A DNA stretch of 64,000 nucleotides from the IMG/VR virus record IMGVR_UViG_3300042922_000542, positions 1 through 64,000 of that record; one strand, written 5' to 3'. Both the position numbers and the translations under genes were made by a program. Below are positions 1 to 64,000 of the stretch, in pieces; position 1 is the stretch's first letter; the number at the start of each line of letters is the position of its first letter. Origin of the DNA: a virus. Below the pieces are notes generated by a model. That model was given only the letters and a program-made list of their open reading frames with translations, did not search any database and was not told the origin of the DNA.

Positions 1-515
1 AAATCTTCATATTCAACGTCTTTCTTAACATCAATAAGCTGATTTTCCATATCATCATCTTGATCAGAAATCGGTTCAGGTGGGACATCTAAACCATCAT
101 CAGCATCTTCTTTTAATTTTTCCATAGCTGATTCAAAATGTTCTGCACCAATATTATTTATAGATCTGAGTACAAATTCAAGCAATGGTGCTTTAGTTGA
201 ATCGTATGCAGATTTAAGATACTGCAGACCTGATGTATTTTTATAGCCTATAAAATCATTAATATCTTTTTTCATAGCACCACGATTGCCATCACAATAG
301 CCAGGATCAAATGGTAAAACTTTCATATAGATGTCTAACAAAATGTGTTTTGCACATTCCTCTTTGAATTTCTCAACATCATCACTTATCTGTTGACGGT
401 ATGCGTGGAATTTAGGATGTGCTCTATTTATAGCACCACCATTCATATTATCATGTTTAATATTACCACTTATTGATGGAATATTATCATATGATTCTAT
501 TAGTTTATTATTCAT
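1..515 (-). CDS. hypothetical protein, N-terminal part only (gene runs off the left edge)
   Basis: ATG at 515-513 with AAGGAG (rc of 523-528) 7 nt upstream. Hand translation (MNNKLIESYDNIPSISG...) stays open to position 3. Absent from the ORF track because no stop lies in the window. Confidence 0.6.
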   Translation of the reverse strand, partial: MNNKLIESYDNIPSISGNIKHDNMNGGAINRAHPKFHAYRQQISDDVEKFKEECAKHILLDIYMKVLPFDPGYCDGNRGAMKKDINDFIGYKNTSGLQYLKSAYDSTKAPLLEFVLRSINNIGAEHFESAMEKLKEDADDGLDVPPEPISDQDDDMENQLIDVKKDVEYED

Positions 516-540
516 ATCGTATCTCCTTAATATTTATTTT

Positions 541-3360
541 TTATGATTCTTCTATTAATATTATATCCGCTACATCGACCATAAGGTGTTCAGGAACATA
601 GATAAACAACTCATTTTCTTGAAGATTACTTATATCGTCATACTTTACACGGATGTACTGCTGATTAGCATCATAATCATTTATACCTAAGAATTTTAAA
701 TGATCTACATTAGGATTATTTGATTCAATTAGATTGATCAGATTTGAGATATATACATTTAATAATTTATTATTATTAAGATTCTCAAAATAACTCTTTA
801 TTTGGGTTATTACAGATTGTGCTGTTTGTGTATATGCAGTTCTATCTATTACTGATAATTTGAATCGAATTTTTAGGTGTAGATTATCAAGTAACATATT
901 ACTATCAGGATCTCCAATATAATAACTATTAGATCTTCCATATGTATTAAATAATTTGAAATCTAAATGGGAATTATTATCTAATCGTTCAAATATCATA
1001 GGTTTAACAGCAGCATATTGTTCTGTAAATGCTCGGATGAAATATGACATCTTAGCATCATCTAGTGGAATATCATATTTTATAAAAGGCATTAATGATG
1101 CTCTTAGAGTATAGTTTCCGATTGATCCAGCAAATGATAATGTTGATCTCATCATACTTAGTGGGTTATATAATACAAGCTCACGATAATCATTAGAAAA
1201 TTTATTTGCCATAACATGCTCGCTATAATTCGGATCATCATATAATCCTTTTGTCGAGTTTGTAGGCTCTGATGGTTTAACTAAGACAGCGAAATCGATC
1301 ATACTCTCAGATGAGTCTAATAATACTTGTCCTGTTCTTGGTCCATTTTTTAATAATGATATCGCGTTTATAGTTTTAGCTAAATCTAAAGATAGCAGTC
1401 CATCATCTTTCATATTATCATCAACATTGATGATAGCTTCAAATTCAATCAGACCACCTTCACTAATGGATATTGGATACATTTCAATATATCCTGTTTC
1501 GCCATAACGACGAGTTTTCAATATCATCACTATTCGCAAGTTATTTAATTTATAATCAGGGAAGTCATAAACATTACCACTTACATATTGATATGTCTCT
1601 GAAATCATATCCTGTGGTATGACAGGAGAACATAGTACTCTTATAGTATAACAATTATTAGTACTACTTGACAATGTTCTATCAATTGACATTGTTGAAA
1701 GTTGGAAATGTAAAAATTCCTGATTATTAATATATATTTCCGTTGGCCATGATGTATCATGTATTAAATAATTATACAATATGGATGTTCCTGGTTTTCT
1801 ATTAATTTTAATATAAAATGGATTGACGAACATAAATGGTCGACTATCAGTTATTTGTGGGATAACAGAATCTGTTATAAATGCACTATTACTAGTATCG
1901 ACACCGGTACACATAACCACTGTATCTCTAGATAATTTATCCATTTTTGAATAATCTACTGGTAATGCTGGATCATAATCAATAGATGAAGGGTCATATT
2001 TAGAGTCATAATATGGATTTGATTTGTATTCCCATATATGGCCTGGCTTAATAATAAATTCATTATCATCATTGATAAAATCAAATTCATCATTATTCAC
2101 TTCTATTGATAGTGTGTTAGTTGGATAAATATATGAGTTATCAGTAATAGCAACGAATTGTGAAAATAATTTACCAGATGGGTCATCTCTTCTCTTAAAG
2201 AAATAAGATTTAGTATCATAACGTTTTGCAAAATTGTTGAACCATTCATCCAAATCATGGTCTGTTGCTAATACATTTGCTGTATTATACGCAAGTTTAA
2301 CATCATCTCTTAATAATTCAATATCTTTTTTATCAGATCCCATCGTTGAACCTGAATAACATAATGCAACAATTCTAGTATTAGCATTGTATTCATATTT
2401 TTCAGAACTTTTTTCAACACTGACTTGGGCCTGCGGATTATATAAGTCGAAATTAGCACTTTTACCATGACAGGTATAAATTGTATATTCGATTTTACTA
2501 TTAAAGCTAGGTCTAAAGAAACTTTTTGATGCCGAGAAACTCAATCTGATGATATTGTCATCATAAAAACTATAAAACGCAAAAGGATTTTGTTCTGGAT
2601 CACTATATTGTATTTTAAGTTTCATTGGTAAACGTTCACCAGTAGGAGTAATATAAGTTAAATCTATTCCTGCTATCTGATCAGTCCATGTAATATCTAC
2701 ATCTGAGTTTGTAGTAACAAGGTTGTCTGATAATGTTTCTTGATCTATTTTCCTATCAAATTCTTGTAGTGTAACAAATAGCACAACCCAGCCATTATTA
2801 GTAACTTTACACTTAATATATCTATTTGTAACAATTGATATTGAGTTTGCAATGCTCATATCATACTGAGATTCAAATGTAGGTTTACCATTAATATACC
2901 TATGATTTATTATTATATCATAATCCAAATGGTATATATTATTTCCGATGATAACTTTTGTATCTCGATCTAATTTGTATTGAAATATATCAGTTCCTGG
3001 TAGTTTAGATGAATTTTTTATAACATCTTCTGCCCATAACTGAATTGCGAAATTACATCTACTAGGTGTTGCGAAAGTATAACCTAGATCGAACAAAGCA
3101 GCTTCAGAATATATTGAATTTGGTAAAATTGCTTTCGTTATGAAGTTTTCATTTAACATCAATGAAGATGTGTAATATGAATCTTCTATTGCTTGTGATA
3201 TATATTCGGATACAACTCCGACGAATCCAGCATTTAATTTATTAATCGGAATATTGGGAAATGCTTTTGGGATTAATCCATTTGATATATAGTCTTTAAC
3301 TGAAAAATTATCAGTATAATCCCTAACTATAATTTTTTGATTATTATACGTTTCCAGCAT
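541..3360 (-). CDS. large protein of unknown function (939 aa), possibly virion/baseplate module
   Basis: 954-aa ORF in the track. I prefer Met16 (ATG 3360-3358) because AAAGAAAGG lies upstream and this removes the overlap with the preceding gene. No catalytic motif recognised. The structural role is guessed only from neighbouring tail-fibre-like genes. Confidence 0.7.
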   Translation of the reverse strand: MLETYNNQKIIVRDYTDNFSVKDYISNGLIPKAFPNIPINKLNAGFVGVVSEYISQAIEDSYYTSSLMLNENFITKAILPNSIYSEAALFDLGYTFATPSRCNFAIQLWAEDVIKNSSKLPGTDIFQYKLDRDTKVIIGNNIYHLDYDIIINHRYINGKPTFESQYDMSIANSISIVTNRYIKCKVTNNGWVVLFVTLQEFDRKIDQETLSDNLVTTNSDVDITWTDQIAGIDLTYITPTGERLPMKLKIQYSDPEQNPFAFYSFYDDNIIRLSFSASKSFFRPSFNSKIEYTIYTCHGKSANFDLYNPQAQVSVEKSSEKYEYNANTRIVALCYSGSTMGSDKKDIELLRDDVKLAYNTANVLATDHDLDEWFNNFAKRYDTKSYFFKRRDDPSGKLFSQFVAITDNSYIYPTNTLSIEVNNDEFDFINDDNEFIIKPGHIWEYKSNPYYDSKYDPSSIDYDPALPVDYSKMDKLSRDTVVMCTGVDTSNSAFITDSVIPQITDSRPFMFVNPFYIKINRKPGTSILYNYLIHDTSWPTEIYINNQEFLHFQLSTMSIDRTLSSSTNNCYTIRVLCSPVIPQDMISETYQYVSGNVYDFPDYKLNNLRIVMILKTRRYGETGYIEMYPISISEGGLIEFEAIINVDDNMKDDGLLSLDLAKTINAISLLKNGPRTGQVLLDSSESMIDFAVLVKPSEPTNSTKGLYDDPNYSEHVMANKFSNDYRELVLYNPLSMMRSTLSFAGSIGNYTLRASLMPFIKYDIPLDDAKMSYFIRAFTEQYAAVKPMIFERLDNNSHLDFKLFNTYGRSNSYYIGDPDSNMLLDNLHLKIRFKLSVIDRTAYTQTAQSVITQIKSYFENLNNNKLLNVYISNLINLIESNNPNVDHLKFLGINDYDANQQYIRVKYDDISNLQENELFIYVPEHLMVDVADIILIEES

Positions 3361-3376
3361 TATATCATACCTTTCT

Positions 3377-5290
3377 TTATTTAATTTTATAACCAAATAA
3401 ATCATTATCTTTAAAACCTATTACATCAGGTCTATTCATAAATTGTAAACGAAGCGTTGCTAAATTATAATCTCGCTTATCAATAGCATCCCTTATTAAA
3501 GTAGGATCGCTTAAAGGCATTTTCATTTGAATAAATGGTACGCCTACATATGGTCTAGCACTATGAGCATATTCAGTATTAAACTGAGTTTCATATACAG
3601 TTTTATTAGATTTACGAGATAAACTATCCCACGAACCTGGTAAACCACTACAATTATTAAATTCTAATAATGATATCGGTGACAAATCTCGTTTAAATGA
3701 ATATTTAAATCTGATATCTAATCTAGGTGCATCACCAGGACTATTATTAGAATTCCAACTTAACGCATTTGCTCCGGTATTAACAGGGAACACACCATAA
3801 TATTTTGTCCAATATAATAAGTCTGATCCATCTTCACCAGTTTTAAGTACATATACTGATGCTGCATAATCCAATGTTTTTGTATACACGTGACTATTAT
3901 TTATATTAGGGGTATCCATACTATTTTCATTTAATGAATATGACGGAGACCACGCTCCTCTAGATACATTATCAATGTATATTACCCACAATTTCAATAA
4001 ATTAATTATAGAATAATACTTATCATCTGTAAAACTAACGCTGAATTCTCCAGCAGATCTGCCAGTATACGTATTTCCATACTGCATGCTATATTCATTC
4101 CATGATTTTCCTGCAGTATTAGTACCAATCGTTTCATCTTCAATTTGAAAAGATGATGCCGCATTAGACAATAACATATTAAAATTATTACTATCATTGC
4201 AATGACGTTTATCTACTAATAATTTAAATAGTGCAGGATTTCGCATCCACAACATTGCAGATTCTGTATGATTTAAACATTGAGCTGCTGCATTTAAACC
4301 TTGTCCTCGTCTTTCGAGAATATTCAAATCGGGACGTGTAAAAAATACGTGTGTAAATGATTTATTATGAGCTAAATTCGGATCAGGTGTTTTAAATCTA
4401 TTATATAAAAAATATCTCATATATTTTGCAATAGCGTTATCACCATGTACCGGAATACCCAATGCTGCTCTAAGTTCAGTCATACTCTCTTCCAATGTTC
4501 TTGTTTTTTTATTAGCACCCAATGATGTAGGACCAGTTTCTATTCTATAGTCATATGATGCAGGTATATAATCTTTATAATTTGCCGAACTGATTTTATT
4601 TGGAAAAGCTTGATTATTTTGTATAACATTTTTATTATCATTTAACATTTCAGCTAATTTTGATTTATCTGATGCAGCTGTAGGAGTTTCTAATCGCATT
4701 ATACTATTATCTAATTTAATTTTGGTAGCGCCACTATCAGATAAATTTACATCATATTGTATTTTTTTAAACTTAACTGGAGCAATTTTATTATCCATTG
4801 ATGTTTCAGCGATCAATGTATTTAATGCCAACTCATTTTTTAATGAACCAGTTTGATGAATTTGGGTAGTCGTAGTCTGTTTTGTGTTAGCAGGCGGTTT
4901 CCAAGACAAGGCATGTTCGGTAGTTGTAAATAATCCTTGGACTTGAGGCGCCTTTGATAATACAGTAACAGCTTCTTTCTCTACCTTAGATTTACCTATA
5001 GCTGGTATAGGTTTTGGTTCTGTAATAATAACCATTTCAGGATGAATTATATTGTTAGCGATACCATCGGGCTCTACTTGCCAAACAACAACATTTTTAC
5101 CACCACTCTCAGTATATACGCGAACCTTAGTCTTTCCATAGAAATTTGATACAGATTCGACTGTTCCCCATAGTGCGCCACCTTCAATGTATTTAGACAC
5201 ATGTGTTGCAATTTTGTTATTTGTTATATCTTTGGCTCCAATTTTAATTTGTACTTTGTCACCGGGATGTATATCTTTTACATTCGCCAT
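3377..5290 (-). CDS. hypothetical protein (637 aa), possibly virion module
   Basis: Long ORF with AAAGGAGG upstream of the ATG at 5290. No motif recognised. Confidence 0.75.
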   Translation of the reverse strand: MANVKDIHPGDKVQIKIGAKDITNNKIATHVSKYIEGGALWGTVESVSNFYGKTKVRVYTESGGKNVVVWQVEPDGIANNIIHPEMVIITEPKPIPAIGKSKVEKEAVTVLSKAPQVQGLFTTTEHALSWKPPANTKQTTTTQIHQTGSLKNELALNTLIAETSMDNKIAPVKFKKIQYDVNLSDSGATKIKLDNSIMRLETPTAASDKSKLAEMLNDNKNVIQNNQAFPNKISSANYKDYIPASYDYRIETGPTSLGANKKTRTLEESMTELRAALGIPVHGDNAIAKYMRYFLYNRFKTPDPNLAHNKSFTHVFFTRPDLNILERRGQGLNAAAQCLNHTESAMLWMRNPALFKLLVDKRHCNDSNNFNMLLSNAASSFQIEDETIGTNTAGKSWNEYSMQYGNTYTGRSAGEFSVSFTDDKYYSIINLLKLWVIYIDNVSRGAWSPSYSLNENSMDTPNINNSHVYTKTLDYAASVYVLKTGEDGSDLLYWTKYYGVFPVNTGANALSWNSNNSPGDAPRLDIRFKYSFKRDLSPISLLEFNNCSGLPGSWDSLSRKSNKTVYETQFNTEYAHSARPYVGVPFIQMKMPLSDPTLIRDAIDKRDYNLATLRLQFMNRPDVIGFKDNDLFGYKIK

Positions 5291-5360
5291 TAAAGGAACC
5301 TCCTTTATAAATATACTTTAATAAATACTTAAAAATTAGTAAAAGGGAGATGCAATAGTT

Positions 5361-8300
5361 ATGGGCAAACAAATAGCCAAAAAAATTATACAATCTAGAA
5401 CATATATGGATCCAGATCAACGACCAATACCTGATCATGACTACTATCTTACGTATCCAATAACTACATTTGATGGTGTTAAGAAAAATGATAATGATGA
5501 TTCATCAAATTTAACTGATGAATTCGAACTCATTGATCAAAAATTAGCATTAAAACAGAATCAAATTCCAGCAAATAATTCAGGTCATATTGTAACATAT
5601 ACTAATGAACCTGGGGTAATTGGCACTAGGCCTGTTGTATCAAGTATTAACTTGGATCCTGCATTAAGAAATAATATTAATATTCCAACTGAAGCTGCAG
5701 TTGGTGCATTGAGTGATAGTAAAGTAAATAATAGAGATTTTAATACTCACGTGTCAGATGAAATTATTCATACATCCGAATATGAAAAAACGAATTGGAA
5801 TAATATGACACCCATTGGTGACTTCAATATACATACACATGATAAAGATATTCATATCACACCAAATGAACGTGCATCATGGAATGCCAAGGCGAATCAA
5901 AGTGATTTGAACTTGCACATCAATAATATCAACAATCCACATAGCGTTACCGCAGCCCAGATCAATACTTATACGAAACCTGAAATTGATACTAAGTTAT
6001 TATCAATACAAACTAAGTTCTTCAACTATTTGAATATAATATGGGATCAAAAACTTGGTATCGCCAAATTAGTTGAATATGATGCTATTAATTGGGATCC
6101 AAATTATATCTTAGGTTATAACGAAAGATTACCAGATATTGGAGATCCAACTGGTGTGTATTTTGCGCTAGCTCCTGCTACAAATTATCTCAACAATCAA
6201 ACAAATGATGTTATTATTTATATTAAAAAACCATCTATGGTATGGGTTGAGATAGGTCGTCAAACATTAGATCCTGGTGATCTAGTTGTAAGATATCCCG
6301 ATACGGCAATGTTTGTATGGATGGGAGGACGATTTGTAGAACTTATAACACGAAATAGCGATAGTCCTGATGATCCTGGTGGTGGCCTTAATGAACCTAT
6401 GCCGCCGTATACTGTAAAAGCTAATAATACAAACATTACGACTACACCACAAGATGTAAAATATGATGATATTTTGAGTAAATTAATTAGTATGATGAAT
6501 CCACAAGATATGGCGGATTTAATAAAACCACATCTAGATATTAAGGCTAGTGGTGACAAAGATATTTTAGGCAAAAGATGGATTAAGAGTAATTTTGATA
6601 GTGATGCAAATAGTGATAACGTCAAAGAGGCTATCAAAACGTATTATTTCAATGGAATATGGTTATTATACAATCACCATAAAGGTATATATTATTCCAC
6701 TGGTGGAAAATACTGGATGCCGACTAATGTAACTGATGCTAGTATCGTTTACTATTATGAAGAAAATGGATTATTATATGCCCTTTCAGTATTGATGAGC
6801 GACATGTTCGATATATCATTATCTTTATATTATTCAACTGATGGTATAAATTGGAGTGAATATAAACAGAATGGTGGGTACAATCTAATGTATCAAAATG
6901 GAATATGGCTATCTGGTGCTAGATCTTATATGCGTGAAGCACAAGAAGGTCATGCTATAACTGATCAATATAGTGGATTTGGGATACGCTATTCAGAAGA
7001 CGGTATAAATTGGATAAATAGTAATATTGCATCTGGAATTTTACAAAAATGCTATTACTATAATAATGTATGGATCGCAATCATGGAATACGTTGGTTCA
7101 AGTGGTCAGAGTCTTATGTTCCAAGTATATTATTCACGAGATGGTAAATTTTGGAGCAGCGGAATCAACATACCATCATCGGATTATGAAATAAGTATTG
7201 ATGTCAAAGATAATGTTTTATTCATTTTCAATATAAGTGACACTACCTATTATTCGTCCGATGGTATACAATGGCATAATACTAATCATGATTTTGGAAA
7301 GTGTATATGTACAGATGATGTATGGGTTGCATCTATAAGTTATGAAGGTTTATATTATTCAATTGATGCAGGAGTATCATGGAATAGTACAATTAATACT
7401 GATATACAAGATTTAGATTATAATAATAATATGTGGATTGTAGCCACAAATAAGAATATCTATTATTCTACAGATGGAATTAATTGGACTATAACAAACG
7501 CATCTCCAGGCAGTGAAACTTATAATTATTTCGACGATATTTATTATGGTAATGGCACATGGATAGTTCGAGGTTATAAGAAACTGTGTTATTCAACTGA
7601 TGGTGTAACTTGGAATGATTCCACAGCAATTTATAATGCGACTAGTTCTTTAGATATGATTGAATGTTATGGTGAATTATGGCTTGCTAATACTTCTACC
7701 GGATTTTACTATTCTACAAATGGCATCAACTGGACAACAATCGGTATAACACCATCTATGTTTTCTACTATCTATTATGAAAATAATATGTGGCTGTTAT
7801 TCGATAATGATAACAATGTAATATATTATTCAACCGATGGTATATTGTGGTCGCTATGTAGTATACCTGAAGGTATACTTCAATATGGTATTTATCATAA
7901 AAATAATATGTGGTTTGTAATTATTATGGATGACGATGGATCAGATTTAATGCATTTATGCCAATCTACTGATGGTATAACATGGACACTAACTAACATT
8001 TCTGCCAATTATATAAATATTAAATATGTTATTGATAAATGGATTGTGACCACGTATAATGAAATCGGATTAGTGTCATACTATTCTCTTGATGGCATAA
8101 CTTGGAATAATGGACCTACTACAAATTTCAATTATTCATCATATTACCCAGCAAATGGAATGGTTGTATCATGGGATAACACGGGTATAAAATATTCTAT
8201 AGATGGAGAAATATTTCATCCAACAAATATTACAGATCCAATTAAAATGTGTTGGAATGAAGGTGGAGTATGGTTTGCAACAAAGATTCAAATTTCAGAA

Positions 8301-9107
8301 AATGGTAACATTATTTCGGTTGCATCATATTATTCGATAGATGGTATATTATGGCAAATGATGGATATTCTTATAGCACCTAGTTATGTTATGAATATGG
8401 GTGACGTTGCCGAATATTATAATGATGGCAAATGGATAAAGGTGAACGCATTACCGATAATGGGCGGAGGTTCTGATCCTGAATATCAATATTATCATTC
8501 CACAAATGGAATCGATTGGGATTATATTAATTTATTCGATATTCCTTATAATTATTTTAAATATATTTATTATGCGAATAACTTATGGGTCGCAAATATA
8601 TATATACTCAATGATAGTCAGGACGGATGGTATGGATGCACATGTTATTCAGAAGATGGTATAAATTGGGTAAAAAGTAATATGGGGGTTAATACAAGTT
8701 ATATGATACAGGATGAAATACAATGTTGTTACTATGCAAATAATATATGGGTAGCAGCTGGTATGATGGGAATATATTATTCTTATGATGGGAAAACGTG
8801 GCAACAAACTGCCAGAGATAACAACTCAATTTGGAACTTTCATATATGCTATTATATTGAAGATAGTCATACATGGATATGTAATGGTCGTTGGAACGAT
8901 GGTAATGCTACTCATGTTAATCGAGATACAGAATTGTTTTATTCGCATGATGGTAAAACTTGGCATTATGTTAACGAAATACCATTTGACAAAATAGATC
9001 GTATCGTATCATATGATGCTCATGATGGAGTTATCGTAGCAGGTGGAGTTAAAACTGTATTCTTTTCATCAGGTAATGAATTAAATTATCGACCAAAACT
9101 AGAATAA
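5361..9107 (+). CDS. tail fibre / receptor-binding protein with C-terminal multi-blade Asp-box (BNR-like) repeat region
   Basis: RBS AAAGGGAG. The N-terminal third has tail-fibre-type His motifs (IHTSEYEKTNWN, IHITPNERASWN, NNPHSVTAAQI). The NNPHxVT motif is shared with ORF 21310-23634. The C-terminal two thirds carry about 18 copies of Y-Y-S-x-D-G-x-x-W. Confidence 0.75.
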   Translation: MGKQIAKKIIQSRTYMDPDQRPIPDHDYYLTYPITTFDGVKKNDNDDSSNLTDEFELIDQKLALKQNQIPANNSGHIVTYTNEPGVIGTRPVVSSINLDPALRNNINIPTEAAVGALSDSKVNNRDFNTHVSDEIIHTSEYEKTNWNNMTPIGDFNIHTHDKDIHITPNERASWNAKANQSDLNLHINNINNPHSVTAAQINTYTKPEIDTKLLSIQTKFFNYLNIIWDQKLGIAKLVEYDAINWDPNYILGYNERLPDIGDPTGVYFALAPATNYLNNQTNDVIIYIKKPSMVWVEIGRQTLDPGDLVVRYPDTAMFVWMGGRFVELITRNSDSPDDPGGGLNEPMPPYTVKANNTNITTTPQDVKYDDILSKLISMMNPQDMADLIKPHLDIKASGDKDILGKRWIKSNFDSDANSDNVKEAIKTYYFNGIWLLYNHHKGIYYSTGGKYWMPTNVTDASIVYYYEENGLLYALSVLMSDMFDISLSLYYSTDGINWSEYKQNGGYNLMYQNGIWLSGARSYMREAQEGHAITDQYSGFGIRYSEDGINWINSNIASGILQKCYYYNNVWIAIMEYVGSSGQSLMFQVYYSRDGKFWSSGINIPSSDYEISIDVKDNVLFIFNISDTTYYSSDGIQWHNTNHDFGKCICTDDVWVASISYEGLYYSIDAGVSWNSTINTDIQDLDYNNNMWIVATNKNIYYSTDGINWTITNASPGSETYNYFDDIYYGNGTWIVRGYKKLCYSTDGVTWNDSTAIYNATSSLDMIECYGELWLANTSTGFYYSTNGINWTTIGITPSMFSTIYYENNMWLLFDNDNNVIYYSTDGILWSLCSIPEGILQYGIYHKNNMWFVIIMDDDGSDLMHLCQSTDGITWTLTNISANYINIKYVIDKWIVTTYNEIGLVSYYSLDGITWNNGPTTNFNYSSYYPANGMVVSWDNTGIKYSIDGEIFHPTNITDPIKMCWNEGGVWFATKIQISENGNIISVASYYSIDGILWQMMDILIAPSYVMNMGDVAEYYNDGKWIKVNALPIMGGGSDPEYQYYHSTNGIDWDYINLFDIPYNYFKYIYYANNLWVANIYILNDSQDGWYGCTCYSEDGINWVKSNMGVNTSYMIQDEIQCCYYANNIWVAAGMMGIYYSYDGKTWQQTARDNNSIWNFHICYYIEDSHTWICNGRWNDGNATHVNRDTELFYSHDGKTWHYVNEIPFDKIDRIVSYDAHDGVIVAGGVKTVFFSSGNELNYRPKLE
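6642..9107 (+). repeat. about 18 tandem protein-level repeats of about 45 aa (YYSxDGxxW plus N-x-x-W-hydrophobic), beta-propeller-like
   Basis: Hand count of motifs such as YYSTDGINWS, YYSRDGKFWS, YYSSDGIQWH, CYSTDGVTWN, YYSLDGITWN, FYSHDGKTWH, each followed about 20 aa later by NxxW(I/V/L)A. They resemble the SxDxGxxW Asp-box of BNR/sialidase-type propellers. Confidence 0.7.
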
Positions 9108-9120
9108 ACTAATTAATATT

Positions 9121-9148
9121 ATAGATAGATCCAAATGGATCTATCTAT
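9121..9148 (+). terminator. rho-independent terminator-like hairpin
   Basis: atagatagatcc-aaat-ggatctatctat, a 12-bp perfect stem followed by aatattttta, just after the stop at 9107. Confidence 0.7.
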
Positions 9149-9219
9149 AATATTTTTATGTTTGTATATTATAACATAACATTATATGAAGCAATATTAT
9201 ATAAGGCGGTATTATAGAT

Positions 9220-10104
9220 ATGGATCGTAAATTAATTTTAGGAATAGATTATAATAATATAATGTTTGCAAGTTATTATAGTCCAGAAAAGATTAATAGT
9301 AAATTAATTAACACAAATGCAATTAATGGATTCTTCTTTAAATTAAAAAAACTGAAGGAATATGTTAATCCTGATTATATTGTAATATGTAATGATTTAG
9401 GACGGGAAAAAACATTCAGGAGAAAGATTTACCCAGGGTATAAAGCTAATAGGCAATCAACACCTTCATCGATAGGTGAACAATTTGCATATGGTTTACA
9501 GATTGCCCAGGCATTAGGATATCCAATTATAAATGATGATAATTATGAAGCAGATGATACACTAGGTATGATATCAAGATATGCTATAGATAATAATATG
9601 GATATGATTATAGCATCATCAGATAGAGACTATTTTCAATTAGTTACTGATGAAATTAATATATTTAATATGAAACATCAGGAATTAATCGATATTGAAT
9701 GGATTCAAAATAAATACGGACTAACACCCGATCAATTGATAGATTTAAAGGCACTAATTGGTGATAAATCGGACAATATCCCAGGGGCTAGAGGGATAGG
9801 TGAATATACAGGCCTAGAATTATTACAGACATGGGGTTCGATTGAAAAAATATATAAGAATTTAGAATGCATTAAACCCGCATTACGAAATAGACTTGAA
9901 CTTGATAAGAAGAATGTCGATATGAGTAAATTTTTAGGCACTATTATTACAGACTATAGTTTGATCGATATAAATATGAATAAGATTGAGCGTCAGCCAC
10001 AAGATACTAATCAACTACGAGATGTTATAAACTATTTAGAACTATATCAATTACATGATATTATGAAATATACATTGTTACACGATAAACTGATAACAGA
10101 ATAA
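9220..10104 (+). CDS. 5'-3' exonuclease / flap endonuclease (Pol I N-terminal domain family, PIN plus H3TH)
   Basis: Motifs FRRKIYPGYKANR, YEADDTLG and the H3TH signature GDKSDNIPGARGIGEYTGLELL. Confidence 0.9.
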   Translation: MDRKLILGIDYNNIMFASYYSPEKINSKLINTNAINGFFFKLKKLKEYVNPDYIVICNDLGREKTFRRKIYPGYKANRQSTPSSIGEQFAYGLQIAQALGYPIINDDNYEADDTLGMISRYAIDNNMDMIIASSDRDYFQLVTDEINIFNMKHQELIDIEWIQNKYGLTPDQLIDLKALIGDKSDNIPGARGIGEYTGLELLQTWGSIEKIYKNLECIKPALRNRLELDKKNVDMSKFLGTIITDYSLIDINMNKIERQPQDTNQLRDVINYLELYQLHDIMKYTLLHDKLITE

Positions 10105-10190
10105 TGTAATTTAGGTACCAATTCAAACATATCTGTTAATACATAAAATTTATAAATGTTAAAAAATATAAAATTGAGGAGATAGATAAT

Positions 10191-11180
10191 ATGGCTATAA
10201 TCGGATATACTGAAAACACTGACTTGACTTCTTTCAATGAATCAACTCTTTCAAAGAGTGAAACATTTAAATTATTTCAAGCCATCGGCGACCCAATAGA
10301 AAAAGCAAAAAACCTCATCAAAAATGCACGGGTTTTAACAAATGAAGATATTGAAACAGCGTATATTCAAGTTAAACAATATTCAAATTCATTAAGTAGA
10401 TCTGCTGTTAAAGCATACGATACCGGTTCCGTAGTTCTTTTATACACCGAGTTACCGTCACTTAGAATGAGTCAAGCATTTCCATTTATTACATTTAGGC
10501 ATAAAGATAAATATATCACATATATATTTATCGATAAATATATATCTAAAAGAAAAGATGGTGGATTGGATTTAAGCCCTGCGGTGTTACATGATTTATT
10601 AATAGGCGGAGTTATCGCCAATAAATTAAAAACTAATTATGATTCATTAGCAAGTAATCAATACCTACAAAAAATGTTAATGGAAATTTACACAAAATTC
10701 GTTACCCGTATTATTAATAAAGAATATGGAATCGGTGCAGATAAACAAATATCTGATTCAGCGCAATATTTTATAAATAGATTTTTCCTGGAAAAGATAT
10801 TTGAAACTAATGATGTGCCAGAAAACATTGAACGTCTTAGTATAAATAAATTAAAATATTTAGATGAAATGCTCATAAATGAAATAAAAATTAAATATGA
10901 AACTGCAAACCCATCATCATTTAGTGAATTATTGGAATTAGTTAAATCATTAAGTGTGAGGATGAATTCATTAACATTAAAATTATTTACAGATAAATGG
11001 ATTAATTATTATTACGCACCTGCAACATTAGCAATTGACAACATGGAATATTTAATATTCATGATAATTGCATTACTGCATGGAAATAATACGATTATAT
11101 CAATTAAAGCATCTGAAATAGTTAAGGAAACAAAAGGTATTAAAATGTTACAAGAAGAAATGCTGAAATTAATAAATTAA
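10191..11180 (+). CDS. hypothetical protein (329 aa)
   Basis: RBS GAGGAG 8 nt upstream. Long ORF with no recognised motif. Confidence 0.75.
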   Translation: MAIIGYTENTDLTSFNESTLSKSETFKLFQAIGDPIEKAKNLIKNARVLTNEDIETAYIQVKQYSNSLSRSAVKAYDTGSVVLLYTELPSLRMSQAFPFITFRHKDKYITYIFIDKYISKRKDGGLDLSPAVLHDLLIGGVIANKLKTNYDSLASNQYLQKMLMEIYTKFVTRIINKEYGIGADKQISDSAQYFINRFFLEKIFETNDVPENIERLSINKLKYLDEMLINEIKIKYETANPSSFSELLELVKSLSVRMNSLTLKLFTDKWINYYYAPATLAIDNMEYLIFMIIALLHGNNTIISIKASEIVKETKGIKMLQEEMLKLIN

Positions 11181-11243
11181 ATTTATATACTTATAGGAAC
11201 TATTAGATTAATTCAATAATAATATAAAAGGAGTGTTCAAACT

Positions 11244-11546
11244 ATGGCAGCAATTATAAAAAATGTAGTAATCGATGAATTTGAAATACCTGAGGAGTTA
11301 GCCAAAGAACTTAGCTCATTATTAACAGAATCTTCTATTAAGAAAGCATTGCTTGTGGAATTAGTTGAAGTGCCGGCTAAATATGATATCATTGAAAATG
11401 CAGTAATTATACTTGAAGATAAAATAACTGCATTAAAGAATATGATCACTAGAGAATATGTTCCAAATCATTACAGATCTTCTGAATATTCTTGGAACTA
11501 TGATGGTTATGCCACTGCAGGTCGCATTGTTCAAATTATGAAATAA
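11244..11546 (+). CDS. hypothetical protein (100 aa)
   Basis: RBS AAAGGAG upstream. The opposite-strand ORF 11237-11449 has no RBS. Confidence 0.7.
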   Translation: MAAIIKNVVIDEFEIPEELAKELSSLLTESSIKKALLVELVEVPAKYDIIENAVIILEDKITALKNMITREYVPNHYRSSEYSWNYDGYATAGRIVQIMK

Positions 11547-11561
11547 CATATACTAAAAATA

Positions 11562-11585
11562 ATGGGGGACAATCAAGTCCCCCAT
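11562..11585. terminator. bidirectional terminator hairpin between convergent genes
   Basis: atggggga-caatcaag-tcccccat with T-rich tracts on both sides. Confidence 0.75.
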
Positions 11586-11607
11586 TATTATTTATTTTTT
11601 TATTTTA

Positions 11608-11901
11608 TTAGCAATTGCATCCACGACTAGTACAAGAGCAGCCATCATTATCTTCAACTAATATCATTCCGCAGTTATTGACAAACGAAATATACAAATC
11701 CGATTTTTTATCAGATGTAGACGAAACGTAGCCCTTACTTAATTCTTGTCTTAATACACTTAGACGAGTTGTTATATCAACCCATTCATTCGTGAATGAT
11801 TCATGCACGCCAACAAATTGTTCAACCGCATTAGCACGCCCAATCAATTCTAGTGGCAATACATTTGTATCAATTAATTCATATTGAACTTTCTTAACCA
11901 T
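11608..11901 (-). CDS. small protein with C-terminal Cys motif (CSCTSRGCNC); candidate radical-SAM substrate
   Basis: RBS CAGGAG placed immediately after the stop of the upstream Cys-rich gene. It is the last gene of the operon before the terminator. Four of its five Cys lie in the last 10 residues. Confidence 0.7.
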   Translation of the reverse strand: MVKKVQYELIDTNVLPLELIGRANAVEQFVGVHESFTNEWVDITTRLSVLRQELSKGYVSSTSDKKSDLYISFVNNCGMILVEDNDGCSCTSRGCNC

Positions 11902-11915
11902 TATATTTCTCCTGA

Positions 11916-13181
11916 TTAATAATTTATTTTTCTGAATGATCTCTGTTGATCTTCTCGATTCATAGGTTGAGGATATCCAATTGTAGTCGGTTCTGTATGA
12001 TATGATTTCTCTGAAATATCTGCAGATGTATTAGATTGTAAATACGTTGTACAATGTCCTACGCATGTACTAATGCATTTATCAGTACAATTATTAAAAC
12101 AATCTCTATTACAACTTGAGTCACACCACCAACCACATAAATTGGCACAATTAGAACAAGTACCCTGACATTTAACTGAGCATAAACCAATACACATACC
12201 CACACATGAGTAGCAAAGATCACTACAACCACCACATGAGTCAGTGCAATTATCATAACAATGATTCACACATTTATTTACGCATGTTTGAGTACAATAA
12301 ATATTACATGCTTGGCCACATTGAACCGAACATTGACTTGAACAAGGTCCACAATTAAATCCACAATTGTTAGCGCATGTTCTACATAATGATGAACATG
12401 CATTTGAACATAGTGCTGTACATGATTTACCAACACAATTAACACTACATGTATTTACACATGCACCCTTACTTGCACCGCATGATGAACGACAAGCTTC
12501 TAGATGACAACTCGTGTTACAATCCTTTTGACATAGACCGGTACACGAACCACCGCAATTTCCACATCCCGTTGATCCAGGCGGTTTAGCATCCTCTTGG
12601 GATGATGCATGACCATCACATGTTGTACATATACCAGTGTTTGCATTACAATCACTTGCACAATTTGTACAACCGCCACCACCAGAACTAGTAGTTGCAC
12701 ATTCTTCTCTACACGATGTTCCACATCCTGTGCATGCACCACTACAACCACTACAACCATCTCCAGTACTAGTGCCGCTACATCCTCCACCACAGGTACC
12801 ACCGCATCCACCTTCACATCCATTTCCACAACTAGAGCTACACATAGAACAGTCACCTGAACAACTTCCAGGGCAACTAGTATCTCCAGGATCTGGTGCA
12901 GCAGATGACGATCCTTTACAAGTACCAGTACAACCACTACACCCTCCACTGCATCCATTAGAACATGATCCGGACCCAGCATTACAAGTATCTCTACACA
13001 TACCTTTACATGTTGTACCACAACTATCAGAACTACAACCTGCACCGCATCTAGATTGACAAGATGTTCCACAACTACCACATCCAGTACCAATACTCTT
13101 TGTTGCTGTGGTACTACTAGAACTACTAGCAGCATCTTTTGCTTGTTTTATAGCACCTATTATTCCTGACAATAAACTCAT
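11916..13181 (-). CDS. hyper-cysteine-rich protein (421 aa, 78 Cys by hand count, mostly Cx3C spacing)
   Basis: RBS AAGGTGA. A Cys-free 33-aa N-terminus is followed by three Cys/Gly/Ser/Thr blocks separated by short Pro/Asp linkers, then a Cys-free 44-aa tail. The frame is chosen by RBS and operon context among several open frames. Confidence 0.8.
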   Translation of the reverse strand: MSLLSGIIGAIKQAKDAASSSSSTTATKSIGTGCGSCGTSCQSRCGAGCSSDSCGTTCKGMCRDTCNAGSGSCSNGCSGGCSGCTGTCKGSSSAAPDPGDTSCPGSCSGDCSMCSSSCGNGCEGGCGGTCGGGCSGTSTGDGCSGCSGACTGCGTSCREECATTSSGGGGCTNCASDCNANTGICTTCDGHASSQEDAKPPGSTGCGNCGGSCTGLCQKDCNTSCHLEACRSSCGASKGACVNTCSVNCVGKSCTALCSNACSSLCRTCANNCGFNCGPCSSQCSVQCGQACNIYCTQTCVNKCVNHCYDNCTDSCGGCSDLCYSCVGMCIGLCSVKCQGTCSNCANLCGWWCDSSCNRDCFNNCTDKCISTCVGHCTTYLQSNTSADISEKSYHTEPTTIGYPQPMNREDQQRSFRKINY

Positions 13182-13214
13182 TTATCAATCACCTTCTTTA
13201 CACAATGATCTGTA

Positions 13215-14852
13215 TCAAACACGTATACCCGTATTTGCATTACAATCTATTTTACATGTAGCTGTACAAGCACTAGTACAACCAAAACACGTTCCAGTAC
13301 ATGTTAAATTACATGATCCAGTACAACCATCACAAGCTGTACACCCATTTGAACATCCAGTGTCACAGTTACCACAATTATTACTGCAGGTTACAGTACA
13401 ATTATCGTAGCAACTATTTTTACAAGTACTGAAACATGACAATGTACATACACCCTCACATACACCAGCACAATCACCTGTACAATCTGCAACACAACCC
13501 TCTTTACACGATTGACCCTTTCCAGATTTATAACCACCATTATGTTCATTATCATTACTAATGCATCCACCAAAACAACTAGTTGAACAATATGTATTAC
13601 AAGTTGTAAAACATAATGCTGAGCATACTGAATCCCAACATGTCGTTTTTTTATTAGGATAATATTGACATGAGAATGAACATCCACTGCATGTATACGT
13701 TGATGATATTACTGTATTTTGGATAACTGCACTTGAGGCTGTCTGTCCACAATTATTACTACATCCGCTAGGGTTACCTGTAGATTTAATAGAAACTGTA
13801 TCAGCTCCTGCATTCAAACAAGATTTACCACCAATATCACTACATTTGGTTTTACATCCAGAATAACATTGTGTCGTACATCCTGTACATATATTACCAC
13901 AATCTGAATGACATGCATTACCGCATCTGCTCCAACATGTGGATGCACAACCTTCGGAACATTGATTATCACATGTTAGATAACATAAACCTGTACATGC
14001 TACATTACACAATCCTTTAGATCCTGTTGAAATTTGTCTTGATGGATATTCTGATCCTCTATTAGGGTTTCTAGGATTAGCTCCAAATCTAGATGCTGAA
14101 CTAATGCCACCTGTCACTTGATCAACTACTGTTTCATTTCGTTGATCGTCCTGAGTAATTATATGACGATGAACAATCGGTGAAACATATGGGTTTATCG
14201 GATGATGATCAATAACACCAGGACTTGCTCCATAATCATCATAGAAGTTAGTCTCATCAGGACCACTATGACCTGGTAATATTTCTTCACCATCATATTC
14301 TCCAGATGGATATTCTACTGGAACTGTTACGGTTTTACCATTATTTGCAATAGGGTATAAACCATATCCTGTATACATACCATTCGTAACTCCATTATTA
14401 GGGTCATATTTCTGAAAAGATTCAGTAACGGGCACATTTAAAATATCATTTTCAGCAGCTTCTATTTTTGTTGATATATCTTCAGGATCTCTAAACACTA
14501 AACCCGCAACCTCATCTCTGCCATAGAATAAATCTATGTCATGGATCTTAGATAAACCAACTAAATAGTTTTGTATTTCATCAACATCAATTCTAGCACT
14601 AGATGAATTAATATCTCCAACAGGATTATCTCCTTGCGCAGGATATTTGATATTTCTTGTAGGTTCTATGGATCCGGTAGATGGAGTATTAATGGTATAT
14701 GTTTTATCTGTGACTTCACTAGTCCTATCAGCTCCGACTGCAGGTGTAGTTAACGGATCCCACCATTTAAATGTTCCACGACGTTTAATCTCAGCATTTA
14801 ATTTATCCTTAATTGCATCAAATTCTGTTTTTGAATATAATTTATCATTCAC
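13215..14852 (-). CDS. two-part protein: Cys-free N-terminal domain (about 280 aa) plus C-terminal Cx3C lattice (52 Cys)
   Basis: No ATG near the 5' end. The track starts at GTG 14870. I prefer GTG 14852 because GAGGTG lies 6 nt upstream. The first Cys is residue 288 of the track ORF (nt 14009). The protein ends in ...CKIDCNANTGIRV. Confidence 0.75.
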   Translation of the reverse strand: MNDKLYSKTEFDAIKDKLNAEIKRRGTFKWWDPLTTPAVGADRTSEVTDKTYTINTPSTGSIEPTRNIKYPAQGDNPVGDINSSSARIDVDEIQNYLVGLSKIHDIDLFYGRDEVAGLVFRDPEDISTKIEAAENDILNVPVTESFQKYDPNNGVTNGMYTGYGLYPIANNGKTVTVPVEYPSGEYDGEEILPGHSGPDETNFYDDYGASPGVIDHHPINPYVSPIVHRHIITQDDQRNETVVDQVTGGISSASRFGANPRNPNRGSEYPSRQISTGSKGLCNVACTGLCYLTCDNQCSEGCASTCWSRCGNACHSDCGNICTGCTTQCYSGCKTKCSDIGGKSCLNAGADTVSIKSTGNPSGCSNNCGQTASSAVIQNTVISSTYTCSGCSFSCQYYPNKKTTCWDSVCSALCFTTCNTYCSTSCFGGCISNDNEHNGGYKSGKGQSCKEGCVADCTGDCAGVCEGVCTLSCFSTCKNSCYDNCTVTCSNNCGNCDTGCSNGCTACDGCTGSCNLTCTGTCFGCTSACTATCKIDCNANTGIRV

Positions 14853-14915
14853 ACTTATCACCTCAATCACATTTATATTTGCATTTATTTAATTTTAAAG
14901 AGTCTGCAAATTCAA

Positions 14916-16727
14916 TTATTGGTTTTCCAATACGGTAATTGTAGAACGAGCCACTATCATTTTTAATAATTTTAACTCTTCCTCATTAATAACCATCAAT
15001 GCCCATTCGTCGGGTAATTGTAATTTTCTTACTCCCAAATTATAATGTGGTTTCTTTATAGCTAACAGGTTCCAGTAATATACATTGGCTAAGTGTTCGG
15101 CAAACATTTGTAAACATATGAATTGAGTTCTCTTATTTGCAGTCCCATATGTTTGATGGCATAACCCACTACACCAAGAGCAAGAAGATCCAATTGGACA
15201 ATCATAACAAATATCATTTGATTGTGAACGCCTTGTTACACTATCCATCATCGACAATATTTCGGATCCTTCTTCTCTACCAACCATACCAGTATCAATA
15301 TGACCTATACATTGCTCTTTGCATTTCGTTCCAAGTGATGATGGCATATATCTAATACATGGATAAAATTTACCCTTGTAGTCTAGTGCCAACATTGATC
15401 CTAATCCTCCACACCAATTTTGATCCGAAGTGTGTTTAAGCCTAGTCTCAGGTTTATCATCGAATATAGCAATATATAGATGCTCTAAATTATTTTCCAG
15501 CAAGTAGTTCGCTAGTTTCTTTAATTGTTCATATTCTAGTGTAGCAGTTTCTTGTGTCCAAACATCTTCAAACACGCAGTTTAAATTGATAGATTCCATA
15601 TCCTCATTGATGAAATTAATAACTGAATCATATAAATATTTCATATTTTCTGGAGCCAATGTCATCTTTGAATTTCTTTCGGTAGTATGATATTTATTAA
15701 AATGATTTAATGCAAGAATATCGATATCATACGAGCCTTCACCATTAGGCTGGATTCTACATGAGTCTTGTAATTCTTTATTACCATCTATTGATATATT
15801 AAATGAAACATGTTTAGCATATTTTTTAAAGAAATCTTGCACGTCTCTATCAAAATATAACATCCCATTGGTACATATAGAAATTCTATGCATTGCAAAC
15901 CATGGATGGTTTAATTCATAGCATCTTTCTAAAAAATATTCATAAATCTTTTTGGTAAGATTAATTTCTAACAATGGGTCCCCACCAATAAACTCAATGA
16001 TTATTGCAGGTGAATTGTGTTTATTAATATAACTATATTCATCATTTAAAAGTTTATCGATAAATGCTTTAGCTGTTGGAAATTTCATTCTTCCACATGT
16101 TTTATTTATCTGATAACAATATGTGCAGGATAAATTACAATCCTCAGTTGTTTGGAATGTAAAGTTGTGTACATATATTGATGTATCCTTATTAGTAGGA
16201 TCTACTGTATCTTGAGTAAACAATTCAGGGTAAACTTTTTGAATGGCATCACTATAACTTTCAACATTAAATCTAAAAAATTGATTTGGCATTATATTAA
16301 ATACTTCATCATCCTTTATTTTATCATCAATATAATTTAAACAATTTTCATCATCAGATAATATTATTACATCAAATCCAATCTCTTGATTTTTGAAATC
16401 AATATGTTTAACAATTACCTCAGATATATTATCAATATTATATGAGGAAACTCCAGATGATTCGATTATATCATTTAAGAATACTGCAACTATTTCACAG
16501 AATCCATAACGTACCTCGTCCAAGATACTAGTAAGTTTTTCATGTAATTCCGGGATTTTATCTAGATCCTTATTATGGTCATACATATAATTTATTCTAA
16601 ATGATATCGCATCAGCTTCATATCGTAACCTGGTTGTTTTATGATACCCGAATGTCTGCATTTCAAATATATCGAATTGCTGATTGTATAATTTAATTTT
16701 TTTATATAATGCATTTGTCTCTTTCAT
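14916..16727 (-). CDS. radical SAM / SPASM-domain enzyme with about 190-aa N-terminal extension (603 aa)
   Basis: RBS AGGAGG. CNLSCTYC (CxxxCxxC) at nt 16116-16139. C-terminal GKFYPC ... CYDCPIGSSCSWCSGLC auxiliary-cluster pattern typical of SPASM proteins. Confidence 0.85.
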   Translation of the reverse strand: MKETNALYKKIKLYNQQFDIFEMQTFGYHKTTRLRYEADAISFRINYMYDHNKDLDKIPELHEKLTSILDEVRYGFCEIVAVFLNDIIESSGVSSYNIDNISEVIVKHIDFKNQEIGFDVIILSDDENCLNYIDDKIKDDEVFNIMPNQFFRFNVESYSDAIQKVYPELFTQDTVDPTNKDTSIYVHNFTFQTTEDCNLSCTYCYQINKTCGRMKFPTAKAFIDKLLNDEYSYINKHNSPAIIIEFIGGDPLLEINLTKKIYEYFLERCYELNHPWFAMHRISICTNGMLYFDRDVQDFFKKYAKHVSFNISIDGNKELQDSCRIQPNGEGSYDIDILALNHFNKYHTTERNSKMTLAPENMKYLYDSVINFINEDMESINLNCVFEDVWTQETATLEYEQLKKLANYLLENNLEHLYIAIFDDKPETRLKHTSDQNWCGGLGSMLALDYKGKFYPCIRYMPSSLGTKCKEQCIGHIDTGMVGREEGSEILSMMDSVTRRSQSNDICYDCPIGSSCSWCSGLCHQTYGTANKRTQFICLQMFAEHLANVYYWNLLAIKKPHYNLGVRKLQLPDEWALMVINEEELKLLKMIVARSTITVLENQ

Positions 16728-16797
16728 TATAATACCTCCTGTTATATATTAACTTTATTTAGCTTAATTCTTAGTAATATTAAAATCATATAAAGAT

Positions 16798-16821
16798 AAT
16801 GGATGGGCAATCCCATCCATT
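16798..16821 (-). terminator. hairpin (terminator or attenuator) inside the radical-SAM cluster
   Basis: aatggatggg-caat-cccatccatt, between the stop at 16826 and the start at 16727. Confidence 0.55.
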
Positions 16822-16825
16822 ATCA

Positions 16826-17662
16826 CTATCTATTATTTGATATGTATTCTTGATATATCATGGATAGTTCTTGATCAACTTTATTCCGCTCAGTTAATTT
16901 TGTATCATCATATTTTTGCTCGGATAACAATTGACCATTACAGTCCTTCGTTGAAATTACATAATGTGAATTGACATTAACGGTATTAATATTCTCAATA
17001 GTGATTTCATTATCGATAAAATAATTATCATAGATTAATTGTTTCATAATACTCATATAATGATCTCTAATAATATTGAAATCATCACTGACAAATCCAA
17101 ATTCAATTCGTTTAAATCCAATAGAAACTAAATTATTGATACTTTCTTTAAGATATCCAATATTAGATTTATTTAAAGTACAATGTGCAATTAGGTTAAT
17201 CCCACTCTTTATGAATTTGCCTATATTGTCTATTATATAATCATATGATCCTTTCCCGTTTTTAAGTATACGATTAATATTGTGCGATAATTTATTACCA
17301 TCTATTGAAATACATAATAAAATATTATATTTTTTAATGGTATTAATAATTTCATCTGAATACATCATACCGTTAGTTGAAGTTACAAATTTAAATTTAT
17401 ATTCAGAATAATGATCAATAATATATTTACATATTTGATTTAGTCGATCTATAAATAAAAATGGTTCACCGCCTAATAATTCAACAGTAATCGACCTACC
17501 CGTAATATGCAACATACTTTCATCGAATATCCGAATTATATCATCTATGGTACTATCTGATTCAATATCACTATCAAGCATATTATTATATACATAACAA
17601 TATTTACATCTCATATTGCAGAGCTTAGTAATATACATATTTATATGTCGACATTCAGACAT
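16826..17662 (-). CDS. radical SAM enzyme, short form without SPASM tail (278 aa)
   Basis: CNMRCKYC at nt 17597-17620 and a GGEP motif (LLGGEPF). The start overlaps the upstream stop as TAATG, which implies translational coupling. Confidence 0.85.
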   Translation of the reverse strand: MSECRHINMYITKLCNMRCKYCYVYNNMLDSDIESDSTIDDIIRIFDESMLHITGRSITVELLGGEPFLFIDRLNQICKYIIDHYSEYKFKFVTSTNGMMYSDEIINTIKKYNILLCISIDGNKLSHNINRILKNGKGSYDYIIDNIGKFIKSGINLIAHCTLNKSNIGYLKESINNLVSIGFKRIEFGFVSDDFNIIRDHYMSIMKQLIYDNYFIDNEITIENINTVNVNSHYVISTKDCNGQLLSEQKYDDTKLTERNKVDQELSMIYQEYISNNR

Positions 17663-18783
17663 TAATCATCATCCTTCAAATTAAATTTAATACGAATATT
17701 GTCATATCCAATTTTATTAATAAACATTTCAGATGCATCATAAAAAAGTTTTATTGCTTTACATACACCATCTATGGGTTCACATATATTTTTCTTACCA
17801 TGTTCCATTATTGCTGCAAAACATTGACCATAGCATACGCCATATAATTCACAATTTCTACATTTTGGAGATATATCATGTGAAAAGTTTTTATATATAT
17901 TTGCAATATTATTGGTTTCATCAATATCAGTAAATATGGAACCAAGTTTAGTATGTTCAAAGCGGTTATTGAAAAAACGTTGACAAGGATATATGTCACC
18001 ATTGGGTGCTAATGCAATTGTAGATGAACCAGCTGAACAGAAGTAGGTTCTACCGTGGGCTTTACATCTATATGGTAATAGTAAGCCAGTATCAAGAAAT
18101 GGAGTTTCCGAGTAAAATTTATCAACTAGAAATTCTACATATTCAATATAAAAATTCTTTAATCTCTCCAATTGCACATCATTCCAATCGCAATCTCGGA
18201 CAATACTCAAATTAATACGCCTGAATCCATCTTTGATGTAATCTTTAATACCATCTAGGACATAATCAATATTATCAGGTGATATCATAAATTTAAATAT
18301 TTTAGAGCTGATTGGTCTGTTATTAGCTTCACAATATAGTGTAGCACCTTTTATACAGTCATCATAGCTACCTTTACCATTTGGATATACCCGACATCTA
18401 TCATGGCTGCTTCTCCCACCATCTAGGGACATACTAATCCCTATTTCATTATTCTTGAGATATTCAACCTTCTCTTTATTTAATAATGTCAAATTACTTG
18501 TAGTCATAATTGCAATATTTACATCTGGTCGCATTTTTTTTACTTCATTGATATTATCAACTATTTTACAGAATTTTTCCCATTCCATTATAGCCTCTCC
18601 ACCGAATAAATCAATATGAAGAGATTTTATATCATTTTTAACGATAATATTATTAAGAAATACGGGCAAATATTCAATAACATCATCCGATATTGTTAAC
18701 CCGTTTGTTTTATTAACATAGCAATATTTACAACGCAAATTGCATTTCTCAGTTACAATAATAATGATTGTACTAATTTTCAT
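17662..18783 (-). CDS. radical SAM / SPASM-domain enzyme (373 aa)
   Basis: CNLRCKYC at nt 18721-18744. The C-terminus reads CSAGSSTIALAPNGDIYPC ... CRNCELYGVCYGQC, the canonical Cx2Cx5Cx3C SPASM pattern. Confidence 0.9.
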   Translation of the reverse strand: MKISTIIIIVTEKCNLRCKYCYVNKTNGLTISDDVIEYLPVFLNNIIVKNDIKSLHIDLFGGEAIMEWEKFCKIVDNINEVKKMRPDVNIAIMTTSNLTLLNKEKVEYLKNNEIGISMSLDGGRSSHDRCRVYPNGKGSYDDCIKGATLYCEANNRPISSKIFKFMISPDNIDYVLDGIKDYIKDGFRRINLSIVRDCDWNDVQLERLKNFYIEYVEFLVDKFYSETPFLDTGLLLPYRCKAHGRTYFCSAGSSTIALAPNGDIYPCQRFFNNRFEHTKLGSIFTDIDETNNIANIYKNFSHDISPKCRNCELYGVCYGQCFAAIMEHGKKNICEPIDGVCKAIKLFYDASEMFINKIGYDNIRIKFNLKDDD

Positions 18784-18794
18784 TTTTTATACCT

Positions 18795-19184
18795 CTAATT
18801 ATCACCTATTACCAAACCACATTGATCACAATCACATGCACATCTATCACAATTGCAAGAACATCTATCGCAATCACAATCACAATTATCGCAATTACAT
18901 TGACATGTATTATTGTATATTGTCGTAGCAGCTATACTGGCATTATTAAAAACTGTAGCAAGTATATATTTGCCTTGTTCAAAATTTATCAATGAACTAA
19001 GATCTGCCTTGGGATATACCGCTGAATGACCATTTGCAGCAACTAAATTATTTTTAATTGATGTAAACAAAGTGCTAGTTATTAAATTACCTTTCACGGC
19101 TCTTTCTGTATTTGCAGGTTGACCAAGTCGTATTCGAGTTTGATCAACCGATGCAGCAACAACATTTGCATCATCCGCTAACAT
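18795..19184 (-). CDS. protein with C-terminal alternating Cys tail CQCNCDNCDCDCDRCSCNCDRCACDCDQC; candidate radical-SAM substrate
   Basis: The track ORF begins at GTG 19217. I prefer ATG 19184 (AAAGG 7 nt upstream). There are 13 Cys within 27 residues near the C-terminus. The stop lies 9 nt before the RBS of the next radical-SAM gene. Confidence 0.75.
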   Translation of the reverse strand: MLADDANVVAASVDQTRIRLGQPANTERAVKGNLITSTLFTSIKNNLVAANGHSAVYPKADLSSLINFEQGKYILATVFNNASIAATTIYNNTCQCNCDNCDCDCDRCSCNCDRCACDCDQCGLVIGDN

Positions 19185-19194
19185 TTTCTGACCT

Positions 19195-19518
19195 TTAACT
19201 ATTGCCAATGTTATCACCCACTTTTACAATAAAATCAATAGACTCATATAAAATATCACTGATTGAGAAGTGATATATATTCTTTACAATATTACTTATA
19301 GATTTAACGATGGTACCATTTACCAATACCTGAACTGATTTTACTGGTTTATCCCTAAAATATTGATTTAAAACTGTACCTGTTGTTGGAACAACATCAT
19401 TTATGATACGTAATTGAGTTAATTCACTCCCAACATTCATAAAAAAATTTATCCCCGCAGTTTTATCAATTATAACATCTTCATCAATATATTCAATTTT
19501 TATTTTTACACCTTCCAT
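19195..19518 (-). CDS. hypothetical small protein (107 aa) within the radical-SAM cluster
   Basis: RBS AGGAGGG. No Cys motif. Function unknown. Confidence 0.7.
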   Translation of the reverse strand: MEGVKIKIEYIDEDVIIDKTAGINFFMNVGSELTQLRIINDVVPTTGTVLNQYFRDKPVKSVQVLVNGTIVKSISNIVKNIYHFSISDILYESIDFIVKVGDNIGNS

Positions 19519-19549
19519 AATTTAACCCTCCTGTTTATAATAATTAATC

Positions 19550-19951
19550 TTATTCATAATTAAAATGGAGTTCGGAATTAGATAAATATATTCGATCTAT
19601 TATTATATCATCCATAATATTTATACCATATGAGATACTCTTTACGCCTAATATTTCATCACATATTTCATCTCCATTAAACATTTGAACATTGATTACT
19701 TTTCGATCCATCAATGCTTGACGAATTATATCAAATTTTTCATGAAAGTCGTTAACTGTGACATTTCTAATGATTAATGCATTTGATATCATTTTGCTTA
19801 AACTATTTGCCACTGTGAGACTATCATCTCGGTATCGTACGGCCGATACTACCGGGGATTGAGGTAGGGATGTTGGATCTATATTAATATTAGGCACCAC
19901 ATCTAATGTCATCGTCACCATTGGTTCGATTATTATTTTTACACGTGTCAT
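19550..19951 (-). CDS. hypothetical small protein (about 133 aa) within the radical-SAM cluster
   Basis: The track start is 19972. Met8 at 19951 has AAAGGGG about 10 nt upstream. It overlaps the 3' end of the upstream radical-SAM gene by about 62 nt. Confidence 0.6.
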   Translation of the reverse strand: MTRVKIIIEPMVTMTLDVVPNINIDPTSLPQSPVVSAVRYRDDSLTVANSLSKMISNALIIRNVTVNDFHEKFDIIRQALMDRKVINVQMFNGDEICDEILGVKSISYGINIMDDIIIDRIYLSNSELHFNYE

Positions 19952-21224
19952 TGCATGAACACCCCTTTTCATTTATCATACGAGAAACTTTTTCTGTTAT
20001 TAATAATTCATGTAATTCTAATAAATGTTGTAGCGTTATTATTTGACCTTCCGTAAAATTATCAGTTAGAAGTCTACCCATTTCTTGCAAAACTGTAATT
20101 GAGACTTCGTGATCTCTATGAATTTTACCAAATAGTCGTTCATATACATAAATCGATAATTCCATTTCAACCTCTAATAATTTACAATACTTAGGAAAAC
20201 CATATGCGATATTTCCATTTTCTATATAATTAATAGCCATACAGCTCTTGCAGTTATAATTCTTACATTCAGAACATGCCTTGTATCCAGTCATATATTT
20301 TTTATACATCTCTTCATATGGTGCACATTTTAATGTATTTATACCATTAAATACATCACCAATTATAGTATCTGGGTCATTCATGAATGCATGGCATGGA
20401 TATATATAACCATCTGGAGCTACAGTGCAAAATGATACACCCGCACCGCATGTTTTATCGGCATGTCGCTCTTTATATACCATTGATGAAAATTGTTTAT
20501 AATTCCCTCCACTATTTTCACAATCCTCAATGATTGCATTGGCAATATGGGTATATTGCTCTCTAAATATAACATAATCATTTTCATCCCAATTCTCTTC
20601 ATGAAGAGGCATAAACCATATCTTATCAAATCTTAAGATATTTTTAAAGAAGATGTATGACTCATGTGCATATGGTAATGTTGCTTTGGTTATAACACTA
20701 TGCACTGATAATTTATTAGATGGAATGTCTAATTTATCAAATAATGCTCTAAGTTTTTTTATCGTCTCTATTATATTATGAGATGAACCATTACCCGCAT
20801 GATCAATTCTTTGCAGATCATTAATCCTAGGAATTGAATCAAATGATAATTGAATTGAAAAACTTTCAGGATTATTTACCCACCAATTGGTTAGAAATTG
20901 TTCGTATTCATTATTGTATAATACACCATTTGTTATCAATTCACTATTATATTTCAAACCATGTTTTTTACATTGATCCATAGCATAATTGAATATGTGG
21001 TTCATAGTATTTATATTGAGTGTAGGCTCCCCTCCAAAATATGACACACTAATACTTGTTTTATTATTAACTAAAGCATCATGGATAAGTAAATCAATTG
21101 TTTTTTCACCAATCTCATTACTCATAAATTTACCCTTTGATGAATTATTTTTTTCAAAACAATATTTACAATTAAGATTACATGTGTCTGTTAATAGTAT
21201 CGATGCACTCGTAAATGATGACAT
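19890..21224 (-). CDS. radical SAM / SPASM-like enzyme (444 aa)
   Basis: RBS AGGAGG. CNLNCKYC at nt 21159-21182. CGAGVSFCTVAPDGYIYPC ... CSECKNYNCKSC, plus a C-terminal helical extension ending in GCSCNDTC. Confidence 0.85.
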   Translation of the reverse strand: MSSFTSASILLTDTCNLNCKYCFEKNNSSKGKFMSNEIGEKTIDLLIHDALVNNKTSISVSYFGGEPTLNINTMNHIFNYAMDQCKKHGLKYNSELITNGVLYNNEYEQFLTNWWVNNPESFSIQLSFDSIPRINDLQRIDHAGNGSSHNIIETIKKLRALFDKLDIPSNKLSVHSVITKATLPYAHESYIFFKNILRFDKIWFMPLHEENWDENDYVIFREQYTHIANAIIEDCENSGGNYKQFSSMVYKERHADKTCGAGVSFCTVAPDGYIYPCHAFMNDPDTIIGDVFNGINTLKCAPYEEMYKKYMTGYKACSECKNYNCKSCMAINYIENGNIAYGFPKYCKLLEVEMELSIYVYERLFGKIHRDHEVSITVLQEMGRLLTDNFTEGQIITLQHLLELHELLITEKVSRMINEKGCSCNDTCKNNNRTNGDDDIRCGA

Positions 21225-21286
21225 TTATTACGCCTCCTGATAATTATAGAAATTAATATTGTATGTTGTTTAAGATTCCTATATTT

Positions 21287-21319
21287 AAATAGTTAATCCG
21301 ATTGTCGGATTAACTATTT
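21287..21319 (-). terminator. terminator hairpin overlapping the tail-fibre stop codon
   Basis: aaatagttaatccg-attgt-cggattaactattt, a 14-bp perfect stem. Confidence 0.65.
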
Positions 21320-23634
21320 AAAATTAATATTTTTACTCTTTGAATATCTTCCGTATCTTTATTCTCTAATGCCTTACCTATTATAGATCCTGGAATACTT
21401 GATACTGAACTTTTTCCAACGCCTTTGATAGACGATGTTGTTATTAAATCTCCAGCTTTAACCTTGCCGGTAATATATGCAGATACTCTTCCTGTTAATC
21501 CTATAGGTATATTTCTTTCTAAGTTTTCCTCAGTGGTATATCCTTCTTCCAAACCTAATAAATATCCATATGTATCAGATACTACACCAACAACCAATGT
21601 CGAATATTCACCAGTGCTTTTTCGATAATTACCAGTTTCTGGATTTAATTCTATAATATCGCCAGGTTTAAAATCTTCAGACATATCATCCTTTTTAAAT
21701 AACTCGGCAACGTCACCCCATACTGCATTCTGAACTAAAGAGCCTGTTATGGTACCGGTAACTGTTAAATTACCAGTGATCGTTCCGCCAGTGAGTGGTA
21801 AATATGGATGGGTGTGTCCATTATCAGATTTATTATTCCATGCTGCTATTTGAGCATCTGTTACAAATCTATTAGTAGTATTTTGAGTTATAATCGATGC
21901 TGGGTGGCTCGCAGGATGTTGATATGAATATGGAGCGAGTTTAGATGCCAAAGCTTGTAGTTGTTCCACCGTGGATCTACTACTAATAGAATCGATTATA
22001 GTTGCAAATGATACATCAGTTGGTGCTGCAGCAGCACTAGTCATATTTCCTTTAATAGAAAATGCAGGTATATCTGCTAATTTTATATTCGTTACAGCTT
22101 TATCTCGTATTTTTGTAGTTAATATAGATAAATCTGCAATATTATAATCAGTTACAGCATTCATTTGAATTTTATGATTATTTACACAACCCTCACCCAA
22201 TTCATCGGAAGTTATAGTAAATGCAGCAATCTTTATACCAGTAACAGCCCTATCTGCAATAGCTGGCGTTTTAACGGACCCTTGCAATATATGATAATCG
22301 CGTATTGCATTACCAGCTATCTTTGAAGCAATGATCGTCCCATCTAATAAGTGATTATACATTACATTATTATCAGCTATATGTTCGGCAAGAATTGCAC
22401 CTGCTTTAATATCAACACTGTCCGCAACGGCTTTGTATGCTAAGTTTTGTAATCCTGTAACGTGTATTTCATCAACTACCGTACTGACATCACCATTTAT
22501 CATGTATGATATAGAACCATTATTTGAACCAGATCCTATCTCTATAGATTGTATAAATCTGCCATCAGCTTCAGCTTTACTGTATACATCTGTAGCCTGT
22601 GGTAGTGCTGCCACATTTATTGATAGACCGTTAGGTGTTTCAGAAAAATAAGTTGCATCATATTTTGATATTGTGAAATCCTGTATATCCCACCAATAAT
22701 TATCACCATCATGTTTACATGCAGCAATTGCACTATAATTAGAATTTTCTTTATTTTTAATCAGATATATATGTCTTTGTAATAATGGCGATGCCATCGG
22801 TAAATCTGAAACTTTATTTACAATATCAATAAATTCAACGTAGTCAGTTAAATCAGGTCCAACTATGGTATCAACATATGATGTCACGAAGTCAACTACT
22901 GCTTTAGATGATGGATATTTAACATCATCATAGTTTGTAGTATGTGATATAGTCACTGATTTGTTAGCAATATTTTCTTTAGCTGCAAATAATGGTCCAT
23001 GTGAAAATGGATTTGTCAAATGTGTTGTATAATCATTTAATAAATTAACCATTCTGGCATCTAGTAAATCAATACTATCGTTTAATTCAGTTTGTACATT
23101 AGATAATGCATTACGTATATCACTATGTGCTGTATTGCTAGTATCATGAATACCAATAATATTATTAATTGTATTTGAAACACTACCATCCGAATCTAAT
23201 TGATCTATTGTAACGTTGTGAGGATTATTAAAATTTGCAAGATGTGCGGTTAATGATGATAGGTCTATATTAAAATTATAATTTTCTAATATCGACATTA
23301 CTGCATTTCTCTGATTATATGATAATGGCTTCTCCAAATCAGATGTATTGTTAACCCGACCGAGTCCTATATCTTCAGATGTAATATTAATATCGCCGTA
23401 CATCCCATTTACAGATGTTACTGGGAATGTAATATATCCAATACCACCTTCTTTTATTTCTTCACGTATATCATCTAGTATTTGACGTAATGTTATTTCG
23501 TTCGCATCCTGTTGGTCATATATAGCATCTAATACACTTCTAGGCCAAATTATATCGGCCATACTAGTACTCGGATTATTCTCATCATCAAATACAATTT
23601 GATCGCGGATAACTTTATTCCTAATATTATTCAT
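21310..23634 (-). CDS. tail fibre protein with probable C-terminal intramolecular-chaperone / autoproteolytic domain
   Basis: I prefer Met9 (AGGAGG 9 nt upstream). It has NNPHNVTIDQL, reiterated A(V/I)TxxKIAxxxI repeats and GGTITGNLTVTGTITG. The C-terminal segment (VVGVVSD...GLTGRVSAYITGKVKAGDLITTS) resembles the Peptidase_G2/IMC type as I remember it. Confidence 0.75.
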   Translation of the reverse strand: MNNIRNKVIRDQIVFDDENNPSTSMADIIWPRSVLDAIYDQQDANEITLRQILDDIREEIKEGGIGYITFPVTSVNGMYGDINITSEDIGLGRVNNTSDLEKPLSYNQRNAVMSILENYNFNIDLSSLTAHLANFNNPHNVTIDQLDSDGSVSNTINNIIGIHDTSNTAHSDIRNALSNVQTELNDSIDLLDARMVNLLNDYTTHLTNPFSHGPLFAAKENIANKSVTISHTTNYDDVKYPSSKAVVDFVTSYVDTIVGPDLTDYVEFIDIVNKVSDLPMASPLLQRHIYLIKNKENSNYSAIAACKHDGDNYWWDIQDFTISKYDATYFSETPNGLSINVAALPQATDVYSKAEADGRFIQSIEIGSGSNNGSISYMINGDVSTVVDEIHVTGLQNLAYKAVADSVDIKAGAILAEHIADNNVMYNHLLDGTIIASKIAGNAIRDYHILQGSVKTPAIADRAVTGIKIAAFTITSDELGEGCVNNHKIQMNAVTDYNIADLSILTTKIRDKAVTNIKLADIPAFSIKGNMTSAAAAPTDVSFATIIDSISSRSTVEQLQALASKLAPYSYQHPASHPASIITQNTTNRFVTDAQIAAWNNKSDNGHTHPYLPLTGGTITGNLTVTGTITGSLVQNAVWGDVAELFKKDDMSEDFKPGDIIELNPETGNYRKSTGEYSTLVVGVVSDTYGYLLGLEEGYTTEENLERNIPIGLTGRVSAYITGKVKAGDLITTSSIKGVGKSSVSSIPGSIIGKALENKDTEDIQRVKILILNS

Positions 23635-23776
23635 TGTTATCATCCTCCTATATGTCATAAAATATAATTATTACTCTAATTTATATTAAACAAATGGTTT
23701 GAGTGCTGATGAAGAAAAGCAAAAAAATGAATTATTTAGATTATATATTATTCTATAAATATACCATAAAATCATA

Positions 23777-23785
23777 TGGTATAAT
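23777..23785 (+). promoter_or_regulatory. extended -10 element TGgTATAAT (host sigma-70/sigma-A type)
   Basis: catatGGTATAATaaat lies 22 nt upstream of the ATG at 23808. No convincing -35. In an AT-rich genome this could arise by chance. Confidence 0.35.
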
Positions 23786-23807
23786 AAATAAAATGGAGGC
23801 ATCGCAG

Positions 23808-24179
23808 ATGAAAATATCAATTAAACGAGTATCACTTGAAAATAATATGGATGTTATAAACTATATAACTAAAGGTATGAGACCATCCAAAGAAGATTTC
23901 AATACAATGATAGGTAAAATACAGGCTGTAGATCCAAATCGAAATGTATTTAATACGAGTCTTAGTGTTGAAGAGTTAAAATTAATTTATGAGAATAAAA
24001 AAGAAAATGAGAATCGTGCAGCAATATTTGGATTATTACTAGCGTCGATGGCATTTTTATTTGGTGTTAAAAAGGGAAAAGAGGTTGGGTTTGAAGAATG
24101 CCGAGAACAATATGATGAAAGGGTAAACGATGCACTCGATTCGGCGGGACTTGGTAGAATAACGATTAAAACATTCTAA
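23808..24179 (+). CDS. hypothetical protein with one C-terminal transmembrane segment
   Basis: The track ORF starts at GTG 23703. GGAGG lies 8 nt upstream of ATG 23808. The hydrophobic stretch is AAIFGLLLASMAFLFGV. Confidence 0.65.
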   Translation: MKISIKRVSLENNMDVINYITKGMRPSKEDFNTMIGKIQAVDPNRNVFNTSLSVEELKLIYENKKENENRAAIFGLLLASMAFLFGVKKGKEVGFEECREQYDERVNDALDSAGLGRITIKTF

Positions 24180-24183
24180 AAAA

Positions 24184-24208
24184 ATAAGGTGGTTAATAGC
24201 CACCTTAT
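24184..24208. terminator. bidirectional terminator hairpin
   Basis: ataaggtgg-ttaatag-ccaccttat followed by a T-run. Confidence 0.7.
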
Positions 24209-24218
24209 TTTATTTTTT

Positions 24219-24449
24219 TTATTTTATATTAAGCATATTAATATTTGTATTAGCAGTGTTGACATATATTTTCATATCACCAATTAAAACTTTAAATATA
24301 GTCCCGCATGGGAGTAATGCTATACCAGCATCGCCTGTAAATTTTTGCCCGTTAGCTAATGTTATAACTGCAATGGGTCCTGATACTTCATCATTTTCTA
24401 TATCCAATCTTGCAGCAATAATAGGTATGTCTTTAATATTTGTACCCAT
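24219..24449 (-). CDS. hypothetical small protein (76 aa)
   Basis: ATG 24449 overlaps the upstream stop as TAATG. The track uses an upstream GTG instead. Confidence 0.6.
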   Translation of the reverse strand: MGTNIKDIPIIAARLDIENDEVSGPIAVITLANGQKFTGDAGIALLPCGTIFKVLIGDMKIYVNTANTNINMLNIK

Positions 24450-24736
24450 TAATTCATCCACCACCTATCATCTCGAATATTACCATCGTCTTTATCGTAG
24501 GTATTAAATATACTGGGTACTTCATGTTTATTATATGTATTATATGTATTTACTACTTCATTTTCATCATATGTTATATCATCATCACTATTAGAATCAC
24601 ATTCATTGGCCATTTCATCTTCTTCATATAATTTATCAATAAATAATTCACATGCCGATTGTTTTGTACATTCGTAGCATTCATTAGTAGTCGTTTTTAT
24701 ATTTAAATGTGTGCAATTGAATGCTAATCTATCCAT
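24449..24736 (-). CDS. hypothetical acidic, Cys-containing small protein (95 aa)
   Basis: AAGGAG lies 8 nt upstream of ATG 24736. Contains CTHLN...CYECTKQSAC and an acidic tail. Confidence 0.6.
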   Translation of the reverse strand: MDRLAFNCTHLNIKTTTNECYECTKQSACELFIDKLYEEDEMANECDSNSDDDITYDENEVVNTYNTYNKHEVPSIFNTYDKDDGNIRDDRWWMN

Positions 24737-24756
24737 AATTACAACTCCTTGTGCCA

Positions 24757-25263
24757 TCATACCATTAATACAGAATCCATATTTTTTCTAGCGTATGTTA
24801 AAAATTTATATTGTAGACCTGTTGTAGATGTAAGAATTTCGCTAGATTTGACTAATTCGAATGTATCGTCATTAAAATTTGGCATGAATATATCGGCTTT
24901 AAATGTTGATTGTATTTGAGTGATCAATAATATGTCACACAAAGGGAGAAACTGTTTATATATCATGGAGCCTCCAATAACATATATGTCTTCATTAGAA
25001 TTCTTATATGCGTCATGGAACCCCTTAATTGAATCAAATTGTTCAATATCATCTCCAAGTAATGTGTCAGATGACGAGATAACTATATGATGCCTGTTTT
25101 TTAATGGCTTATGTAATGATTCATATGTACGTCTTCCCATCAATATTTTATGATGCTCCGTCATACATTTAAAATATCTAAGATCTTCTGGAAGACTCCA
25201 TGGCAATTTGCCATTGTTTCCAATTTCACGATTTAATCCCATTGCTCCAATCAATATAAACAT
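24757..25263 (-). CDS. folA: dihydrofolate reductase
   Basis: IGNNGKLPWSLPEDLRYFKCMT...LMGRRTYESL, a typical DHFR N-terminal signature. The gene is adjacent to thyA. Confidence 0.9.
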   Translation of the reverse strand: MFILIGAMGLNREIGNNGKLPWSLPEDLRYFKCMTEHHKILMGRRTYESLHKPLKNRHHIVISSSDTLLGDDIEQFDSIKGFHDAYKNSNEDIYVIGGSMIYKQFLPLCDILLITQIQSTFKADIFMPNFNDDTFELVKSSEILTSTTGLQYKFLTYARKNMDSVLMV

Positions 25264-25291
25264 AATTATCTCCTTATATATTTATTAATTA

Positions 25292-26080
25292 TTATACAGC
25301 AGCTTTACCTAGGTCAAGCTTGCCAGCATTTTGATAATTTTCTAAAACAAAGTCTTCAGCTTTAAATGCATAGAAATCGGTTGTATCATTTTTTATAATC
25401 AATTTTGGTGCATCATATCTAGGTCTTGTCAATTGTTCTTTTAATCCATCGATTTGATTTTCATAAATATGTGCATTATTTATTACATGAGTCAATGTGC
25501 CAACTTGTAAACCGCTCGATTGAGCTAACATGTGAACTAATACTGCAAATTGGCTAGTATTGAATGGCACACCTAATCCCCAGTCGGCACTACGTTGTAC
25601 CAACATACAATTCAGTTTACCCCATGCTACATCAAACATTGTTAAGAAACAACAAGGTGGAAGATTGCATTCAGGTAAATGTGGTATTTGCCATAAGTTT
25701 ACCATCATTCTTCTATCCTGTGGATTATTTCTTAAACTATCTAAAAGATTATCAATTTGATTGTACTTCTTAACAACAAATCCATATGATTCGCCGATTG
25801 TATTGTCTTCACGAGCCCATGAATCCCATATATGTATACCTTGGTTTTGTAATAAACTTACATCATTTGATTGCTGTTGATATATCCATAACATTTCTTT
25901 GACGGCAGTTTTAAATGCAACTGTTTTTGTAGTTAGTATAGGAAATTCCTCAGCTAAATTAAACTGCATTATTTGATGCGGCAATTTCCATGTTTTAATT
26001 CCAGTTCTGTTTTGATCAAAATATCCAGCATCAATAATGTTCTGTCCAATATTTAAATATTGATCATCGTATTTACTCAT
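25292..26080 (-). CDS. thyA: thymidylate synthase (ThyA family)
   Basis: NRTGIKTW, catalytic-loop LPPCC (normally PPCH), and QRSADWGLGVPFNTSQFAVLVHMLAQ. Confidence 0.9.
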   Translation of the reverse strand: MSKYDDQYLNIGQNIIDAGYFDQNRTGIKTWKLPHQIMQFNLAEEFPILTTKTVAFKTAVKEMLWIYQQQSNDVSLLQNQGIHIWDSWAREDNTIGESYGFVVKKYNQIDNLLDSLRNNPQDRRMMVNLWQIPHLPECNLPPCCFLTMFDVAWGKLNCMLVQRSADWGLGVPFNTSQFAVLVHMLAQSSGLQVGTLTHVINNAHIYENQIDGLKEQLTRPRYDAPKLIIKNDTTDFYAFKAEDFVLENYQNAGKLDLGKAAV

Positions 26081-26165
26081 AGTCTAGCTCCTTTATAAAA
26101 ATAATTTGTAAATTAATATTAAACGGGAAACCCCAATTATGAGGTTCCCCATTTTCTTATATTTT

Positions 26166-26735
26166 TTATTTTGTAATTACTTTGCCGCTCTGATCTCTTC
26201 TAACTTTTGTTTGAAGATGTGATGGCACTGGAGATTTAACTCTAACTTGAACGCTATCTTGAGTTGTTATTTCGGCTGTACCAACAACTTCTTTACTCTT
26301 GATATCACGAACTGTAATAGTCTTTGTTTTGCCTTTTACTGGCATTAAGTAAACTGATCCGCCAAAATCTTTTTGGTCAGCTAATGGTAATTTCTTACCA
26401 GTTCTCAACCACTCTGTTACAATTGCAGGTATCGCCTGAGCTAAACCGCTTGTAGCTATTTCGGATGTATTCAATACAGCAGCTTCTGATTTTTGTGGGT
26501 ATTTTGCATTGTCCAATGTTTTCTTCGCATCCGCAACAAATAATTCGCTTATGTTCTTTTCAACTTCTTTACCCTGAGCTTTATCATATGACTTAACCAT
26601 GAATTCTTTGTCATTAGCTAATGCATTTACAAAGGATCCAAATGTTTGAGATGAAAATGCTCCTTTTCCTGTAAGTGTTGTAGTGGCGTTATTTTCGCCT
26701 TTGATTTGTGTTAAAACTTCCATTACTGATTTCAT
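26166..26735 (-). CDS. hypothetical protein (189 aa), probably highly expressed
   Basis: Strong RBS TAGGAGGAAAAATT-ATG. No motif recognised. Confidence 0.75.
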   Translation of the reverse strand: MKSVMEVLTQIKGENNATTTLTGKGAFSSQTFGSFVNALANDKEFMVKSYDKAQGKEVEKNISELFVADAKKTLDNAKYPQKSEAAVLNTSEIATSGLAQAIPAIVTEWLRTGKKLPLADQKDFGGSVYLMPVKGKTKTITVRDIKSKEVVGTAEITTQDSVQVRVKSPVPSHLQTKVRRDQSGKVITK

Positions 26736-26875
26736 AATTTTTCCTCCTAGGATTTTTAATTGTATTTTAAGGACTTACACTACTAGTACTATGCTTAAAT
26801 ATTTTTAATATAAATAATATTTAATTGAAATACTTGCATGTATCCCTGTATCTTATTATAGAATATATAAGTATA

Positions 26876-26911
26876 TTTTAAGATAGCCGGAAGAACCCGG
26901 CTATCTTAAAA
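26876..26911 (-). terminator. terminator hairpin
   Basis: ttttaagatagccgg-aagaac-ccggctatcttaaaa, a 15-bp stem. Confidence 0.7.
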
Positions 26912-26918
26912 TCTAACA

Positions 26919-27338
26919 TTATTCCTTGCGAGACTGCTGTTCCTTCATCATATCTTTGAATTCATTTCCCATGTTTATTATTATATCATATTCCTTATTA
27001 GCATCTGCGATATCCTTTAATATATTACTATATTTAACTTCAATACTAGATATTCTTTCCATGATATCATTAATATCTGATTGTTGTATTTTAATATCCG
27101 AAAGGACTATTCTTAAAATTGCGTCAAGTTTTAGTAATGTCATTTCTTGAATGTAAATATCACGTTGACGATTTAATTCACTGATACGCTGTTTGATAGC
27201 TTTTTCTTTTTCCATGAATACTGTCTGTTCATCGATTTTGCTGAGCAGTTCACGTTGATCTTTTTGTATTAATAATGTTATAATAGAAAATATTCCTGTG
27301 AATAGGGCTACAATTACAGTTGCAACATTCGGATCCAT
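26919..27338 (-). CDS. membrane-anchored coiled-coil protein (139 aa)
   Basis: N-terminal hydrophobic segment VATVIVALFTGIFSIITLLI, then heptad-like charged sequence. Confidence 0.7.
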   Translation of the reverse strand: MDPNVATVIVALFTGIFSIITLLIQKDQRELLSKIDEQTVFMEKEKAIKQRISELNRQRDIYIQEMTLLKLDAILRIVLSDIKIQQSDINDIMERISSIEVKYSNILKDIADANKEYDIIINMGNEFKDMMKEQQSRKE

Positions 27339-27377
27339 AGATATATCAACCTTCTTTCCTTAAATATTCAAATCGTT

Positions 27378-27995
27378 CTAGCTATCACATGATGTCGTTA
27401 ACCGATATAATCTGATTAATGAACTAAAATAGTCTTGCCTATAGTTGATATATACCGTTATGGCTAATATTAGGACAAATACTATTAATAAATATGATAT
27501 TATAAATACAAACGAAAATTCATTTATTGCATCGAATTCCATGCTAAATACAATTAGAAGTCTCTTTGATCCATCATTGGTAGTTATCCAACTCCAAAAT
27601 ATATCCTCACTATGGTCATCTATAGTAAATTGATATTTCCCGGATTCTAAAGAATTTAATAATTTAAATAAATCAGAATTATCCTTGATACTGAAATCTT
27701 CAAATTGCTCTGGACAGGCTCGATGTAAATTATATTGTTCGTCATATATAGCTATTTTTCGATGAGGAATGTTGTCGATATATTCTATCATTGATGAACA
27801 CGTAGCGTCTATATCATTTGTATCAGAATTAATTATTATTGTCTTTAACATTGTCAGTACAGCAGAACTGCTATTATCTTTATAGCGTTCAATATAATTA
27901 TTCCACAATATCATTAAAATAATAACTAATAAATTTATCGCAACCACTGATAGAGCAATTGCCCATCTAATTAATTTAAGCCGCATTTTCCCCAT
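27378..27995 (-). CDS. two-pass membrane protein with about 130-aa extracytoplasmic loop (205 aa)
   Basis: Hydrophobic segments WAIALSVVAINLLVIILMILW and FVFIISYLLIVFVLILAITVYI flank a soluble domain. Confidence 0.7.
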   Translation of the reverse strand: MGKMRLKLIRWAIALSVVAINLLVIILMILWNNYIERYKDNSSSAVLTMLKTIIINSDTNDIDATCSSMIEYIDNIPHRKIAIYDEQYNLHRACPEQFEDFSIKDNSDLFKLLNSLESGKYQFTIDDHSEDIFWSWITTNDGSKRLLIVFSMEFDAINEFSFVFIISYLLIVFVLILAITVYINYRQDYFSSLIRLYRLTTSCDS

Positions 27996-28096
27996 AAAGT
28001 TTGAACCACCCCATCTATGCTTTTTAATATCATTTTATATTAATATTCTGTGATTATCTATAGAGCCCACATTTTGTTTAAATTAAAATTAAAAAA

Positions 28097-28124
28097 TTAT
28101 GAGGGGAGTTGTATCCCCTCATAA
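28097..28124 (-). terminator. terminator hairpin
   Basis: ttatgagggga-gttgta-tcccctcataa with a T-run downstream on the minus strand. Confidence 0.75.
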
Positions 28125-28127
28125 CTT

Positions 28128-29066
28128 TTATCTCGCATATAATCTATAAATTGCTTCTATCTCATCACCTTCATCTAATATGATTGAGGATCTTGTAAAA
28201 TGAGTAAATAATCTTAAACTTTCATAGTCTCGTATTTCATTATTATACCAGCCGGTCACTAACCCAATTTCATTAATTCTAGGTGTTGTACCACTCTGTG
28301 TAAAATATCCTTTACCATCTTTATTATTGATACTCCAATTCATTTCAACATATGACTCTATAGGAATTGATGAGGTTGATGCATATACCGAATCGTCAAC
28401 CAATTCAGATTCATCACCATTTTCAGTTACCCACGCGTGTACTATATGAGGTTTTGGATCATCAAATCTCTTAACATAGTATGATGTTACACCATTGAGA
28501 TCCTGATATTTACCAAAGTATTTTTCCTGATCAATCGTGGTACCATCATTACTCATTCTAAATGGGATTGCATGAAATAGTGTACGACGTTTATAGTCAG
28601 TAGCAATTGCTGTAACATTATCCTCTTTAGCACCACCATCCCCACACATAAACCCAAATATGAAGTTCATTGCAGAAATATTAACCCCTGCATTAATAGC
28701 AGATCCCGGTTGTGATCCATTTATTTCAGCATTAAACGATGATGATTTATACAATGCCTTAGGTATACCTATTTTCATTTGTGGAGCTTCCTCATTTAAG
28801 TCACCAACTCTTAATGTGGTTTCTTCATCTAAACCGATATTAAATAATTTATTAAATACAAATTGATATGCACCTATTGGGATAATATTATTTTCTCTGA
28901 ATAATACCTCACCTAATTTTGATCTATAGGATTTATTACCGAACGGATCAATAAATTCTTCAGTTATTCTATTTCTCCCAACGATCAATTCTCCCCTAAG
29001 GCCACTACCTAAATACTCCTTACTCAACGTTAAACGATCTGATATATTAATTAGACTCTCATACAT
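28128..29066 (-). CDS. hypothetical protein (312 aa)
   Basis: Long ORF with RBS AAAGGAAA. No motif recognised. Confidence 0.75.
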   Translation of the reverse strand: MYESLINISDRLTLSKEYLGSGLRGELIVGRNRITEEFIDPFGNKSYRSKLGEVLFRENNIIPIGAYQFVFNKLFNIGLDEETTLRVGDLNEEAPQMKIGIPKALYKSSSFNAEINGSQPGSAINAGVNISAMNFIFGFMCGDGGAKEDNVTAIATDYKRRTLFHAIPFRMSNDGTTIDQEKYFGKYQDLNGVTSYYVKRFDDPKPHIVHAWVTENGDESELVDDSVYASTSSIPIESYVEMNWSINNKDGKGYFTQSGTTPRINEIGLVTGWYNNEIRDYESLRLFTHFTRSSIILDEGDEIEAIYRLYAR

Positions 29067-29152
29067 GATAATTAATTTCCTTTCTTATAATAATTTCTTT
29101 TTATTGTAAAGTCAGTTATATAATATAACTTATATTACGGAGGTAACTCATA

Positions 29153-30436
29153 ATGAATATTAAACCTGGTACAAAAATATTTTTATGTAAATATATAATA
29201 AAAAATTTAATAATAATGAATAATGATGATGCAATGCAAATGGATCCAACAAATATACTTATGATCGAATATATTAATGATTATGAAAAGTCATTATTTG
29301 CGGTATTAAAAGTAACACTACGAATAGACGTTCGAAAGAAAATTTATATTCTCGCAAATAAAAGAGATATTAAATGTAAATTAGAAATTGATAAAATTGG
29401 TTATGACGTTGATGTTGAAAATCGTATCACTAATCCAGAACCTGTGATCTCATCTGTATTCTCAGTTTATTTTAATGATGATGATGAAAGTATTGATACA
29501 TCTATATTAGAAAAACGTCTGAATATGAATGATGGCAACGATTCAATTACTGCATCTCAGGATATAAATGATGAGAATTATTTTGAAACTCAAAATACTA
29601 TCGATTTATATTTATTTAATCCAACGTTATTAAAAGCATCCAGATATTCTCATAATGCCGTATATACTTCTGGTACATTACAAAATATAATAGGTCATGT
29701 ATTAACTGTAAGTAAACATGATAAAGTTTTAATGAGTCGAATTGAAAATACCGAGGTATATAAAGAACTATTGCTGCCAGCTAATCCAGCATATAAAAAT
29801 TTATTGTATCTAGATCAATATTATGGATTATATAAAACTGGAGCATTAATTTATTACGATATTGATGTTTTATACATATTAAATACTAATGGCAAAGTTA
29901 CGGCTAAACGAAAAAATGAATGGGGTGAATCAACATTTCTAATTCCAGAATTAGAAAATAGTATACCTGGTTCTGGGATGTTGCGCCAACCTGATGAAAA
30001 AATATTCTATTTAACTGTTGCCGAAGGTGATGTAAATCCACAAAAGACATCTATTATGAAAAATGTGGATGTTGGTAGTAAGTTAAAATTAGCATTATCT
30101 GATGATACAACTATAGACCTTATTACATCACAGCAATCATACATTGATAATCAAAATACTTCTGTAATAAATGTTAAAAAAGAAAATAAATATACTGGTA
30201 CTATGTTACAAGCAAGACTACAGGAAAATGAAGCTGTTATATACATAAGTGGTAATAATCTAGATATAAATGCTTTCACACCAAATAAAACATTTAAAAT
30301 TATTTATGACGAGCAATCAAAAAATACTAAATATAAAGGTGAGTATAGATTAGCATATGCATATCATTGCATTAAAGCTGAATCAGAATCTTATTCAACT
30401 GCATCGCATCATATCATATTAAAAAAAACTAAATAA
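29153..30436 (+). CDS. hypothetical protein (427 aa)
   Basis: RBS GGAGG 9 nt upstream. Confidence 0.75.
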   Translation: MNIKPGTKIFLCKYIIKNLIIMNNDDAMQMDPTNILMIEYINDYEKSLFAVLKVTLRIDVRKKIYILANKRDIKCKLEIDKIGYDVDVENRITNPEPVISSVFSVYFNDDDESIDTSILEKRLNMNDGNDSITASQDINDENYFETQNTIDLYLFNPTLLKASRYSHNAVYTSGTLQNIIGHVLTVSKHDKVLMSRIENTEVYKELLLPANPAYKNLLYLDQYYGLYKTGALIYYDIDVLYILNTNGKVTAKRKNEWGESTFLIPELENSIPGSGMLRQPDEKIFYLTVAEGDVNPQKTSIMKNVDVGSKLKLALSDDTTIDLITSQQSYIDNQNTSVINVKKENKYTGTMLQARLQENEAVIYISGNNLDINAFTPNKTFKIIYDEQSKNTKYKGEYRLAYAYHCIKAESESYSTASHHIILKKTK

Positions 30437-30440
30437 AAAA

Positions 30441-30470
30441 ATATAGGGGAATTTTATAATTCTCCTATAT
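30441..30470. terminator. bidirectional terminator hairpin
   Basis: atatagggga-loop-tctcctatat (one G-T pair) followed by a T-run. Confidence 0.6.
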
Positions 30471-30480
30471 TTCTATTTTT

Positions 30481-30795
30481 TTATAAAATATTATTCTTTA
30501 ACATATTAATCCGTAATGCCTTACCATAAGCTATAGCTAAACGTTCATGGAGTATTTTCAGCAATGACATATCATCATTATACTTAGACGTCGTAATTTC
30601 ATCAAGTAGTTCAACACATGCATCATTAAATGCCTGCTTGTGTTCAGCATCACCAATTGACGCCTCAGTAGTTTCAACAAAATCTGTTTGAATTTCCCAG
30701 TAACGATTTTTTGCTGTATCCATGCTGTGGATAAAACTATATAGATGGTCAAGATTTGCATTTAAAACAGATGTTTTATTATCGGATCCACTCAT
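30481..30795 (-). CDS. hypothetical protein (104 aa)
   Basis: RBS AGAGGTGA. Confidence 0.7.
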   Translation of the reverse strand: MSGSDNKTSVLNANLDHLYSFIHSMDTAKNRYWEIQTDFVETTEASIGDAEHKQAFNDACVELLDEITTSKYNDDMSLLKILHERLAIAYGKALRINMLKNNIL

Positions 30796-30835
30796 TTATT
30801 AAATCACCTCTTTTTATTTTTATAGATTAATTTTA

Positions 30836-31120
30836 TCACATTTCATTGATTGATTTTAGTTTCAATAATATATCGAGCATATAACCCTCAAGTTTAATCT
30901 TTTCTAGATTATAAACTGTATAAGATATAGGGCATAAAGGTTTAATTATTGCCATTTCGAACTTACTCAATCCGATAAAATATTTTTCACCATCTATTAT
31001 TACATACGATCGTTTAAATATGGTATTTGAATTATCGACCAAGTACATGCTCTTTCCAGATCGATCAACTTTAACGCTATTCTTATATTTATTTATACAT
31101 ATTTTATCATTTTTATCCAT
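30836..31120 (-). CDS. hypothetical protein (94 aa)
   Basis: RBS AAAGGTGGA. Confidence 0.7.
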   Translation of the reverse strand: MDKNDKICINKYKNSVKVDRSGKSMYLVDNSNTIFKRSYVIIDGEKYFIGLSKFEMAIIKPLCPISYTVYNLEKIKLEGYMLDILLKLKSINEM

Positions 31121-31193
31121 AATCTATCCACCTTTATCATATTATATTTATATAGATAAAATATATAATATTAAATAGTCCATATACGATTTA

Positions 31194-32372
31194 TTATATA
31201 ATGATGTTTAACATTCTCTTAGCTCGGGTAATGCCGGTATAAATTAATCGTTTTTGTAAATCGATATCATTGTTGGTATTATCAATAATAAATGTGACCT
31301 TATCCCAATGACTAATTCTACTTATATTTGCAGATAAAGCATAAGCATATGAAAACTTCATAGGTTCATCTGGCACAATCTGTGTTGACTTTAGATCAAA
31401 ATTATTTAAATGGTGACGGTCCATTACTAAATCCAGAAATTCATCATGATAGAATTCAGGTTTAAAGTTTACTGTAACATATTTGGTTGTAGGTGCATGT
31501 TTATTGACTTTAGTTAAATAACCAACTAAGCCTTTAGTCAAATGAACTTTAACATTTTTATTATCATTATTTACCAATCCTTCATTATATATAGATGATT
31601 CTGTAATTACCCTCTCACCAACAACATTGACAATATCTTTTCTATGCATTACCCTGTTTCGATAAATGTTATTTATTGCATGGCGCAACTCTTCAGATAC
31701 GGTTATATTCATATCTGATACTTTTAAATTATAAAGATTCATTTGTCTTCTTGGCACTATACTAACATTGTCGTAATTTCCATATTTTAATGTTTCCCCA
31801 TTAATGATTTTATGTGCAAAATACACTATAGGATTTTTAATATATTCCGGATTTACTTCATTTAATTCAATATTTGCATCTCGTAAAAATGTAAAAGTAT
31901 TCGGTGCTGGTAACAGCATCGGATCTCTTATAAGTATTACTGGCAATCCGAAAGATGCCAAATCTTGAATTGTTTGTAAATCCAATAGCGTTGAATCAAA
32001 CACCACCATTAATTTATATCTAGGATTTATTTTTGATTTGCGTTTCTTTTTCCATTCAAATTTTGTATGATCACTGGCCGGATTGAGTATAGGAATTGTA
32101 TTGAAATCCGTGATTCTAATATATTCATATAGAACATGATTTATATAATATGCATGGTATCCCTTTATTGCTAAATCCAATACTTGTTTTTGGTTATATG
32201 ATAAATACATAATTTCTCTTTTATCAAGATTTGTTGATTCTACAAAACCCATTATAGTATCAAATACACCAGTACCCACAACACCGGATATTTCAATTAA
32301 CTGATGCTGATATTTATTATACCATGAATTGAGTTTTGATAATGCCACGTATTGATCATTCGTAAGCATCAT
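31194..32372 (-). CDS. SF1 Dda/RecD-like helicase homologue with degenerate Walker A and B motifs
   Basis: The N-terminus LTNDQYVALSKL...GVVGTGVFDT matches the LTxxQ...GxAGTGKT layout but has lost the Lys-Thr. VVFDSTLL replaces DEaSM. RDPMLLPAP resembles GDxxQLPPV. C-terminal YTGITRAKRML is present. Confidence 0.65.
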   Translation of the reverse strand: MMLTNDQYVALSKLNSWYNKYQHQLIEISGVVGTGVFDTIMGFVESTNLDKREIMYLSYNQKQVLDLAIKGYHAYYINHVLYEYIRITDFNTIPILNPASDHTKFEWKKKRKSKINPRYKLMVVFDSTLLDLQTIQDLASFGLPVILIRDPMLLPAPNTFTFLRDANIELNEVNPEYIKNPIVYFAHKIINGETLKYGNYDNVSIVPRRQMNLYNLKVSDMNITVSEELRHAINNIYRNRVMHRKDIVNVVGERVITESSIYNEGLVNNDNKNVKVHLTKGLVGYLTKVNKHAPTTKYVTVNFKPEFYHDEFLDLVMDRHHLNNFDLKSTQIVPDEPMKFSYAYALSANISRISHWDKVTFIIDNTNNDIDLQKRLIYTGITRAKRMLNIII

Positions 32373-32475
32373 ATTGCTTCACCTACCTATTTCATTTAGA
32401 TTATATTACAGAGTTCATGTAGCATTTAAAGATAATATGATTATACATTCTTTTATTAAGAAGGAGGATTATAAT

Positions 32476-32805
32476 ATGAATATTATTGATAATATTAGAG
32501 TTGAATTACAAGAGTTAGATATTTTAGATAAAACAAGACAGTATATGAATTCATTAGACAATATAGATGATAAGAAAAAAATACTGTTTGATGTTATGCA
32601 TGCATTCAATCCAAAACAAGCTAAATATTTCGAAAACATGTATGAAAATCTTAATGAATCCGAAAAGAAAGAATTCATCGATTCTACTATATGTGATGGT
32701 ATAATAATCTCTGTAGGAAACTATGATGATGTAAAACGTAGTAGAACAATAAGGGATGTTAATGAAAAATTTGGTGATATTTTAAATAGAAATGAAAATA
32801 AATGA
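32476..32805 (+). CDS. hypothetical protein (109 aa), paralogue of 33319-33708
   Basis: AAGGAGG upstream of ATG 32476 (the track start is further upstream). Shares LDNIDDKKxxLF...F(E)xxYExL(S/N)xxEKxxFI with the downstream paralogue. Confidence 0.7.
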   Translation: MNIIDNIRVELQELDILDKTRQYMNSLDNIDDKKKILFDVMHAFNPKQAKYFENMYENLNESEKKEFIDSTICDGIIISVGNYDDVKRSRTIRDVNEKFGDILNRNENK

Positions 32806-32836
32806 ATAATTTGATACTGGAGGGATATATTATATT

Positions 32837-33307
32837 ATGGAAATTAAAATTGAGAAGTATTTATCAGAAGAGCAGATGAAAACAATTGCTGAAGAGGTCT
32901 TTACCGAAAAAATGAAGGCTGATGTAGATCGAGTGATTCAAGCAAGAACATGTGGAAAACTCGTTGATAATATTTTTAACAAAATAGTGGAATCATATGT
33001 CACTGAGATTTCAGATAAGTATAAAGATGATATACTAAAGCTATGTAAATCTGAAATATCCAGGGATCAGAGTAATAACAATGATTGGGATGATACGTTG
33101 AGGGCAACCATCGATTATAAATTAAAGGAAACTTCAAATGTAATAATCGATGAACATATAGATGAAATAAAACCTATAGTATATTCCAAAATTTTAAGAT
33201 GTTGCAACGAAGTATCCGTAAATGCTTTCATTAGTGATATCATAAGGAAACTTGATTTAGATAAGGCGGTTAAAGAAGTATTAGGCGAATATGCCAAAAA
33301 AATATGA
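32837..33307 (+). CDS. hypothetical protein (156 aa)
   Basis: RBS GGAGGG. Confidence 0.7.
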   Translation: MEIKIEKYLSEEQMKTIAEEVFTEKMKADVDRVIQARTCGKLVDNIFNKIVESYVTEISDKYKDDILKLCKSEISRDQSNNNDWDDTLRATIDYKLKETSNVIIDEHIDEIKPIVYSKILRCCNEVSVNAFISDIIRKLDLDKAVKEVLGEYAKKI

Positions 33308-33318
33308 GGTATAATATA

Positions 33319-33708
33319 ATGAATAATAGTTATGATCACTCAAATAAATCTGACATCGAAGATCGTGCATTAGAAAAAACCAATGTTGCTAGTATTGGAA
33401 TCGATACAAGAATCATTTTTGCATGTAAAGATGTTAGGGAATGTATGATGACACTTGATAACATCGATGATAAGAAAAATGTATTATTCGCCACTATGAA
33501 AATTTTAGCCCCTATGCAGGTTAAACATTTTGAAGATTTATATGAATCACTTAGTGCAGAAGAGAAGCATAAATTTATCGAGATGACTATTAGGGATGGT
33601 ATATTTATAATTGATAATTCATCTAAAGATGATGCTATGATTACAAATGCTATAAATGAAATTCATGCCAAAATTAAGGATTTTGAATATAGTGAAAATC
33701 TAATATGA
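33319..33708 (+). CDS. hypothetical protein (129 aa), paralogue of 32476-32805
   Basis: GAGGT 8 nt upstream of ATG 33319. Confidence 0.7.
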   Translation: MNNSYDHSNKSDIEDRALEKTNVASIGIDTRIIFACKDVRECMMTLDNIDDKKNVLFATMKILAPMQVKHFEDLYESLSAEEKHKFIEMTIRDGIFIIDNSSKDDAMITNAINEIHAKIKDFEYSENLI

Positions 33709-33743
33709 TTATTCACATACTATAAAAAGAGAGGTAATACATA

Positions 33744-34340
33744 ATGGAAGAAAATCAGGTTTATTCAGTTAAGGGATGCGAAACTGGACATATATCAATT
33801 CGGAATCGTGTTATGCATAATGAAAATATACACTATGTCGAAAATGTCAATGTTCATATAGAATTGTTGGAAGGCGGTATAATGCCGCAATATAAACATT
33901 GCGGTGATGCTGGAATGGATGTATATGCGATAAATGATATGATTATAAAACCAGGAGCTACAGTTAGGGTTCGTACTGGTATAAAGTTAGCAGTGCCATT
34001 TGGATATGAGGTTCAGGTTAGACCTAGAAGTGGAATATCCTTTAACACACCATTGAGGGTTGCTAATGCACCTGGCACTATAGATAATAATTTTAAAGGT
34101 GAAATAGAAGTAATTATGACTAATACATCCCCTCATAATATGGATATAACAGGCATGCCACTATTAACATTAGAATCTGAAGGCAATCAATTTGGCACAT
34201 ATAACATAAGAAAAGGTGATAGAATAGCACAAATTGTATTAGAGAAAATTCCTATAATGGAATTGATTCAGGTTGATTCAATCGCGGATATTGGTGAAGA
34301 TAGAGGCGGTGGATTTGGTTCATCTGGTATAACTGGTTAA
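33744..34340 (+). CDS. dut: trimeric dUTPase with N-terminal extension and internal insertion
   Basis: All five motifs are present: AGMDVYA, RPRSGIS, GTIDNNFKGEI, GDRIAQIVL, RGGGFGSSG. Confidence 0.9.
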   Translation: MEENQVYSVKGCETGHISIRNRVMHNENIHYVENVNVHIELLEGGIMPQYKHCGDAGMDVYAINDMIIKPGATVRVRTGIKLAVPFGYEVQVRPRSGISFNTPLRVANAPGTIDNNFKGEIEVIMTNTSPHNMDITGMPLLTLESEGNQFGTYNIRKGDRIAQIVLEKIPIMELIQVDSIADIGEDRGGGFGSSGITG

Positions 34341-34373
34341 AATAAGAGGGGGGGAAACAATCCCCCTCTTATT
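34341..34373. terminator. bidirectional terminator hairpin
   Basis: aataagaggggg...ccccctcttatt followed by a T-run. It overlaps the stop of the minus-strand gene. Confidence 0.7.
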
Positions 34374-35367
34374 ATTTTTTATCTTTTTTATCGCTTGTAG
34401 GTTCAAGTAGATTATGTTTATCCGATTTTTCTAATTGTTTAAGAGTCTTATCAATTGTTGAAATATCCGATATTATATATTTAACTAAATTTCCTATTAT
34501 TGATACAACTGTGGAAATCATTTGTATAGAATTCTTCGCTTTCAATTGATCCTCGGGCGATAATTTTGAAACTGTCCCTTTTATCTTATTCGCATCAAAT
34601 TTGGTCTCAGCCATTTTAGCCAACTCTTCAAATTTAGGTTTATCTGCTTTTAATGAATTTAAAACATTATTTATTCCAGTATAATATACGGACTTTGGAG
34701 ATAAATATGTTTCAACTACCTGTTTATTATTAACATGAATTACGGTTTTTTCAAATTTGATTTTAGATATTTTATTATAGATATTATTCATTTTATTATA
34801 AGTCACAAAATCATTTCCATTAAATATAAATAACCCTTTAGAATAATCACCTTCAGTAGTAAATGAGGTTGCCAGTGTCATGAAATCTTTTAGATATTTA
34901 ATAATATCAGTTTGTAGCAATGGCATATCATCTATAGTTATATACAATTCGATATTTTTATTAACTTTATTATATATTTTTTCTGGAATTTTTGTTAAAT
35001 ATTTAATCATTTTAGCTAATGCCAAAGGTATTTTAACTAAATTTACAATTATAAATTTTAGTATTTTTGTAATCAGATTCATGGAATTAACAGTTAGCTG
35101 ATATATTGTATCAATTATTGCTCCTCCTGCATCTGTTATATTATTATACACCTCTAATGCATCTTTAGTACCTTTACCAGCGCGATTAGCTGCATTCTTA
35201 ACACCTCGTATAATTCCTTGAGACTGTCCAACTGCAGCTTCATTAAATAATAAATCAGTAGATAATAACATGTCTAATGATTCAATATGCGATGTGAATT
35301 CATTGAATGAATTATTATCTATATCAAATTCAGTAAATATGTTTAATTCAAAAATGTCATTTGACAT
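34372..35367 (-). CDS. hypothetical protein (331 aa)
   Basis: AAGGAGG upstream of Met10 of the track ORF (ATG 35367). Confidence 0.7.
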   Translation of the reverse strand: MSNDIFELNIFTEFDIDNNSFNEFTSHIESLDMLLSTDLLFNEAAVGQSQGIIRGVKNAANRAGKGTKDALEVYNNITDAGGAIIDTIYQLTVNSMNLITKILKFIIVNLVKIPLALAKMIKYLTKIPEKIYNKVNKNIELYITIDDMPLLQTDIIKYLKDFMTLATSFTTEGDYSKGLFIFNGNDFVTYNKMNNIYNKISKIKFEKTVIHVNNKQVVETYLSPKSVYYTGINNVLNSLKADKPKFEELAKMAETKFDANKIKGTVSKLSPEDQLKAKNSIQMISTVVSIIGNLVKYIISDISTIDKTLKQLEKSDKHNLLEPTSDKKDKK

Positions 35368-35487
35368 AAGTATTTTCCTCCTTATTAGAATCATTTAAAT
35401 ATATCGTATTAATATTTTGGTTCAAAAATAGTATACTAAGTATCTACTATTATATATTATAAATACAGTAGAATATGGAGGTATATT

Positions 35488-35658
35488 ATGAAAAATCATG
35501 TAATAGAAAAAGTTGTCAAGACAAGAATAATAGATAATACTATATTTAGTGGATTTAAACCCGGTTATCTTTATATTGGACAGTGTCCAAATTGTAATTT
35601 ACCAAGGATTATATGCGGTCATGAAATAAAAGTAAATCAGGAGAATACTAATGAATAA
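35488..35658 (+). CDS. small protein (56 aa) with CPNC...C-x-H motif
   Basis: Below the track's size cut-off and found by hand. GGAGG lies 7 nt upstream. Sequence: MKNHVIEKVVKTRIIDNTIFSGFKPGYLYIGQCPNCNLPRIICGHEIKVNQENTNE. Confidence 0.5.
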   Translation: MKNHVIEKVVKTRIIDNTIFSGFKPGYLYIGQCPNCNLPRIICGHEIKVNQENTNE

Positions 35659-35824
35659 TATAGATAGATTAGAAGAATATGAAAATATTGATTTTGATCG
35701 ATTAATTATCGATATCAATAGAGGTAAAGTTAAATGTGGTAAATATGCACATCTTGTTAAAATTAAAGAAAATAATAAAAAGGAGAATAACCATGGATCA
35801 AAAAATAACGACAAATTCAAATAA
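35651..35824 (+). CDS. small protein (57 aa)
   Basis: Found by hand. CAGGAG lies 6 nt upstream. The start overlaps the previous stop (ATGAATAA). Confidence 0.45.
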   Translation: MNNIDRLEEYENIDFDRLIIDINRGKVKCGKYAHLVKIKENNKKENNHGSKNNDKFK

Positions 35825-35960
35825 TAATTTAAAATTCGATGAATTACTTAAAACGAATAAAGATAATAATACAGTTGGAAAAAATCATAATGAGAGTGCT
35901 ATAAATAATGAATCATTAAGTTCAGAACCAACCGGCAAATTACAATATTTCACCGAATAA
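35793..35960 (+). CDS. small Cys-free peptide (55 aa), candidate precursor peptide
   Basis: AAAAGGAG lies 7 nt upstream of ATG 35793 (Met20 of the track ORF). It is followed directly by a 14-bp hairpin and then a radical-SAM gene. Asn/Ser-rich, ends in ...EPTGKLQYFTE. Confidence 0.5.
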   Translation: MDQKITTNSNNNLKFDELLKTNKDNNTVGKNHNESAINNESLSSEPTGKLQYFTE

Positions 35961-35990
35961 TATAGTAGGTGGGTTTCCACCTACTATATT
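35959..35990 (+). terminator. strong hairpin (terminator/attenuator) between the peptide gene and the radical-SAM gene
   Basis: aatatagtaggtgg-gttt-ccacctactatatt, a 14-bp perfect stem, then aattttcattt. Confidence 0.7.
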
Positions 35991-36017
35991 AATTTTCATT
36001 TACTAGGAGGGATTATA

Positions 36018-36764
36018 ATGATATTAATGTTAACTTCAAGATGCAATGGCAATTGTACTCACTGTATGTCTAGATGCACTGAAGATGGAATTGATATGAG
36101 TATGAAGGTACTCAAAGATAGTATAGAATTTATTAAGAAATTATATGTTAATACTATAAATATTGGCGGCGGTGAACCGACAATGCACCCTGCATTTATA
36201 GAATGTTTAAAGCTTATCAAAAATGAGATTGGTGACCGCATCATCACATTATGTACAAATGGGATTTTTGTACGTAATGAATATTTATTCAATGAAATAA
36301 AGGAATTAGATATATTAATTCAAACTACATATAATGCAGATTTATATAAGACTGGTTTGACTGATGAGGAAATAAATAAATTAAAAGATATAAGTGTTGT
36401 TGTATTGGATGAACCATCTAAGGAGAGATTACTTGAATATGGTAGAGCATTAGACAATAATCTTGAAACATCAACTACGAGAATATCACCATTATGTTTT
36501 AATATAAGATCCCTAGTTAAGGCTAGTGAATTTGAGCTGGATGCTGCTATTAATAGACTTGAATGGATGAATAAATTCTGCTGCCCAACAATTAGACCTG
36601 ATGGATCAATCAGTTTAAGTGAATCATTATGTTGTCCATCAATCGGGACAATATATGATAGTATTGATACTCTTACAGAAAATATAAAAAAATTTAATTG
36701 TACCAATTGTGTTTATGCCAAACGATTACTCAATGATGATCGATATTCATCAATATTAAAATAA
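36018..36764 (+). CDS. small radical SAM enzyme (248 aa) with C-terminal Cys cluster
   Basis: RBS AGGAGGG. CNGNCTHC at nt 36042-36065. GGGEP motif. C-terminal CCPTIRPDGSISLSESLCCP...CTNC. Confidence 0.8.
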   Translation: MILMLTSRCNGNCTHCMSRCTEDGIDMSMKVLKDSIEFIKKLYVNTINIGGGEPTMHPAFIECLKLIKNEIGDRIITLCTNGIFVRNEYLFNEIKELDILIQTTYNADLYKTGLTDEEINKLKDISVVVLDEPSKERLLEYGRALDNNLETSTTRISPLCFNIRSLVKASEFELDAAINRLEWMNKFCCPTIRPDGSISLSESLCCPSIGTIYDSIDTLTENIKKFNCTNCVYAKRLLNDDRYSSILK

Positions 36765-36786
36765 TAAAATATAACGGGGGTATTAC

Positions 36787-37344
36787 ATGGAAAATATTAC
36801 AACAATAATCAATACATCAAATATCATACAGGAACATTTAGAACCTATCGTATTAAAAGTACGAAAAGAGATGTCTGAAATTTATGATATTACAAAATCA
36901 GAATATGCTGAATATGCAGGTCTATGCAATGTAGGTTGCGCGATGTTTAAATTTGAAATACAAGAACTAGCGAAGAAATATGATTTAGATATTAAGACTA
37001 TGATAATACACGGTGAGCAAAGACATAATCATCGCATTAAACCTGATGATTGGTATATTCAACATACATGGATTTCTGTATATGGTTTATGTTTGAATGA
37101 AAATATTTATGTGGATTTAACATCGCAACAATTTAAGTATTTATATGATGATATTCCTGATTATTACATATCAACAACTCCACCGCCATGGTATATGCCA
37201 GATAAAGAAAATGGTTTCTTTAAGATATATGATTTTAACAAATGGATCGCAATCCATATCATTGAAAATATTGATTATCATATATGGGGTGGAATTTGCA
37301 AATTGTATAATAAATTATTAAAAATAAATAAAAAGAATAAATAA
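36787..37344 (+). CDS. hypothetical protein (185 aa)
   Basis: RBS ACGGGGG upstream. Confidence 0.7.
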   Translation: MENITTIINTSNIIQEHLEPIVLKVRKEMSEIYDITKSEYAEYAGLCNVGCAMFKFEIQELAKKYDLDIKTMIIHGEQRHNHRIKPDDWYIQHTWISVYGLCLNENIYVDLTSQQFKYLYDDIPDYYISTTPPPWYMPDKENGFFKIYDFNKWIAIHIIENIDYHIWGGICKLYNKLLKINKKNK

Positions 37345-37368
37345 AGAAGGGTTTAAACCCTTCTTTAT
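37341..37368. terminator. bidirectional terminator (perfect palindrome)
   Basis: ataaagaagggttt/aaacccttctttat followed by a T-run. Confidence 0.75.
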
Positions 37369-37375
37369 TTTTTTA

Positions 37376-40300
37376 TTAGGGATTATATGATTCTACATGC
37401 ATCTTCCAAGCTTCAGTATCAACAGGGGCATATAATACTCGGTCAGTTCCTTTATATGATGATTTTGTATGATCCGAATCATCTATATAGCGTCCAACTC
37501 CAACTTCACCTGATATCCAACTCGAAGACTGTCCACTAGGATCCACTTCTTTACCATTCTTGAAAAATTTACATTCATCAATCATTCTAAGTGAACCCAT
37601 GCTATACTTACGGAGATTTATTATTTTATCCCCATTATTTAAAATTCCGTTTTGAATAATATCGGATGCATCGGATATCACCAGATTATATTTTGATTTA
37701 TGTTTAGTATCATATAAACCAAATTCAACATTCTCACCTCTACCGGCAAGTGTTATATTATATATCAATGAATGAATTGCATCAAACACTTTTACCATAT
37801 TCGAATTTCCGCCAGCATCCATTTTATCAGCAAATATATATCGGATAGAAGATCCAGCAAAATCGATCATGTGTGATTTAAAATATTTAATTAATGTGAT
37901 TAATGGTTTAAAAAACATATCATTTCCTACAGCAGTTTGTTCAAAATATTTTAAATGCATATTTAATTCATTTTCAATTGCAATTACGATATTCATCAAA
38001 TCATTCATCCAGCTATCTCTCGAAGTTTCAGCCTTATCAAATAATGCTTCAAATCTAGGATTTTTACGAATGATATAATCTTTATATGTAGCTGCAGGTT
38101 GGGCTTCACCATTCATATCCATTCTAACTTTAGATATTAGAATTTTCTTGAATATTTCATTTCTAATTGCAACTGGTAACTTTTCACCAATTGTATACGC
38201 TCTATTCGAATTTGGAACTACTGTTGTAACTTTAAAATATGCATTATTTAATTCATTATCATTTAATGCATTTATTTGTCCTATAACGGATCTAACAATT
38301 GATTCATCAACCTTATCCCCATTCCACCAGATTGGATTTTTTATGAGAGTTCCATTATTATTAATATATCTGAGATCTGGACTATTGATGATATCAAAAA
38401 AATATACATTATCACCATTCGGTGTAGTAACATACCATTTTTTAGATTCACCCAAACCTGTTCCCAGAAATGGGAAATATGAAGGATACATTACCATCTC
38501 TTCAACTGTTATAGCACTACCTGATGGTTTATGTGGATAAAATAAACTAAATGCTTGCCAATCATCATTTGATAACCTAAACTCAGCTAAAATCTTATCT
38601 ACTGGAGAAATAAAGTTATCAACAAATACTGAACGAACTGCATCATATACAAATAGTGCACGGTATATCTTTTCATACTCGTTAAACTGATCCTTATTGT
38701 TAGTCCTAGAAATTTCATAAGTGAGCCAGTCTCTTAGAGGTATCATAACATCATTAAATAATCGATTTATATCAGATGGGCTTTTCATAGATAAATTATT
38801 GATCAACCCTAATATTCGATCTTTATCAGTATATTTAGTTGTATTGATAAATTGTCTGAACAGATCTAGATCCAACTCGAAATTAAACCCAGCAACAGCT
38901 AATAATCCTGAAGCGGATGATATGATTTCACCAGTTAAATTGTTATTTTCACACATTGCGGCCATTATAAATACTGAGAGGTCAAATAATGATATTTTCT
39001 CATTACTAAATACCTCAGGTACAGATATCATGAATGTATCAGTGAAGTTTTTATTATCCACAAGCATCCTTAGGAAATATATTGATTCAAATAATGAAGC
39101 CGTTTGGTCAACCATTGATTCGATCATAATATATTTAGAATCTGAATATGAATAATATTTGTTTTTAATAGCGGCTTGGGTATCTGGTAGTTCCCACCAT
39201 CTAGGATCGGCACCGGTTACATCGCTATAATTAAAAGTCTTTGATTTGGATGTTATCATATCATTATAAGTATTTTTAGATTTTAAATCAACCGCCTCGA
39301 AGTATATATCTGTATTTAATGATTTAAATGGGGTTCCAGTTTCAGGATTGATTGTTGTCAGTAAATCTAAATCCTCAGAAGAATTAATTGGGGTTCCATC
39401 TGAGAATAATGCCTGACCATCATCACCAAATATCTGTTGTTTAATCATCATAAATTTACTTATCGTAATATTATCATATTTTAAAATTTTGACTAAATCA
39501 TAGAATACCGGATTTGTTGCTTTGCTTCTTATAAGTTTATTTAATGATACAACAAGTTTTCTTTTAACTTCTTGAGTCATTATTAATGATCGTGGAATAC
39601 CATACATCTGAAATATTGTTTGAATTATCGTATCATCTATAAATCTATTATCTGAAGTATGTTCCACTGATTTACTGCATAGCTGCATTAGTACAAACGC
39701 AACTATAATAAGTGATATAAATTCTCTGTAGTTCTCAAATAGATCAATGTATTCAACGTTGTATATCGTACGCACAACATAATCACGATACTGATTATAC
39801 AATGTTGCAAATTCTTTAAGAAGATATGGGTTTACATCATTTCTATCCATGGGAATATAACGTATTAATTGAAAATCTCTCGCTCGTCTTGCAATATATA
39901 TGTCGATACGATATAGGCCTAAATAGCGGAGATATTCTTTATCCGGATTATTTGCAAGTATTTCATTGTATTCATCTGTTAGTATATATTTATTCTGTAT
40001 TGCATCTGTTAATTCATGAACTGGAATATTAGTAGTTATCCCATATAGCTGTTTTAAGTTATCTGATAAATAAATAAAATCCTTACTGGTTGCATTGATT
40101 GGTGGTTGTCCATTAAGCATTCTATAATAATCATTCTTTTCTACATAATTATTGATTACGGTGCTTCTCCCAATCTCTAATAAATGATCCCGATATATTA
40201 ATGGAACATTGTATATATTTTTTAACCATGAATCTATAATTTGATATTTGAGATTAGGTGTAATTTGTTGAAACATCGCATGTGTATATAAATGTTGATA

Positions 40301-40471
40301 TGTTAAATATGAATCCTCTTTCATCATTGCATGTATCCATAATGCAGCTTCTTTAGAAGTTTCCACCGTCTCATATTTATCAGCTTCTATTTTATTTTTT
40401 ATAGCTATAAAATTCATAATTTTTTCTATGTCTGTAAAGAGATTTTGGATAGGATTAATTAATTTTGGCAT
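37376..40471 (-). CDS. large protein of unknown function (1031 aa)
   Basis: Uninterrupted ORF with RBS AAGGAAGGGA. No motif recognised. Confidence 0.8.
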   Translation of the reverse strand: MPKLINPIQNLFTDIEKIMNFIAIKNKIEADKYETVETSKEAALWIHAMMKEDSYLTYQHLYTHAMFQQITPNLKYQIIDSWLKNIYNVPLIYRDHLLEIGRSTVINNYVEKNDYYRMLNGQPPINATSKDFIYLSDNLKQLYGITTNIPVHELTDAIQNKYILTDEYNEILANNPDKEYLRYLGLYRIDIYIARRARDFQLIRYIPMDRNDVNPYLLKEFATLYNQYRDYVVRTIYNVEYIDLFENYREFISLIIVAFVLMQLCSKSVEHTSDNRFIDDTIIQTIFQMYGIPRSLIMTQEVKRKLVVSLNKLIRSKATNPVFYDLVKILKYDNITISKFMMIKQQIFGDDGQALFSDGTPINSSEDLDLLTTINPETGTPFKSLNTDIYFEAVDLKSKNTYNDMITSKSKTFNYSDVTGADPRWWELPDTQAAIKNKYYSYSDSKYIMIESMVDQTASLFESIYFLRMLVDNKNFTDTFMISVPEVFSNEKISLFDLSVFIMAAMCENNNLTGEIISSASGLLAVAGFNFELDLDLFRQFINTTKYTDKDRILGLINNLSMKSPSDINRLFNDVMIPLRDWLTYEISRTNNKDQFNEYEKIYRALFVYDAVRSVFVDNFISPVDKILAEFRLSNDDWQAFSLFYPHKPSGSAITVEEMVMYPSYFPFLGTGLGESKKWYVTTPNGDNVYFFDIINSPDLRYINNNGTLIKNPIWWNGDKVDESIVRSVIGQINALNDNELNNAYFKVTTVVPNSNRAYTIGEKLPVAIRNEIFKKILISKVRMDMNGEAQPAATYKDYIIRKNPRFEALFDKAETSRDSWMNDLMNIVIAIENELNMHLKYFEQTAVGNDMFFKPLITLIKYFKSHMIDFAGSSIRYIFADKMDAGGNSNMVKVFDAIHSLIYNITLAGRGENVEFGLYDTKHKSKYNLVISDASDIIQNGILNNGDKIINLRKYSMGSLRMIDECKFFKNGKEVDPSGQSSSWISGEVGVGRYIDDSDHTKSSYKGTDRVLYAPVDTEAWKMHVESYNP

Positions 40472-40495
40472 ATGTAAATCATTCCCTTCCTTATT

Positions 40496-41587
40496 TTAAT
40501 TTATTATCTCTACTTCGTATATGGAATCAAAAGAGTCTCTCGCAACTTTATTCTTTTGATCTATATTCTTTATCTGAAATGTTGGATTTGGATAATCCCT
40601 TATTTCTTCACCAGTGCTAGTATTTATAGTTTTATAACGATGCTTATTGTCAGCCGCATTATATTCAACAACTGTCTTTTTTGGAATATTTTCATATTTA
40701 ATATGGTTGCTAGCTTCGATTCCTTCAAAAGCAAATTTATCTGGATCGAAATCCTCAAATACCATATTACCTGATGATATCGATGAATTGACTGGAGCGG
40801 CTGCTGCTTGTGCAGTATTATTTGACTGTGGAGTCGGTGCACTAGGATAGGCGGCGCCACTACCCATGTTTGATATTATTGATGAACCCAATAATGTTAA
40901 GTCGGTTTGATCAAATCCTCCACTACCGTTACCAAGTTCTTGTTGTAGTTTTTTATCCTTCATATAAAGATCTGCAACAGTTTTCTTGATGTTAGTGATC
41001 TCTTTAATTACTGATAATGCATTAGCTCTTGAACTAATTACAGTTGCTGCTAATTCAACCGCAGTTTTATTTAATGGCATAGCATCCTTAGTATTTGGAC
41101 CTACCATTGTTTTGTATCGTCTTTGTAGATCATCAGTAAATTTGTTCTGCTCCGATACTATAGATTTTAACATATTTAATTCATTCTCAAATTCTTTAGT
41201 AAAATTTGCTTTTTTCTTCTTTTTTGATTTCTCTACCAATATCATATTTCCGGTAGAATCTTCATCGATCCACTGTTTATATTTCTTCTTATTTTTCTTA
41301 GGTTTAACATAATCTAGATCGTCCCCAGTTAGATTAACTATAACGTCTTTCCAACTATCTAATGCTCTTTCCTGTTTTTCTTTTTTAGTTAATGGACGGT
41401 CTTCATTTTCTCCATTCTCAGATGTCTTAGATTCTTGATCTCGTTCGGCTTGTTTGGCTTCTTTTAATGCACGTTTCTCTTCAGCCAACTTATTGTGTTC
41501 ATCCGCTCTATTTTTTAATATCCCTGAATAAATTTGTAATACTGATTGTTGTACATCATCAGGTGATGTTGATGTTTGTTTTTTCAT
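40496..41587 (-). CDS. Lys/Glu-rich protein with low-complexity Ala/Pro/Ser segment (363 aa)
   Basis: RBS AAAGGAA. The N-terminal half is charged and coiled-coil-like. Confidence 0.75.
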   Translation of the reverse strand: MKKQTSTSPDDVQQSVLQIYSGILKNRADEHNKLAEEKRALKEAKQAERDQESKTSENGENEDRPLTKKEKQERALDSWKDVIVNLTGDDLDYVKPKKNKKKYKQWIDEDSTGNMILVEKSKKKKKANFTKEFENELNMLKSIVSEQNKFTDDLQRRYKTMVGPNTKDAMPLNKTAVELAATVISSRANALSVIKEITNIKKTVADLYMKDKKLQQELGNGSGGFDQTDLTLLGSSIISNMGSGAAYPSAPTPQSNNTAQAAAAPVNSSISSGNMVFEDFDPDKFAFEGIEASNHIKYENIPKKTVVEYNAADNKHRYKTINTSTGEEIRDYPNPTFQIKNIDQKNKVARDSFDSIYEVEIIN

Positions 41588-41754
41588 ATTAAAACATTCC
41601 TTTCTAGGTATTTTATCATAATCTATAAAGATTTATAGTCTTAATGACATTGTTTCATAAGGTGAAATTATAATAATATTTAAATATATGAATTCAAAAC
41701 GACATTTATATATTATATAAATAAGAATAATAAATAAAGGGGACTTAAAAGATT

Positions 41755-44079
41755 ATGGCAAAGAAAAATCTCGAACAAAATATTGAACTCGAATTAAGTA
41801 ATTCGACGACATTCAATCCATTAATAAATGCATTAAGGGAGAATGATAAGAAAAATTTATTTAAATCAAATGTCGTTACTTACTTTCACAAGACGGGATT
41901 TCCACTATTTGATTATTATTTTGGATCGGTCATAAATATTCATGATGAATTGGGTGCAGTTATACGACAAGAGCCTATGATTGGTCAAGCTGCTGGAACA
42001 TTTAATTTAGTTTTAGCAAACTCTGGTGCGGGAAAGGCCCAACCATTAAGTACTCTTATACCAACACCATATGGCGTCAAACCAATGGGTAGTATAAATA
42101 AGGGGGACCGTGTATTTGGACGCAATGGTAAACCAACCAAAGTAGTTGGTGTATTTGATCAAGGTGAAAAAGATATTTATAAGATCACATTCCAAGATAA
42201 TAGAACTGCATATTGTTGTAAGGATCATCTATGGAATGTTAAAATAGGAAAGTCTGCTTATAAAACATTATCACTAGAAGAAATAATAGATATTAGAAAT
42301 GATAATCCTAATGAATATTATGGCATTCCGATGTTGAGTAAACCGGTATCATACTCAAGTAAAAAAGTCCCGGTACACCCATACGTATTAGGTACAATGA
42401 TTGCAAATAACTGTTTAGATTCAGCAACTTTAACTCTTATGAAAGATGATAGTTTTATTCCTAATAAAATAGCCGAGTTGGGTAATTTCCATGTTATACA
42501 AGCTGGATTTGATCCTACATTATTTACATTCCATGAGAAAGATAATAAAATATTCCGTATTATGACTGTTGATATATTAAAGGAACTGCCTGAGTTAATA
42601 GGTATTGATGAGGCATCAGTATATATACCTGATATTTATATGTATAATGATATTAATACTAGAATGGAATTATTAAAAGGATTGATGGATTCACTTGGAT
42701 ACATACTATACTCGAATGGCAGATACTGTGTTAGATTTGGAGCGAAATCAGAAAAATTAATGAAGCAAGTTAGAGAATTGATATGGGGATTAGGATATAG
42801 TACATCTAAGATATCTAAAGCTTTCGGAAACAATAAAGCATTTATGATGTCGATTAATATACCTCACATATTCAAAAAACAATTATTTTCTCTTCCATTA
42901 AAATTAGATTTTGCAGAGAAAGCTGCTCAGTCTCCTAGCACTAAACGTTATAATCAATTATCAATTACTAATATTGAATATAGCCATAAAGAACAGGCAA
43001 GATGTATTAAAGTTGAAAATAGTGATGGGTTATATATAACTGAAGATTACATAGTTACACATAATACAACATTAGTTGTACAAATGGCAGCAAATATCAT
43101 ACGTCAATATAGAAATAGCATTATTATTCATTATGATTGTGAAAGCAGGTTTGATATATCAAGAGGTGAAAATATATCTCAACTTCCAATTAGTGATTTT
43201 AATAATGGCACATATACATTAAAATCCGGACTTGTAACGTTAGATATTATGCAAGAATCGATAGTCGATTTATATGCCAATAAAATGAAAATGAAAGATG
43301 AATTAATGATAAAGACTGGGAGAATGAACGAATTTGGTGAGGAAATAGAGATTCTTGAGCCAACTGTTATAATAATAGATTCAATAACATCTGTTATCAA
43401 CGAATCATTCTCAGTTAATGACTCTAAAGATATGAATAAATTAGGTGGATTACGAAGCAATACAGCTGGAGCTAGAGATGCTAAAACACTTAAAGGATTC
43501 TTAAAAGATATAATTCCGTTATGTAAAGAGGCTAATATAATAATATACGCAATCAATCATATCAATGGAAATATGAGTATGAATGCATTTAGTGGACCGA
43601 CAAAACAACAGAATTTTATGAAACAGGATGAAGCAATTCCAGGCGGAAAAGTTTTAATATTTTATCCATATAATATAATTAAGATGATTGCTAAGACATC
43701 TGATGACTTTACAGAGGACAGTGATGGATTTAATGGTCATATGGTTGCATTCGAACCGGTAAAGAGTTCATCAAATCAATCAGGAAATACATCAAAAGGT
43801 GTTTCATTTGAGATGGTGTTCTCATATAAGGATGGATTCGATTCATTAAGGAGTTTAATTTTATATGGGAAGGAAAAAGGAATAATAGAAGGTAATAAGC
43901 CAAGAATGAAATTTAAGGATGATCCCTCATTCACATTTTCATTTAAAAATATACACGCCGAGAAAAATGAAAAACCAATATGGGATAATATTAAAAAATA
44001 CATAATGCCCGAATTAGAAACACATTTAAGTTTTGTTGAACCTAATGTAAAATTTGATAATAGACAATTAGATTATTAA
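41755..44079 (+). CDS. uvsX: UvsX/RecA-family recombinase interrupted by an in-frame intein
   Basis: The spliced extein restores Walker A (GAGK|TT). It also has Walker B VIIIDSITSV, then RDAKTLKGFLKDIIPLCKEANIIIYAINH and IPGGK, matching the T4 UvsX layout as I remember it. Confidence 0.8.
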   Translation: MAKKNLEQNIELELSNSTTFNPLINALRENDKKNLFKSNVVTYFHKTGFPLFDYYFGSVINIHDELGAVIRQEPMIGQAAGTFNLVLANSGAGKAQPLSTLIPTPYGVKPMGSINKGDRVFGRNGKPTKVVGVFDQGEKDIYKITFQDNRTAYCCKDHLWNVKIGKSAYKTLSLEEIIDIRNDNPNEYYGIPMLSKPVSYSSKKVPVHPYVLGTMIANNCLDSATLTLMKDDSFIPNKIAELGNFHVIQAGFDPTLFTFHEKDNKIFRIMTVDILKELPELIGIDEASVYIPDIYMYNDINTRMELLKGLMDSLGYILYSNGRYCVRFGAKSEKLMKQVRELIWGLGYSTSKISKAFGNNKAFMMSINIPHIFKKQLFSLPLKLDFAEKAAQSPSTKRYNQLSITNIEYSHKEQARCIKVENSDGLYITEDYIVTHNTTLVVQMAANIIRQYRNSIIIHYDCESRFDISRGENISQLPISDFNNGTYTLKSGLVTLDIMQESIVDLYANKMKMKDELMIKTGRMNEFGEEIEILEPTVIIIDSITSVINESFSVNDSKDMNKLGGLRSNTAGARDAKTLKGFLKDIIPLCKEANIIIYAINHINGNMSMNAFSGPTKQQNFMKQDEAIPGGKVLIFYPYNIIKMIAKTSDDFTEDSDGFNGHMVAFEPVKSSSNQSGNTSKGVSFEMVFSYKDGFDSLRSLILYGKEKGIIEGNKPRMKFKDDPSFTFSFKNIHAEKNEKPIWDNIKKYIMPELETHLSFVEPNVKFDNRQLDY
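42037..43065 (+). mobile_element. intein (343 aa) with LAGLIDADG-type homing-endonuclease domain; class-3-like (Ala1, W-C-T signature)
   Basis: It starts at Ala95 immediately after GAGK and ends ...YIVTHN, with Thr as the +1 residue. Block B is CKDHLW (Trp at 42232-42234). Block F has Cys in ARCIKVE (43003-43005). Block G is VTHN. The LAGLIDADG-like motifs are YVLGTMIANNC and LLKGLMDSLGY. Confidence 0.8.
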
Positions 44080-44098
44080 AAATATTAAGGTGGTAAAT

Positions 44099-44332
44099 AT
44101 GGAAATAACATTAGCTATTAAATTTGAAGAACCTCCCGAAGACTTTCTATTCTTTAATAATATATTAAAAATACCAGAGTGCTCGAAACACCATATCCAT
44201 TATGATAGAGATAGTGTTTATAGGCATCAAGGTAATATTACATATCTATCCGGTGAGTTTTTAACAAACATAGTTAAGGTTTTTAGCGATGCCAATATGA
44301 GTATCGTCGAATTAGAATTTAAAATAAAATAA
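44099..44332 (+). CDS. hypothetical small protein (77 aa)
   Basis: AAGGTGG lies 5 nt upstream of ATG 44099 (the track starts at an upstream GTG). Confidence 0.65.
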   Translation: MEITLAIKFEEPPEDFLFFNNILKIPECSKHHIHYDRDSVYRHQGNITYLSGEFLTNIVKVFSDANMSIVELEFKIK

Positions 44333-44334
44333 AA

Positions 44335-44365
44335 AAAATAGACGGGTGATATTCCCGTCTATTTT
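44335..44365 (+). terminator. terminator hairpin
   Basis: aaaatagacggg-tgatatt-cccgtctatttt. Confidence 0.7.
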
Positions 44366-44388
44366 AATTTAATATGAGGTGATTGAGT

Positions 44389-44733
44389 ATGGCAATTATG
44401 CATAAGGAAGAATCCGATACATTAATTAATACGGTAACATCATTAGTATCAAGTAATAATGCATGGGAAAGTGTATTAAAATTTTTCAATAATGATAAAA
44501 TAGGAAAAGGATATCTTGAAAAAGCCCGACGGGAAGTTTTTGATAATAATCAAGAATATTCTATAATGATTATAACTGCCTTGGAAGACATGAGTGAGCG
44601 TATACAGGATGCAATTGATGATGAAGATAATATGGATAACAATAAATTACGTAATGAAATATATAAACTAGAATCAGAAAATACAAAATTAAAGAAAAAA
44701 CTTTATAATATTAAAAATGCCATGTATGAATAA
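44389..44733 (+). CDS. hypothetical protein (114 aa), C-terminal coiled coil
   Basis: GAGGTG lies 7 nt upstream of ATG 44389 (the track uses an upstream TTG). Confidence 0.65.
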   Translation: MAIMHKEESDTLINTVTSLVSSNNAWESVLKFFNNDKIGKGYLEKARREVFDNNQEYSIMIITALEDMSERIQDAIDDEDNMDNNKLRNEIYKLESENTKLKKKLYNIKNAMYE

Positions 44734-44735
44734 AA

Positions 44736-44762
44736 AATAAAGGAGGCAACACCTCCTTTATT
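44736..44762. terminator. bidirectional terminator hairpin
   Basis: aataaaggagg-caaca-cctcctttatt followed by T8. Confidence 0.75.
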
Positions 44763-44766
44763 TTTT

Positions 44767-45351
44767 TTAATCGGAATTTGGATATGTTAATATGGCTTGA
44801 AATTCTGTGATTTTCAAATCTTCAAAAACTGCTATTCTAGGCTTGGTATAATTATACGGATCTACCTCTTTACGTTTAAATATCAAACTGACCCAAGCCT
44901 CTTCCTGAGGATCGTCTCTATTTATTATTACTTCATATCCAGTATTAGCTACTGTAAATATTTCTCTAATTCGCGATTCAATTATATCATAGTGTTTATT
45001 AATTTTTATTTTTCTTTCATTTTCAGGTTCCCCATACCACCATGCATTAGACCAATCATCAGGAAAATCTGAAAGTATAGCATCAAATTCAATGTCTGAT
45101 GGTAATGGAATAAGCACACCTTCAATTTCAGGATGATGACAACAAATTCCTCCCGTTTGATTAGAATAATAAATTCCGCTTGGGATTTTAATAATAATGT
45201 GTGAATTGTGACTACTCCATAATTGAATAATACGTTTAATATCATAAATTGGTTGCATTTCACAACCACATTTAGCACACATATGAGTGAGTAATCCTTT
45301 ATCATCTGAACTAATAAATACAGAATTACATTTGGGACATTGATATTTCAT
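44767..45351 (-). CDS. protein with N-terminal zinc-ribbon (194 aa)
   Basis: RBS GGAGGTGA. Zinc-ribbon motif CPKC-x19-CAKC. Confidence 0.7.
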   Translation of the reverse strand: MKYQCPKCNSVFISSDDKGLLTHMCAKCGCEMQPIYDIKRIIQLWSSHNSHIIIKIPSGIYYSNQTGGICCHHPEIEGVLIPLPSDIEFDAILSDFPDDWSNAWWYGEPENERKIKINKHYDIIESRIREIFTVANTGYEVIINRDDPQEEAWVSLIFKRKEVDPYNYTKPRIAVFEDLKITEFQAILTYPNSD

Positions 45352-45718
45352 TTAAATCACCTCCATTGATAGACTCTAATATCAATTCAATGACATCGTC
45401 TTTTTCGTTAATTGAATATTTATAATGATTATTAAATGCAGTAGATGTAAGTGTATAAATACCATCACTATATAATAGTTGATACACATATCTTGTTATA
45501 TTTTCAGATATTTGCAATCCGTCTCGAATGCCTCTAATTACGATATGTACTGGTTTTTTCTGCATGATTAATAGATATCTATGATTCTCATACCATAATG
45601 ATTCATTTATTTCATTATTCTCAGGTGGAGAACCGCATAATAAAAATTTAGATGCTTCATAAATATATTTTTTATCACTGTCTGTTAATGGTTTAAAATT
45701 ACCCATAATAAAAGTCAT
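45326..45718 (-). CDS. hypothetical protein (about 126-130 aa)
   Basis: AGGAG abuts the first ATG, so Met5 (45706) may be the real start. The 3' end overlaps the next gene by 26 nt. Confidence 0.6.
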   Translation of the reverse strand: MTFIMGNFKPLTDSDKKYIYEASKFLLCGSPPENNEINESLWYENHRYLLIMQKKPVHIVIRGIRDGLQISENITRYVYQLLYSDGIYTLTSTAFNNHYKYSINEKDDVIELILESINGGDLNEISMSQM

Positions 45719-45741
45719 CTCCTAATACATTAATAAAAAAT

Positions 45742-45767
45742 AAATAGGGGATACGTATCCCCTATTT
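45742..45767 (-). terminator. terminator (perfect palindrome)
   Basis: aaataggggatac/gtatcccctattt with a T-run downstream on the minus strand. Confidence 0.75.
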
Positions 45768-45786
45768 ATTTTATTTATTTAAATTT

Positions 45787-46461
45787 TTATTTCTTTAAAT
45801 CATTTTGCAGCAGCTTTCTAACTTCTGGATTTTCAGATGATTCCACTTCATTAACATGTACATACACTGTATACTCTACAGTATCTTTTGTTATCGGAAC
45901 GATATCAACTATTTCCATTCTACCATTAACTTTATTTGTAGTTGGGTCAGTTAACATATTCTTGATAACAGCATCAGGTCTAGCAGCAAATACTATCCAT
46001 GAATCTTTTGTACCAGTTTTGATTCTTCGAGGAACTGAATAATACATCATCTGTTTAATTTGGTCTTCAGTTAATCCAAATGATTCTTCCAACTGATCCA
46101 ATTTTCTGTAATCATTCAACATCGATTCTAATTCTTTTTTATCATAACTGTATTGTCTAACGATGAAATCCCAAATTTTCTTAACAAATTTTATATCACT
46201 CTCACTGTCAACCATTCTAATGATCCAGCTATTATCTTCTTTCTTTTCAATAACATCATCAGACATTGCAACCTTAAGCATTGCATATGAACGACGTGGT
46301 ACCGATTTTTTCTTCTCCCAGTAATCTACTGACATTTCAACTTTTGTTCCAGGTTGCATTGCTGCAGCCTTAGCAGCTATAAATATTTTCATTTGATCTG
46401 ATGTAATCTTATATACATCAATTTGTCCATTTGGTTGAATATTAGCTCTGTTTAAACTCAT
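45787..46461 (-). CDS. hypothetical protein (224 aa), probably highly expressed
   Basis: Strong RBS TAGGAGGATTACAATTATC-ATG, with its own upstream terminator and a 200-nt leader region. Confidence 0.75.
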   Translation of the reverse strand: MSLNRANIQPNGQIDVYKITSDQMKIFIAAKAAAMQPGTKVEMSVDYWEKKKSVPRRSYAMLKVAMSDDVIEKKEDNSWIIRMVDSESDIKFVKKIWDFIVRQYSYDKKELESMLNDYRKLDQLEESFGLTEDQIKQMMYYSVPRRIKTGTKDSWIVFAARPDAVIKNMLTDPTTNKVNGRMEIVDIVPITKDTVEYTVYVHVNEVESSENPEVRKLLQNDLKK

Positions 46462-46633
46462 GATAATTGTAATCCTCCTACGATTTTTTTGATCTTGTTA
46501 AATTCATTGTATTATTAATATTATAATAATAAATAGGTATGTATGCTATTATAATATATAACTTAGATTAAATAATAATTCATGATTAAAACCCCTTACT
46601 ATTATACTACTAATTCGATAATATATAATTAAT

Positions 46634-46665
46634 ATGATAGTGTAGGGTAAACCCTACACTATCAT
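46634..46665 (-). terminator. terminator (15-bp palindrome) after the RNAP gene
   Basis: atgatagtgtagggt-aa-accctacactatcat. Confidence 0.75.
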
Positions 46666-46670
46666 ACATT

Positions 46671-49472
46671 CTATATATCTTCTATAATAGTATCTAGATT
46701 TAAATTTCCAACATTTACTGTTTGTACGTGCTTTGCTTTTAGATTTAGATTTAAGTCTGAATATGCCAGTTGTGAAACCAATAAACCTAAATATCTAGTA
46801 TCTAATTTATAGAATAGCGTTCCCGCACATTTACTACAGATCTTTTTATTGGTGCATACCATCGGTGATCTAAAATTTAACACCTTGCCAACATACCCAT
46901 TGACATTTTCGGATGTTAACATCTTTAATTGATCACCCTCAATGAAATATGAATCAACTAATTCTTTTTTGTTTCTACTACTTACAGTAATAGGTATACT
47001 TCTCTTTGTGCCGCAATCAGTACCAGGATCATCAACTTCAATCATTTGTAATAACGCAAGGAGCTGTTTACCCATATAGCCGGCACTAGCAGTTGCAATT
47101 GCACTTGGGTACGCACCAGATACTATCGAGTTTGCATGTGCTGGTATATCTTTAACATTTATACCATTCATAAAACTTGTTTCGATAAAGTCAAATTCAT
47201 TGGTAATCTTATTTAATACTGGACCTTTTAGTATAGAATTGTTTTTATAGTTATTAGCAAAATCAAGATCACCAGATAGGTATAAATCCATTCCTGGATC
47301 ATCCTTCAATATTTCCCTAGCATATGCAACTAACTCTTTCTCAATCCTATTCATTATCACAATATTTTTATCAGCGATTTCTTTTTCATATTGTTTATAT
47401 AATTCAGCTTTTCGTTTTTCAATCTCTGGTAATGGTTTAGCCATACGAATAGAAATAGTATGTGCTAACATTCCGTTTAACCAGTAACCTAAATTATCTC
47501 TTCGATTTGTATAATCATCAAACTGGGCTCTATTTATTTTATCATTCATATATAGTTGACCTATTAGTTGATCAGTAAATGATAAACCCGATTTACCCAT
47601 CTCTATATCAATAAATTTAGTTTCTGATATAACCCCAGATCCATGTAATATATACCTATTGAATATGAATCTACCCAATGTTGTAGTAAATTCACCATGA
47701 CCATCATAAAAATAATTTGCTGGCACGATCATAGTATCCCAAGTGTTATATCTAGATTGTCTTTTTACTGTATTTTTAGTATGAGATATATCTGCCGTAT
47801 CAGAAACAATATCAGCAATAAATGTACGTGTATAATCACCAACTGGTGTTTTCAGATATACATCGGTATCATATGCATTTACTTTCTTAGAATTAATTCT
47901 AATTTTAGTAAGTTCATAATATGAATTGTAAACCTCTTTAGAAACTACACGTATATTAGAACCCGTAACAGTTAATGCCGATAATTTTCTATTCATTATA
48001 ACTTCGGCTTCTCTATTAGCTTCATCTGTCCATAAACCTCTAACAGAACATTGGTCACCATCGTAGTCAGCACCTTGTCCTTCGAGATTGGAGTTTGAGT
48101 ATACCAATGTATCTATAAATTGTACACCGACCTTATCAGGATCAGTATTCATATCAATATGTGGATAGAATCGATACTCAACTCCATTGAAAATAACGTG
48201 ATCGTGTGTCTTGGTAGATTGCACTCGAACCTTATTAAAAAATAAACCTTTGTCCGTTCCAACCGGATAACGACTAATCATTATATGTCGCTTTTCACAT
48301 ACATCAACACATGCTAAATATAAAATGTCTGTAATTGTTAAAGGTCTTTTCAAATCACTATGATTATTACCAATGATTTGTTTTCCCTTTAATACCATCA
48401 TAACTTTAATCGCATCTTTTTTAGCATTTGGAGATATAGCTTCTACTATAATTGGTTTAAATCTATTATCTGGATTACGTACATAATCCAAAATCATTTT
48501 CTTAACAACCTTTTCTGAAAATTGCAATTCTGGATTTTTTAATGAAATTGAAACTTCCTTTTGCTTTTCAGGATCATAATACCTTACTAAATTTGCATCA
48601 TTAATAATTTCTCTAGTAAAAAAATTCTTGACCCATGATTCTACAAATGGATAGAACGCAGCGCAGCATTGGGCGATTGGTAATGCAGCATGATTAATGT
48701 CGACCATATTATCTTCTAATCGTTCATTATTGTAAGTAGGTGCAGATATAACTGAACGGGTTCCATATGTAATATTTTTACCCATAAGATACCGTTTTAT
48801 CATTCCATACTTACCCCTTATACGATCTTTGAAATAATTATAAACTTCACCTAATGTCTCTTGTATTCTTGCCTGGGTTGTATACTGCCTTCTTGCAAAA
48901 ATACCTCCCTCTGACAATAGACCAACCATTCTAATGATTGCGGTATAATGTTTATTTAATTGATTAATACGGTCAGAATTATCATCATCGGTTGATACAA
49001 ATACGTCCCTATAGAATGGAGGACATATAACGAGTCTTGTTATAAATATATCATCTTTATTAGTATTCTTTAAAAATGTTAATGATCTTTCATTTGATGA
49101 TGCTGATTTACTCCAATCTATTTCATCCCAATGGTCATATAATTGATGTAGTCCAGTCCATCCATTTTCATTATCTTCAACCAACATGCTATCCTTGATA
49201 CTATAACGTCTGGTTCCAGAGACAATATATATTACACCTTTAAACAATCTTTTTAAGAATGCTTCATACACATGTGGGTGGATAAATGGATTTTTTAAAT
49301 CAATATAAGCATATGTTCCCAATCTGTCACTTTTGCTTATACCAAATATTTCATTTGATAATACGCCCCCTGGATCAAATAATCCTTTATTCGAAAATAA
49401 TCTTGGAGATGTACATTCCTGAATTGCATTTACTTGAATAAATCTATTTACATCTAACAATTCCAGTTTCAT
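46671..49472 (-). CDS. multisubunit-type RNA polymerase beta-prime-like catalytic protein (YonO-like or jumbo-phage-like)
   Basis: GADYDGDQ (Asp triad at nt 48054-48068) matches NADFDGD. KRYLMGKNITYGTRSVISAP (48738-48794) matches the beta-prime LLGKRVDYSGRSVI motif. N-terminal IFG...GYIDLKNPFIHPH matches IFGP...GHIELAAPVAHIW. Start taken at Met44 (AAAGGAG upstream, ATG 49472). Confidence 0.8.
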   Translation of the reverse strand: MKLELLDVNRFIQVNAIQECTSPRLFSNKGLFDPGGVLSNEIFGISKSDRLGTYAYIDLKNPFIHPHVYEAFLKRLFKGVIYIVSGTRRYSIKDSMLVEDNENGWTGLHQLYDHWDEIDWSKSASSNERSLTFLKNTNKDDIFITRLVICPPFYRDVFVSTDDDNSDRINQLNKHYTAIIRMVGLLSEGGIFARRQYTTQARIQETLGEVYNYFKDRIRGKYGMIKRYLMGKNITYGTRSVISAPTYNNERLEDNMVDINHAALPIAQCCAAFYPFVESWVKNFFTREIINDANLVRYYDPEKQKEVSISLKNPELQFSEKVVKKMILDYVRNPDNRFKPIIVEAISPNAKKDAIKVMMVLKGKQIIGNNHSDLKRPLTITDILYLACVDVCEKRHIMISRYPVGTDKGLFFNKVRVQSTKTHDHVIFNGVEYRFYPHIDMNTDPDKVGVQFIDTLVYSNSNLEGQGADYDGDQCSVRGLWTDEANREAEVIMNRKLSALTVTGSNIRVVSKEVYNSYYELTKIRINSKKVNAYDTDVYLKTPVGDYTRTFIADIVSDTADISHTKNTVKRQSRYNTWDTMIVPANYFYDGHGEFTTTLGRFIFNRYILHGSGVISETKFIDIEMGKSGLSFTDQLIGQLYMNDKINRAQFDDYTNRRDNLGYWLNGMLAHTISIRMAKPLPEIEKRKAELYKQYEKEIADKNIVIMNRIEKELVAYAREILKDDPGMDLYLSGDLDFANNYKNNSILKGPVLNKITNEFDFIETSFMNGINVKDIPAHANSIVSGAYPSAIATASAGYMGKQLLALLQMIEVDDPGTDCGTKRSIPITVSSRNKKELVDSYFIEGDQLKMLTSENVNGYVGKVLNFRSPMVCTNKKICSKCAGTLFYKLDTRYLGLLVSQLAYSDLNLNLKAKHVQTVNVGNLNLDTIIEDI

Positions 49473-49545
49473 AAAGTAATTAACTCCTTTCTGTATTATA
49501 TAATACGGTTTTATAATTGCGTTACTGCTATAAATGAAGTTATAT

Positions 49546-49571
49546 GTGATAGAGGGAATTCCCTCTATCAC
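49546..49571 (-). terminator. terminator hairpin upstream of the RNAP gene
   Basis: gtgatagaggg-aatt-ccctctatcac. It lies inside the track's N-terminal extension of the RNAP ORF, which supports the later start. Confidence 0.6.
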
Positions 49572-49615
49572 ATACACCTTATTTTGTTCTAGGAGGAACA
49601 TTTATGTCAGCAAAT

Positions 49616-50077
49616 TTAATTTGGTGATGATTTTTTCATGTCCAACAGTACTTTTTCAATCATAGAAGATATTAATTTATCAAGAGCTATTTGACCACCT
49701 AATATCTCTAAGAGATTTCCCTGCTGGAATCCTATCGGTAGGGTATCATAAATTAATTGTTTAGCCAATTCATTCAATTCGATAATTTCATCTTCAGTTA
49801 ATTTTCCATCATTAGCAGCAGCTTTATATCTTTCTGCAAATACCATGTTTGCCGAAACTGCTGTTTTTACGATAGTTTCTAATTGTGCTAATGCCTGTAA
49901 AACTATTTCATTTAAAGCAGAAATGGAGTCATTTTGATTTTTTTCAGTCATTGAAACTATTAATGCTTTGATATAGTCCTGAAATTTAATTAGCAATATT
50001 GGAACTATTGTTAAAATTAATGGGATAAGGATATTATTAACTACCAATGGTATTAGTTGTTCTAAAAATTTACCCAT
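49616..50077 (-). CDS. small membrane protein (153 aa), N-terminal TM segment(s)
   Basis: RBS AGAGAGGT. Hydrophobic N-terminus LIPLVVNNILIPLILTIVPILLI. Confidence 0.7.
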   Translation of the reverse strand: MGKFLEQLIPLVVNNILIPLILTIVPILLIKFQDYIKALIVSMTEKNQNDSISALNEIVLQALAQLETIVKTAVSANMVFAERYKAAANDGKLTEDEIIELNELAKQLIYDTLPIGFQQGNLLEILGGQIALDKLISSMIEKVLLDMKKSSPN

Positions 50078-50153
50078 AATTCTAAACCTCTCTTTTTGTA
50101 ATATTTTTATTTATAATATAGTGACACTTATTTTTTTGATATCTATACAAAAA

Positions 50154-50183
50154 AAATATATTGCAATTATATGCAATATATTT
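50154..50183 (-). terminator. terminator hairpin
   Basis: aaatatattgca-attata-tgcaatatattt followed on the minus strand by T8. Confidence 0.65.
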
Positions 50184-51278
50184 CTATTCAGTATCTGATG
50201 AATCTTCAACGATCATATATATCGCTGTTATATTACCAGTTAATTGAGATATTGAACTGGAGTTTACACTACCACTATTTCTTATGGACTTCTCTAATGT
50301 AGATGTATTCACAATGAATTCTATTAATCCACCATATTGGCGATTAACACCATGACTACTGTACATTCTTTTTGCATCCGTATGTAAATCTGATTTATGA
50401 TCCCCTATTTTTGCGGTGTACATACCATTTTCACCAACAATAAGAAATCGTTGACCTTCGATACCATCTCTGGTATATGCCGATCCTAAAGCTACCAGAT
50501 AATCATCTCCGCTATCATTTACGGTGAATTGATTTTCCTGTAATGTGAATCGTCTAAATCCATTAGTATCAGTGTAGGCTGATGCGGAATGACTTACTCT
50601 ATATGCCGCTGAGCTACGTTTTGTAATTGCCCTATAATCTTCATAAGGTTTAAAAGATGCAATATTGATATTATCACCATAATCTACGGGTAATGGATAT
50701 TTTACCAGTTTACCAGATTCTATATTTATCACTTCATTACCAATATTTTCAATCCATGTTTTATTTTCATCGGATTCAACCATCGAATTGTCTAGATGTT
50801 GAATAGCGATATCTTGAATATTTCTATTAATGAATCCACCCCTACTAGCTAATAGTACTGAGGTTTGTGGAGAAGTTACAACTTCTGATACTTCTTGTTT
50901 TTGTACATCATTTTCATTAACTTGTAATTCTTGTGTATTGTACATATTAGATTCAAATGAATTAGTAATATCTTCAATATGTCTATTTTGATCGGCTTCT
51001 ATTTCCTCTAATATGGGTAGTACATCATATTCATTTAATACTGATACCATTTCAACTTCTTCGATCTTATCACTATCATGTGTCATGATATATAAATCGT
51101 CACTCATTACTGTGGCGTGACCTGTAGGTTTACCAGTTGTAATAGATGCGACAATTAAAATAGCTATGACCCATTTAAATGGAGTGATTGATTTTCTTGT
51201 AGCTTTTTTGGTTATCACCATAATAAATAATGTAAGAAGCATAATAAACTCGATAATATTTTTAAATATTTTTTTCAT
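50184..51278 (-). CDS. membrane-anchored protein (364 aa), function unknown
   Basis: RBS GGAGGT. Two N-terminal hydrophobic segments. The C-terminal domain is unassigned. Confidence 0.75.
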   Translation of the reverse strand: MKKIFKNIIEFIMLLTLFIMVITKKATRKSITPFKWVIAILIVASITTGKPTGHATVMSDDLYIMTHDSDKIEEVEMVSVLNEYDVLPILEEIEADQNRHIEDITNSFESNMYNTQELQVNENDVQKQEVSEVVTSPQTSVLLASRGGFINRNIQDIAIQHLDNSMVESDENKTWIENIGNEVINIESGKLVKYPLPVDYGDNINIASFKPYEDYRAITKRSSAAYRVSHSASAYTDTNGFRRFTLQENQFTVNDSGDDYLVALGSAYTRDGIEGQRFLIVGENGMYTAKIGDHKSDLHTDAKRMYSSHGVNRQYGGLIEFIVNTSTLEKSIRNSGSVNSSSISQLTGNITAIYMIVEDSSDTE

Positions 51279-51393
51279 TTTGAAATACCTCCGAAGTATA
51301 ATTTATATTCTTATCGTAGTATATTTACAATATATAATTTTATATTATAAATATGCCATGACACAAATAATATTAAAAGGAGCTCGATAGTAC

Positions 51394-52161
51394 ATGTCTA
51401 GAATAGTAAAACCTGAAATCCAAAAATATAATTTAATACAATTAAACAATTTGATCCATTCGGATCCAAGACGTAGTACATACCATCTAAATCATATAAG
51501 ATTAACGTGCAAATACGCAATAATGTTAGCTAGAAAATTATCTTTAGATGTGGATATAAATAAATTACGTTATGCGGCGTTAGCTCATGACATATTGAAA
51601 GAAAAAAGTTTCAATATCAGTGTCAGAGAAATCAACATAGGAGGAATTAATATCCCTCAAGATTTAAATTGGTATGTTAGAAAAAATCTAGATATATTAG
51701 AATTATATGGTTTGGATGATTACTTTAATAGTGATGCGCAATTGCATGCATTATCAGCAGGAATATTCCTACATAAGGAATTAAATATAACCGATCCAGA
51801 TATAATATATCCAGTATTCTTTCACTCATGCCCTATAATATCCATATATGAAACACTGGATCCACATACACAGGCACTTGTTGATATTATAATGCTATCA
51901 GATAAATTATCATCAAATAAACTCAAACGAGAGTTGAAAAAAATATCATATAATCTCGAGGTTGCTGTTTTCGGTGAGAGCAATACTGAGTTAAATTATT
52001 CACTTGGATTATTATTAGCTAGATTAATAGCACAAGGTAATTCTCCAGGCAAACATGCAATAATTGCTACTGATTTCTATCACAGAAGATTAATGAAGAC
52101 TCAGCCATTTATGACAGAAAAATCATTGGAGGTAATAAAATTATGGCTAAAAAAACAATAA
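51394..52161 (+). CDS. HD-domain phosphohydrolase (YqeK-like layout)
   Basis: H-x-x-H...AALAHDILKE (H...HD metal-binding signature). RBS AAAGGAG. Confidence 0.65.
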   Translation: MSRIVKPEIQKYNLIQLNNLIHSDPRRSTYHLNHIRLTCKYAIMLARKLSLDVDINKLRYAALAHDILKEKSFNISVREINIGGINIPQDLNWYVRKNLDILELYGLDDYFNSDAQLHALSAGIFLHKELNITDPDIIYPVFFHSCPIISIYETLDPHTQALVDIIMLSDKLSSNKLKRELKKISYNLEVAVFGESNTELNYSLGLLLARLIAQGNSPGKHAIIATDFYHRRLMKTQPFMTEKSLEVIKLWLKKQ

Positions 52162-52658
52162 CACCTGAAATGGAACTAAAAACTGCAATCGAATCAATCC
52201 TTAACGGATCGGGATCTGTTTATTTTAATGTTAACGGAATATTACTTTCTAAAAACAAATTAGATCGTATTGTAATAGTAGTTCCAGATAAGTTATTACT
52301 TGAGGGATTAATTGAGGATAAAACCATTAACATTGAAGAATTAACTATAGATCATCAGTATTTTAAATATTATAATAATTTATTTAAGTATGGTGAAGGA
52401 ATTGATAGCGATGATTGGATATCATTACAATCTGATGAATTATATGCTGGAAATACAATTGATATTAATATTAAGGATTATGAATGCCCAATTCAAATTA
52501 ATAAAGATTTACTTCCGATAAAATTAAAGAAATCTGAATATGAAAATATATTTTATCGTATATTTATGGATCCACTAATAATTGGATTACGAAAGGATTT
52601 TAAATCAATAAATGAAGGCTATTCATTCTCAATGTTAACATTGTTTAGAATTATATGA
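52143..52658 (+). CDS. hypothetical protein (171 aa)
   Basis: GGAGG upstream. 19-nt overlap with the preceding gene. Confidence 0.7.
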   Translation: MAKKTITPEMELKTAIESILNGSGSVYFNVNGILLSKNKLDRIVIVVPDKLLLEGLIEDKTINIEELTIDHQYFKYYNNLFKYGEGIDSDDWISLQSDELYAGNTIDINIKDYECPIQINKDLLPIKLKKSEYENIFYRIFMDPLIIGLRKDFKSINEGYSFSMLTLFRII

Positions 52659-52671
52659 GGGGGACTTTTAT

Positions 52672-52989
52672 ATGGGTATGTATTATTATTTCTATAAATC
52701 AGATACTGATAAAGATGATTTTGAAAGTGGTAAAATTGCCGGTATTCCGGATGATCTAGGTACTAAATATGGGCTCGAATCAATAAATCACTATAGGGAA
52801 AATTGTTCATTGCGAAAGAATGACAATGGTGCATGTTCATGTTGTGATTGTAGTAGCGTAACTAGATATAAAATATCAAGGGAAAATGGTAGAGAAATCG
52901 CTAAGGATATGTATGTAAATCAAACATTATTTGATGATTTAATGAATTTCATAATGCAAGATTTTCTTTGGATACGATTGGATTATTGA
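52672..52989 (+). CDS. hypothetical protein (105 aa) with CSCCDC motif
   Basis: RBS GAGGGGG. Confidence 0.7.
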   Translation: MGMYYYFYKSDTDKDDFESGKIAGIPDDLGTKYGLESINHYRENCSLRKNDNGACSCCDCSSVTRYKISRENGREIAKDMYVNQTLFDDLMNFIMQDFLWIRLDY

Positions 52990-53045
52990 AATGATAATTC
53001 AAATACTAGTAAATTATCAAACAGAGCTAGAATAAATAAAATATA

Positions 53046-53070
53046 GGAAGTGGGTTAAATACCCACTTCT
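53046..53070 (+). terminator. terminator hairpin
   Basis: ggaagtgggt-taaat-acccacttct. Confidence 0.65.
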
Positions 53071-53149
53071 TATTTAATTAGAATTAACAATTATTTATTT
53101 TTTTTATTAACTTATATATTATAGCAACAAGAAGGAGAGTGGCTTACTA

Positions 53150-54577
53150 ATGACATTCGAAATATTTAATACTCACATGGAATTATATCCATATACAAAG
53201 GATGATTATCCAGTTATAGAGTTTATGTATACAGCTATTGATAAATTTTCACAAAATGAATTTCCATGCGGTTATACAATTACTGAAAATAAATTATTCT
53301 TACCCCGGGGCACGAGTGTAAGTAAGATCGAGCAAATCACAGGTGAAACTGCTCTTTATAATAAGGAAAGTGATCCATCATCAGAAATGAATAAAAAGCA
53401 CCACTGTTTCTATGATCTGCGAAATAAATTACAAGAAGATACGGTTTTATTTTTAACAGAAAATTCTAATAAACAATTAGCTGTCAATCTTTCTACAGGT
53501 TTCGGTAAAACATTATGTACGGCATATGCTATAACTAGATTAGGCGAACGAGCATTAATAATAACACCAAATGAAGGTTTAAAACAACAATGGATGAAAA
53601 CATTTTTAACAATGTTTGATTATAAAAAAACAGAAGGGTTGAATATATCTGGATCTGATATTATGGAAGATATTATGAATGATTTAATTGACCCATGCGA
53701 TGTTTATTTTGTTAATCATCAAACTCTTCAGAGTTATTTATCCAATCATACACCGTACATGTTACATCAATTCTTTAAAAAATTGAAGATAGGTATAAAA
53801 GTATATGATGAATCTCATCTTCAATTCGCCAATATATTATTTATGGATTTCTTTAGTAATACTAACAGAACTTGGTATCTTACGGCGACATTTGATAGAA
53901 GTGATAAAACAGAATCAGCTTGTTTTAAGAGAGCATTTAATTCGGTTGAAACATTCGGTGAAATGGAATCATATAATGAACAACGTAAACATGTCATATA
54001 TCATGTAACTCATATTAGAAGCAGGATTAATAATAAACAATTGAGAAAGCTATTAGGATATCAAGGTTTAACATCAGCATCATATGGTAAATATGCTTTC
54101 TTTGAAGATACCAATGAAACAGCATATATGGCAATCAGAACTATAGTTGATAAAATTAAAGATATTGATGGTAAGATGCTGATATTAGTTCCATTAATAA
54201 GTGTCATTGAAGATGTTGTAGCTAAATTAAAGAAAGATTTTCCTGATAAACGAATTGGGGAATATCATTCAAAAATAAGTAAAGATGAAAAAGAAGATAC
54301 ATTGAAGAAAGATATTATAGTATCAACAATTGCATCTTGTGGTACTGGTGTCGATATTAAACGATTACGTTCAGTAATTTGTATAGAACCTTATGCATCA
54401 AAAGTAACAGCACAACAGGTTATTGGTCGTTTGAGGGAATTCGCACCAGATAAAGATACATATTATTTTGATATTGTGGATATCTCAATTCCTCAGCTTG
54501 GATGGTGGTTTAGAGGTAGATTCAAAAAAATAGAGGCATTGGTAAAATCAGTAATATACTTAAATTTGGATGAGTAA
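53150..54577 (+). CDS. SF2 DExH-box helicase
   Basis: Walker A STGFGKT, motif II DESH, motif III TAT, motif VI QVIGRLRE. Confidence 0.85.
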   Translation: MTFEIFNTHMELYPYTKDDYPVIEFMYTAIDKFSQNEFPCGYTITENKLFLPRGTSVSKIEQITGETALYNKESDPSSEMNKKHHCFYDLRNKLQEDTVLFLTENSNKQLAVNLSTGFGKTLCTAYAITRLGERALIITPNEGLKQQWMKTFLTMFDYKKTEGLNISGSDIMEDIMNDLIDPCDVYFVNHQTLQSYLSNHTPYMLHQFFKKLKIGIKVYDESHLQFANILFMDFFSNTNRTWYLTATFDRSDKTESACFKRAFNSVETFGEMESYNEQRKHVIYHVTHIRSRINNKQLRKLLGYQGLTSASYGKYAFFEDTNETAYMAIRTIVDKIKDIDGKMLILVPLISVIEDVVAKLKKDFPDKRIGEYHSKISKDEKEDTLKKDIIVSTIASCGTGVDIKRLRSVICIEPYASKVTAQQVIGRLREFAPDKDTYYFDIVDISIPQLGWWFRGRFKKIEALVKSVIYLNLDE

Positions 54578-54633
54578 TGATAATTGCTGATAATATATTA
54601 ATTAAAAAATAATCGCATATGTCTAATAATATC

Positions 54634-54779
54634 AATTATATATTATTAATATAATATATATTATAATAATATTATATAATATTATTATATATATTAATAT
54701 ATATATATATAATATATATAGTATATTATATTAAATATATAATATATATATAATATAATAATAATTATATATAATTATT
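54634..54779. repeat. 146-nt tract of pure A/T (single G at 54721), rich in short TA palindromes
   Basis: Direct reading: 54634-54720 and 54722-54779 contain no G or C. It lies in a 305-nt intergenic gap after the helicase gene. Confidence 0.9.
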
Positions 54780-54882
54780 CGAATACATCATATACGATTT
54801 ATTTCTAATATATTTAGTAAATAACCGTAAAAGACAAGTAATATTCAAAAATCTATTAAAAAATATTCTAGGAGGAACTAAG

Positions 54883-55713
54883 ATGGGTAATGAAAAAAAG
54901 ATTTATATTATTAATGGTAATGGTATTGCAGGTGACGGTAGACATATTTCAAATATGCTAATGAATATTGTTAAATACAATGCAATGCTAAATGCTGAAC
55001 AAGCTGCTATTGATGAAGCTGATTTTAAAAAATCTACAAATAATCAGGAGGAAGTAAATTTGAATAAAATGGTTAAATTATATGATTTAAATGATGAATC
55101 ATTATTATCATTAATTAATGATATAAATGATATATTAGTATCTAGAAATGCTGAAGAAAATAATAAAAGCGATAATATAACTACATATGATGTTAATGAT
55201 AAATGCTGCCAGGCATGTCAAATTCAAGAACTATGTGCACCCATTGCTAAAGATATGAATGAAGCACAAAGAGTTAAGTCCATGAATTCAATAATGGATA
55301 TTAATAAAAATATGATGGAACTTCATACAACACCAATTCAATCATATCCATTCGAAATTAAAAGTGAAAGTATTAAACCAATTATGAGTGAAGCAAGAGG
55401 TGTTAATCTATACGGCATTCGTAAAAAAAGACTAAATAAAATAATTAAGAAGGCTGTAAGATCTGAACTGGCAGGTGTTGTAAATAAATTGGCACTTATA
55501 ATCGAATCTATAGATGATTTAGGGTATCTTGTGGATGATAAATATAAAGAAATTAATCAACGTGTTGATGTGTTATATCAGCCATTAAATAAAATCTTAA
55601 CTAAGACTGATCATGCAGAATGTAATAAGGGCAATGCACCTATTATAACAAGCGTTACAAGTATGCCTCTTAACAATGATCAATCGGATAAACATGATTG
55701 CTGCAAACATTAA
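54883..55713 (+). CDS. hypothetical protein (276 aa)
   Basis: RBS AGGAGG. Contains CCQACQIQELC and a C-terminal HDCCKH. Confidence 0.75.
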   Translation: MGNEKKIYIINGNGIAGDGRHISNMLMNIVKYNAMLNAEQAAIDEADFKKSTNNQEEVNLNKMVKLYDLNDESLLSLINDINDILVSRNAEENNKSDNITTYDVNDKCCQACQIQELCAPIAKDMNEAQRVKSMNSIMDINKNMMELHTTPIQSYPFEIKSESIKPIMSEARGVNLYGIRKKRLNKIIKKAVRSELAGVVNKLALIIESIDDLGYLVDDKYKEINQRVDVLYQPLNKILTKTDHAECNKGNAPIITSVTSMPLNNDQSDKHDCCKH

Positions 55714-55742
55714 ACTGTGAGCTAAGGAGATTTTAATATTTT

Positions 55743-56300
55743 ATGAAAAATAATAAATCTATGAGTAATGGAGTTATACATAAATCAATATTTATTATAA
55801 ATGGTGCCGGTGGTACAGGTAAGGATGAATTTATAAAATGCTGCAGTGAATATAAACGTATATTAAATATATCATCTGTTGATCATGTAAAGGATGCATT
55901 GGCAATGTTATGTCCAACATATCATTGGGGTTTAGAAAAGCAGAAAGATGAAATCGGTAAAACATGGAGACAAAATCTTCATGATTTAAAAACGTTATCT
56001 ATAAATATGGATGATGGTCCTTTTAAAGTTATAGATGATAAAATTCTAAACTTCTTGTGTGATGATGGGGAACACGATGTATTATTTATACATGTACGTG
56101 AACCTGAGGAGATCTCCAAGATACAACGTTGTTATTCATGTAAAACATTATTAATTACTAATATCAATGCATACCCACTCGATTCATTAGATTTTGAAAA
56201 GAATGTTGTAAATTTTAATTACGATATTACAATTGATAATGATAGTACTATAGATAATTTGCGTGAAAACGTAAAAAAGTTTATAAAAAATTATTGTTAA
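55743..56300 (+). CDS. P-loop protein, dNMP-kinase-like (GxxGxGKD)
   Basis: INGAGGTGKDEF. A GKD-type P-loop, as in T4 gp1-type dNMP kinases as I remember them. About 185 aa. Confidence 0.5.
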   Translation: MKNNKSMSNGVIHKSIFIINGAGGTGKDEFIKCCSEYKRILNISSVDHVKDALAMLCPTYHWGLEKQKDEIGKTWRQNLHDLKTLSINMDDGPFKVIDDKILNFLCDDGEHDVLFIHVREPEEISKIQRCYSCKTLLITNINAYPLDSLDFEKNVVNFNYDITIDNDSTIDNLRENVKKFIKNYC

Positions 56301-56328
56301 ATAATGGGCGGGATATCCCGCCCATTAT
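56301..56328. terminator. bidirectional terminator (perfect 14-bp palindrome)
   Basis: ataatgggcgggat/atcccgcccattat. Confidence 0.8.
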
Positions 56329-56334
56329 TTAAAT

Positions 56335-56979
56335 TTAATATCTAGGAATTAATTTTTCATATGTTTTCATAAATAATTGATCGTCTTCTGCAATGACACT
56401 CAGAGCATTCATAAATTTTTGATTTTTTTCGTTTGGAAAATAAAACTTGACATAACCATTTCTCCCAAATTTTTTTATCATGTGTTTTTTAACGCGATCT
56501 CGCTCTTCATCATATGTATAATTAGGATTAAGATTGGCACCATGGTGATATGCGCGAATTATAACCCTATGTACATCATCTATATCTTTATCAGCATCTG
56601 CTACTATTTTACCATAAATACTTCTTGGTTCTCTAGTAGAACTTGCACGATGATCTTCGACAGCTTCTTTAATAATTTGAATTTCTTCACTGGTAAACCA
56701 GGAATCTAATATTGAATCATTTTTAACCAATACGCCTGAATTTCTTTCATGTATATCCCTAGGCCCTATAGTTAATCCTAGATCATGATATGCTGCAACC
56801 GTATAAACAATATTGGGGTTAATGTCGTGCATATCTAATAATACGATTAGCTCCATTGATCTAGATATGACTTTTAATATGTGATCCCTCCCATGTCCTT
56901 TATCGCAAGTATCATACAACGGTATGATTGCATTTTCAATATATAATTGTAAATTAGGTTGCACTGAATCGTATTTCAT
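56335..56979 (-). CDS. HD-domain phosphohydrolase
   Basis: HGRDH...AAYHDLG signature. RBS TAGGAGGAA. Confidence 0.75.
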   Translation of the reverse strand: MKYDSVQPNLQLYIENAIIPLYDTCDKGHGRDHILKVISRSMELIVLLDMHDINPNIVYTVAAYHDLGLTIGPRDIHERNSGVLVKNDSILDSWFTSEEIQIIKEAVEDHRASSTREPRSIYGKIVADADKDIDDVHRVIIRAYHHGANLNPNYTYDEERDRVKKHMIKKFGRNGYVKFYFPNEKNQKFMNALSVIAEDDQLFMKTYEKLIPRY

Positions 56980-57288
56980 AATAATATTATTCCTCCTAAG
57001 ATTTTAATATGTCATAAATTTGTGTATAATGTTTTTTATAAAAATATTAGTACTTATTATTTTTTGATTCCTCCTATTTTATATTATTTTTATATATTTA
57101 TTTTTATTTAGTAATTATATTATTAATTTAAATAGTAACGAAGTATACATTTTTTGATATATATTCCTATACTATTATTAAATTAATAATATATAAGGTA
57201 TTATCACTCATATACGATATCAAGATCGCATATTGAATATATCTAAATATATATTATGATATTAATAAATTAATGGAGGATTATTATA

Positions 57289-57744
57289 ATGAAAGAAATA
57301 AATTTAAATGTAACATCATTTGTTATACCAAATACAGCTTCAAAAATGACTGAATTTCATGGTAAAGAGTTATATTTTAAAAATATACATGAATTGAATA
57401 ATATTGAATATAATGAAAATAATAAGATTGTACAACTGTGGTCATATAATCATGAAGAACTAAAATGTGATAATATTGGAAATCATAAATTTAAATTAGA
57501 AATTGATGGTATTACTGAAACTATGTTTATGGTAGATCTAACTTGGATACCTTATGAATTGATTAAAGATTGTAAAGAAGGGGATGTTGTAACATTTAAA
57601 TTTCCATATATGACTCATGATATTCATGACGTTACTTCAATTAATATGATATTCAATATTAATATGAAATGTCAACAAGCAGAATCTAGATATCGCAGAT
57701 TTGGTAATTTTGAAGATGTTGTTAAATCGGTTATGCGAATATAA
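57289..57744 (+). CDS. hypothetical protein (151 aa)
   Basis: RBS TGGAGGA. Confidence 0.7.
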   Translation: MKEINLNVTSFVIPNTASKMTEFHGKELYFKNIHELNNIEYNENNKIVQLWSYNHEELKCDNIGNHKFKLEIDGITETMFMVDLTWIPYELIKDCKEGDVVTFKFPYMTHDIHDVTSINMIFNINMKCQQAESRYRRFGNFEDVVKSVMRI

Positions 57745-57747
57745 AAT

Positions 57748-57775
57748 AAATAAGGTGGGTAAGCCCACCTTATTT
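57748..57775. terminator. bidirectional terminator hairpin
   Basis: aaataaggtggg-taag-cccaccttattt followed by a T-run. Confidence 0.8.
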
Positions 57776-57781
57776 ATTTTT

Positions 57782-60700
57782 TTAATCTAAATTTATATTT
57801 ATTTCATTTTTTATAATGTTGATAGTATTTTTTGTACTATTGATACTTATAATGTTTGGATCGTATACTTTATATAGAGCTTCATTTAGATTGTGTGTTA
57901 GTATACCATATTCATCATACAATCTAACTGACATTCCATACCATTCATTCTTATCAATTATTACATGTGATTGTAGGTATGGATCGTTATTAATTTCTTC
58001 TTTCCATTCATCATTTAATAGATTAACTATAGTTATATAATCGATTGGCTTCCATTTAAATTGGCTCCATACCATTGATCGACCTGTTAAAGGAATTCCC
58101 TCTAACGTTGGAGCATTTAATACCATATACTGGAATGGTGTATTTACTATATCCGGTAACGGTAAATCTTCTGATGTATATAATCTTAATAGTATATCTC
58201 TATCGGTATCAACATTCTCAGGATAATCTTTATAATCAGGATGATCTCTACCAACTTGTCGCCAAACAGGTGTTAATAATTTTTCTTGTTCATCAATTGC
58301 ATAGTTATCATCAGGCAATGTACCTTTTAACGCATCATCCAAATATGTTGAATAATTCCATACCGGATATGGTCTTAAACTATCTTCAGAATCTATTACT
58401 TCTAGAAACTCGTCACTGAAATACTCATCTTGTGATCTATTAATTTCAAGAATTTCTAAATTTTTTAATGAAGTTAATCCATGCAAAAATATTTTTGTTG
58501 GTGAAATAATCGTAACTTCATCATCTAATAATTTACCGTTTACCCAGAATTCAAAATATGTTTTGTTTAAAGGTTTATTTATTTTACCTTCAAGATTGAT
58601 ATAACCATGTTTGGGAATGTTTCTCTGTACATAAACTGATCTAACTGGGTAAGGTAGGGTTCTAATCTCAACTTGTTCATTGCGTCTATATAGATTTAAG
58701 AATGTAACATCAGTTCCAGTTTCAGTTAAATTGGTATCTAATGTAGGTTTCTCTGTTGAGCAATTAACTATTGGCATTCTAATATTATTTAGTAACATAT
58801 AAAATCTATCTTGCGGTGCTTGATAGTTTGGTATTTTATATGTTGGGGTCATTTCCCAGTCATTACCCATAAATCTCCATCTATGAGGAGTCTTATCTAT
58901 TGTAATAGTATAATTTGTCGGTTCTGGAATATTATATTTCGGAATTATCTTGAATTCACCTTTAGGTGGAACTGCCATTGCATCCGTTATATTTTTTATC
59001 CAACCATCATCGATTGATTCAATTTCAAATGTTCTAAACTCAACATACATTTTTGCAGCAGTATGGGTTCCTATATATTCACTCTGGTATATTATAAATT
59101 CATAATTTCCAGCATCAGGAATTTCAGGAATATGTCTAGGTGTAAATGATAGCACATGGCTTGACATATCGGATTTGATATCGCCAAATATCTGGATATT
59201 ATGATCCTTATTGTATGCCCATGCTGAACCGGTTGTATATCCATCCCCAGGATATGTTACAATATGTGATGTAATTTTGGTATAGGTTTCGGTTCCTTCA
59301 TATATAACATCAATTGGATCTGCAACTATTCTTATTTCATCTGATCCAACAATAGGAATTGCAGTACTGTCCTGATTTATTACTTGGACATCATCTATAT
59401 TGATTGTATTACCTACATCATCAATGACTGCTGTATTTTCATCTAGTATTACCTCAGTATTTTTTTCTTTGTATGATATATTTCTAAACCATACATCGAA
59501 TCTGCTGCTATCCATTACATTTTCGAAGCTATTTGTATTATTATTAAATAATATTATATCTTCTAAATGTATCTCATTACGATAATGCATATAATCAGCT
59601 AATTTGAATAGCATTCCATCTTCTTTAGTGTGTTCAGATATTGTATAGTTTTTAGTCTGTGTATATGGAAATAGTTTTCTAATACGAATTGATCTTCCGG
59701 TATTAATATTCACTCTAGCAGGTAATATGTTTATTTCATCAATGATAGATGTAAATATATCCAATTTTGCGTTACGTAATAATGAATTATTACGCTTTTG
59801 AGTATCAGCTGTTTTGTTTAGATATAATTTCATGTCATATTTGAAATATTCATCATCTTTTAGAAATGTTAATGTAAAACCTAAATCATTATCGTCATCA
59901 TCGAATATTGATTCCAATTCCCATCTACTTTGATCATTTAAATCCTCCCATTCTTTAGTAGTCCAGTTAAATACAGAGATATCATTAGGACCTATATTGT
60001 GAATGTAGGTAGAATTATTTTCATAATGTGGAACATATGTCGGTTTCCATTTTCTAGTATTTATGTTTCTTTTAATCATATCATATGATCTGACTGTCAT
60101 CCACGGTGCATCTGGATACTGTTGGCGGATGTTTGGATATCCGGGTTTATAATCAGAATCCATCCAAAATACATCAAACCATCTCCATGTCTCATCTGAG
60201 ATTATACCATCATCATATATTAATTCACCTAATCCATTTATACCTGTTATTTTATATATGCAACGATGTAAATCCCTAGTTTCGTCCACATTAATCCCGA
60301 CAGTTTTACCTATAATAACATTAGGTAGTTGTGATTTATTAACAGGCCTTTCTGCAAATGTTTCGAAATTATAATCGGTGACTACTGAATTTTCAGAGTT
60401 ACACATTAACACTTGGCTTATAAATTGATATTCCCCTTTAACTGGTTGATTTGGTGGAATTCTTTTAGTATCATCTATAAATGGGTGCGTAACTTCTTCA
60501 ACGTTTTGAATGCCATTCCACTTATCATTGATATCGCCTGTTATTGAATTATCAATACGATTTCCTTGGTAAAAGTGATGTTCTGGATCCCCATCGTCAC
60601 ATGCAGGGTCAGGTAATGGATCAAGCATTGGAATTGAAGGGTACATAAATGTATCATTACGATCATCCATTGGAAGATTATCATGACGATGTTCAATAAA

Positions 60701-63700
60701 TGTTATATCAGGCCACTTAGGTGATATTGGCTTTGATACACCGTCTGCCGTTAGTTTATCATAATTTGATACATGAAATTCATCATCAATGTTATTTTGC
60801 TGATCATCCACAGCATTTAAATTTTCCCCAGCTATATCATAGCGTTCATATATTAATTTACCATCAGTCAAACTTATTTCTGCGATACCTTTATATGGAT
60901 CCATTATAAGTTTAGATACTAATAATTTTAAACAATATTCATCAGCATCCACATATATTTCTTGACCATTATGGTATCCGGCTCCAGGGTCTTGAATTGT
61001 GATAGAATTGATTTTGTATATGAAATGTTGATCTCCGGAAATATACAATGAAGAATTCTTCAGATTGTTAATTTTATTTGCGTTGATGTATAAAACATCA
61101 AGTTTTCTAGAATTTAAATGTGAATTATCTTCATGACGTTGGTAGAAGTCTGTAACCTGTTTACCACCAATAAAGACTTCATAGTTTAATTCTAGATCAT
61201 GAATGTTATCGAATTTGAATGTCATTAATTCACTATCATCGAATTTATTTGGTGCATCTACGAAATAATTATCAGGATCTATTAACAGTTCTGGAGTAAT
61301 TGATTCAGTTTTTATATCGATCTTTAATCCATCTCCAGATATTTCATTTGTAAATGTTTCGAATACGCCCCATATCTTTTCACTCAATGCATATTCTATC
61401 ATTGGCTTAACTGATGCCACGCCTTCAGCATCAATCGATATAATTTCGAAGCATAATGAATATCCTTTCATCAATACATATTTATCTGGTATGGCTATAG
61501 ATACGATTTGTCCTACTGAATAATTGTTGCCAGGGGATGCTATAGAAGCTTCATATATTCGATAATACAGATTATCATTTATATTTGTATGATCCAATGG
61601 GTCCAAAATTGATTTCAATTCAACATCTAATGTATTTATTGTTACATTTGAAATATTAATTTCATCAATGCCGGTATTAATTTCAATGATTATATTCTTT
61701 AATTCATTTATCAAATTTACACAAATTATTTTTGCTTCTGAATTACTATACGCACTTAACATCAATGAATATTTATTAAGTACAGATGATACGTATTGTG
61801 TTATAAGCCTTAATGTGCTTTCGCTGTCCCATGCTTCACCACTGTTACATGCTATTTGTATATTATCACGTACTTCCTCAGCCATTTTATCTATAAACTG
61901 AGGATCACTCCACCCTAATAAATGCCTATAGTGTTTTATTGTTTCAATTAGATGATTATATTTTTTCAATAGTAATCTAATATCAAGTTTCGAACGTGAT
62001 TCAATTAGTTGATCTCCGGCCGTTTGAACATCTGGCAATTTATCGATTGCTAAATTAATAGATTCAATAAGATTTGAAGTGATATTACTACTATATTTAG
62101 CCAATATATAATTCCATCGTTCTTGGATATCATTAATCTTTGATATTACTTTAGATAATGCGAAGTTCTCAATTGGATTTGGGTTATTGGCTGATATTAC
62201 TAAAGCATTTAATATTTCATATATAAATGAAACAGTTGGTATTATTATTCTATTTGCAACTATTGGTATATCAGTTACTGAATTTACGTTAACCGTTAAC
62301 CCCATGCCAACATCCCCATTATCACGACTCATGTATGATTCTAATCTCGATGGATCATTAAATGATAATTGATAATAATTTATATGAGGTATAAGGCTTG
62401 TAACAGTTCCGTTAGGTAGCGTTTCATTAACTTCAAATGTTCCTACATCTGGAATATTGATAATATCATTATTGTTATATGAAACTCCGCTCGACTGGAT
62501 CGACAGATCATTTATACTATACATATTCATGTATGTCGGCCATTCGTTACAAGGTATATACGCTGTGTTTGCTAAATCGATATATGATATGCATGCATTT
62601 ATTTTATCCTGTAATATTGTATCGGATGTTTCATAATTCTGAAGTATTATTTTTATTTTATTTAATAATACAACGGAATATATTTCTTGATCGTATTTAC
62701 ATTGATCTAGTATATTAACGATATCGGTCGGTAAATTATTATCAAATGTATTTTTTAATGAATTTTCTAGTGTGAGAATATTAAATGTCAATGGAGGTCT
62801 CTTAACAATTCGATTTGTCATGTCCGAATCATCCAATATTTTTGTCATATAGTCAAAATATGATGGTATCCATTGATTATATAGGTATATTTCGAAATTT
62901 GATATTTTATCGTAACCATTCCATTTTAGTTTAATAATCTCTTTCATTTTATTCACTACATCATCAAATGGAAATCCAAAATCGTCACTTTTTAAATATG
63001 TCTCAAGACCCAATTTATAATATGGCTCCATTGTGTTAGTAAACAATTCATTGAATCTAACATATGATGGATTATCTGCAACGTATTCCATCATCTCCCA
63101 TTTACTACCAGTCAATAGCAATCCTTTATATATGGAATTCAATGCCATCCAATAGAAGCGTTCCATAAACACATTGTGATAAGCCCCTCTCATTTCTTCA
63201 TATCTATATAATACATCATCATATGAAGGGGTTAAGGGCATAATATCATTCGAGAGTTCTCTTGGATTAATCGTATCACTATAAAAAAAGAATGCCTTGT
63301 ATACACCATTTGGATTTATAGTTTCATTACTTAAGGGCTTGACAAAGTATACATCTGGAAAATGTTGGATAATTTCTCTTGCTTTTGGCCTCCATACCTG
63401 ATCTACGGTATCGTATTCGAAACACCAAAAGTTATTTACATCAACTGGGCGTTGAAAACGTACCTTTCCTTTATATTCATCAGGGTCACACCATAGGTAT
63501 TTCCTAGTAATAGATCTTATTATGTTGGCTATATAGAATTTTTCAGTTAAGCTAACACATTTTTGAATTATCGTATTGCATGTTGGATAAAAATCATATG
63601 GTATATATATTTCATTCCACCCAGCAGCTCGTATCATTTCTATTTCTTTAATAAATACATCCCATGCATCTTCCGTAACTTTATCACGTGGAGATAGACG

Positions 63701-64000
63701 TTTATCCAAAAATATACCTTGAGTATTATATAAATTTTCTCCATGATTTTTTAATAACTCAATCCATTGATTCCAATTTTCAGCATTCTTTAAATTGTCA
63801 TTTTTTATATAATGTTTGAAATTGCTTACTGTATTTGAAAATATCCCTATCGTAGATTTAAATGTATCTATTTCATCTCGAATAACATCATAGGGTTCAA
63901 TATGATTGGTATATGCATCAGATAATACTATAGGTCTTATTATATTCATCCATCCATCATAATTTTTTTGAGTACTAGGATTTTCATCGATGTATATCTG
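57782..64000 (-). CDS. giant protein (at least 2055 aa, possibly longer; frame stays open to the window edge)
   Basis: Uninterrupted 6.2-kb ORF. The 51 nt upstream of the first Met (63950-64000) are in frame with no stop and no obvious RBS, so the true start may lie outside the window. No catalytic motif recognised. Confidence 0.8.
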   Translation of the reverse strand, partial: QIYIDENPSTQKNYDGWMNIIRPIVLSDAYTNHIEPYDVIRDEIDTFKSTIGIFSNTVSNFKHYIKNDNLKNAENWNQWIELLKNHGENLYNTQGIFLDKRLSPRDKVTEDAWDVFIKEIEMIRAAGWNEIYIPYDFYPTCNTIIQKCVSLTEKFYIANIIRSITRKYLWCDPDEYKGKVRFQRPVDVNNFWCFEYDTVDQVWRPKAREIIQHFPDVYFVKPLSNETINPNGVYKAFFFYSDTINPRELSNDIMPLTPSYDDVLYRYEEMRGAYHNVFMERFYWMALNSIYKGLLLTGSKWEMMEYVADNPSYVRFNELFTNTMEPYYKLGLETYLKSDDFGFPFDDVVNKMKEIIKLKWNGYDKISNFEIYLYNQWIPSYFDYMTKILDDSDMTNRIVKRPPLTFNILTLENSLKNTFDNNLPTDIVNILDQCKYDQEIYSVVLLNKIKIILQNYETSDTILQDKINACISYIDLANTAYIPCNEWPTYMNMYSINDLSIQSSGVSYNNNDIINIPDVGTFEVNETLPNGTVTSLIPHINYYQLSFNDPSRLESYMSRDNGDVGMGLTVNVNSVTDIPIVANRIIIPTVSFIYEILNALVISANNPNPIENFALSKVISKINDIQERWNYILAKYSSNITSNLIESINLAIDKLPDVQTAGDQLIESRSKLDIRLLLKKYNHLIETIKHYRHLLGWSDPQFIDKMAEEVRDNIQIACNSGEAWDSESTLRLITQYVSSVLNKYSLMLSAYSNSEAKIICVNLINELKNIIIEINTGIDEINISNVTINTLDVELKSILDPLDHTNINDNLYYRIYEASIASPGNNYSVGQIVSIAIPDKYVLMKGYSLCFEIISIDAEGVASVKPMIEYALSEKIWGVFETFTNEISGDGLKIDIKTESITPELLIDPDNYFVDAPNKFDDSELMTFKFDNIHDLELNYEVFIGGKQVTDFYQRHEDNSHLNSRKLDVLYINANKINNLKNSSLYISGDQHFIYKINSITIQDPGAGYHNGQEIYVDADEYCLKLLVSKLIMDPYKGIAEISLTDGKLIYERYDIAGENLNAVDDQQNNIDDEFHVSNYDKLTADGVSKPISPKWPDITFIEHRHDNLPMDDRNDTFMYPSIPMLDPLPDPACDDGDPEHHFYQGNRIDNSITGDINDKWNGIQNVEEVTHPFIDDTKRIPPNQPVKGEYQFISQVLMCNSENSVVTDYNFETFAERPVNKSQLPNVIIGKTVGINVDETRDLHRCIYKITGINGLGELIYDDGIISDETWRWFDVFWMDSDYKPGYPNIRQQYPDAPWMTVRSYDMIKRNINTRKWKPTYVPHYENNSTYIHNIGPNDISVFNWTTKEWEDLNDQSRWELESIFDDDDNDLGFTLTFLKDDEYFKYDMKLYLNKTADTQKRNNSLLRNAKLDIFTSIIDEINILPARVNINTGRSIRIRKLFPYTQTKNYTISEHTKEDGMLFKLADYMHYRNEIHLEDIILFNNNTNSFENVMDSSRFDVWFRNISYKEKNTEVILDENTAVIDDVGNTINIDDVQVINQDSTAIPIVGSDEIRIVADPIDVIYEGTETYTKITSHIVTYPGDGYTTGSAWAYNKDHNIQIFGDIKSDMSSHVLSFTPRHIPEIPDAGNYEFIIYQSEYIGTHTAAKMYVEFRTFEIESIDDGWIKNITDAMAVPPKGEFKIIPKYNIPEPTNYTITIDKTPHRWRFMGNDWEMTPTYKIPNYQAPQDRFYMLLNNIRMPIVNCSTEKPTLDTNLTETGTDVTFLNLYRRNEQVEIRTLPYPVRSVYVQRNIPKHGYINLEGKINKPLNKTYFEFWVNGKLLDDEVTIISPTKIFLHGLTSLKNLEILEINRSQDEYFSDEFLEVIDSEDSLRPYPVWNYSTYLDDALKGTLPDDNYAIDEQEKLLTPVWRQVGRDHPDYKDYPENVDTDRDILLRLYTSEDLPLPDIVNTPFQYMVLNAPTLEGIPLTGRSMVWSQFKWKPIDYITIVNLLNDEWKEEINNDPYLQSHVIIDKNEWYGMSVRLYDEYGILTHNLNEALYKVYDPNIISINSTKNTINIIKNEININLD

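Follow-up and report, generated by a model that had tools for sequence, protein, structure and literature searches.

A heptad cysteine array encoded beside three radical-SAM genes in a jumbo phage: a possible thioether-stapled rod in a fibre-like structural protein

The window analysed here, that is, the whole stretch of 64,000 nucleotides, is AT-rich (~30% GC) and represents a piece of a jumbo phage, with flanks encoding tail-fibre, virion-structural, thymidylate-synthase and DHFR genes. Our subject is a 129-aa protein encoded on the minus strand, the fourth product of a six-gene module in the order radical-SAM enzyme A (444 aa), a 140-aa protein, a 107-aa protein, the heptad protein, radical-SAM enzyme B (373 aa, with SPASM) and radical-SAM enzyme C (278 aa). 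The module is located between tail-fibre genes, and its immediate upstream neighbour is a tail-fibre gene whose product has an autoproteolytic chaperone-type C-terminus, as is also the case in L093, a related phage of 232 kb. The C-terminal 180 aa of this 782-aa tail-fibre product share 42-50% identity with L093 proteins, and Peptidase_G2 matches occur in two of these. A separate module with Cys-rich CXXX-repeat proteins lies downstream and is not present in L093. The features to which we refer are the following.

21310-23658, minus strand: upstream tail-fibre gene, 782 aa; tail-fibre PHROGs, a weak Peptidase_G2 match and an autoproteolytic chaperone-like C-terminus
19890-21224, minus strand: radical-SAM enzyme A, 444 aa, first gene of the module; Pfam Radical_SAM and a SPASM-like Cys motif
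19550-19972, minus strand: small protein 1, listed length 140 aa; overlaps the 3' end of the enzyme A gene; position conserved
19195-19518, minus strand: small protein 2, 107 aa, predicted all-beta; position conserved
18795-19184, minus strand: target ORF, 129 aa; three-helix N-domain, Cys/Asx heptad array and 7-residue tail
18906-19184, minus strand: N-domain of the target, residues 1-93, Cys-free; predicted helices at residues 3-19, 37-51 and 76-92
18819-18905, minus strand: heptad array of the target, residues 94-122; four units of C-x-C-[N/D]-C-D-x and a final C, 13 Cys
18795-18818, minus strand: tail GLVIGDN and stop codon of the target; the stop overlaps the ribosome-binding site of the next gene
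17662-18783, minus strand: radical-SAM/SPASM enzyme B, 373 aa; Pfam Radical_SAM 41.2 bits, SPASM 25.7 bits (cut-off 21.5), phrog_1802
16826-17662, minus strand: radical-SAM enzyme C, 278 aa, without SPASM; 1-nt overlap with the enzyme B gene
16795-16824, minus strand: terminator-like hairpin of 13 pairs with a T-run, closing the six-gene module
11608-16727, minus strand: separate CXXX module, comprising a CXXX-repeat-type radical-SAM enzyme, two CXXX-repeat Cys-rich proteins and a 97-aa ORF
14916-16727, minus strand: the CXXX-repeat-type radical-SAM enzyme; TIGR04115 344.4 bits, cut-off 350
13215-14870 and 11916-13181, minus strand: the two CXXX-repeat Cys-rich proteins, with CXXX arrays
11558-11589: terminator-like hairpin of the CXXX module

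The reading frame of the target is real. It runs from the ATG at 19184 to the stop codon at 18797-18795, its C-terminus reads NNTCQCNCDNCDCDCDRCSCNCDRCACDCDQCGLVIGDN, and JGI protein P0001, encoded on a 246-kb contig, is identical to the 129-aa product. Residues 1-93 are free of cysteine, as the first-pass annotation of this DNA had described. That annotation saw in the remainder 13 cysteines in 27 strictly alternating residues; the cysteines occupy 29 residues (C94-C122) and follow the heptad C-x-C-x-C-x-x, in four copies with a closing Cys (CQCNCDN, CDCDCDR, CSCNCDR, CACDCDQ and C). Since the unit has seven residues, successive Cys triads would point to opposite faces of an extended strand, and the earlier picture of all thiols on one face has to be given up. 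In the DNA, the array is a 21-bp repeat with 3.9 copies and 77% matches. A degenerate pattern for two heptads found three overlapping matches in the window, all at 18825-18905, with 0.00 expected from 100 shuffles; the heptad array is not due to chance. The stop codon had been placed 9 nt before the ribosome-binding site of the next gene; it lies 11 nt before the ATG of enzyme B and is itself overlapped by an AGAGG-like ribosome-binding site.

AlphaFold2, supplied with 37 sequences, predicted the N-domain with confidence as three helices (pLDDT ~84-93), and gave the array no confident structure (confidence <50). The N-domain had no PDB match in Foldseek and sequence searches, and BFVD yielded weak matches to uncultured-phage proteins only. 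The whole protein has no Pfam match, and it ends 7 residues past the array with no C-terminal autocleaving domain, neither an S74 chaperone nor a Hint domain. As a side observation, the GLVIGDN tail resembles in sequence the last Hint-domain strand (...IIIGDGYV) of the Hint-fused relatives described below. A tandem C-x-x-x run was sought in the target and none was found, and an N-terminal motif ('...EIKRRG') apparently common to the target and the 551-aa CXXX protein proved not to be significant (E=0.66). In 50,697 phage records, neither megablast with the 13-kb region nor tblastn with the target returned a match.

Our profile searches revealed that the target belongs to a large, widespread and unannotated family, in whose members a folded N-domain of three helices is joined to C-x-C-[ND]-C-[ND]-x heptads. 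The first search recovered two relatives only, both with the architecture of the target. A profile built from these three proteins retrieved 40 proteins in a word-indexed search, and an exhaustive HMMER search extended the family to 179 cluster representatives at E<=1e-3. The earlier proposal of the Cys tail as an acceptor/donor array for radical-SAM chemistry depended on its presence in homologues, and there it is mostly kept: 144 of the 171 collected relatives retain at least two consecutive strict C-x-C-[ND]-C-[ND]-x units, of which the target has four. The only match in the window to a profile of 81 array-free N-regions was the target (E=3e-20), so the membership of the target is independent of low-complexity similarity. 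No family member matched Pfam, NCBIfam or PHROG, and our literature search found no description of the heptad family and no connection of such heptads to radical-SAM enzymes.

The family consensus is C-[T/S]-C-[N/D]-C-[N/D]-[Y/H/R]. Position 4 is Asn or Asp in 93% of units and position 6 in 92%, and these two positions together with the three cysteines are the universal features of the heptad. Asn predominates over Asp between the cysteines family-wide (67-74%); against this Asn-rich consensus, the target copy is unusually rich in Asp. At position 7, 77% of the family heptads have Tyr, His or Phe, and the four units of the target have N, R, R and Q.

The association of the array with radical-SAM genes extends well beyond the window. 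The order radical-SAM, small, small, heptad protein, radical-SAM, radical-SAM is kept in the distantly related loci L001/L002, L004 and L093; in L093 the module is 35-68% identical gene by gene, and L003 and L005 carry shortened or rearranged forms. The three enzymes form three orthogroups, with orthologues of A, B and C in L001, L004 and L093 (those of C being L1_250, L4_300 and L93_254). Using the degenerate DNA pattern for two heptads, we collected 83 IMG/VR stretches. Radical-SAM homologues lie within 3 kb of the array at 53 of 80 of these loci, and at 15 of the 18 that are fully flanked, that is, hold at least 3 kb on both sides of the array. The same pattern found most of its matches in cellular genomes in an unrelated Cys-Asp repeat family of Clostridia, which served as a control: none of its 17 fully flanked loci has a radical-SAM gene nearby. 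These Clostridia proteins carry acidic DCDCDCDD runs followed by CPxC zinc-ribbon motifs, and no radical-SAM genes accompany them.

This linkage bears on the possibility that the array is a metal-binding rod (Zn, Fe, Cu or iron-sulfur), comparable to metallothionein or to the HxH iron sites at the tip of the T4 long tail fibre, or a rod held by extracellular disulfides, with the radical-SAM enzymes acting elsewhere or using the protein as a cluster donor. The extreme Cys density and the CxC spacing are typical of metal-thiolate proteins, and an array with no confident stand-alone fold is what would be expected of a metal- or oligomer-dependent structure. However, thiolate clusters do not need the strict register and the near-invariant Asn/Asp at positions 4 and 6, nor does a rod of this kind explain the conserved linkage to three maturase-type radical-SAM enzymes, which the control Cys-Asp family lacks. 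The target also had no match to metallothioneins in Pfam or NCBIfam, and none to any other Pfam family. We therefore regard a purely metal- or disulfide-based rod as unlikely.

What the three enzymes might do to the array can be approached only partly through their relatives. Enzyme B carries a radical-SAM core, CNLRCKYC (CxxxCxxC), at residue 14 and a SPASM domain, and in enzyme A the SPASM match is sub-threshold (16.8 bits; Pfam cut-off 21.5). The first-pass annotation had placed two coupled radical-SAM genes next to the target. The adjacency stands, as do the SPASM assignment of the gene at 17662-18783 and its coupling, by a 1-base overlap, to the second gene; the second enzyme, of 278 aa, lacks SPASM. 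In NCBIfam, PapB (NF047865) scored highest for enzymes A, B and C, with 183.3, 183.3 and 119.2 bits, all far below the family cut-off of 340 bits. The CXXX-repeat, SCIFF and QhpD families follow, again far below their cut-offs, and there are further sub-threshold NCBIfam matches to anaerobic sulfatase maturases and cyclophane-forming enzymes. By sequence, the enzymes are peptide-maturase-like yet outside every curated family. Because all scores fall well below the curated cut-offs, homology does not define the reaction.

The earlier suggestion that the Cys/Asp array is an enzyme substrate fares well in part: the conserved gene order, the 15 of 18 flanked loci and PapB as the best match argue for it, whereas the scores of 119-183 bits against a cut-off of 340, and the prevalence of Asn over Asp, weaken the specific analogy to a Cys-Asp system. 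Considering these points together, we propose that the adjacent radical-SAM enzymes very probably have the Cys/Asp tail as their substrate, and that a Cys-Asx thioether is most probably the product. Other radical-SAM modifications were also considered, namely conversion of Cys to formylglycine, epimerisation, or cyclophane carbon-carbon links to an aromatic residue at position 7. They would accord with the sub-threshold matches to sulfatase maturases and cyclophane formers and with the 77% of family heptads that have Tyr, His or Phe at position 7. The invariant features are nevertheless Cys and Asn/Asp, and the top-scoring enzyme matches are thioether formers, so that such modifications appear improbable. 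Cyclophane formation at the position-7 aromatic is ruled out as a general explanation by the N, R, R and Q of the target.

The two small proteins of the module gave fewer clues. Small protein 1 has no family match in Pfam, PHROG or NCBIfam and is 35% identical to the 145-aa protein in the equivalent position of L093. Small protein 2 is 56% identical to a 107-aa protein of L093, found no homologues in the word-indexed search, and was modelled by single-sequence AlphaFold with eight strands (pLDDT 72) and weak C2-like matches only. A role of these small partners as a stand-alone RRE was considered and set aside: the 107-aa model is an all-beta sandwich that is not RRE-like and, as a single-sequence model, is uninformative on this point.

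The relatives of the target indicate the kind of protein in which the array is used. At least nine of them (364-500 aa) have a Hint/intein-like domain after the array, and one, P0043, passes Pfam Intein_splicing (40.7 bits; cut-off 35.8). P0043 is 53% identical to the Hint-less P0002 across the N-domain and the array. Its Hint Cys1 comes directly after '...ADDKF', the counterpart of the free C-termini '...DDAMF' and '...NDGNF' of the Hint-less P0002 and P0007. The Hint domain ends in D rather than HN, and the next residue is G, A, S or K. Judging from these sequences, it looks like a self-cleaving appendage that would act at its N-terminal junction rather than a splicing intein.

A second C-terminal extension was found among the 63 complete array-bearing IMG/VR ORFs. 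Eight of them continue into a full domain starting with SD(E/I/R)RLK, and 15 more carry a version shortened to about 20 residues. The full domain corresponds to Peptidase_S74 (Pfam 25.7-34.4 bits; cut-off 22) and starts at the Ser right after the last heptad. Known as the 'chaperone of endosialidase', Peptidase_S74 acts as an intramolecular chaperone in trimeric tail fibres and spikes and cleaves itself off. In P0105, P0127 and P0143 (610-767 aa), the array is internal to large proteins. The fibre-type context of these relatives suggests a structural role for the array-bearing proteins, in which the array is most plausibly a C-terminal rod module of fibre-type phage proteins that are probably oligomeric.

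Array-bearing proteins are also encoded by cultured Campylobacter phages. In CP220, the protein is gp140 (CPT_0180; 534 aa), whose middle part holds seven CTCDCNY units, preceded, according to profile matches, by the same helix type as in P0105, P0127 and P0143. Its orthologue in IBB_35, gene 3-9, likewise encodes a 534-aa protein with seven heptads, and neither protein matches the three-helix N-domain over its full length. Foldseek and sequence searches of the PDB with gp140 found no match; these searches, like those with the target N-domain, revealed no solved structure of Cys/Asx heptads. The '21 bp repeat' of CP220 was noted by Timms et al. in 2010, as a DNA repeat only (PMC2853527), and the protein containing it had never been linked to radical-SAM genes before. 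In CP220, gp136, a SPASM-type radical-SAM protein closest to group A, is encoded 2.2 kb downstream of gp140.

Previous work on IBB_35 listed gene 3-9 among 38 proteins identified by ESI-MS/MS from purified virions, with 2.6% coverage (PMC3322345, Table S2). The listed mass of 60,318 Da agrees with the 60,317 Da that we computed for the protein. Gene 3-9, which is the sole virion evidence, encodes a large array-bearing protein that is distantly related to the target. Many of the 11 radical-SAM genes of CP220 adjoin sugar-modifying genes and not Cys proteins, and the central cluster sits with glycosyl- and amidino-transferases, so not all of them belong to the heptad system. The ORFs upstream of the CP220 radical-SAM gene gp023 were inspected as candidate Cys-heptad proteins and turned out not to be such.

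The fibre and virion contexts have consequences for the layout proposed by the first-pass annotation, in which a leader-like N-part precedes a radical-SAM cross-linked Cys/Asp core, as in a classical RiPP. Read in this way, the unit would release a small bioactive peptide at lysis. A Cys-free N-part followed by a C-terminal Cys core, a precursor-like gene tightly coupled to its enzymes, and PapB-like, SCIFF-like and CXXX-type maturase homology are all features of such a system. The N-part, however, is a 93-residue domain with a confidently predicted three-helix fold. The six-gene module has neither a peptidase nor a transporter, nor a recognisable RRE: searches with Pfam, PHROG and NCBIfam found no leader peptidase or exporter in the module, whether in the window or in L093, and no RRE was recognisable in the enzymes or the small partner proteins by Pfam and NCBIfam or, for the 107-aa partner, in the predicted structure. 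Moreover, the same arrays occur inside proteins of 500-770 aa or ahead of fibre chaperone and Hint domains, and one array-bearing protein belongs to a virion proteome. A leader-and-core RiPP therefore fits the target poorly, and we consider the release of a bioactive peptide quite unlikely. The unit has the look of a structural protein that is modified, not of a precursor from which a peptide is released.

Our preferred reading is that the target is a fibre-like structural protein whose Cys/Asx rod is stapled by thioethers through the action of the radical-SAM trio. We assign to it a probability of about 0.5, with the chemistry as its inferred part. In this scheme, the 129-aa protein would be made as a stand-alone product of the six-gene late module, just after the tail-fibre gene. 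Before or during assembly, enzymes A-C would abstract hydrogen from Asn/Asp residues of the array and join these residues to neighbouring Cys thiols, with A and B contributing SPASM-type auxiliary clusters and C acting without one. The C-x-x-N/D spacing would allow links from C1 to N/D4 and from C3 to N/D6, leaving C5 for a third link, metal binding or inter-chain bonding. The rule for PapB is that the acceptor has to follow the Cys on its C-terminal side (PMC12373016), and both putative links, whose acceptors are placed in this way, would satisfy it. On the other hand, the Asn-rich family consensus would require a chemistry resembling that of NxxC peptides, with their Cys-Asn beta-thioether. 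It is attractive to speculate that the three enzymes serve the three Cys registers. The outcome may also be a mixture, for example with some Cys stapled and some binding metal. We would expect the 129-aa protein to end up in the virion.

A broader generalisation is possible but more tentative, namely that phages use radical-SAM sets to staple the heptad rods of their own fibre and virion proteins into ladders of Cys-Asn/Asp thioethers, possibly with one enzyme per Cys register. If this is true, RiPP-type chemistry would be applied to a structural protein, providing a new way to harden virion proteins, in spirit like capsid chainmail. The 21-bp repeat protein of the Campylobacter phages would be linked to at least the adjacent SPASM-type gene among their 11-12 radical-SAM genes, and a first function would be at hand for part of the radical-SAM genes that stand unexplained in Campylobacter Firehammervirus phages and in numerous jumbo phages from the gut and the environment. 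The arrays could also be exploitable in peptide engineering as a compact, genetically encoded scaffold of 13 to >40 cysteines. The cultured Campylobacter phages CP220, CPt10, CP21 and IBB_35 make the stapling idea directly testable.

Thioethers formed by radical-SAM enzymes have known precedents in small secreted peptides and in one enzyme subunit. Among the peptides, freyrasin and its maturase PapB are similar to the present system in that repeated Cys...Asp motifs (six CX3D motifs in freyrasin) are encoded beside a radical-SAM/SPASM enzyme, with the acceptor C-terminal to the Cys. Unlike freyrasin, the target is built of heptads that each hold three Cys, Asn is the prevailing residue in its family, and the putative substrate carries a folded domain of 93 aa in place of a short leader. 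There are three enzymes and not one, and the module, which has no protease, exporter or recognisable RRE, stands in a phage structural-gene context. In the NxxC-type ranthipeptide, made by streptococcal NxxcB, a radical-SAM enzyme links a Cys sulfur to the beta-carbon of Asn. Asn, which is more frequent than any other residue at positions 4 and 6 of the heptads, is thus a known partner of Cys; the NxxC ranthipeptide differs by its N-x-x-C order (C-x-x-N in the heptads), its single ring and its nature as a short, quorum-regulated peptide from bacteria and not phages.

The precedent for a stapled protein that stays a structural subunit, and is not released as a peptide, is QhpC, the small subunit of quinohemoprotein amine dehydrogenase, in which the radical-SAM/SPASM enzyme QhpD staples Cys to Asp/Glu side chains. 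The TIGR03906 (QhpD) matches of our enzymes, at 85-115 bits, are far below the 453-bit cut-off, and QhpC has a few irregular links with no repeat array and is an enzyme subunit rather than a virion protein. The uncharacterised CXXX-repeat system (TIGR04115/TIGR04119) likewise pairs Cys repeat arrays with a dedicated radical-SAM enzyme, and a near-threshold member lies directly downstream of the heptad module. Its repeat is C-x-x-x, as opposed to C-x-C-x-C-x-x in the target, and it forms a separate transcription-like unit.

On the side of fibre architecture, the closest parallels are the S74 tail fibres and spikes: heptad relatives put the array directly before the autocleaving chaperone, which the target lacks. 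The Cys/Asx heptads also recall the long tail-fibre tip gp37 of T4, where HxH iron sites repeat short ligand motifs along the fibre axis. Compared with these systems, the class of chemistry is known; new are the heptad arrays of fibre-type phage proteins as a type of substrate, the module with its three enzymes, and the variants with Hint and chaperone domains.

Several protein relatives of the window's heptad protein (P0041-P0048, P0052 and P0072) carry, fused to the heptad protein, a C-terminal Hint/intein-like domain that holds a degenerate LAGLIDADG-like insert. This domain begins with Cys and ends in ...GD in place of HN, and no nucleophile follows it. Its Cys1 stands immediately after '...ADDKF', which corresponds to the free C-terminus in Hint-less relatives; in many of those, the C-terminus is an acidic run with Trp or Phe after it. 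Together with the position of Cys1, these features suggest that the fused proteins would undergo self-cleavage, or that the C-terminus of the array would be attached via a thioester. The tail of the heptad protein itself, GLVIGDN (18798-18818), and that of relative P0003 (...SSIGDDW) resemble the last Hint strand of the fused proteins (...GEIIIGDGYV). Judging from this likeness, GLVIGDN may be what is left of a Hint domain that has disappeared, or the resemblance may be a coincidence.

In IMG/VR loci such as L017, L018, L039, L074 and L087, the heptad array is directly followed by a Peptidase_S74 intramolecular-chaperone domain. Some arrays end in just the first ~20 residues of this domain (SDERLK...), and L029 and L041 encode three or four tandem paralogues of small proteins of this kind.

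Within the six-gene module, the 140-aa ORF as listed shares 83 nt (19890-19972) with the 3' end of the gene for the 444-aa radical-SAM enzyme; for its counterpart in the related 232-kb phage (L093), the overlap is 47 nt. The C-terminal tail of the 444-aa enzyme contains Cys residues (...GCSCNDTCKNN...IRCGA). The window also holds a second, distinct set of genes:

11608-16727, minus strand, separate Cys-repeat module
11558-11589, terminator-like hairpin of this module

Its 603-aa radical-SAM enzyme scores 344.4 bits against TIGR04115 ('CXXX-repeat target'), slightly below the cut-off of 350. Downstream lie highly Cys-rich proteins of 551 and 421 aa with extended C-x-x-x-C runs, and then a 97-aa ORF ending in ...CSCTSRGCNC. 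This module is not present in L093.

On the contig of another relative, L001, the late module (7205-12650), made up of the heptad gene and radical-SAM genes, is broken by in-frame stops under the standard code. The deposited protein P0002 has Gln at these stops, at least at those within the heptad gene. The genes of the first 7 kb have uninterrupted reading frames. L001 is a phage with recoded stop codons, the recoding being visible only in the radical-SAM/heptad late module.

Among cellular genomes, the degenerate two-heptad DNA pattern also picked up an unrelated Clostridia family (loci L096-L172, for example L098, L102 and L110) of small, strongly acidic proteins, in which (C-D)n runs such as DCDCDCDDCDCDCDD precede two CPxC zinc-ribbon motifs; none of these has radical-SAM neighbours. 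Genuine members of the heptad family occur in a Thermoplasmata archaeon MAG (L097 and L166), a Chloroflexota MAG (L105) and Clostridium rectalis (L161). The distance from the heptad gene to radical-SAM genes is ~0.4-0.6 kb in L097, L161 and L166; in L105 it is 3.3 kb. Since two members lie on archaeal MAG contigs, the heptad/radical-SAM system may reach archaeal viruses.

The heptads also occur in proteins of cultured Campylobacter phages:

L091 6933-8537 (NC_027997.1 160932-162536), CP220 heptad protein gene
L092 1501-3105, IBB_35 gene 3-9, its orthologue

The sole intragenic repeat reported for CP220 and CPt10 is a 21-bp motif (PMC2853527), which we find to encode seven CTCDCNY heptads within a protein of 534 aa. 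In IBB_35, the orthologue was among the proteins detected in virions (PMC3322345). The published accounts of these phages that we examined do not tie the 21-bp repeat protein to radical-SAM genes; 2.2 kb downstream of the heptad gene there is one of the SPASM type.

Follow-up and report, generated by a model that had tools for sequence, protein, structure and literature searches.

Class 3 inteins lack a nucleophile at position 1 and combine Trp at block position B12, Cys at F4 and Thr at G5 followed by His-Asn with Ser or Thr at the +1 position (Tori et al. 2010). Most of them were reported from the outset in ATPase P-loops (PMC2807308), and insertion between the Lys and the Thr of this loop (GK/T; slashes mark insertion points throughout) is the 'classic' P-loop site of inteins (PMC5050341). 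In RadA and E. coli RecA, the P-loop is catalogued as intein site 'c' (PMC4513877). A survey of actinophages found class 3 inteins in four extein types only (10.1101/2025.01.02.630785). Class 2 (KlbA-type) inteins, for their part, are defined by Ala1, attack by Cys+1 and the absence of the Trp-Cys-Thr triplet (W-C-T; PMC2807308).

The window analyzed here, 64,000 nt of the virus record IMGVR_UViG_3300042922_000542, encodes a jumbo-phage RecA/UvsX-like recombinase interrupted at GAGK/TT by what is very probably an intein of class 3 with a LAGLIDADG domain nested in it; splicing would leave a 431-aa enzyme. The interrupted gene is organized as follows:

41755..44079, + strand: precursor gene of the 774-aa UvsX/RecA-like recombinase with intein; single uninterrupted ORF, stop codon included
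41755..42036, + strand: N-extein of 94 aa, with the Walker A residues G-A-G-K at its C-terminal end (from translation and empty alleles)
42037..43065, + strand: intein, 343 aa, 39.0 kDa, Ala1 to Asn343 (from translation, empty alleles, homology and fold)
43066..44079, + strand: C-extein, 337 aa plus stop, starting with Thr+1 (from RecA/UvsX fold and phrog_97)
43066-43068, + strand: Thr+1, i.e. Thr438, the Walker A Thr (from translation)

Translation of 42037-43065 (1029 bp, in frame) gives 343 aa that begin with AQPLSTLIPTPYG and end in EDYIVTHN, flanked by LANSGAGK on the N-terminal and TTLVVQMAANI on the C-terminal side, and excision yields GAGKTT. The boundaries are certain, because intein-free alleles read straight across GAGK/TT: three such proteins (P0024, P0035 and P0041) are exactly 431 aa long, 81-84% identical and pass through the site without a gap. 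At the DNA level, the syntenic contig L003 is ~79% identical to positions 41701-42035 and 43062-44079 of the window and lacks precisely the 1029 bp; its empty site (60 bp around position 4282) reads TTAATATTAGCAAATTCCGGTGCAGGTAAA joined directly to ACTACATTGGTTGTACAAATTGCAGCAAAT. Together, translation and the 431-aa alleles uphold the 343-aa in-frame insert and the restored GAGKTT of a preliminary description of this DNA. Other members of the family carry mini-inteins of 140-176 aa without the endonuclease stretch, and the wider family thus displays a full homing cycle, the site being occupied by a full-size intein or a mini-intein in some alleles and empty in others. Given the full-length homology to known inteins and the exact absence from 81-84% identical alleles, the insert pattern is not due to chance. 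An intron in place of an intein was rejected, as positions 41000-45000 held no Rfam match and the insert, which carries intein blocks, keeps the reading frame.

The intein does not stand out in composition (~30% G+C, same as its flanks), and HMMs of the N- and C-terminal splicing regions revealed no second such intein in any of the six frames of the window. A purine-rich, Shine-Dalgarno-like element (aaagggga) lies ~12 nt 5′ of the precursor ATG. PHROG scans of the neighboring indel genes and of a 2055-aa ORF gave no result.

Four elements of the insert carry its assignment to class 3:

42037..42039, + strand: Ala1 (GCC), first residue of block A, non-nucleophilic (from translation and empty alleles)
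42226..42234, + strand: block B His64-Leu65-Trp66 (B10-B12), Trp66 being the W of W-C-T (from Bethlehem alignment and conservation)
43003..43005, + strand: Cys323 (precursor Cys417), block F4, predicted initiating nucleophile (from Bethlehem and 6rix alignment and conservation)
43057..43065, + strand: block G Thr341-His342-Asn343 (G5-G7) (from Bethlehem alignment and conservation)

In BLASTP, the insert matched the class 3 intein of mycobacteriophage Bethlehem over its full length (E 2e-18), with His64/Trp66, Cys323, Thr341-His342-Asn343 and Thr+1 aligned to Bethlehem His65/Trp67, Cys320, Thr339-His340-Asn341 and Thr+1, respectively (Bethlehem residue numbers from PMC2807308). This alignment offset the N-terminus by two residues, placing 'AQ' in the extein, and was rejected at that point since the empty alleles read GAGK/TT; in an ungapped reading, a PTP motif aligns at residues 9-11 of both inteins. 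The MchDnaB1 class 3 structure 6rix aligned consistently over blocks A-B and F-G: His64-Leu65-Trp66, which corresponds to His65-Gly-Trp67 in Bethlehem, falls on HQW, and Cys323, located within ARCIKVE, on the Cys in vRCvEV of block F. The motif CKDHLW occupies intein residues 61-66, and His64 and Trp66 are His158 and Trp160 of the precursor. Across 59 intein-bearing homologues, H-L-W, Cys F4 and T-H-N are the sole invariant intein columns; the F15 aromatic residue is retained (Tyr333 here; Tyr in 36 and Phe in 23 homologues), Gly93 and Lys94 of the N-extein are likewise invariant, and Thr-Thr directly follows the intein in all 59.

More distant matches point in the same direction. Among PHROGs, the intein matched terminase and helicase-loader families whose members bear inteins (2e-27 to 1e-19), the PDB sequence matches comprised gp41-1 and the class 3 DnaB inteins 6rix, 6bs8 and 6riy, and tblastn found relatives in 471 phage records. 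The Pfam Hint model scored below its cut-off on the intein, and curated Pfam and NCBIfam models placed neither the intein nor the RecA core above threshold; identification of intein and host rests on PHROGs, PDB sequence matches, pairwise alignment and the predicted fold. Fold matches, PDB intein matches and empty alleles at both the protein and the DNA level identify the insert as a HINT-type intein, and the non-nucleophilic first residue, Trp B12, Cys F4, Thr G5 with His-Asn and Thr at +1 place it in class 3. Class 1 does not fit with Ala, rather than Cys, Ser or Thr, at position 1, nor does class 2 with Thr at +1 and W-C-T present.

All residues singled out in the preliminary description (Ala1, CKDHLW, the Cys in ARCIKVE, the VTHN end and Thr+1) are present in the translation, its positions for Cys417 (nt 43003-43005) and Trp160 are correct, and the Trp, Cys and Thr on whose block positions it had let its case stand or fall are assigned by alignment to B12, F4 and G5. 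Its class 3-type reading is thus supported by sequence and predicted fold, with the Bethlehem alignment, conservation and blocks A-B/F-G of 6rix all consistent with it.

On the model of the Bethlehem and mycobacterial DnaBi1 inteins, the gene would give rise to an 87.7-kDa precursor with a split ATP-binding loop, in which His64 and Trp66 of block B would activate Cys323 (F4) for attack on the Lys94-Ala1 bond, resulting in a thioester-linked branched intermediate. The N-extein would be transferred to the Thr+1 side chain, cyclization of Asn343 would release the 39-kDa intein, and an O-to-N shift would produce a normal peptide bond, with a 431-aa, 48.7-kDa recombinase bearing an intact GAGKTT P-loop as the end product. 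The computed masses (precursor 87.7 kDa, 431-aa product 48.7 kDa, intein 39.0 kDa) agree with the ~49- and ~39-kDa products anticipated earlier. We infer splicing and use of the class 3 route from homology, residue positions, conservation and the predicted fold; as the intein splits Walker A between Lys94 and Thr, recombinase activity would require splicing.

One variant of this scheme, which we consider unlikely, makes splicing conditional, with Cys323 reversibly trapped in a disulfide with block B Cys60 or by zinc; the recombinase would then be switched on according to redox or metal conditions in the infected cell, in the manner of Mycobacterium smegmatis DnaBi1. That intein, the closest mechanistic model, likewise interrupts a P-loop, and a disulfide at its F4 Cys is inhibitory (PMC6195587); among the 59 homologues 52 have Cys at block B6 and 32 a second Cys at F2. 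However, the B6 Cys is perhaps merely part of the core, the present copy has Ala321 in place of the F2 Cys, and Cys48, the disulfide partner in DnaBi1, does not occupy an equivalent position.

As to the host protein of the class 3 intein, the preliminary description had named a UvsX/RecA-family recombinase with an insertion in its P-loop, and indeed the exteins have a predicted fold like RecA/UvsX and the insert separates the Lys of Walker A from its Thr. Besides GAGKTT after excision, the host carries the RecA-core motifs HYDCE and IIIDS, the C-extein contributing RecA-type YDcE and the Walker B IIIDS. It is matched by phrog_97, the UvsX-like recombinase family (4.8e-28), and is ~30% identical to annotated UvsX-like proteins of phages AR9 and PBS1 and of Staphylococcus jumbo phages. 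A model of an intein-free allele, of moderate confidence (mean pLDDT 62.9), had exclusively RecA or UvsX among its top 50 Foldseek matches (best E 2e-12, TM 0.41-0.63). The host phage is an AT-rich, AR9/PBS1-related jumbo phage; megablast of the precursor gene against 50,697 phage records gave no match, indicating that there is no close cultured relative among them.

That the host is another RecA-fold ATPase (for instance Sak4, RadA/Sms, a helicase or a KaiC-like protein) and no strand-exchange recombinase appears quite improbable. It could be argued from the lack of any curated RecA/Rad51/UvsX model above threshold in Pfam or NCBIfam (Pfam returned AAA_25 only, just under its cut-off with 25.3 vs. 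27 bits, and NCBIfam nothing significant), from the weakness of the PDB recombinase profile matches (E ~0.1) and from N- and C-terminal regions that are extra with respect to RecA. Yet those weak matches were all to recombinases (RAD51D, T4 UvsX and RadA), and the phrog_97 match, all 50 best structural matches and the RecA-type YD(c)E and hhhDS motifs argue for a recombinase.

In the AlphaFold model of the precursor, the intein part has a pLDDT mostly above 90, and Foldseek matched the model to PI-SceI (E 5.6e-16) and the TliVMA intein, the intein matches ranging from E 5.6e-16 to 6e-11, as well as to RecA/UvsX. Nested within the intein is an endonuclease domain:

42331..42963, + strand: LAGLIDADG homing-endonuclease domain, ~intein residues 99-309 (missing from mini-inteins; fold match)
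42385..42411, + strand: LAGLIDADG motif 1, VLGTMIANN, with Asn124 at the catalytic Asp position (from alignment to ..LGDG.. of Bethlehem, CF8 and ph0011)
42670..42699, + strand: LAGLIDADG motif 2, LLKGLMDSLG, with Leu220 at the catalytic Asp position (from alignment to ..D(S/T)DG..)

Pfam LAGLIDADG_3 matched this domain weakly, and both LAGLIDADG helices are modeled (precursor residues 209-217 and 300-314, pLDDT >90). The ..D(S/T)DG.. form of motif 2 is found in the Bethlehem, CF8 and ph0011 inteins and in the closest homologues; the homologue P0002, for instance, has GNG and DTDG motifs. The domain has the family fold, but neither helix has its catalytic Asp/Glu; because both catalytic acids are replaced (Asn124, Leu220), the endonuclease is probably inactive. 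Judged from these two residues only, an active enzyme is unlikely and the present intein copy is probably no longer mobile. The preliminary description makes no mention of this loss.

Decay of the endonuclease active site could be taken to extend to the intein as a whole, leaving a splicing-dead relic or a retained domain within a non-functional or non-ATPase recombinase pseudogene, and an Arthrobacter WDT intein demonstrated to be a pseudogene gives a precedent (PMC3196547). We regard this as very improbable: the ORF is intact, the identical 774-aa protein occurs in two data sets (one JGI contig of 246 kb and one Logan contig), and all conserved RecA-core motifs are retained in the exteins. 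Moreover, every Bethlehem-critical residue is kept (His B10, Trp B12, Cys F4, Ile F5, the F15 aromatic, Thr G5, His and Asn), in addition to the invariance of H-L-W, Cys F4 and T-H-N in the 59 homologues.

Splicing by another route, be it direct attack by Thr+1 (class 2-like) or an unrecognized N-terminal nucleophile (class 1-like), would accommodate the Ala1 shared with class 2 KlbA inteins and the Ser1 or Cys1 of some homologues, but is hardly credible with Ala at position 1 of the present copy, Thr at +1 and an invariant W-C-T, when class 2 inteins attack via Cys+1 and the KlbA examples are devoid of W-C-T (PMC2807308).

Position 1 varies within this family. In the 59 aligned homologues it is Ala, Ser, Met, Gly or Glu, with Cys in P0057; over the ~97 alleles with invariant Trp-Cys-Thr it is mostly Ala, Gly, Met or Glu, and Ser in about a dozen, P0031 and P0088 among them. 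As a tentative, rather doubtful proposal, Ser1 and Cys1 members could use either nucleophile, and the B6 Cys together with the frequent CxC (F2/F4) could reveal a redox-gated phage recombinase. If Ser1/Cys1 members did use either nucleophile, the disputed origin of class 3, which has been argued not to be derivable from class 1 by simple mutation (PMC7664689), would become directly testable in this family. More generally, the family is suited to studying decay along the homing cycle and the role of position 1, and its mini-inteins of 140-176 aa, which have Thr+1, are candidates for use as class 3 tools.

The preliminary description had further claimed a new host protein and site, which is overstated: P-loop ATPases of phages are typical hosts of class 3 inteins, P-loop inteins are known from RadA and RecA, and GK/T is an established insertion point. 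The site is therefore not new, whereas the claim of a new host may hold in part, as the AR9-type UvsX-like recombinase may be unreported so far as a class 3 host. A literature search combining UvsX or phage recombinases with inteins found no description, which is weak evidence as subscription journals and InBase lay largely outside its scope. The phage UvsX-like recombinase joins a short list of class 3 host proteins and brings to light, among AR9-like jumbo phages of metagenomic origin, a large family that has gone unannotated and whose proteins the source databases label 'hypothetical'; annotation pipelines will mis-size or mis-call such a core recombinase. The general understanding of inteins is unchanged, since insertion into P-loops, the phage origin of class 3 and inteins in recombinase P-loops were established before.

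Among solved structures, the best sequence match (in blocks A-B) is the gp41-1 split intein (6qaz, 6riz) from a cyanophage-like metagenomic DnaB helicase, with E-values of 2.5e-9 for a W-C-T-grafted variant and 7.7e-8 for the other; unlike the present intein, it belongs to class 1 (Cys1), is split in nature and lacks an endonuclease domain. The Pyrococcus horikoshii RadA intein, in turn, we take to be canonical, with Cys1. Together with the E. coli RecA intein at point 'c' (PMC4513877), it shares with the present locus the RecA/RadA host superfamily, the P-loop and, as predicted here, an ATPase activity dependent on splicing. A search of 5,426 complete E. coli genomes found no interrupted recA P-loop, with 5,413 uninterrupted matches.

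The mycobacterial DnaBi1 and M. chimaera DnaB1 inteins (6bs8, 6rix; PMC6195587, PMC7664689) resemble the present intein in interrupting the P-loop of RecA-fold ATPases immediately before the Ser/Thr that is to coordinate Mg2+, in Ala1 and W-C-T, and in the sequence of blocks A-B and F-G. They differ in being cellular mini-inteins without an endonuclease and in residing in a replicative helicase; redox control, demonstrated for DnaBi1, is hypothetical in the present intein.

The Bethlehem 'DnaB' intein ('MP-Be DnaB'; gp11, terminase large subunit; PMC2807308), the class 3 prototype, matches in its phage origin, homology over the full length, non-nucleophilic first residue, aligned catalytic positions, nested LAGLIDADG domain and similar size (341 vs. 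343 aa). It is only 23% identical, has a terminase rather than a recombinase as host, starts with Pro1 instead of Ala1, and keeps both endonuclease Asp residues where Asn and Leu are found here. The closest cultured-phage relatives are class 3 inteins that interrupt the P-loops of SF2 helicases in the jumbo phages CF8 (Aeromonas) and ph0011 (Escherichia). While their hosts are helicases and their LAGLIDADG motifs intact, they are 31-37% identical to the present intein by tblastn (34-38% in alignment) over the full length, and share the AQPL start with Ala1, H(L/V)W, Cys F4, VTHN followed by Ser or Thr, and insertion after GK.

The recombinase gene is read as one uninterrupted ORF, within which the translation reveals a 343-aa insert.

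41755–44079, + strand: precursor ORF, uninterrupted, 774 aa (ORF reading)
42037–43065: 343-aa insert, AQPLSTLIPTPYG...ARCIKVENSDGLYITEDYIVTHN (translation)

Translation of this segment and its flanks (...LANSGAGK before, TTLVVQMAANI... after) bore out the proposal of the preliminary description that excision of 343 aa restores GAGKTT. The residue numbers given there are exact—Trp160, Cys417 (nt 43003–43005) and Asn437 of the precursor being intein Trp66, Cys323 and Asn343—and its product sizes agree with the computed masses of 48.7 kDa for the ligated exteins and 39.0 kDa for the intein (precursor, 87.7 kDa). A search of a large protein collection found 695 relatives of the full ORF; an identical protein (P0001) is encoded on a 246-kb contig, and an independent Logan contig also encodes the identical precursor. 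Three intein-free (empty) alleles of exactly 431 aa, P0024, P0035 and P0041, share 81–84% identity with the window exteins and read (N/Q)SGAGK/TT(L/A/V) at the junction, with no residues in between. The contig of P0024, L003, shows synteny with the window (74–79% DNA identity), with the following matches:

L003 3944–4281: window 41701–42035, N-extein side
L003 4279–5296: window 43062–44079, C-extein side

L003 lacks exactly the 1029 bp of the insert and agrees with the window at 50 of the 60 bases surrounding the site. In other relatives this site is occupied by full-size (~245–377 aa) or mini-inserts (140–176 aa). The window insert is a discrete element bounded exactly by positions 42037 and 43065; its G+C content (~30%) equals that of the flanks, and no intron-like RNA was detectable in the insert region.

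This element is an intein in which a LAGLIDADG domain is nested. Its matches include PHROG families of terminases and helicase loaders that bear inteins (2e-27 to 1e-19). Among solved inteins, it matches gp41-1 (E 2.5e-9), the class 3 inteins of DnaB 6rix, 6bs8 and 6riy (~1e-6) and, weakly and at the C-terminus, PRP8 inteins and PI-SceI. By tblastn, intein relatives were found in 471 phage records annotated under helicases, terminases, primases and PhoH, 428 of which cover at least 80% of the length. When the complete precursor was modelled with AlphaFold (59 homologues; mean pLDDT 79), the intein mostly exceeded 90 and both junctions were of low confidence; the model's first matches are PI-SceI (E 5.6e-16, TM 0.55 on target) and the TliVMA intein, with RecA and UvsX next. 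Pfam and NCBIfam returned only sub-threshold matches for window 41755–44079, with no model above cut-off for either intein or RecA core, which probably explains why the source database names the precursor ‘hypothetical protein’. One homologue cluster carries the JGI label ‘snf2/rad54 helicase (fragment)’, probably caused by intein similarity.

The model contains both LAGLIDADG helices with high confidence. In an alignment with the prototype class 3 intein of mycobacteriophage Bethlehem and the helicase inteins of Aeromonas phage CF8 and coliphage ph0011, however, the window reads VLGTMIANN against ..LGDG.. in motif 1 and LLKGLMDSLG against ..D(S/T)DG.. in motif 2, placing Asn124 and Leu220 of the intein at the positions of the two metal-binding Asp. 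LAGLIDADG catalysis needs acidic residues, e.g. Asp218 and Asp326 of PI-SceI. The nearest full-size homologues carry GNG and DTDG, and many others are without both acidic residues. The window exteins are closest to empty alleles (81–84%), followed by mini-intein alleles (70%); the intein shares at most ~48% identity with any other intein of the set. The motif loss, these identities and the occurrence of full, mini and empty alleles are what would be expected of a homing cycle with the window copy past its mobile phase.

Class 3 inteins are defined by a non-nucleophilic residue 1, co-varying Trp (B12), Cys (F4) and Thr (G5) (W-C-T), Ser or Thr at +1, and the obligate use of a block F Cys as nucleophile (Tori et al., PMC2807308). 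The Bethlehem prototype was located in gp11, the terminase gene (AY500153, 7260–9971), with junctions SQDQ/PLALNTEVPTP...ILTHN/TKN. BLASTP gave a full-length alignment of the window intein with it (E 2e-18, 23% identity), and a four-way MAFFT alignment including two further phage inteins gave the same register:

Window His64/Trp66: Bethlehem His65/Trp67
Window Cys323-Ile324: Bethlehem Cys320-Ile321
Window Tyr333: Bethlehem Phe330 (F15 aromatic)
Window Thr341-His342-Asn343: Bethlehem Thr339-His340-Asn341
Window Thr+1: Bethlehem Thr+1

Alignment to the class 3 structure 6rix (M. chimaera DnaB1 intein) agrees (..aaHqW.. and vRCvEVdnpahlYlaGrgmvpTHN). In all three comparisons W, C and T fall at B12, F4 and G5, the placement on which the preliminary description had staked its class 3 assignment. 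Among 59 intein-bearing homologues (45–66% identity to the window protein over full length), the sole invariant intein columns were His158-Leu159-Trp160, Cys417 and Thr435-His436-Asn437, followed by Thr438-Thr439 (precursor numbering); Ile F5, Val F7 and the F15 aromatic were almost invariant. W-C-T was kept in all ~97 intein-bearing proteins among the best 120 relatives. Block B position 7 varies (S/C/T/D/G), which fits the reported dispensability of B7 in the Bethlehem intein. The window intein displays every class 3 feature that can be read from sequence. When W-C-T was grafted onto gp41-1, a class 1 intein, splicing was not efficient (PMC7664689), which counsels caution in reading a class 3 mechanism from sequence.

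On this invariant W-C-T background, residue 1 of inteins at the same site is mostly Ala, with Ser (~12), Met, Gly, Glu and one Cys (P0057) also found (variable homologues include P0057, P0031, P0038, P0088 and P0092). Of the 59 intein-bearing homologues, 52 have a Cys at B6 (window 42214–42216) and 32 have a further Cys at F2, two positions ahead of the catalytic F4 Cys (CxC). Cys60-Cys61 are present in the window copy, where F2 is Ala. In the aligned stretches, the B6 Cys is absent from the Bethlehem and 6rix inteins but present in gp41-1. The variable position 1 and the B6/F2 Cys could bear on class 3 origin or on redox control.

By homology to the Bethlehem intein and DnaBi1, the M. smegmatis class 3 intein, splicing would start from a precursor whose P-loop is split and whose ATPase activity should be absent; a RadA P-loop intein precursor without ATPase activity is cited in PMC6195587. 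Cys323, helped by His64 and Trp66, would attack the Lys94-Ala1 bond, the N-extein would move to Thr+1, Asn343 cyclisation would free the intein, and the ester would become a peptide bond. Thr+1 would then serve as the Walker A Thr, a double role shared by the +1 Ser of DnaBi1 (PMC6195587).

With the insert removed, the host protein matches phrog_97 ‘UvsX-like recombinase’ (4.8e-28) and shows ~30% identity to annotated UvsX-like recombinases of Bacillus phages AR9, PBS1 and Internexus and Staphylococcus jumbo phages such as MarsHill and Madawaska; several further records, S6 and PALS_2 among them, list the matching gene only as ‘hypothetical’. None of these phage proteins contains an intein. 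A profile of 20 intein-free alleles matched only recombinases in the PDB, weakly (RAD51D, T4 UvsX 3io5, RadA; E ~0.1), with GSGKT, YDcE and INH aligned, and all 50 best Foldseek matches of a P0024 model (mean pLDDT 62.9) were RecA or UvsX (best E 2e-12, TM 0.41–0.63). At the level of fold, these results give good support for placing the host in the RecA/UvsX family. Genes for virion proteins, tail fibres, a helicase, a radical SAM enzyme and a multisubunit-type RNA polymerase beta subunit lie nearby, a set that fits an AR9-like jumbo phage.

46671–49601, − strand: RNA polymerase beta, 976-aa single ORF; phrog_2986 at residues 43–561 and phrog_2962 at 610–972, both ‘RNA polymerase beta subunit’
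14916–16727, − strand: 603-aa radical SAM protein among structural genes (phrog_1802, 7e-56)

With two PHROG families in tandem, the 976-aa ORF appears to encode a multisubunit-type beta subunit in one piece; in AR9/phiKZ-type phages this subunit is split. A 2055-aa ORF (57782–63949, − strand) had no PHROG match at E ≤ 0.001. Directly upstream of its recombinase, L003 has an additional 350-aa gene (L003 2796–3848) absent from the window; downstream, the window carries ~1.6 kb of small ORFs (44080–45735; 44090–44332, 44383–44733 and further sequence) absent from L003. Neither the L003 gene nor these two small ORFs matched a PHROG. Such differences on both sides indicate that indel hot spots flank the recombinase.

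The P-loop is insertion point ‘c’ in archaeal RadA and E. coli RecA, the RecA family being ‘a favorite niche’ (Topilina et al., PMC4513877). No interrupted P-loop was found among 5,413 recA regions from 5,426 complete E. coli genomes, so the E. coli RecA intein of that study is absent or very rare in complete RefSeq genomes. Our literature search found no description of a class 3 intein in a phage UvsX-like recombinase, and a 2025 actinophage survey (10.1101/2025.01.02.630785) lists 19 host proteins, none a recombinase, with class 3 in four extein types only. Of the ‘new host protein and site’ claimed initially, the host may stand in this sense only; the site does not, being point ‘c’ of RadA/RecA. 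The nearest cultured-phage relatives, in CF8 and ph0011, are likewise Ala1/W-C-T inteins following GK, but in helicases. Insertion site, intein class and link with phages are all already known.
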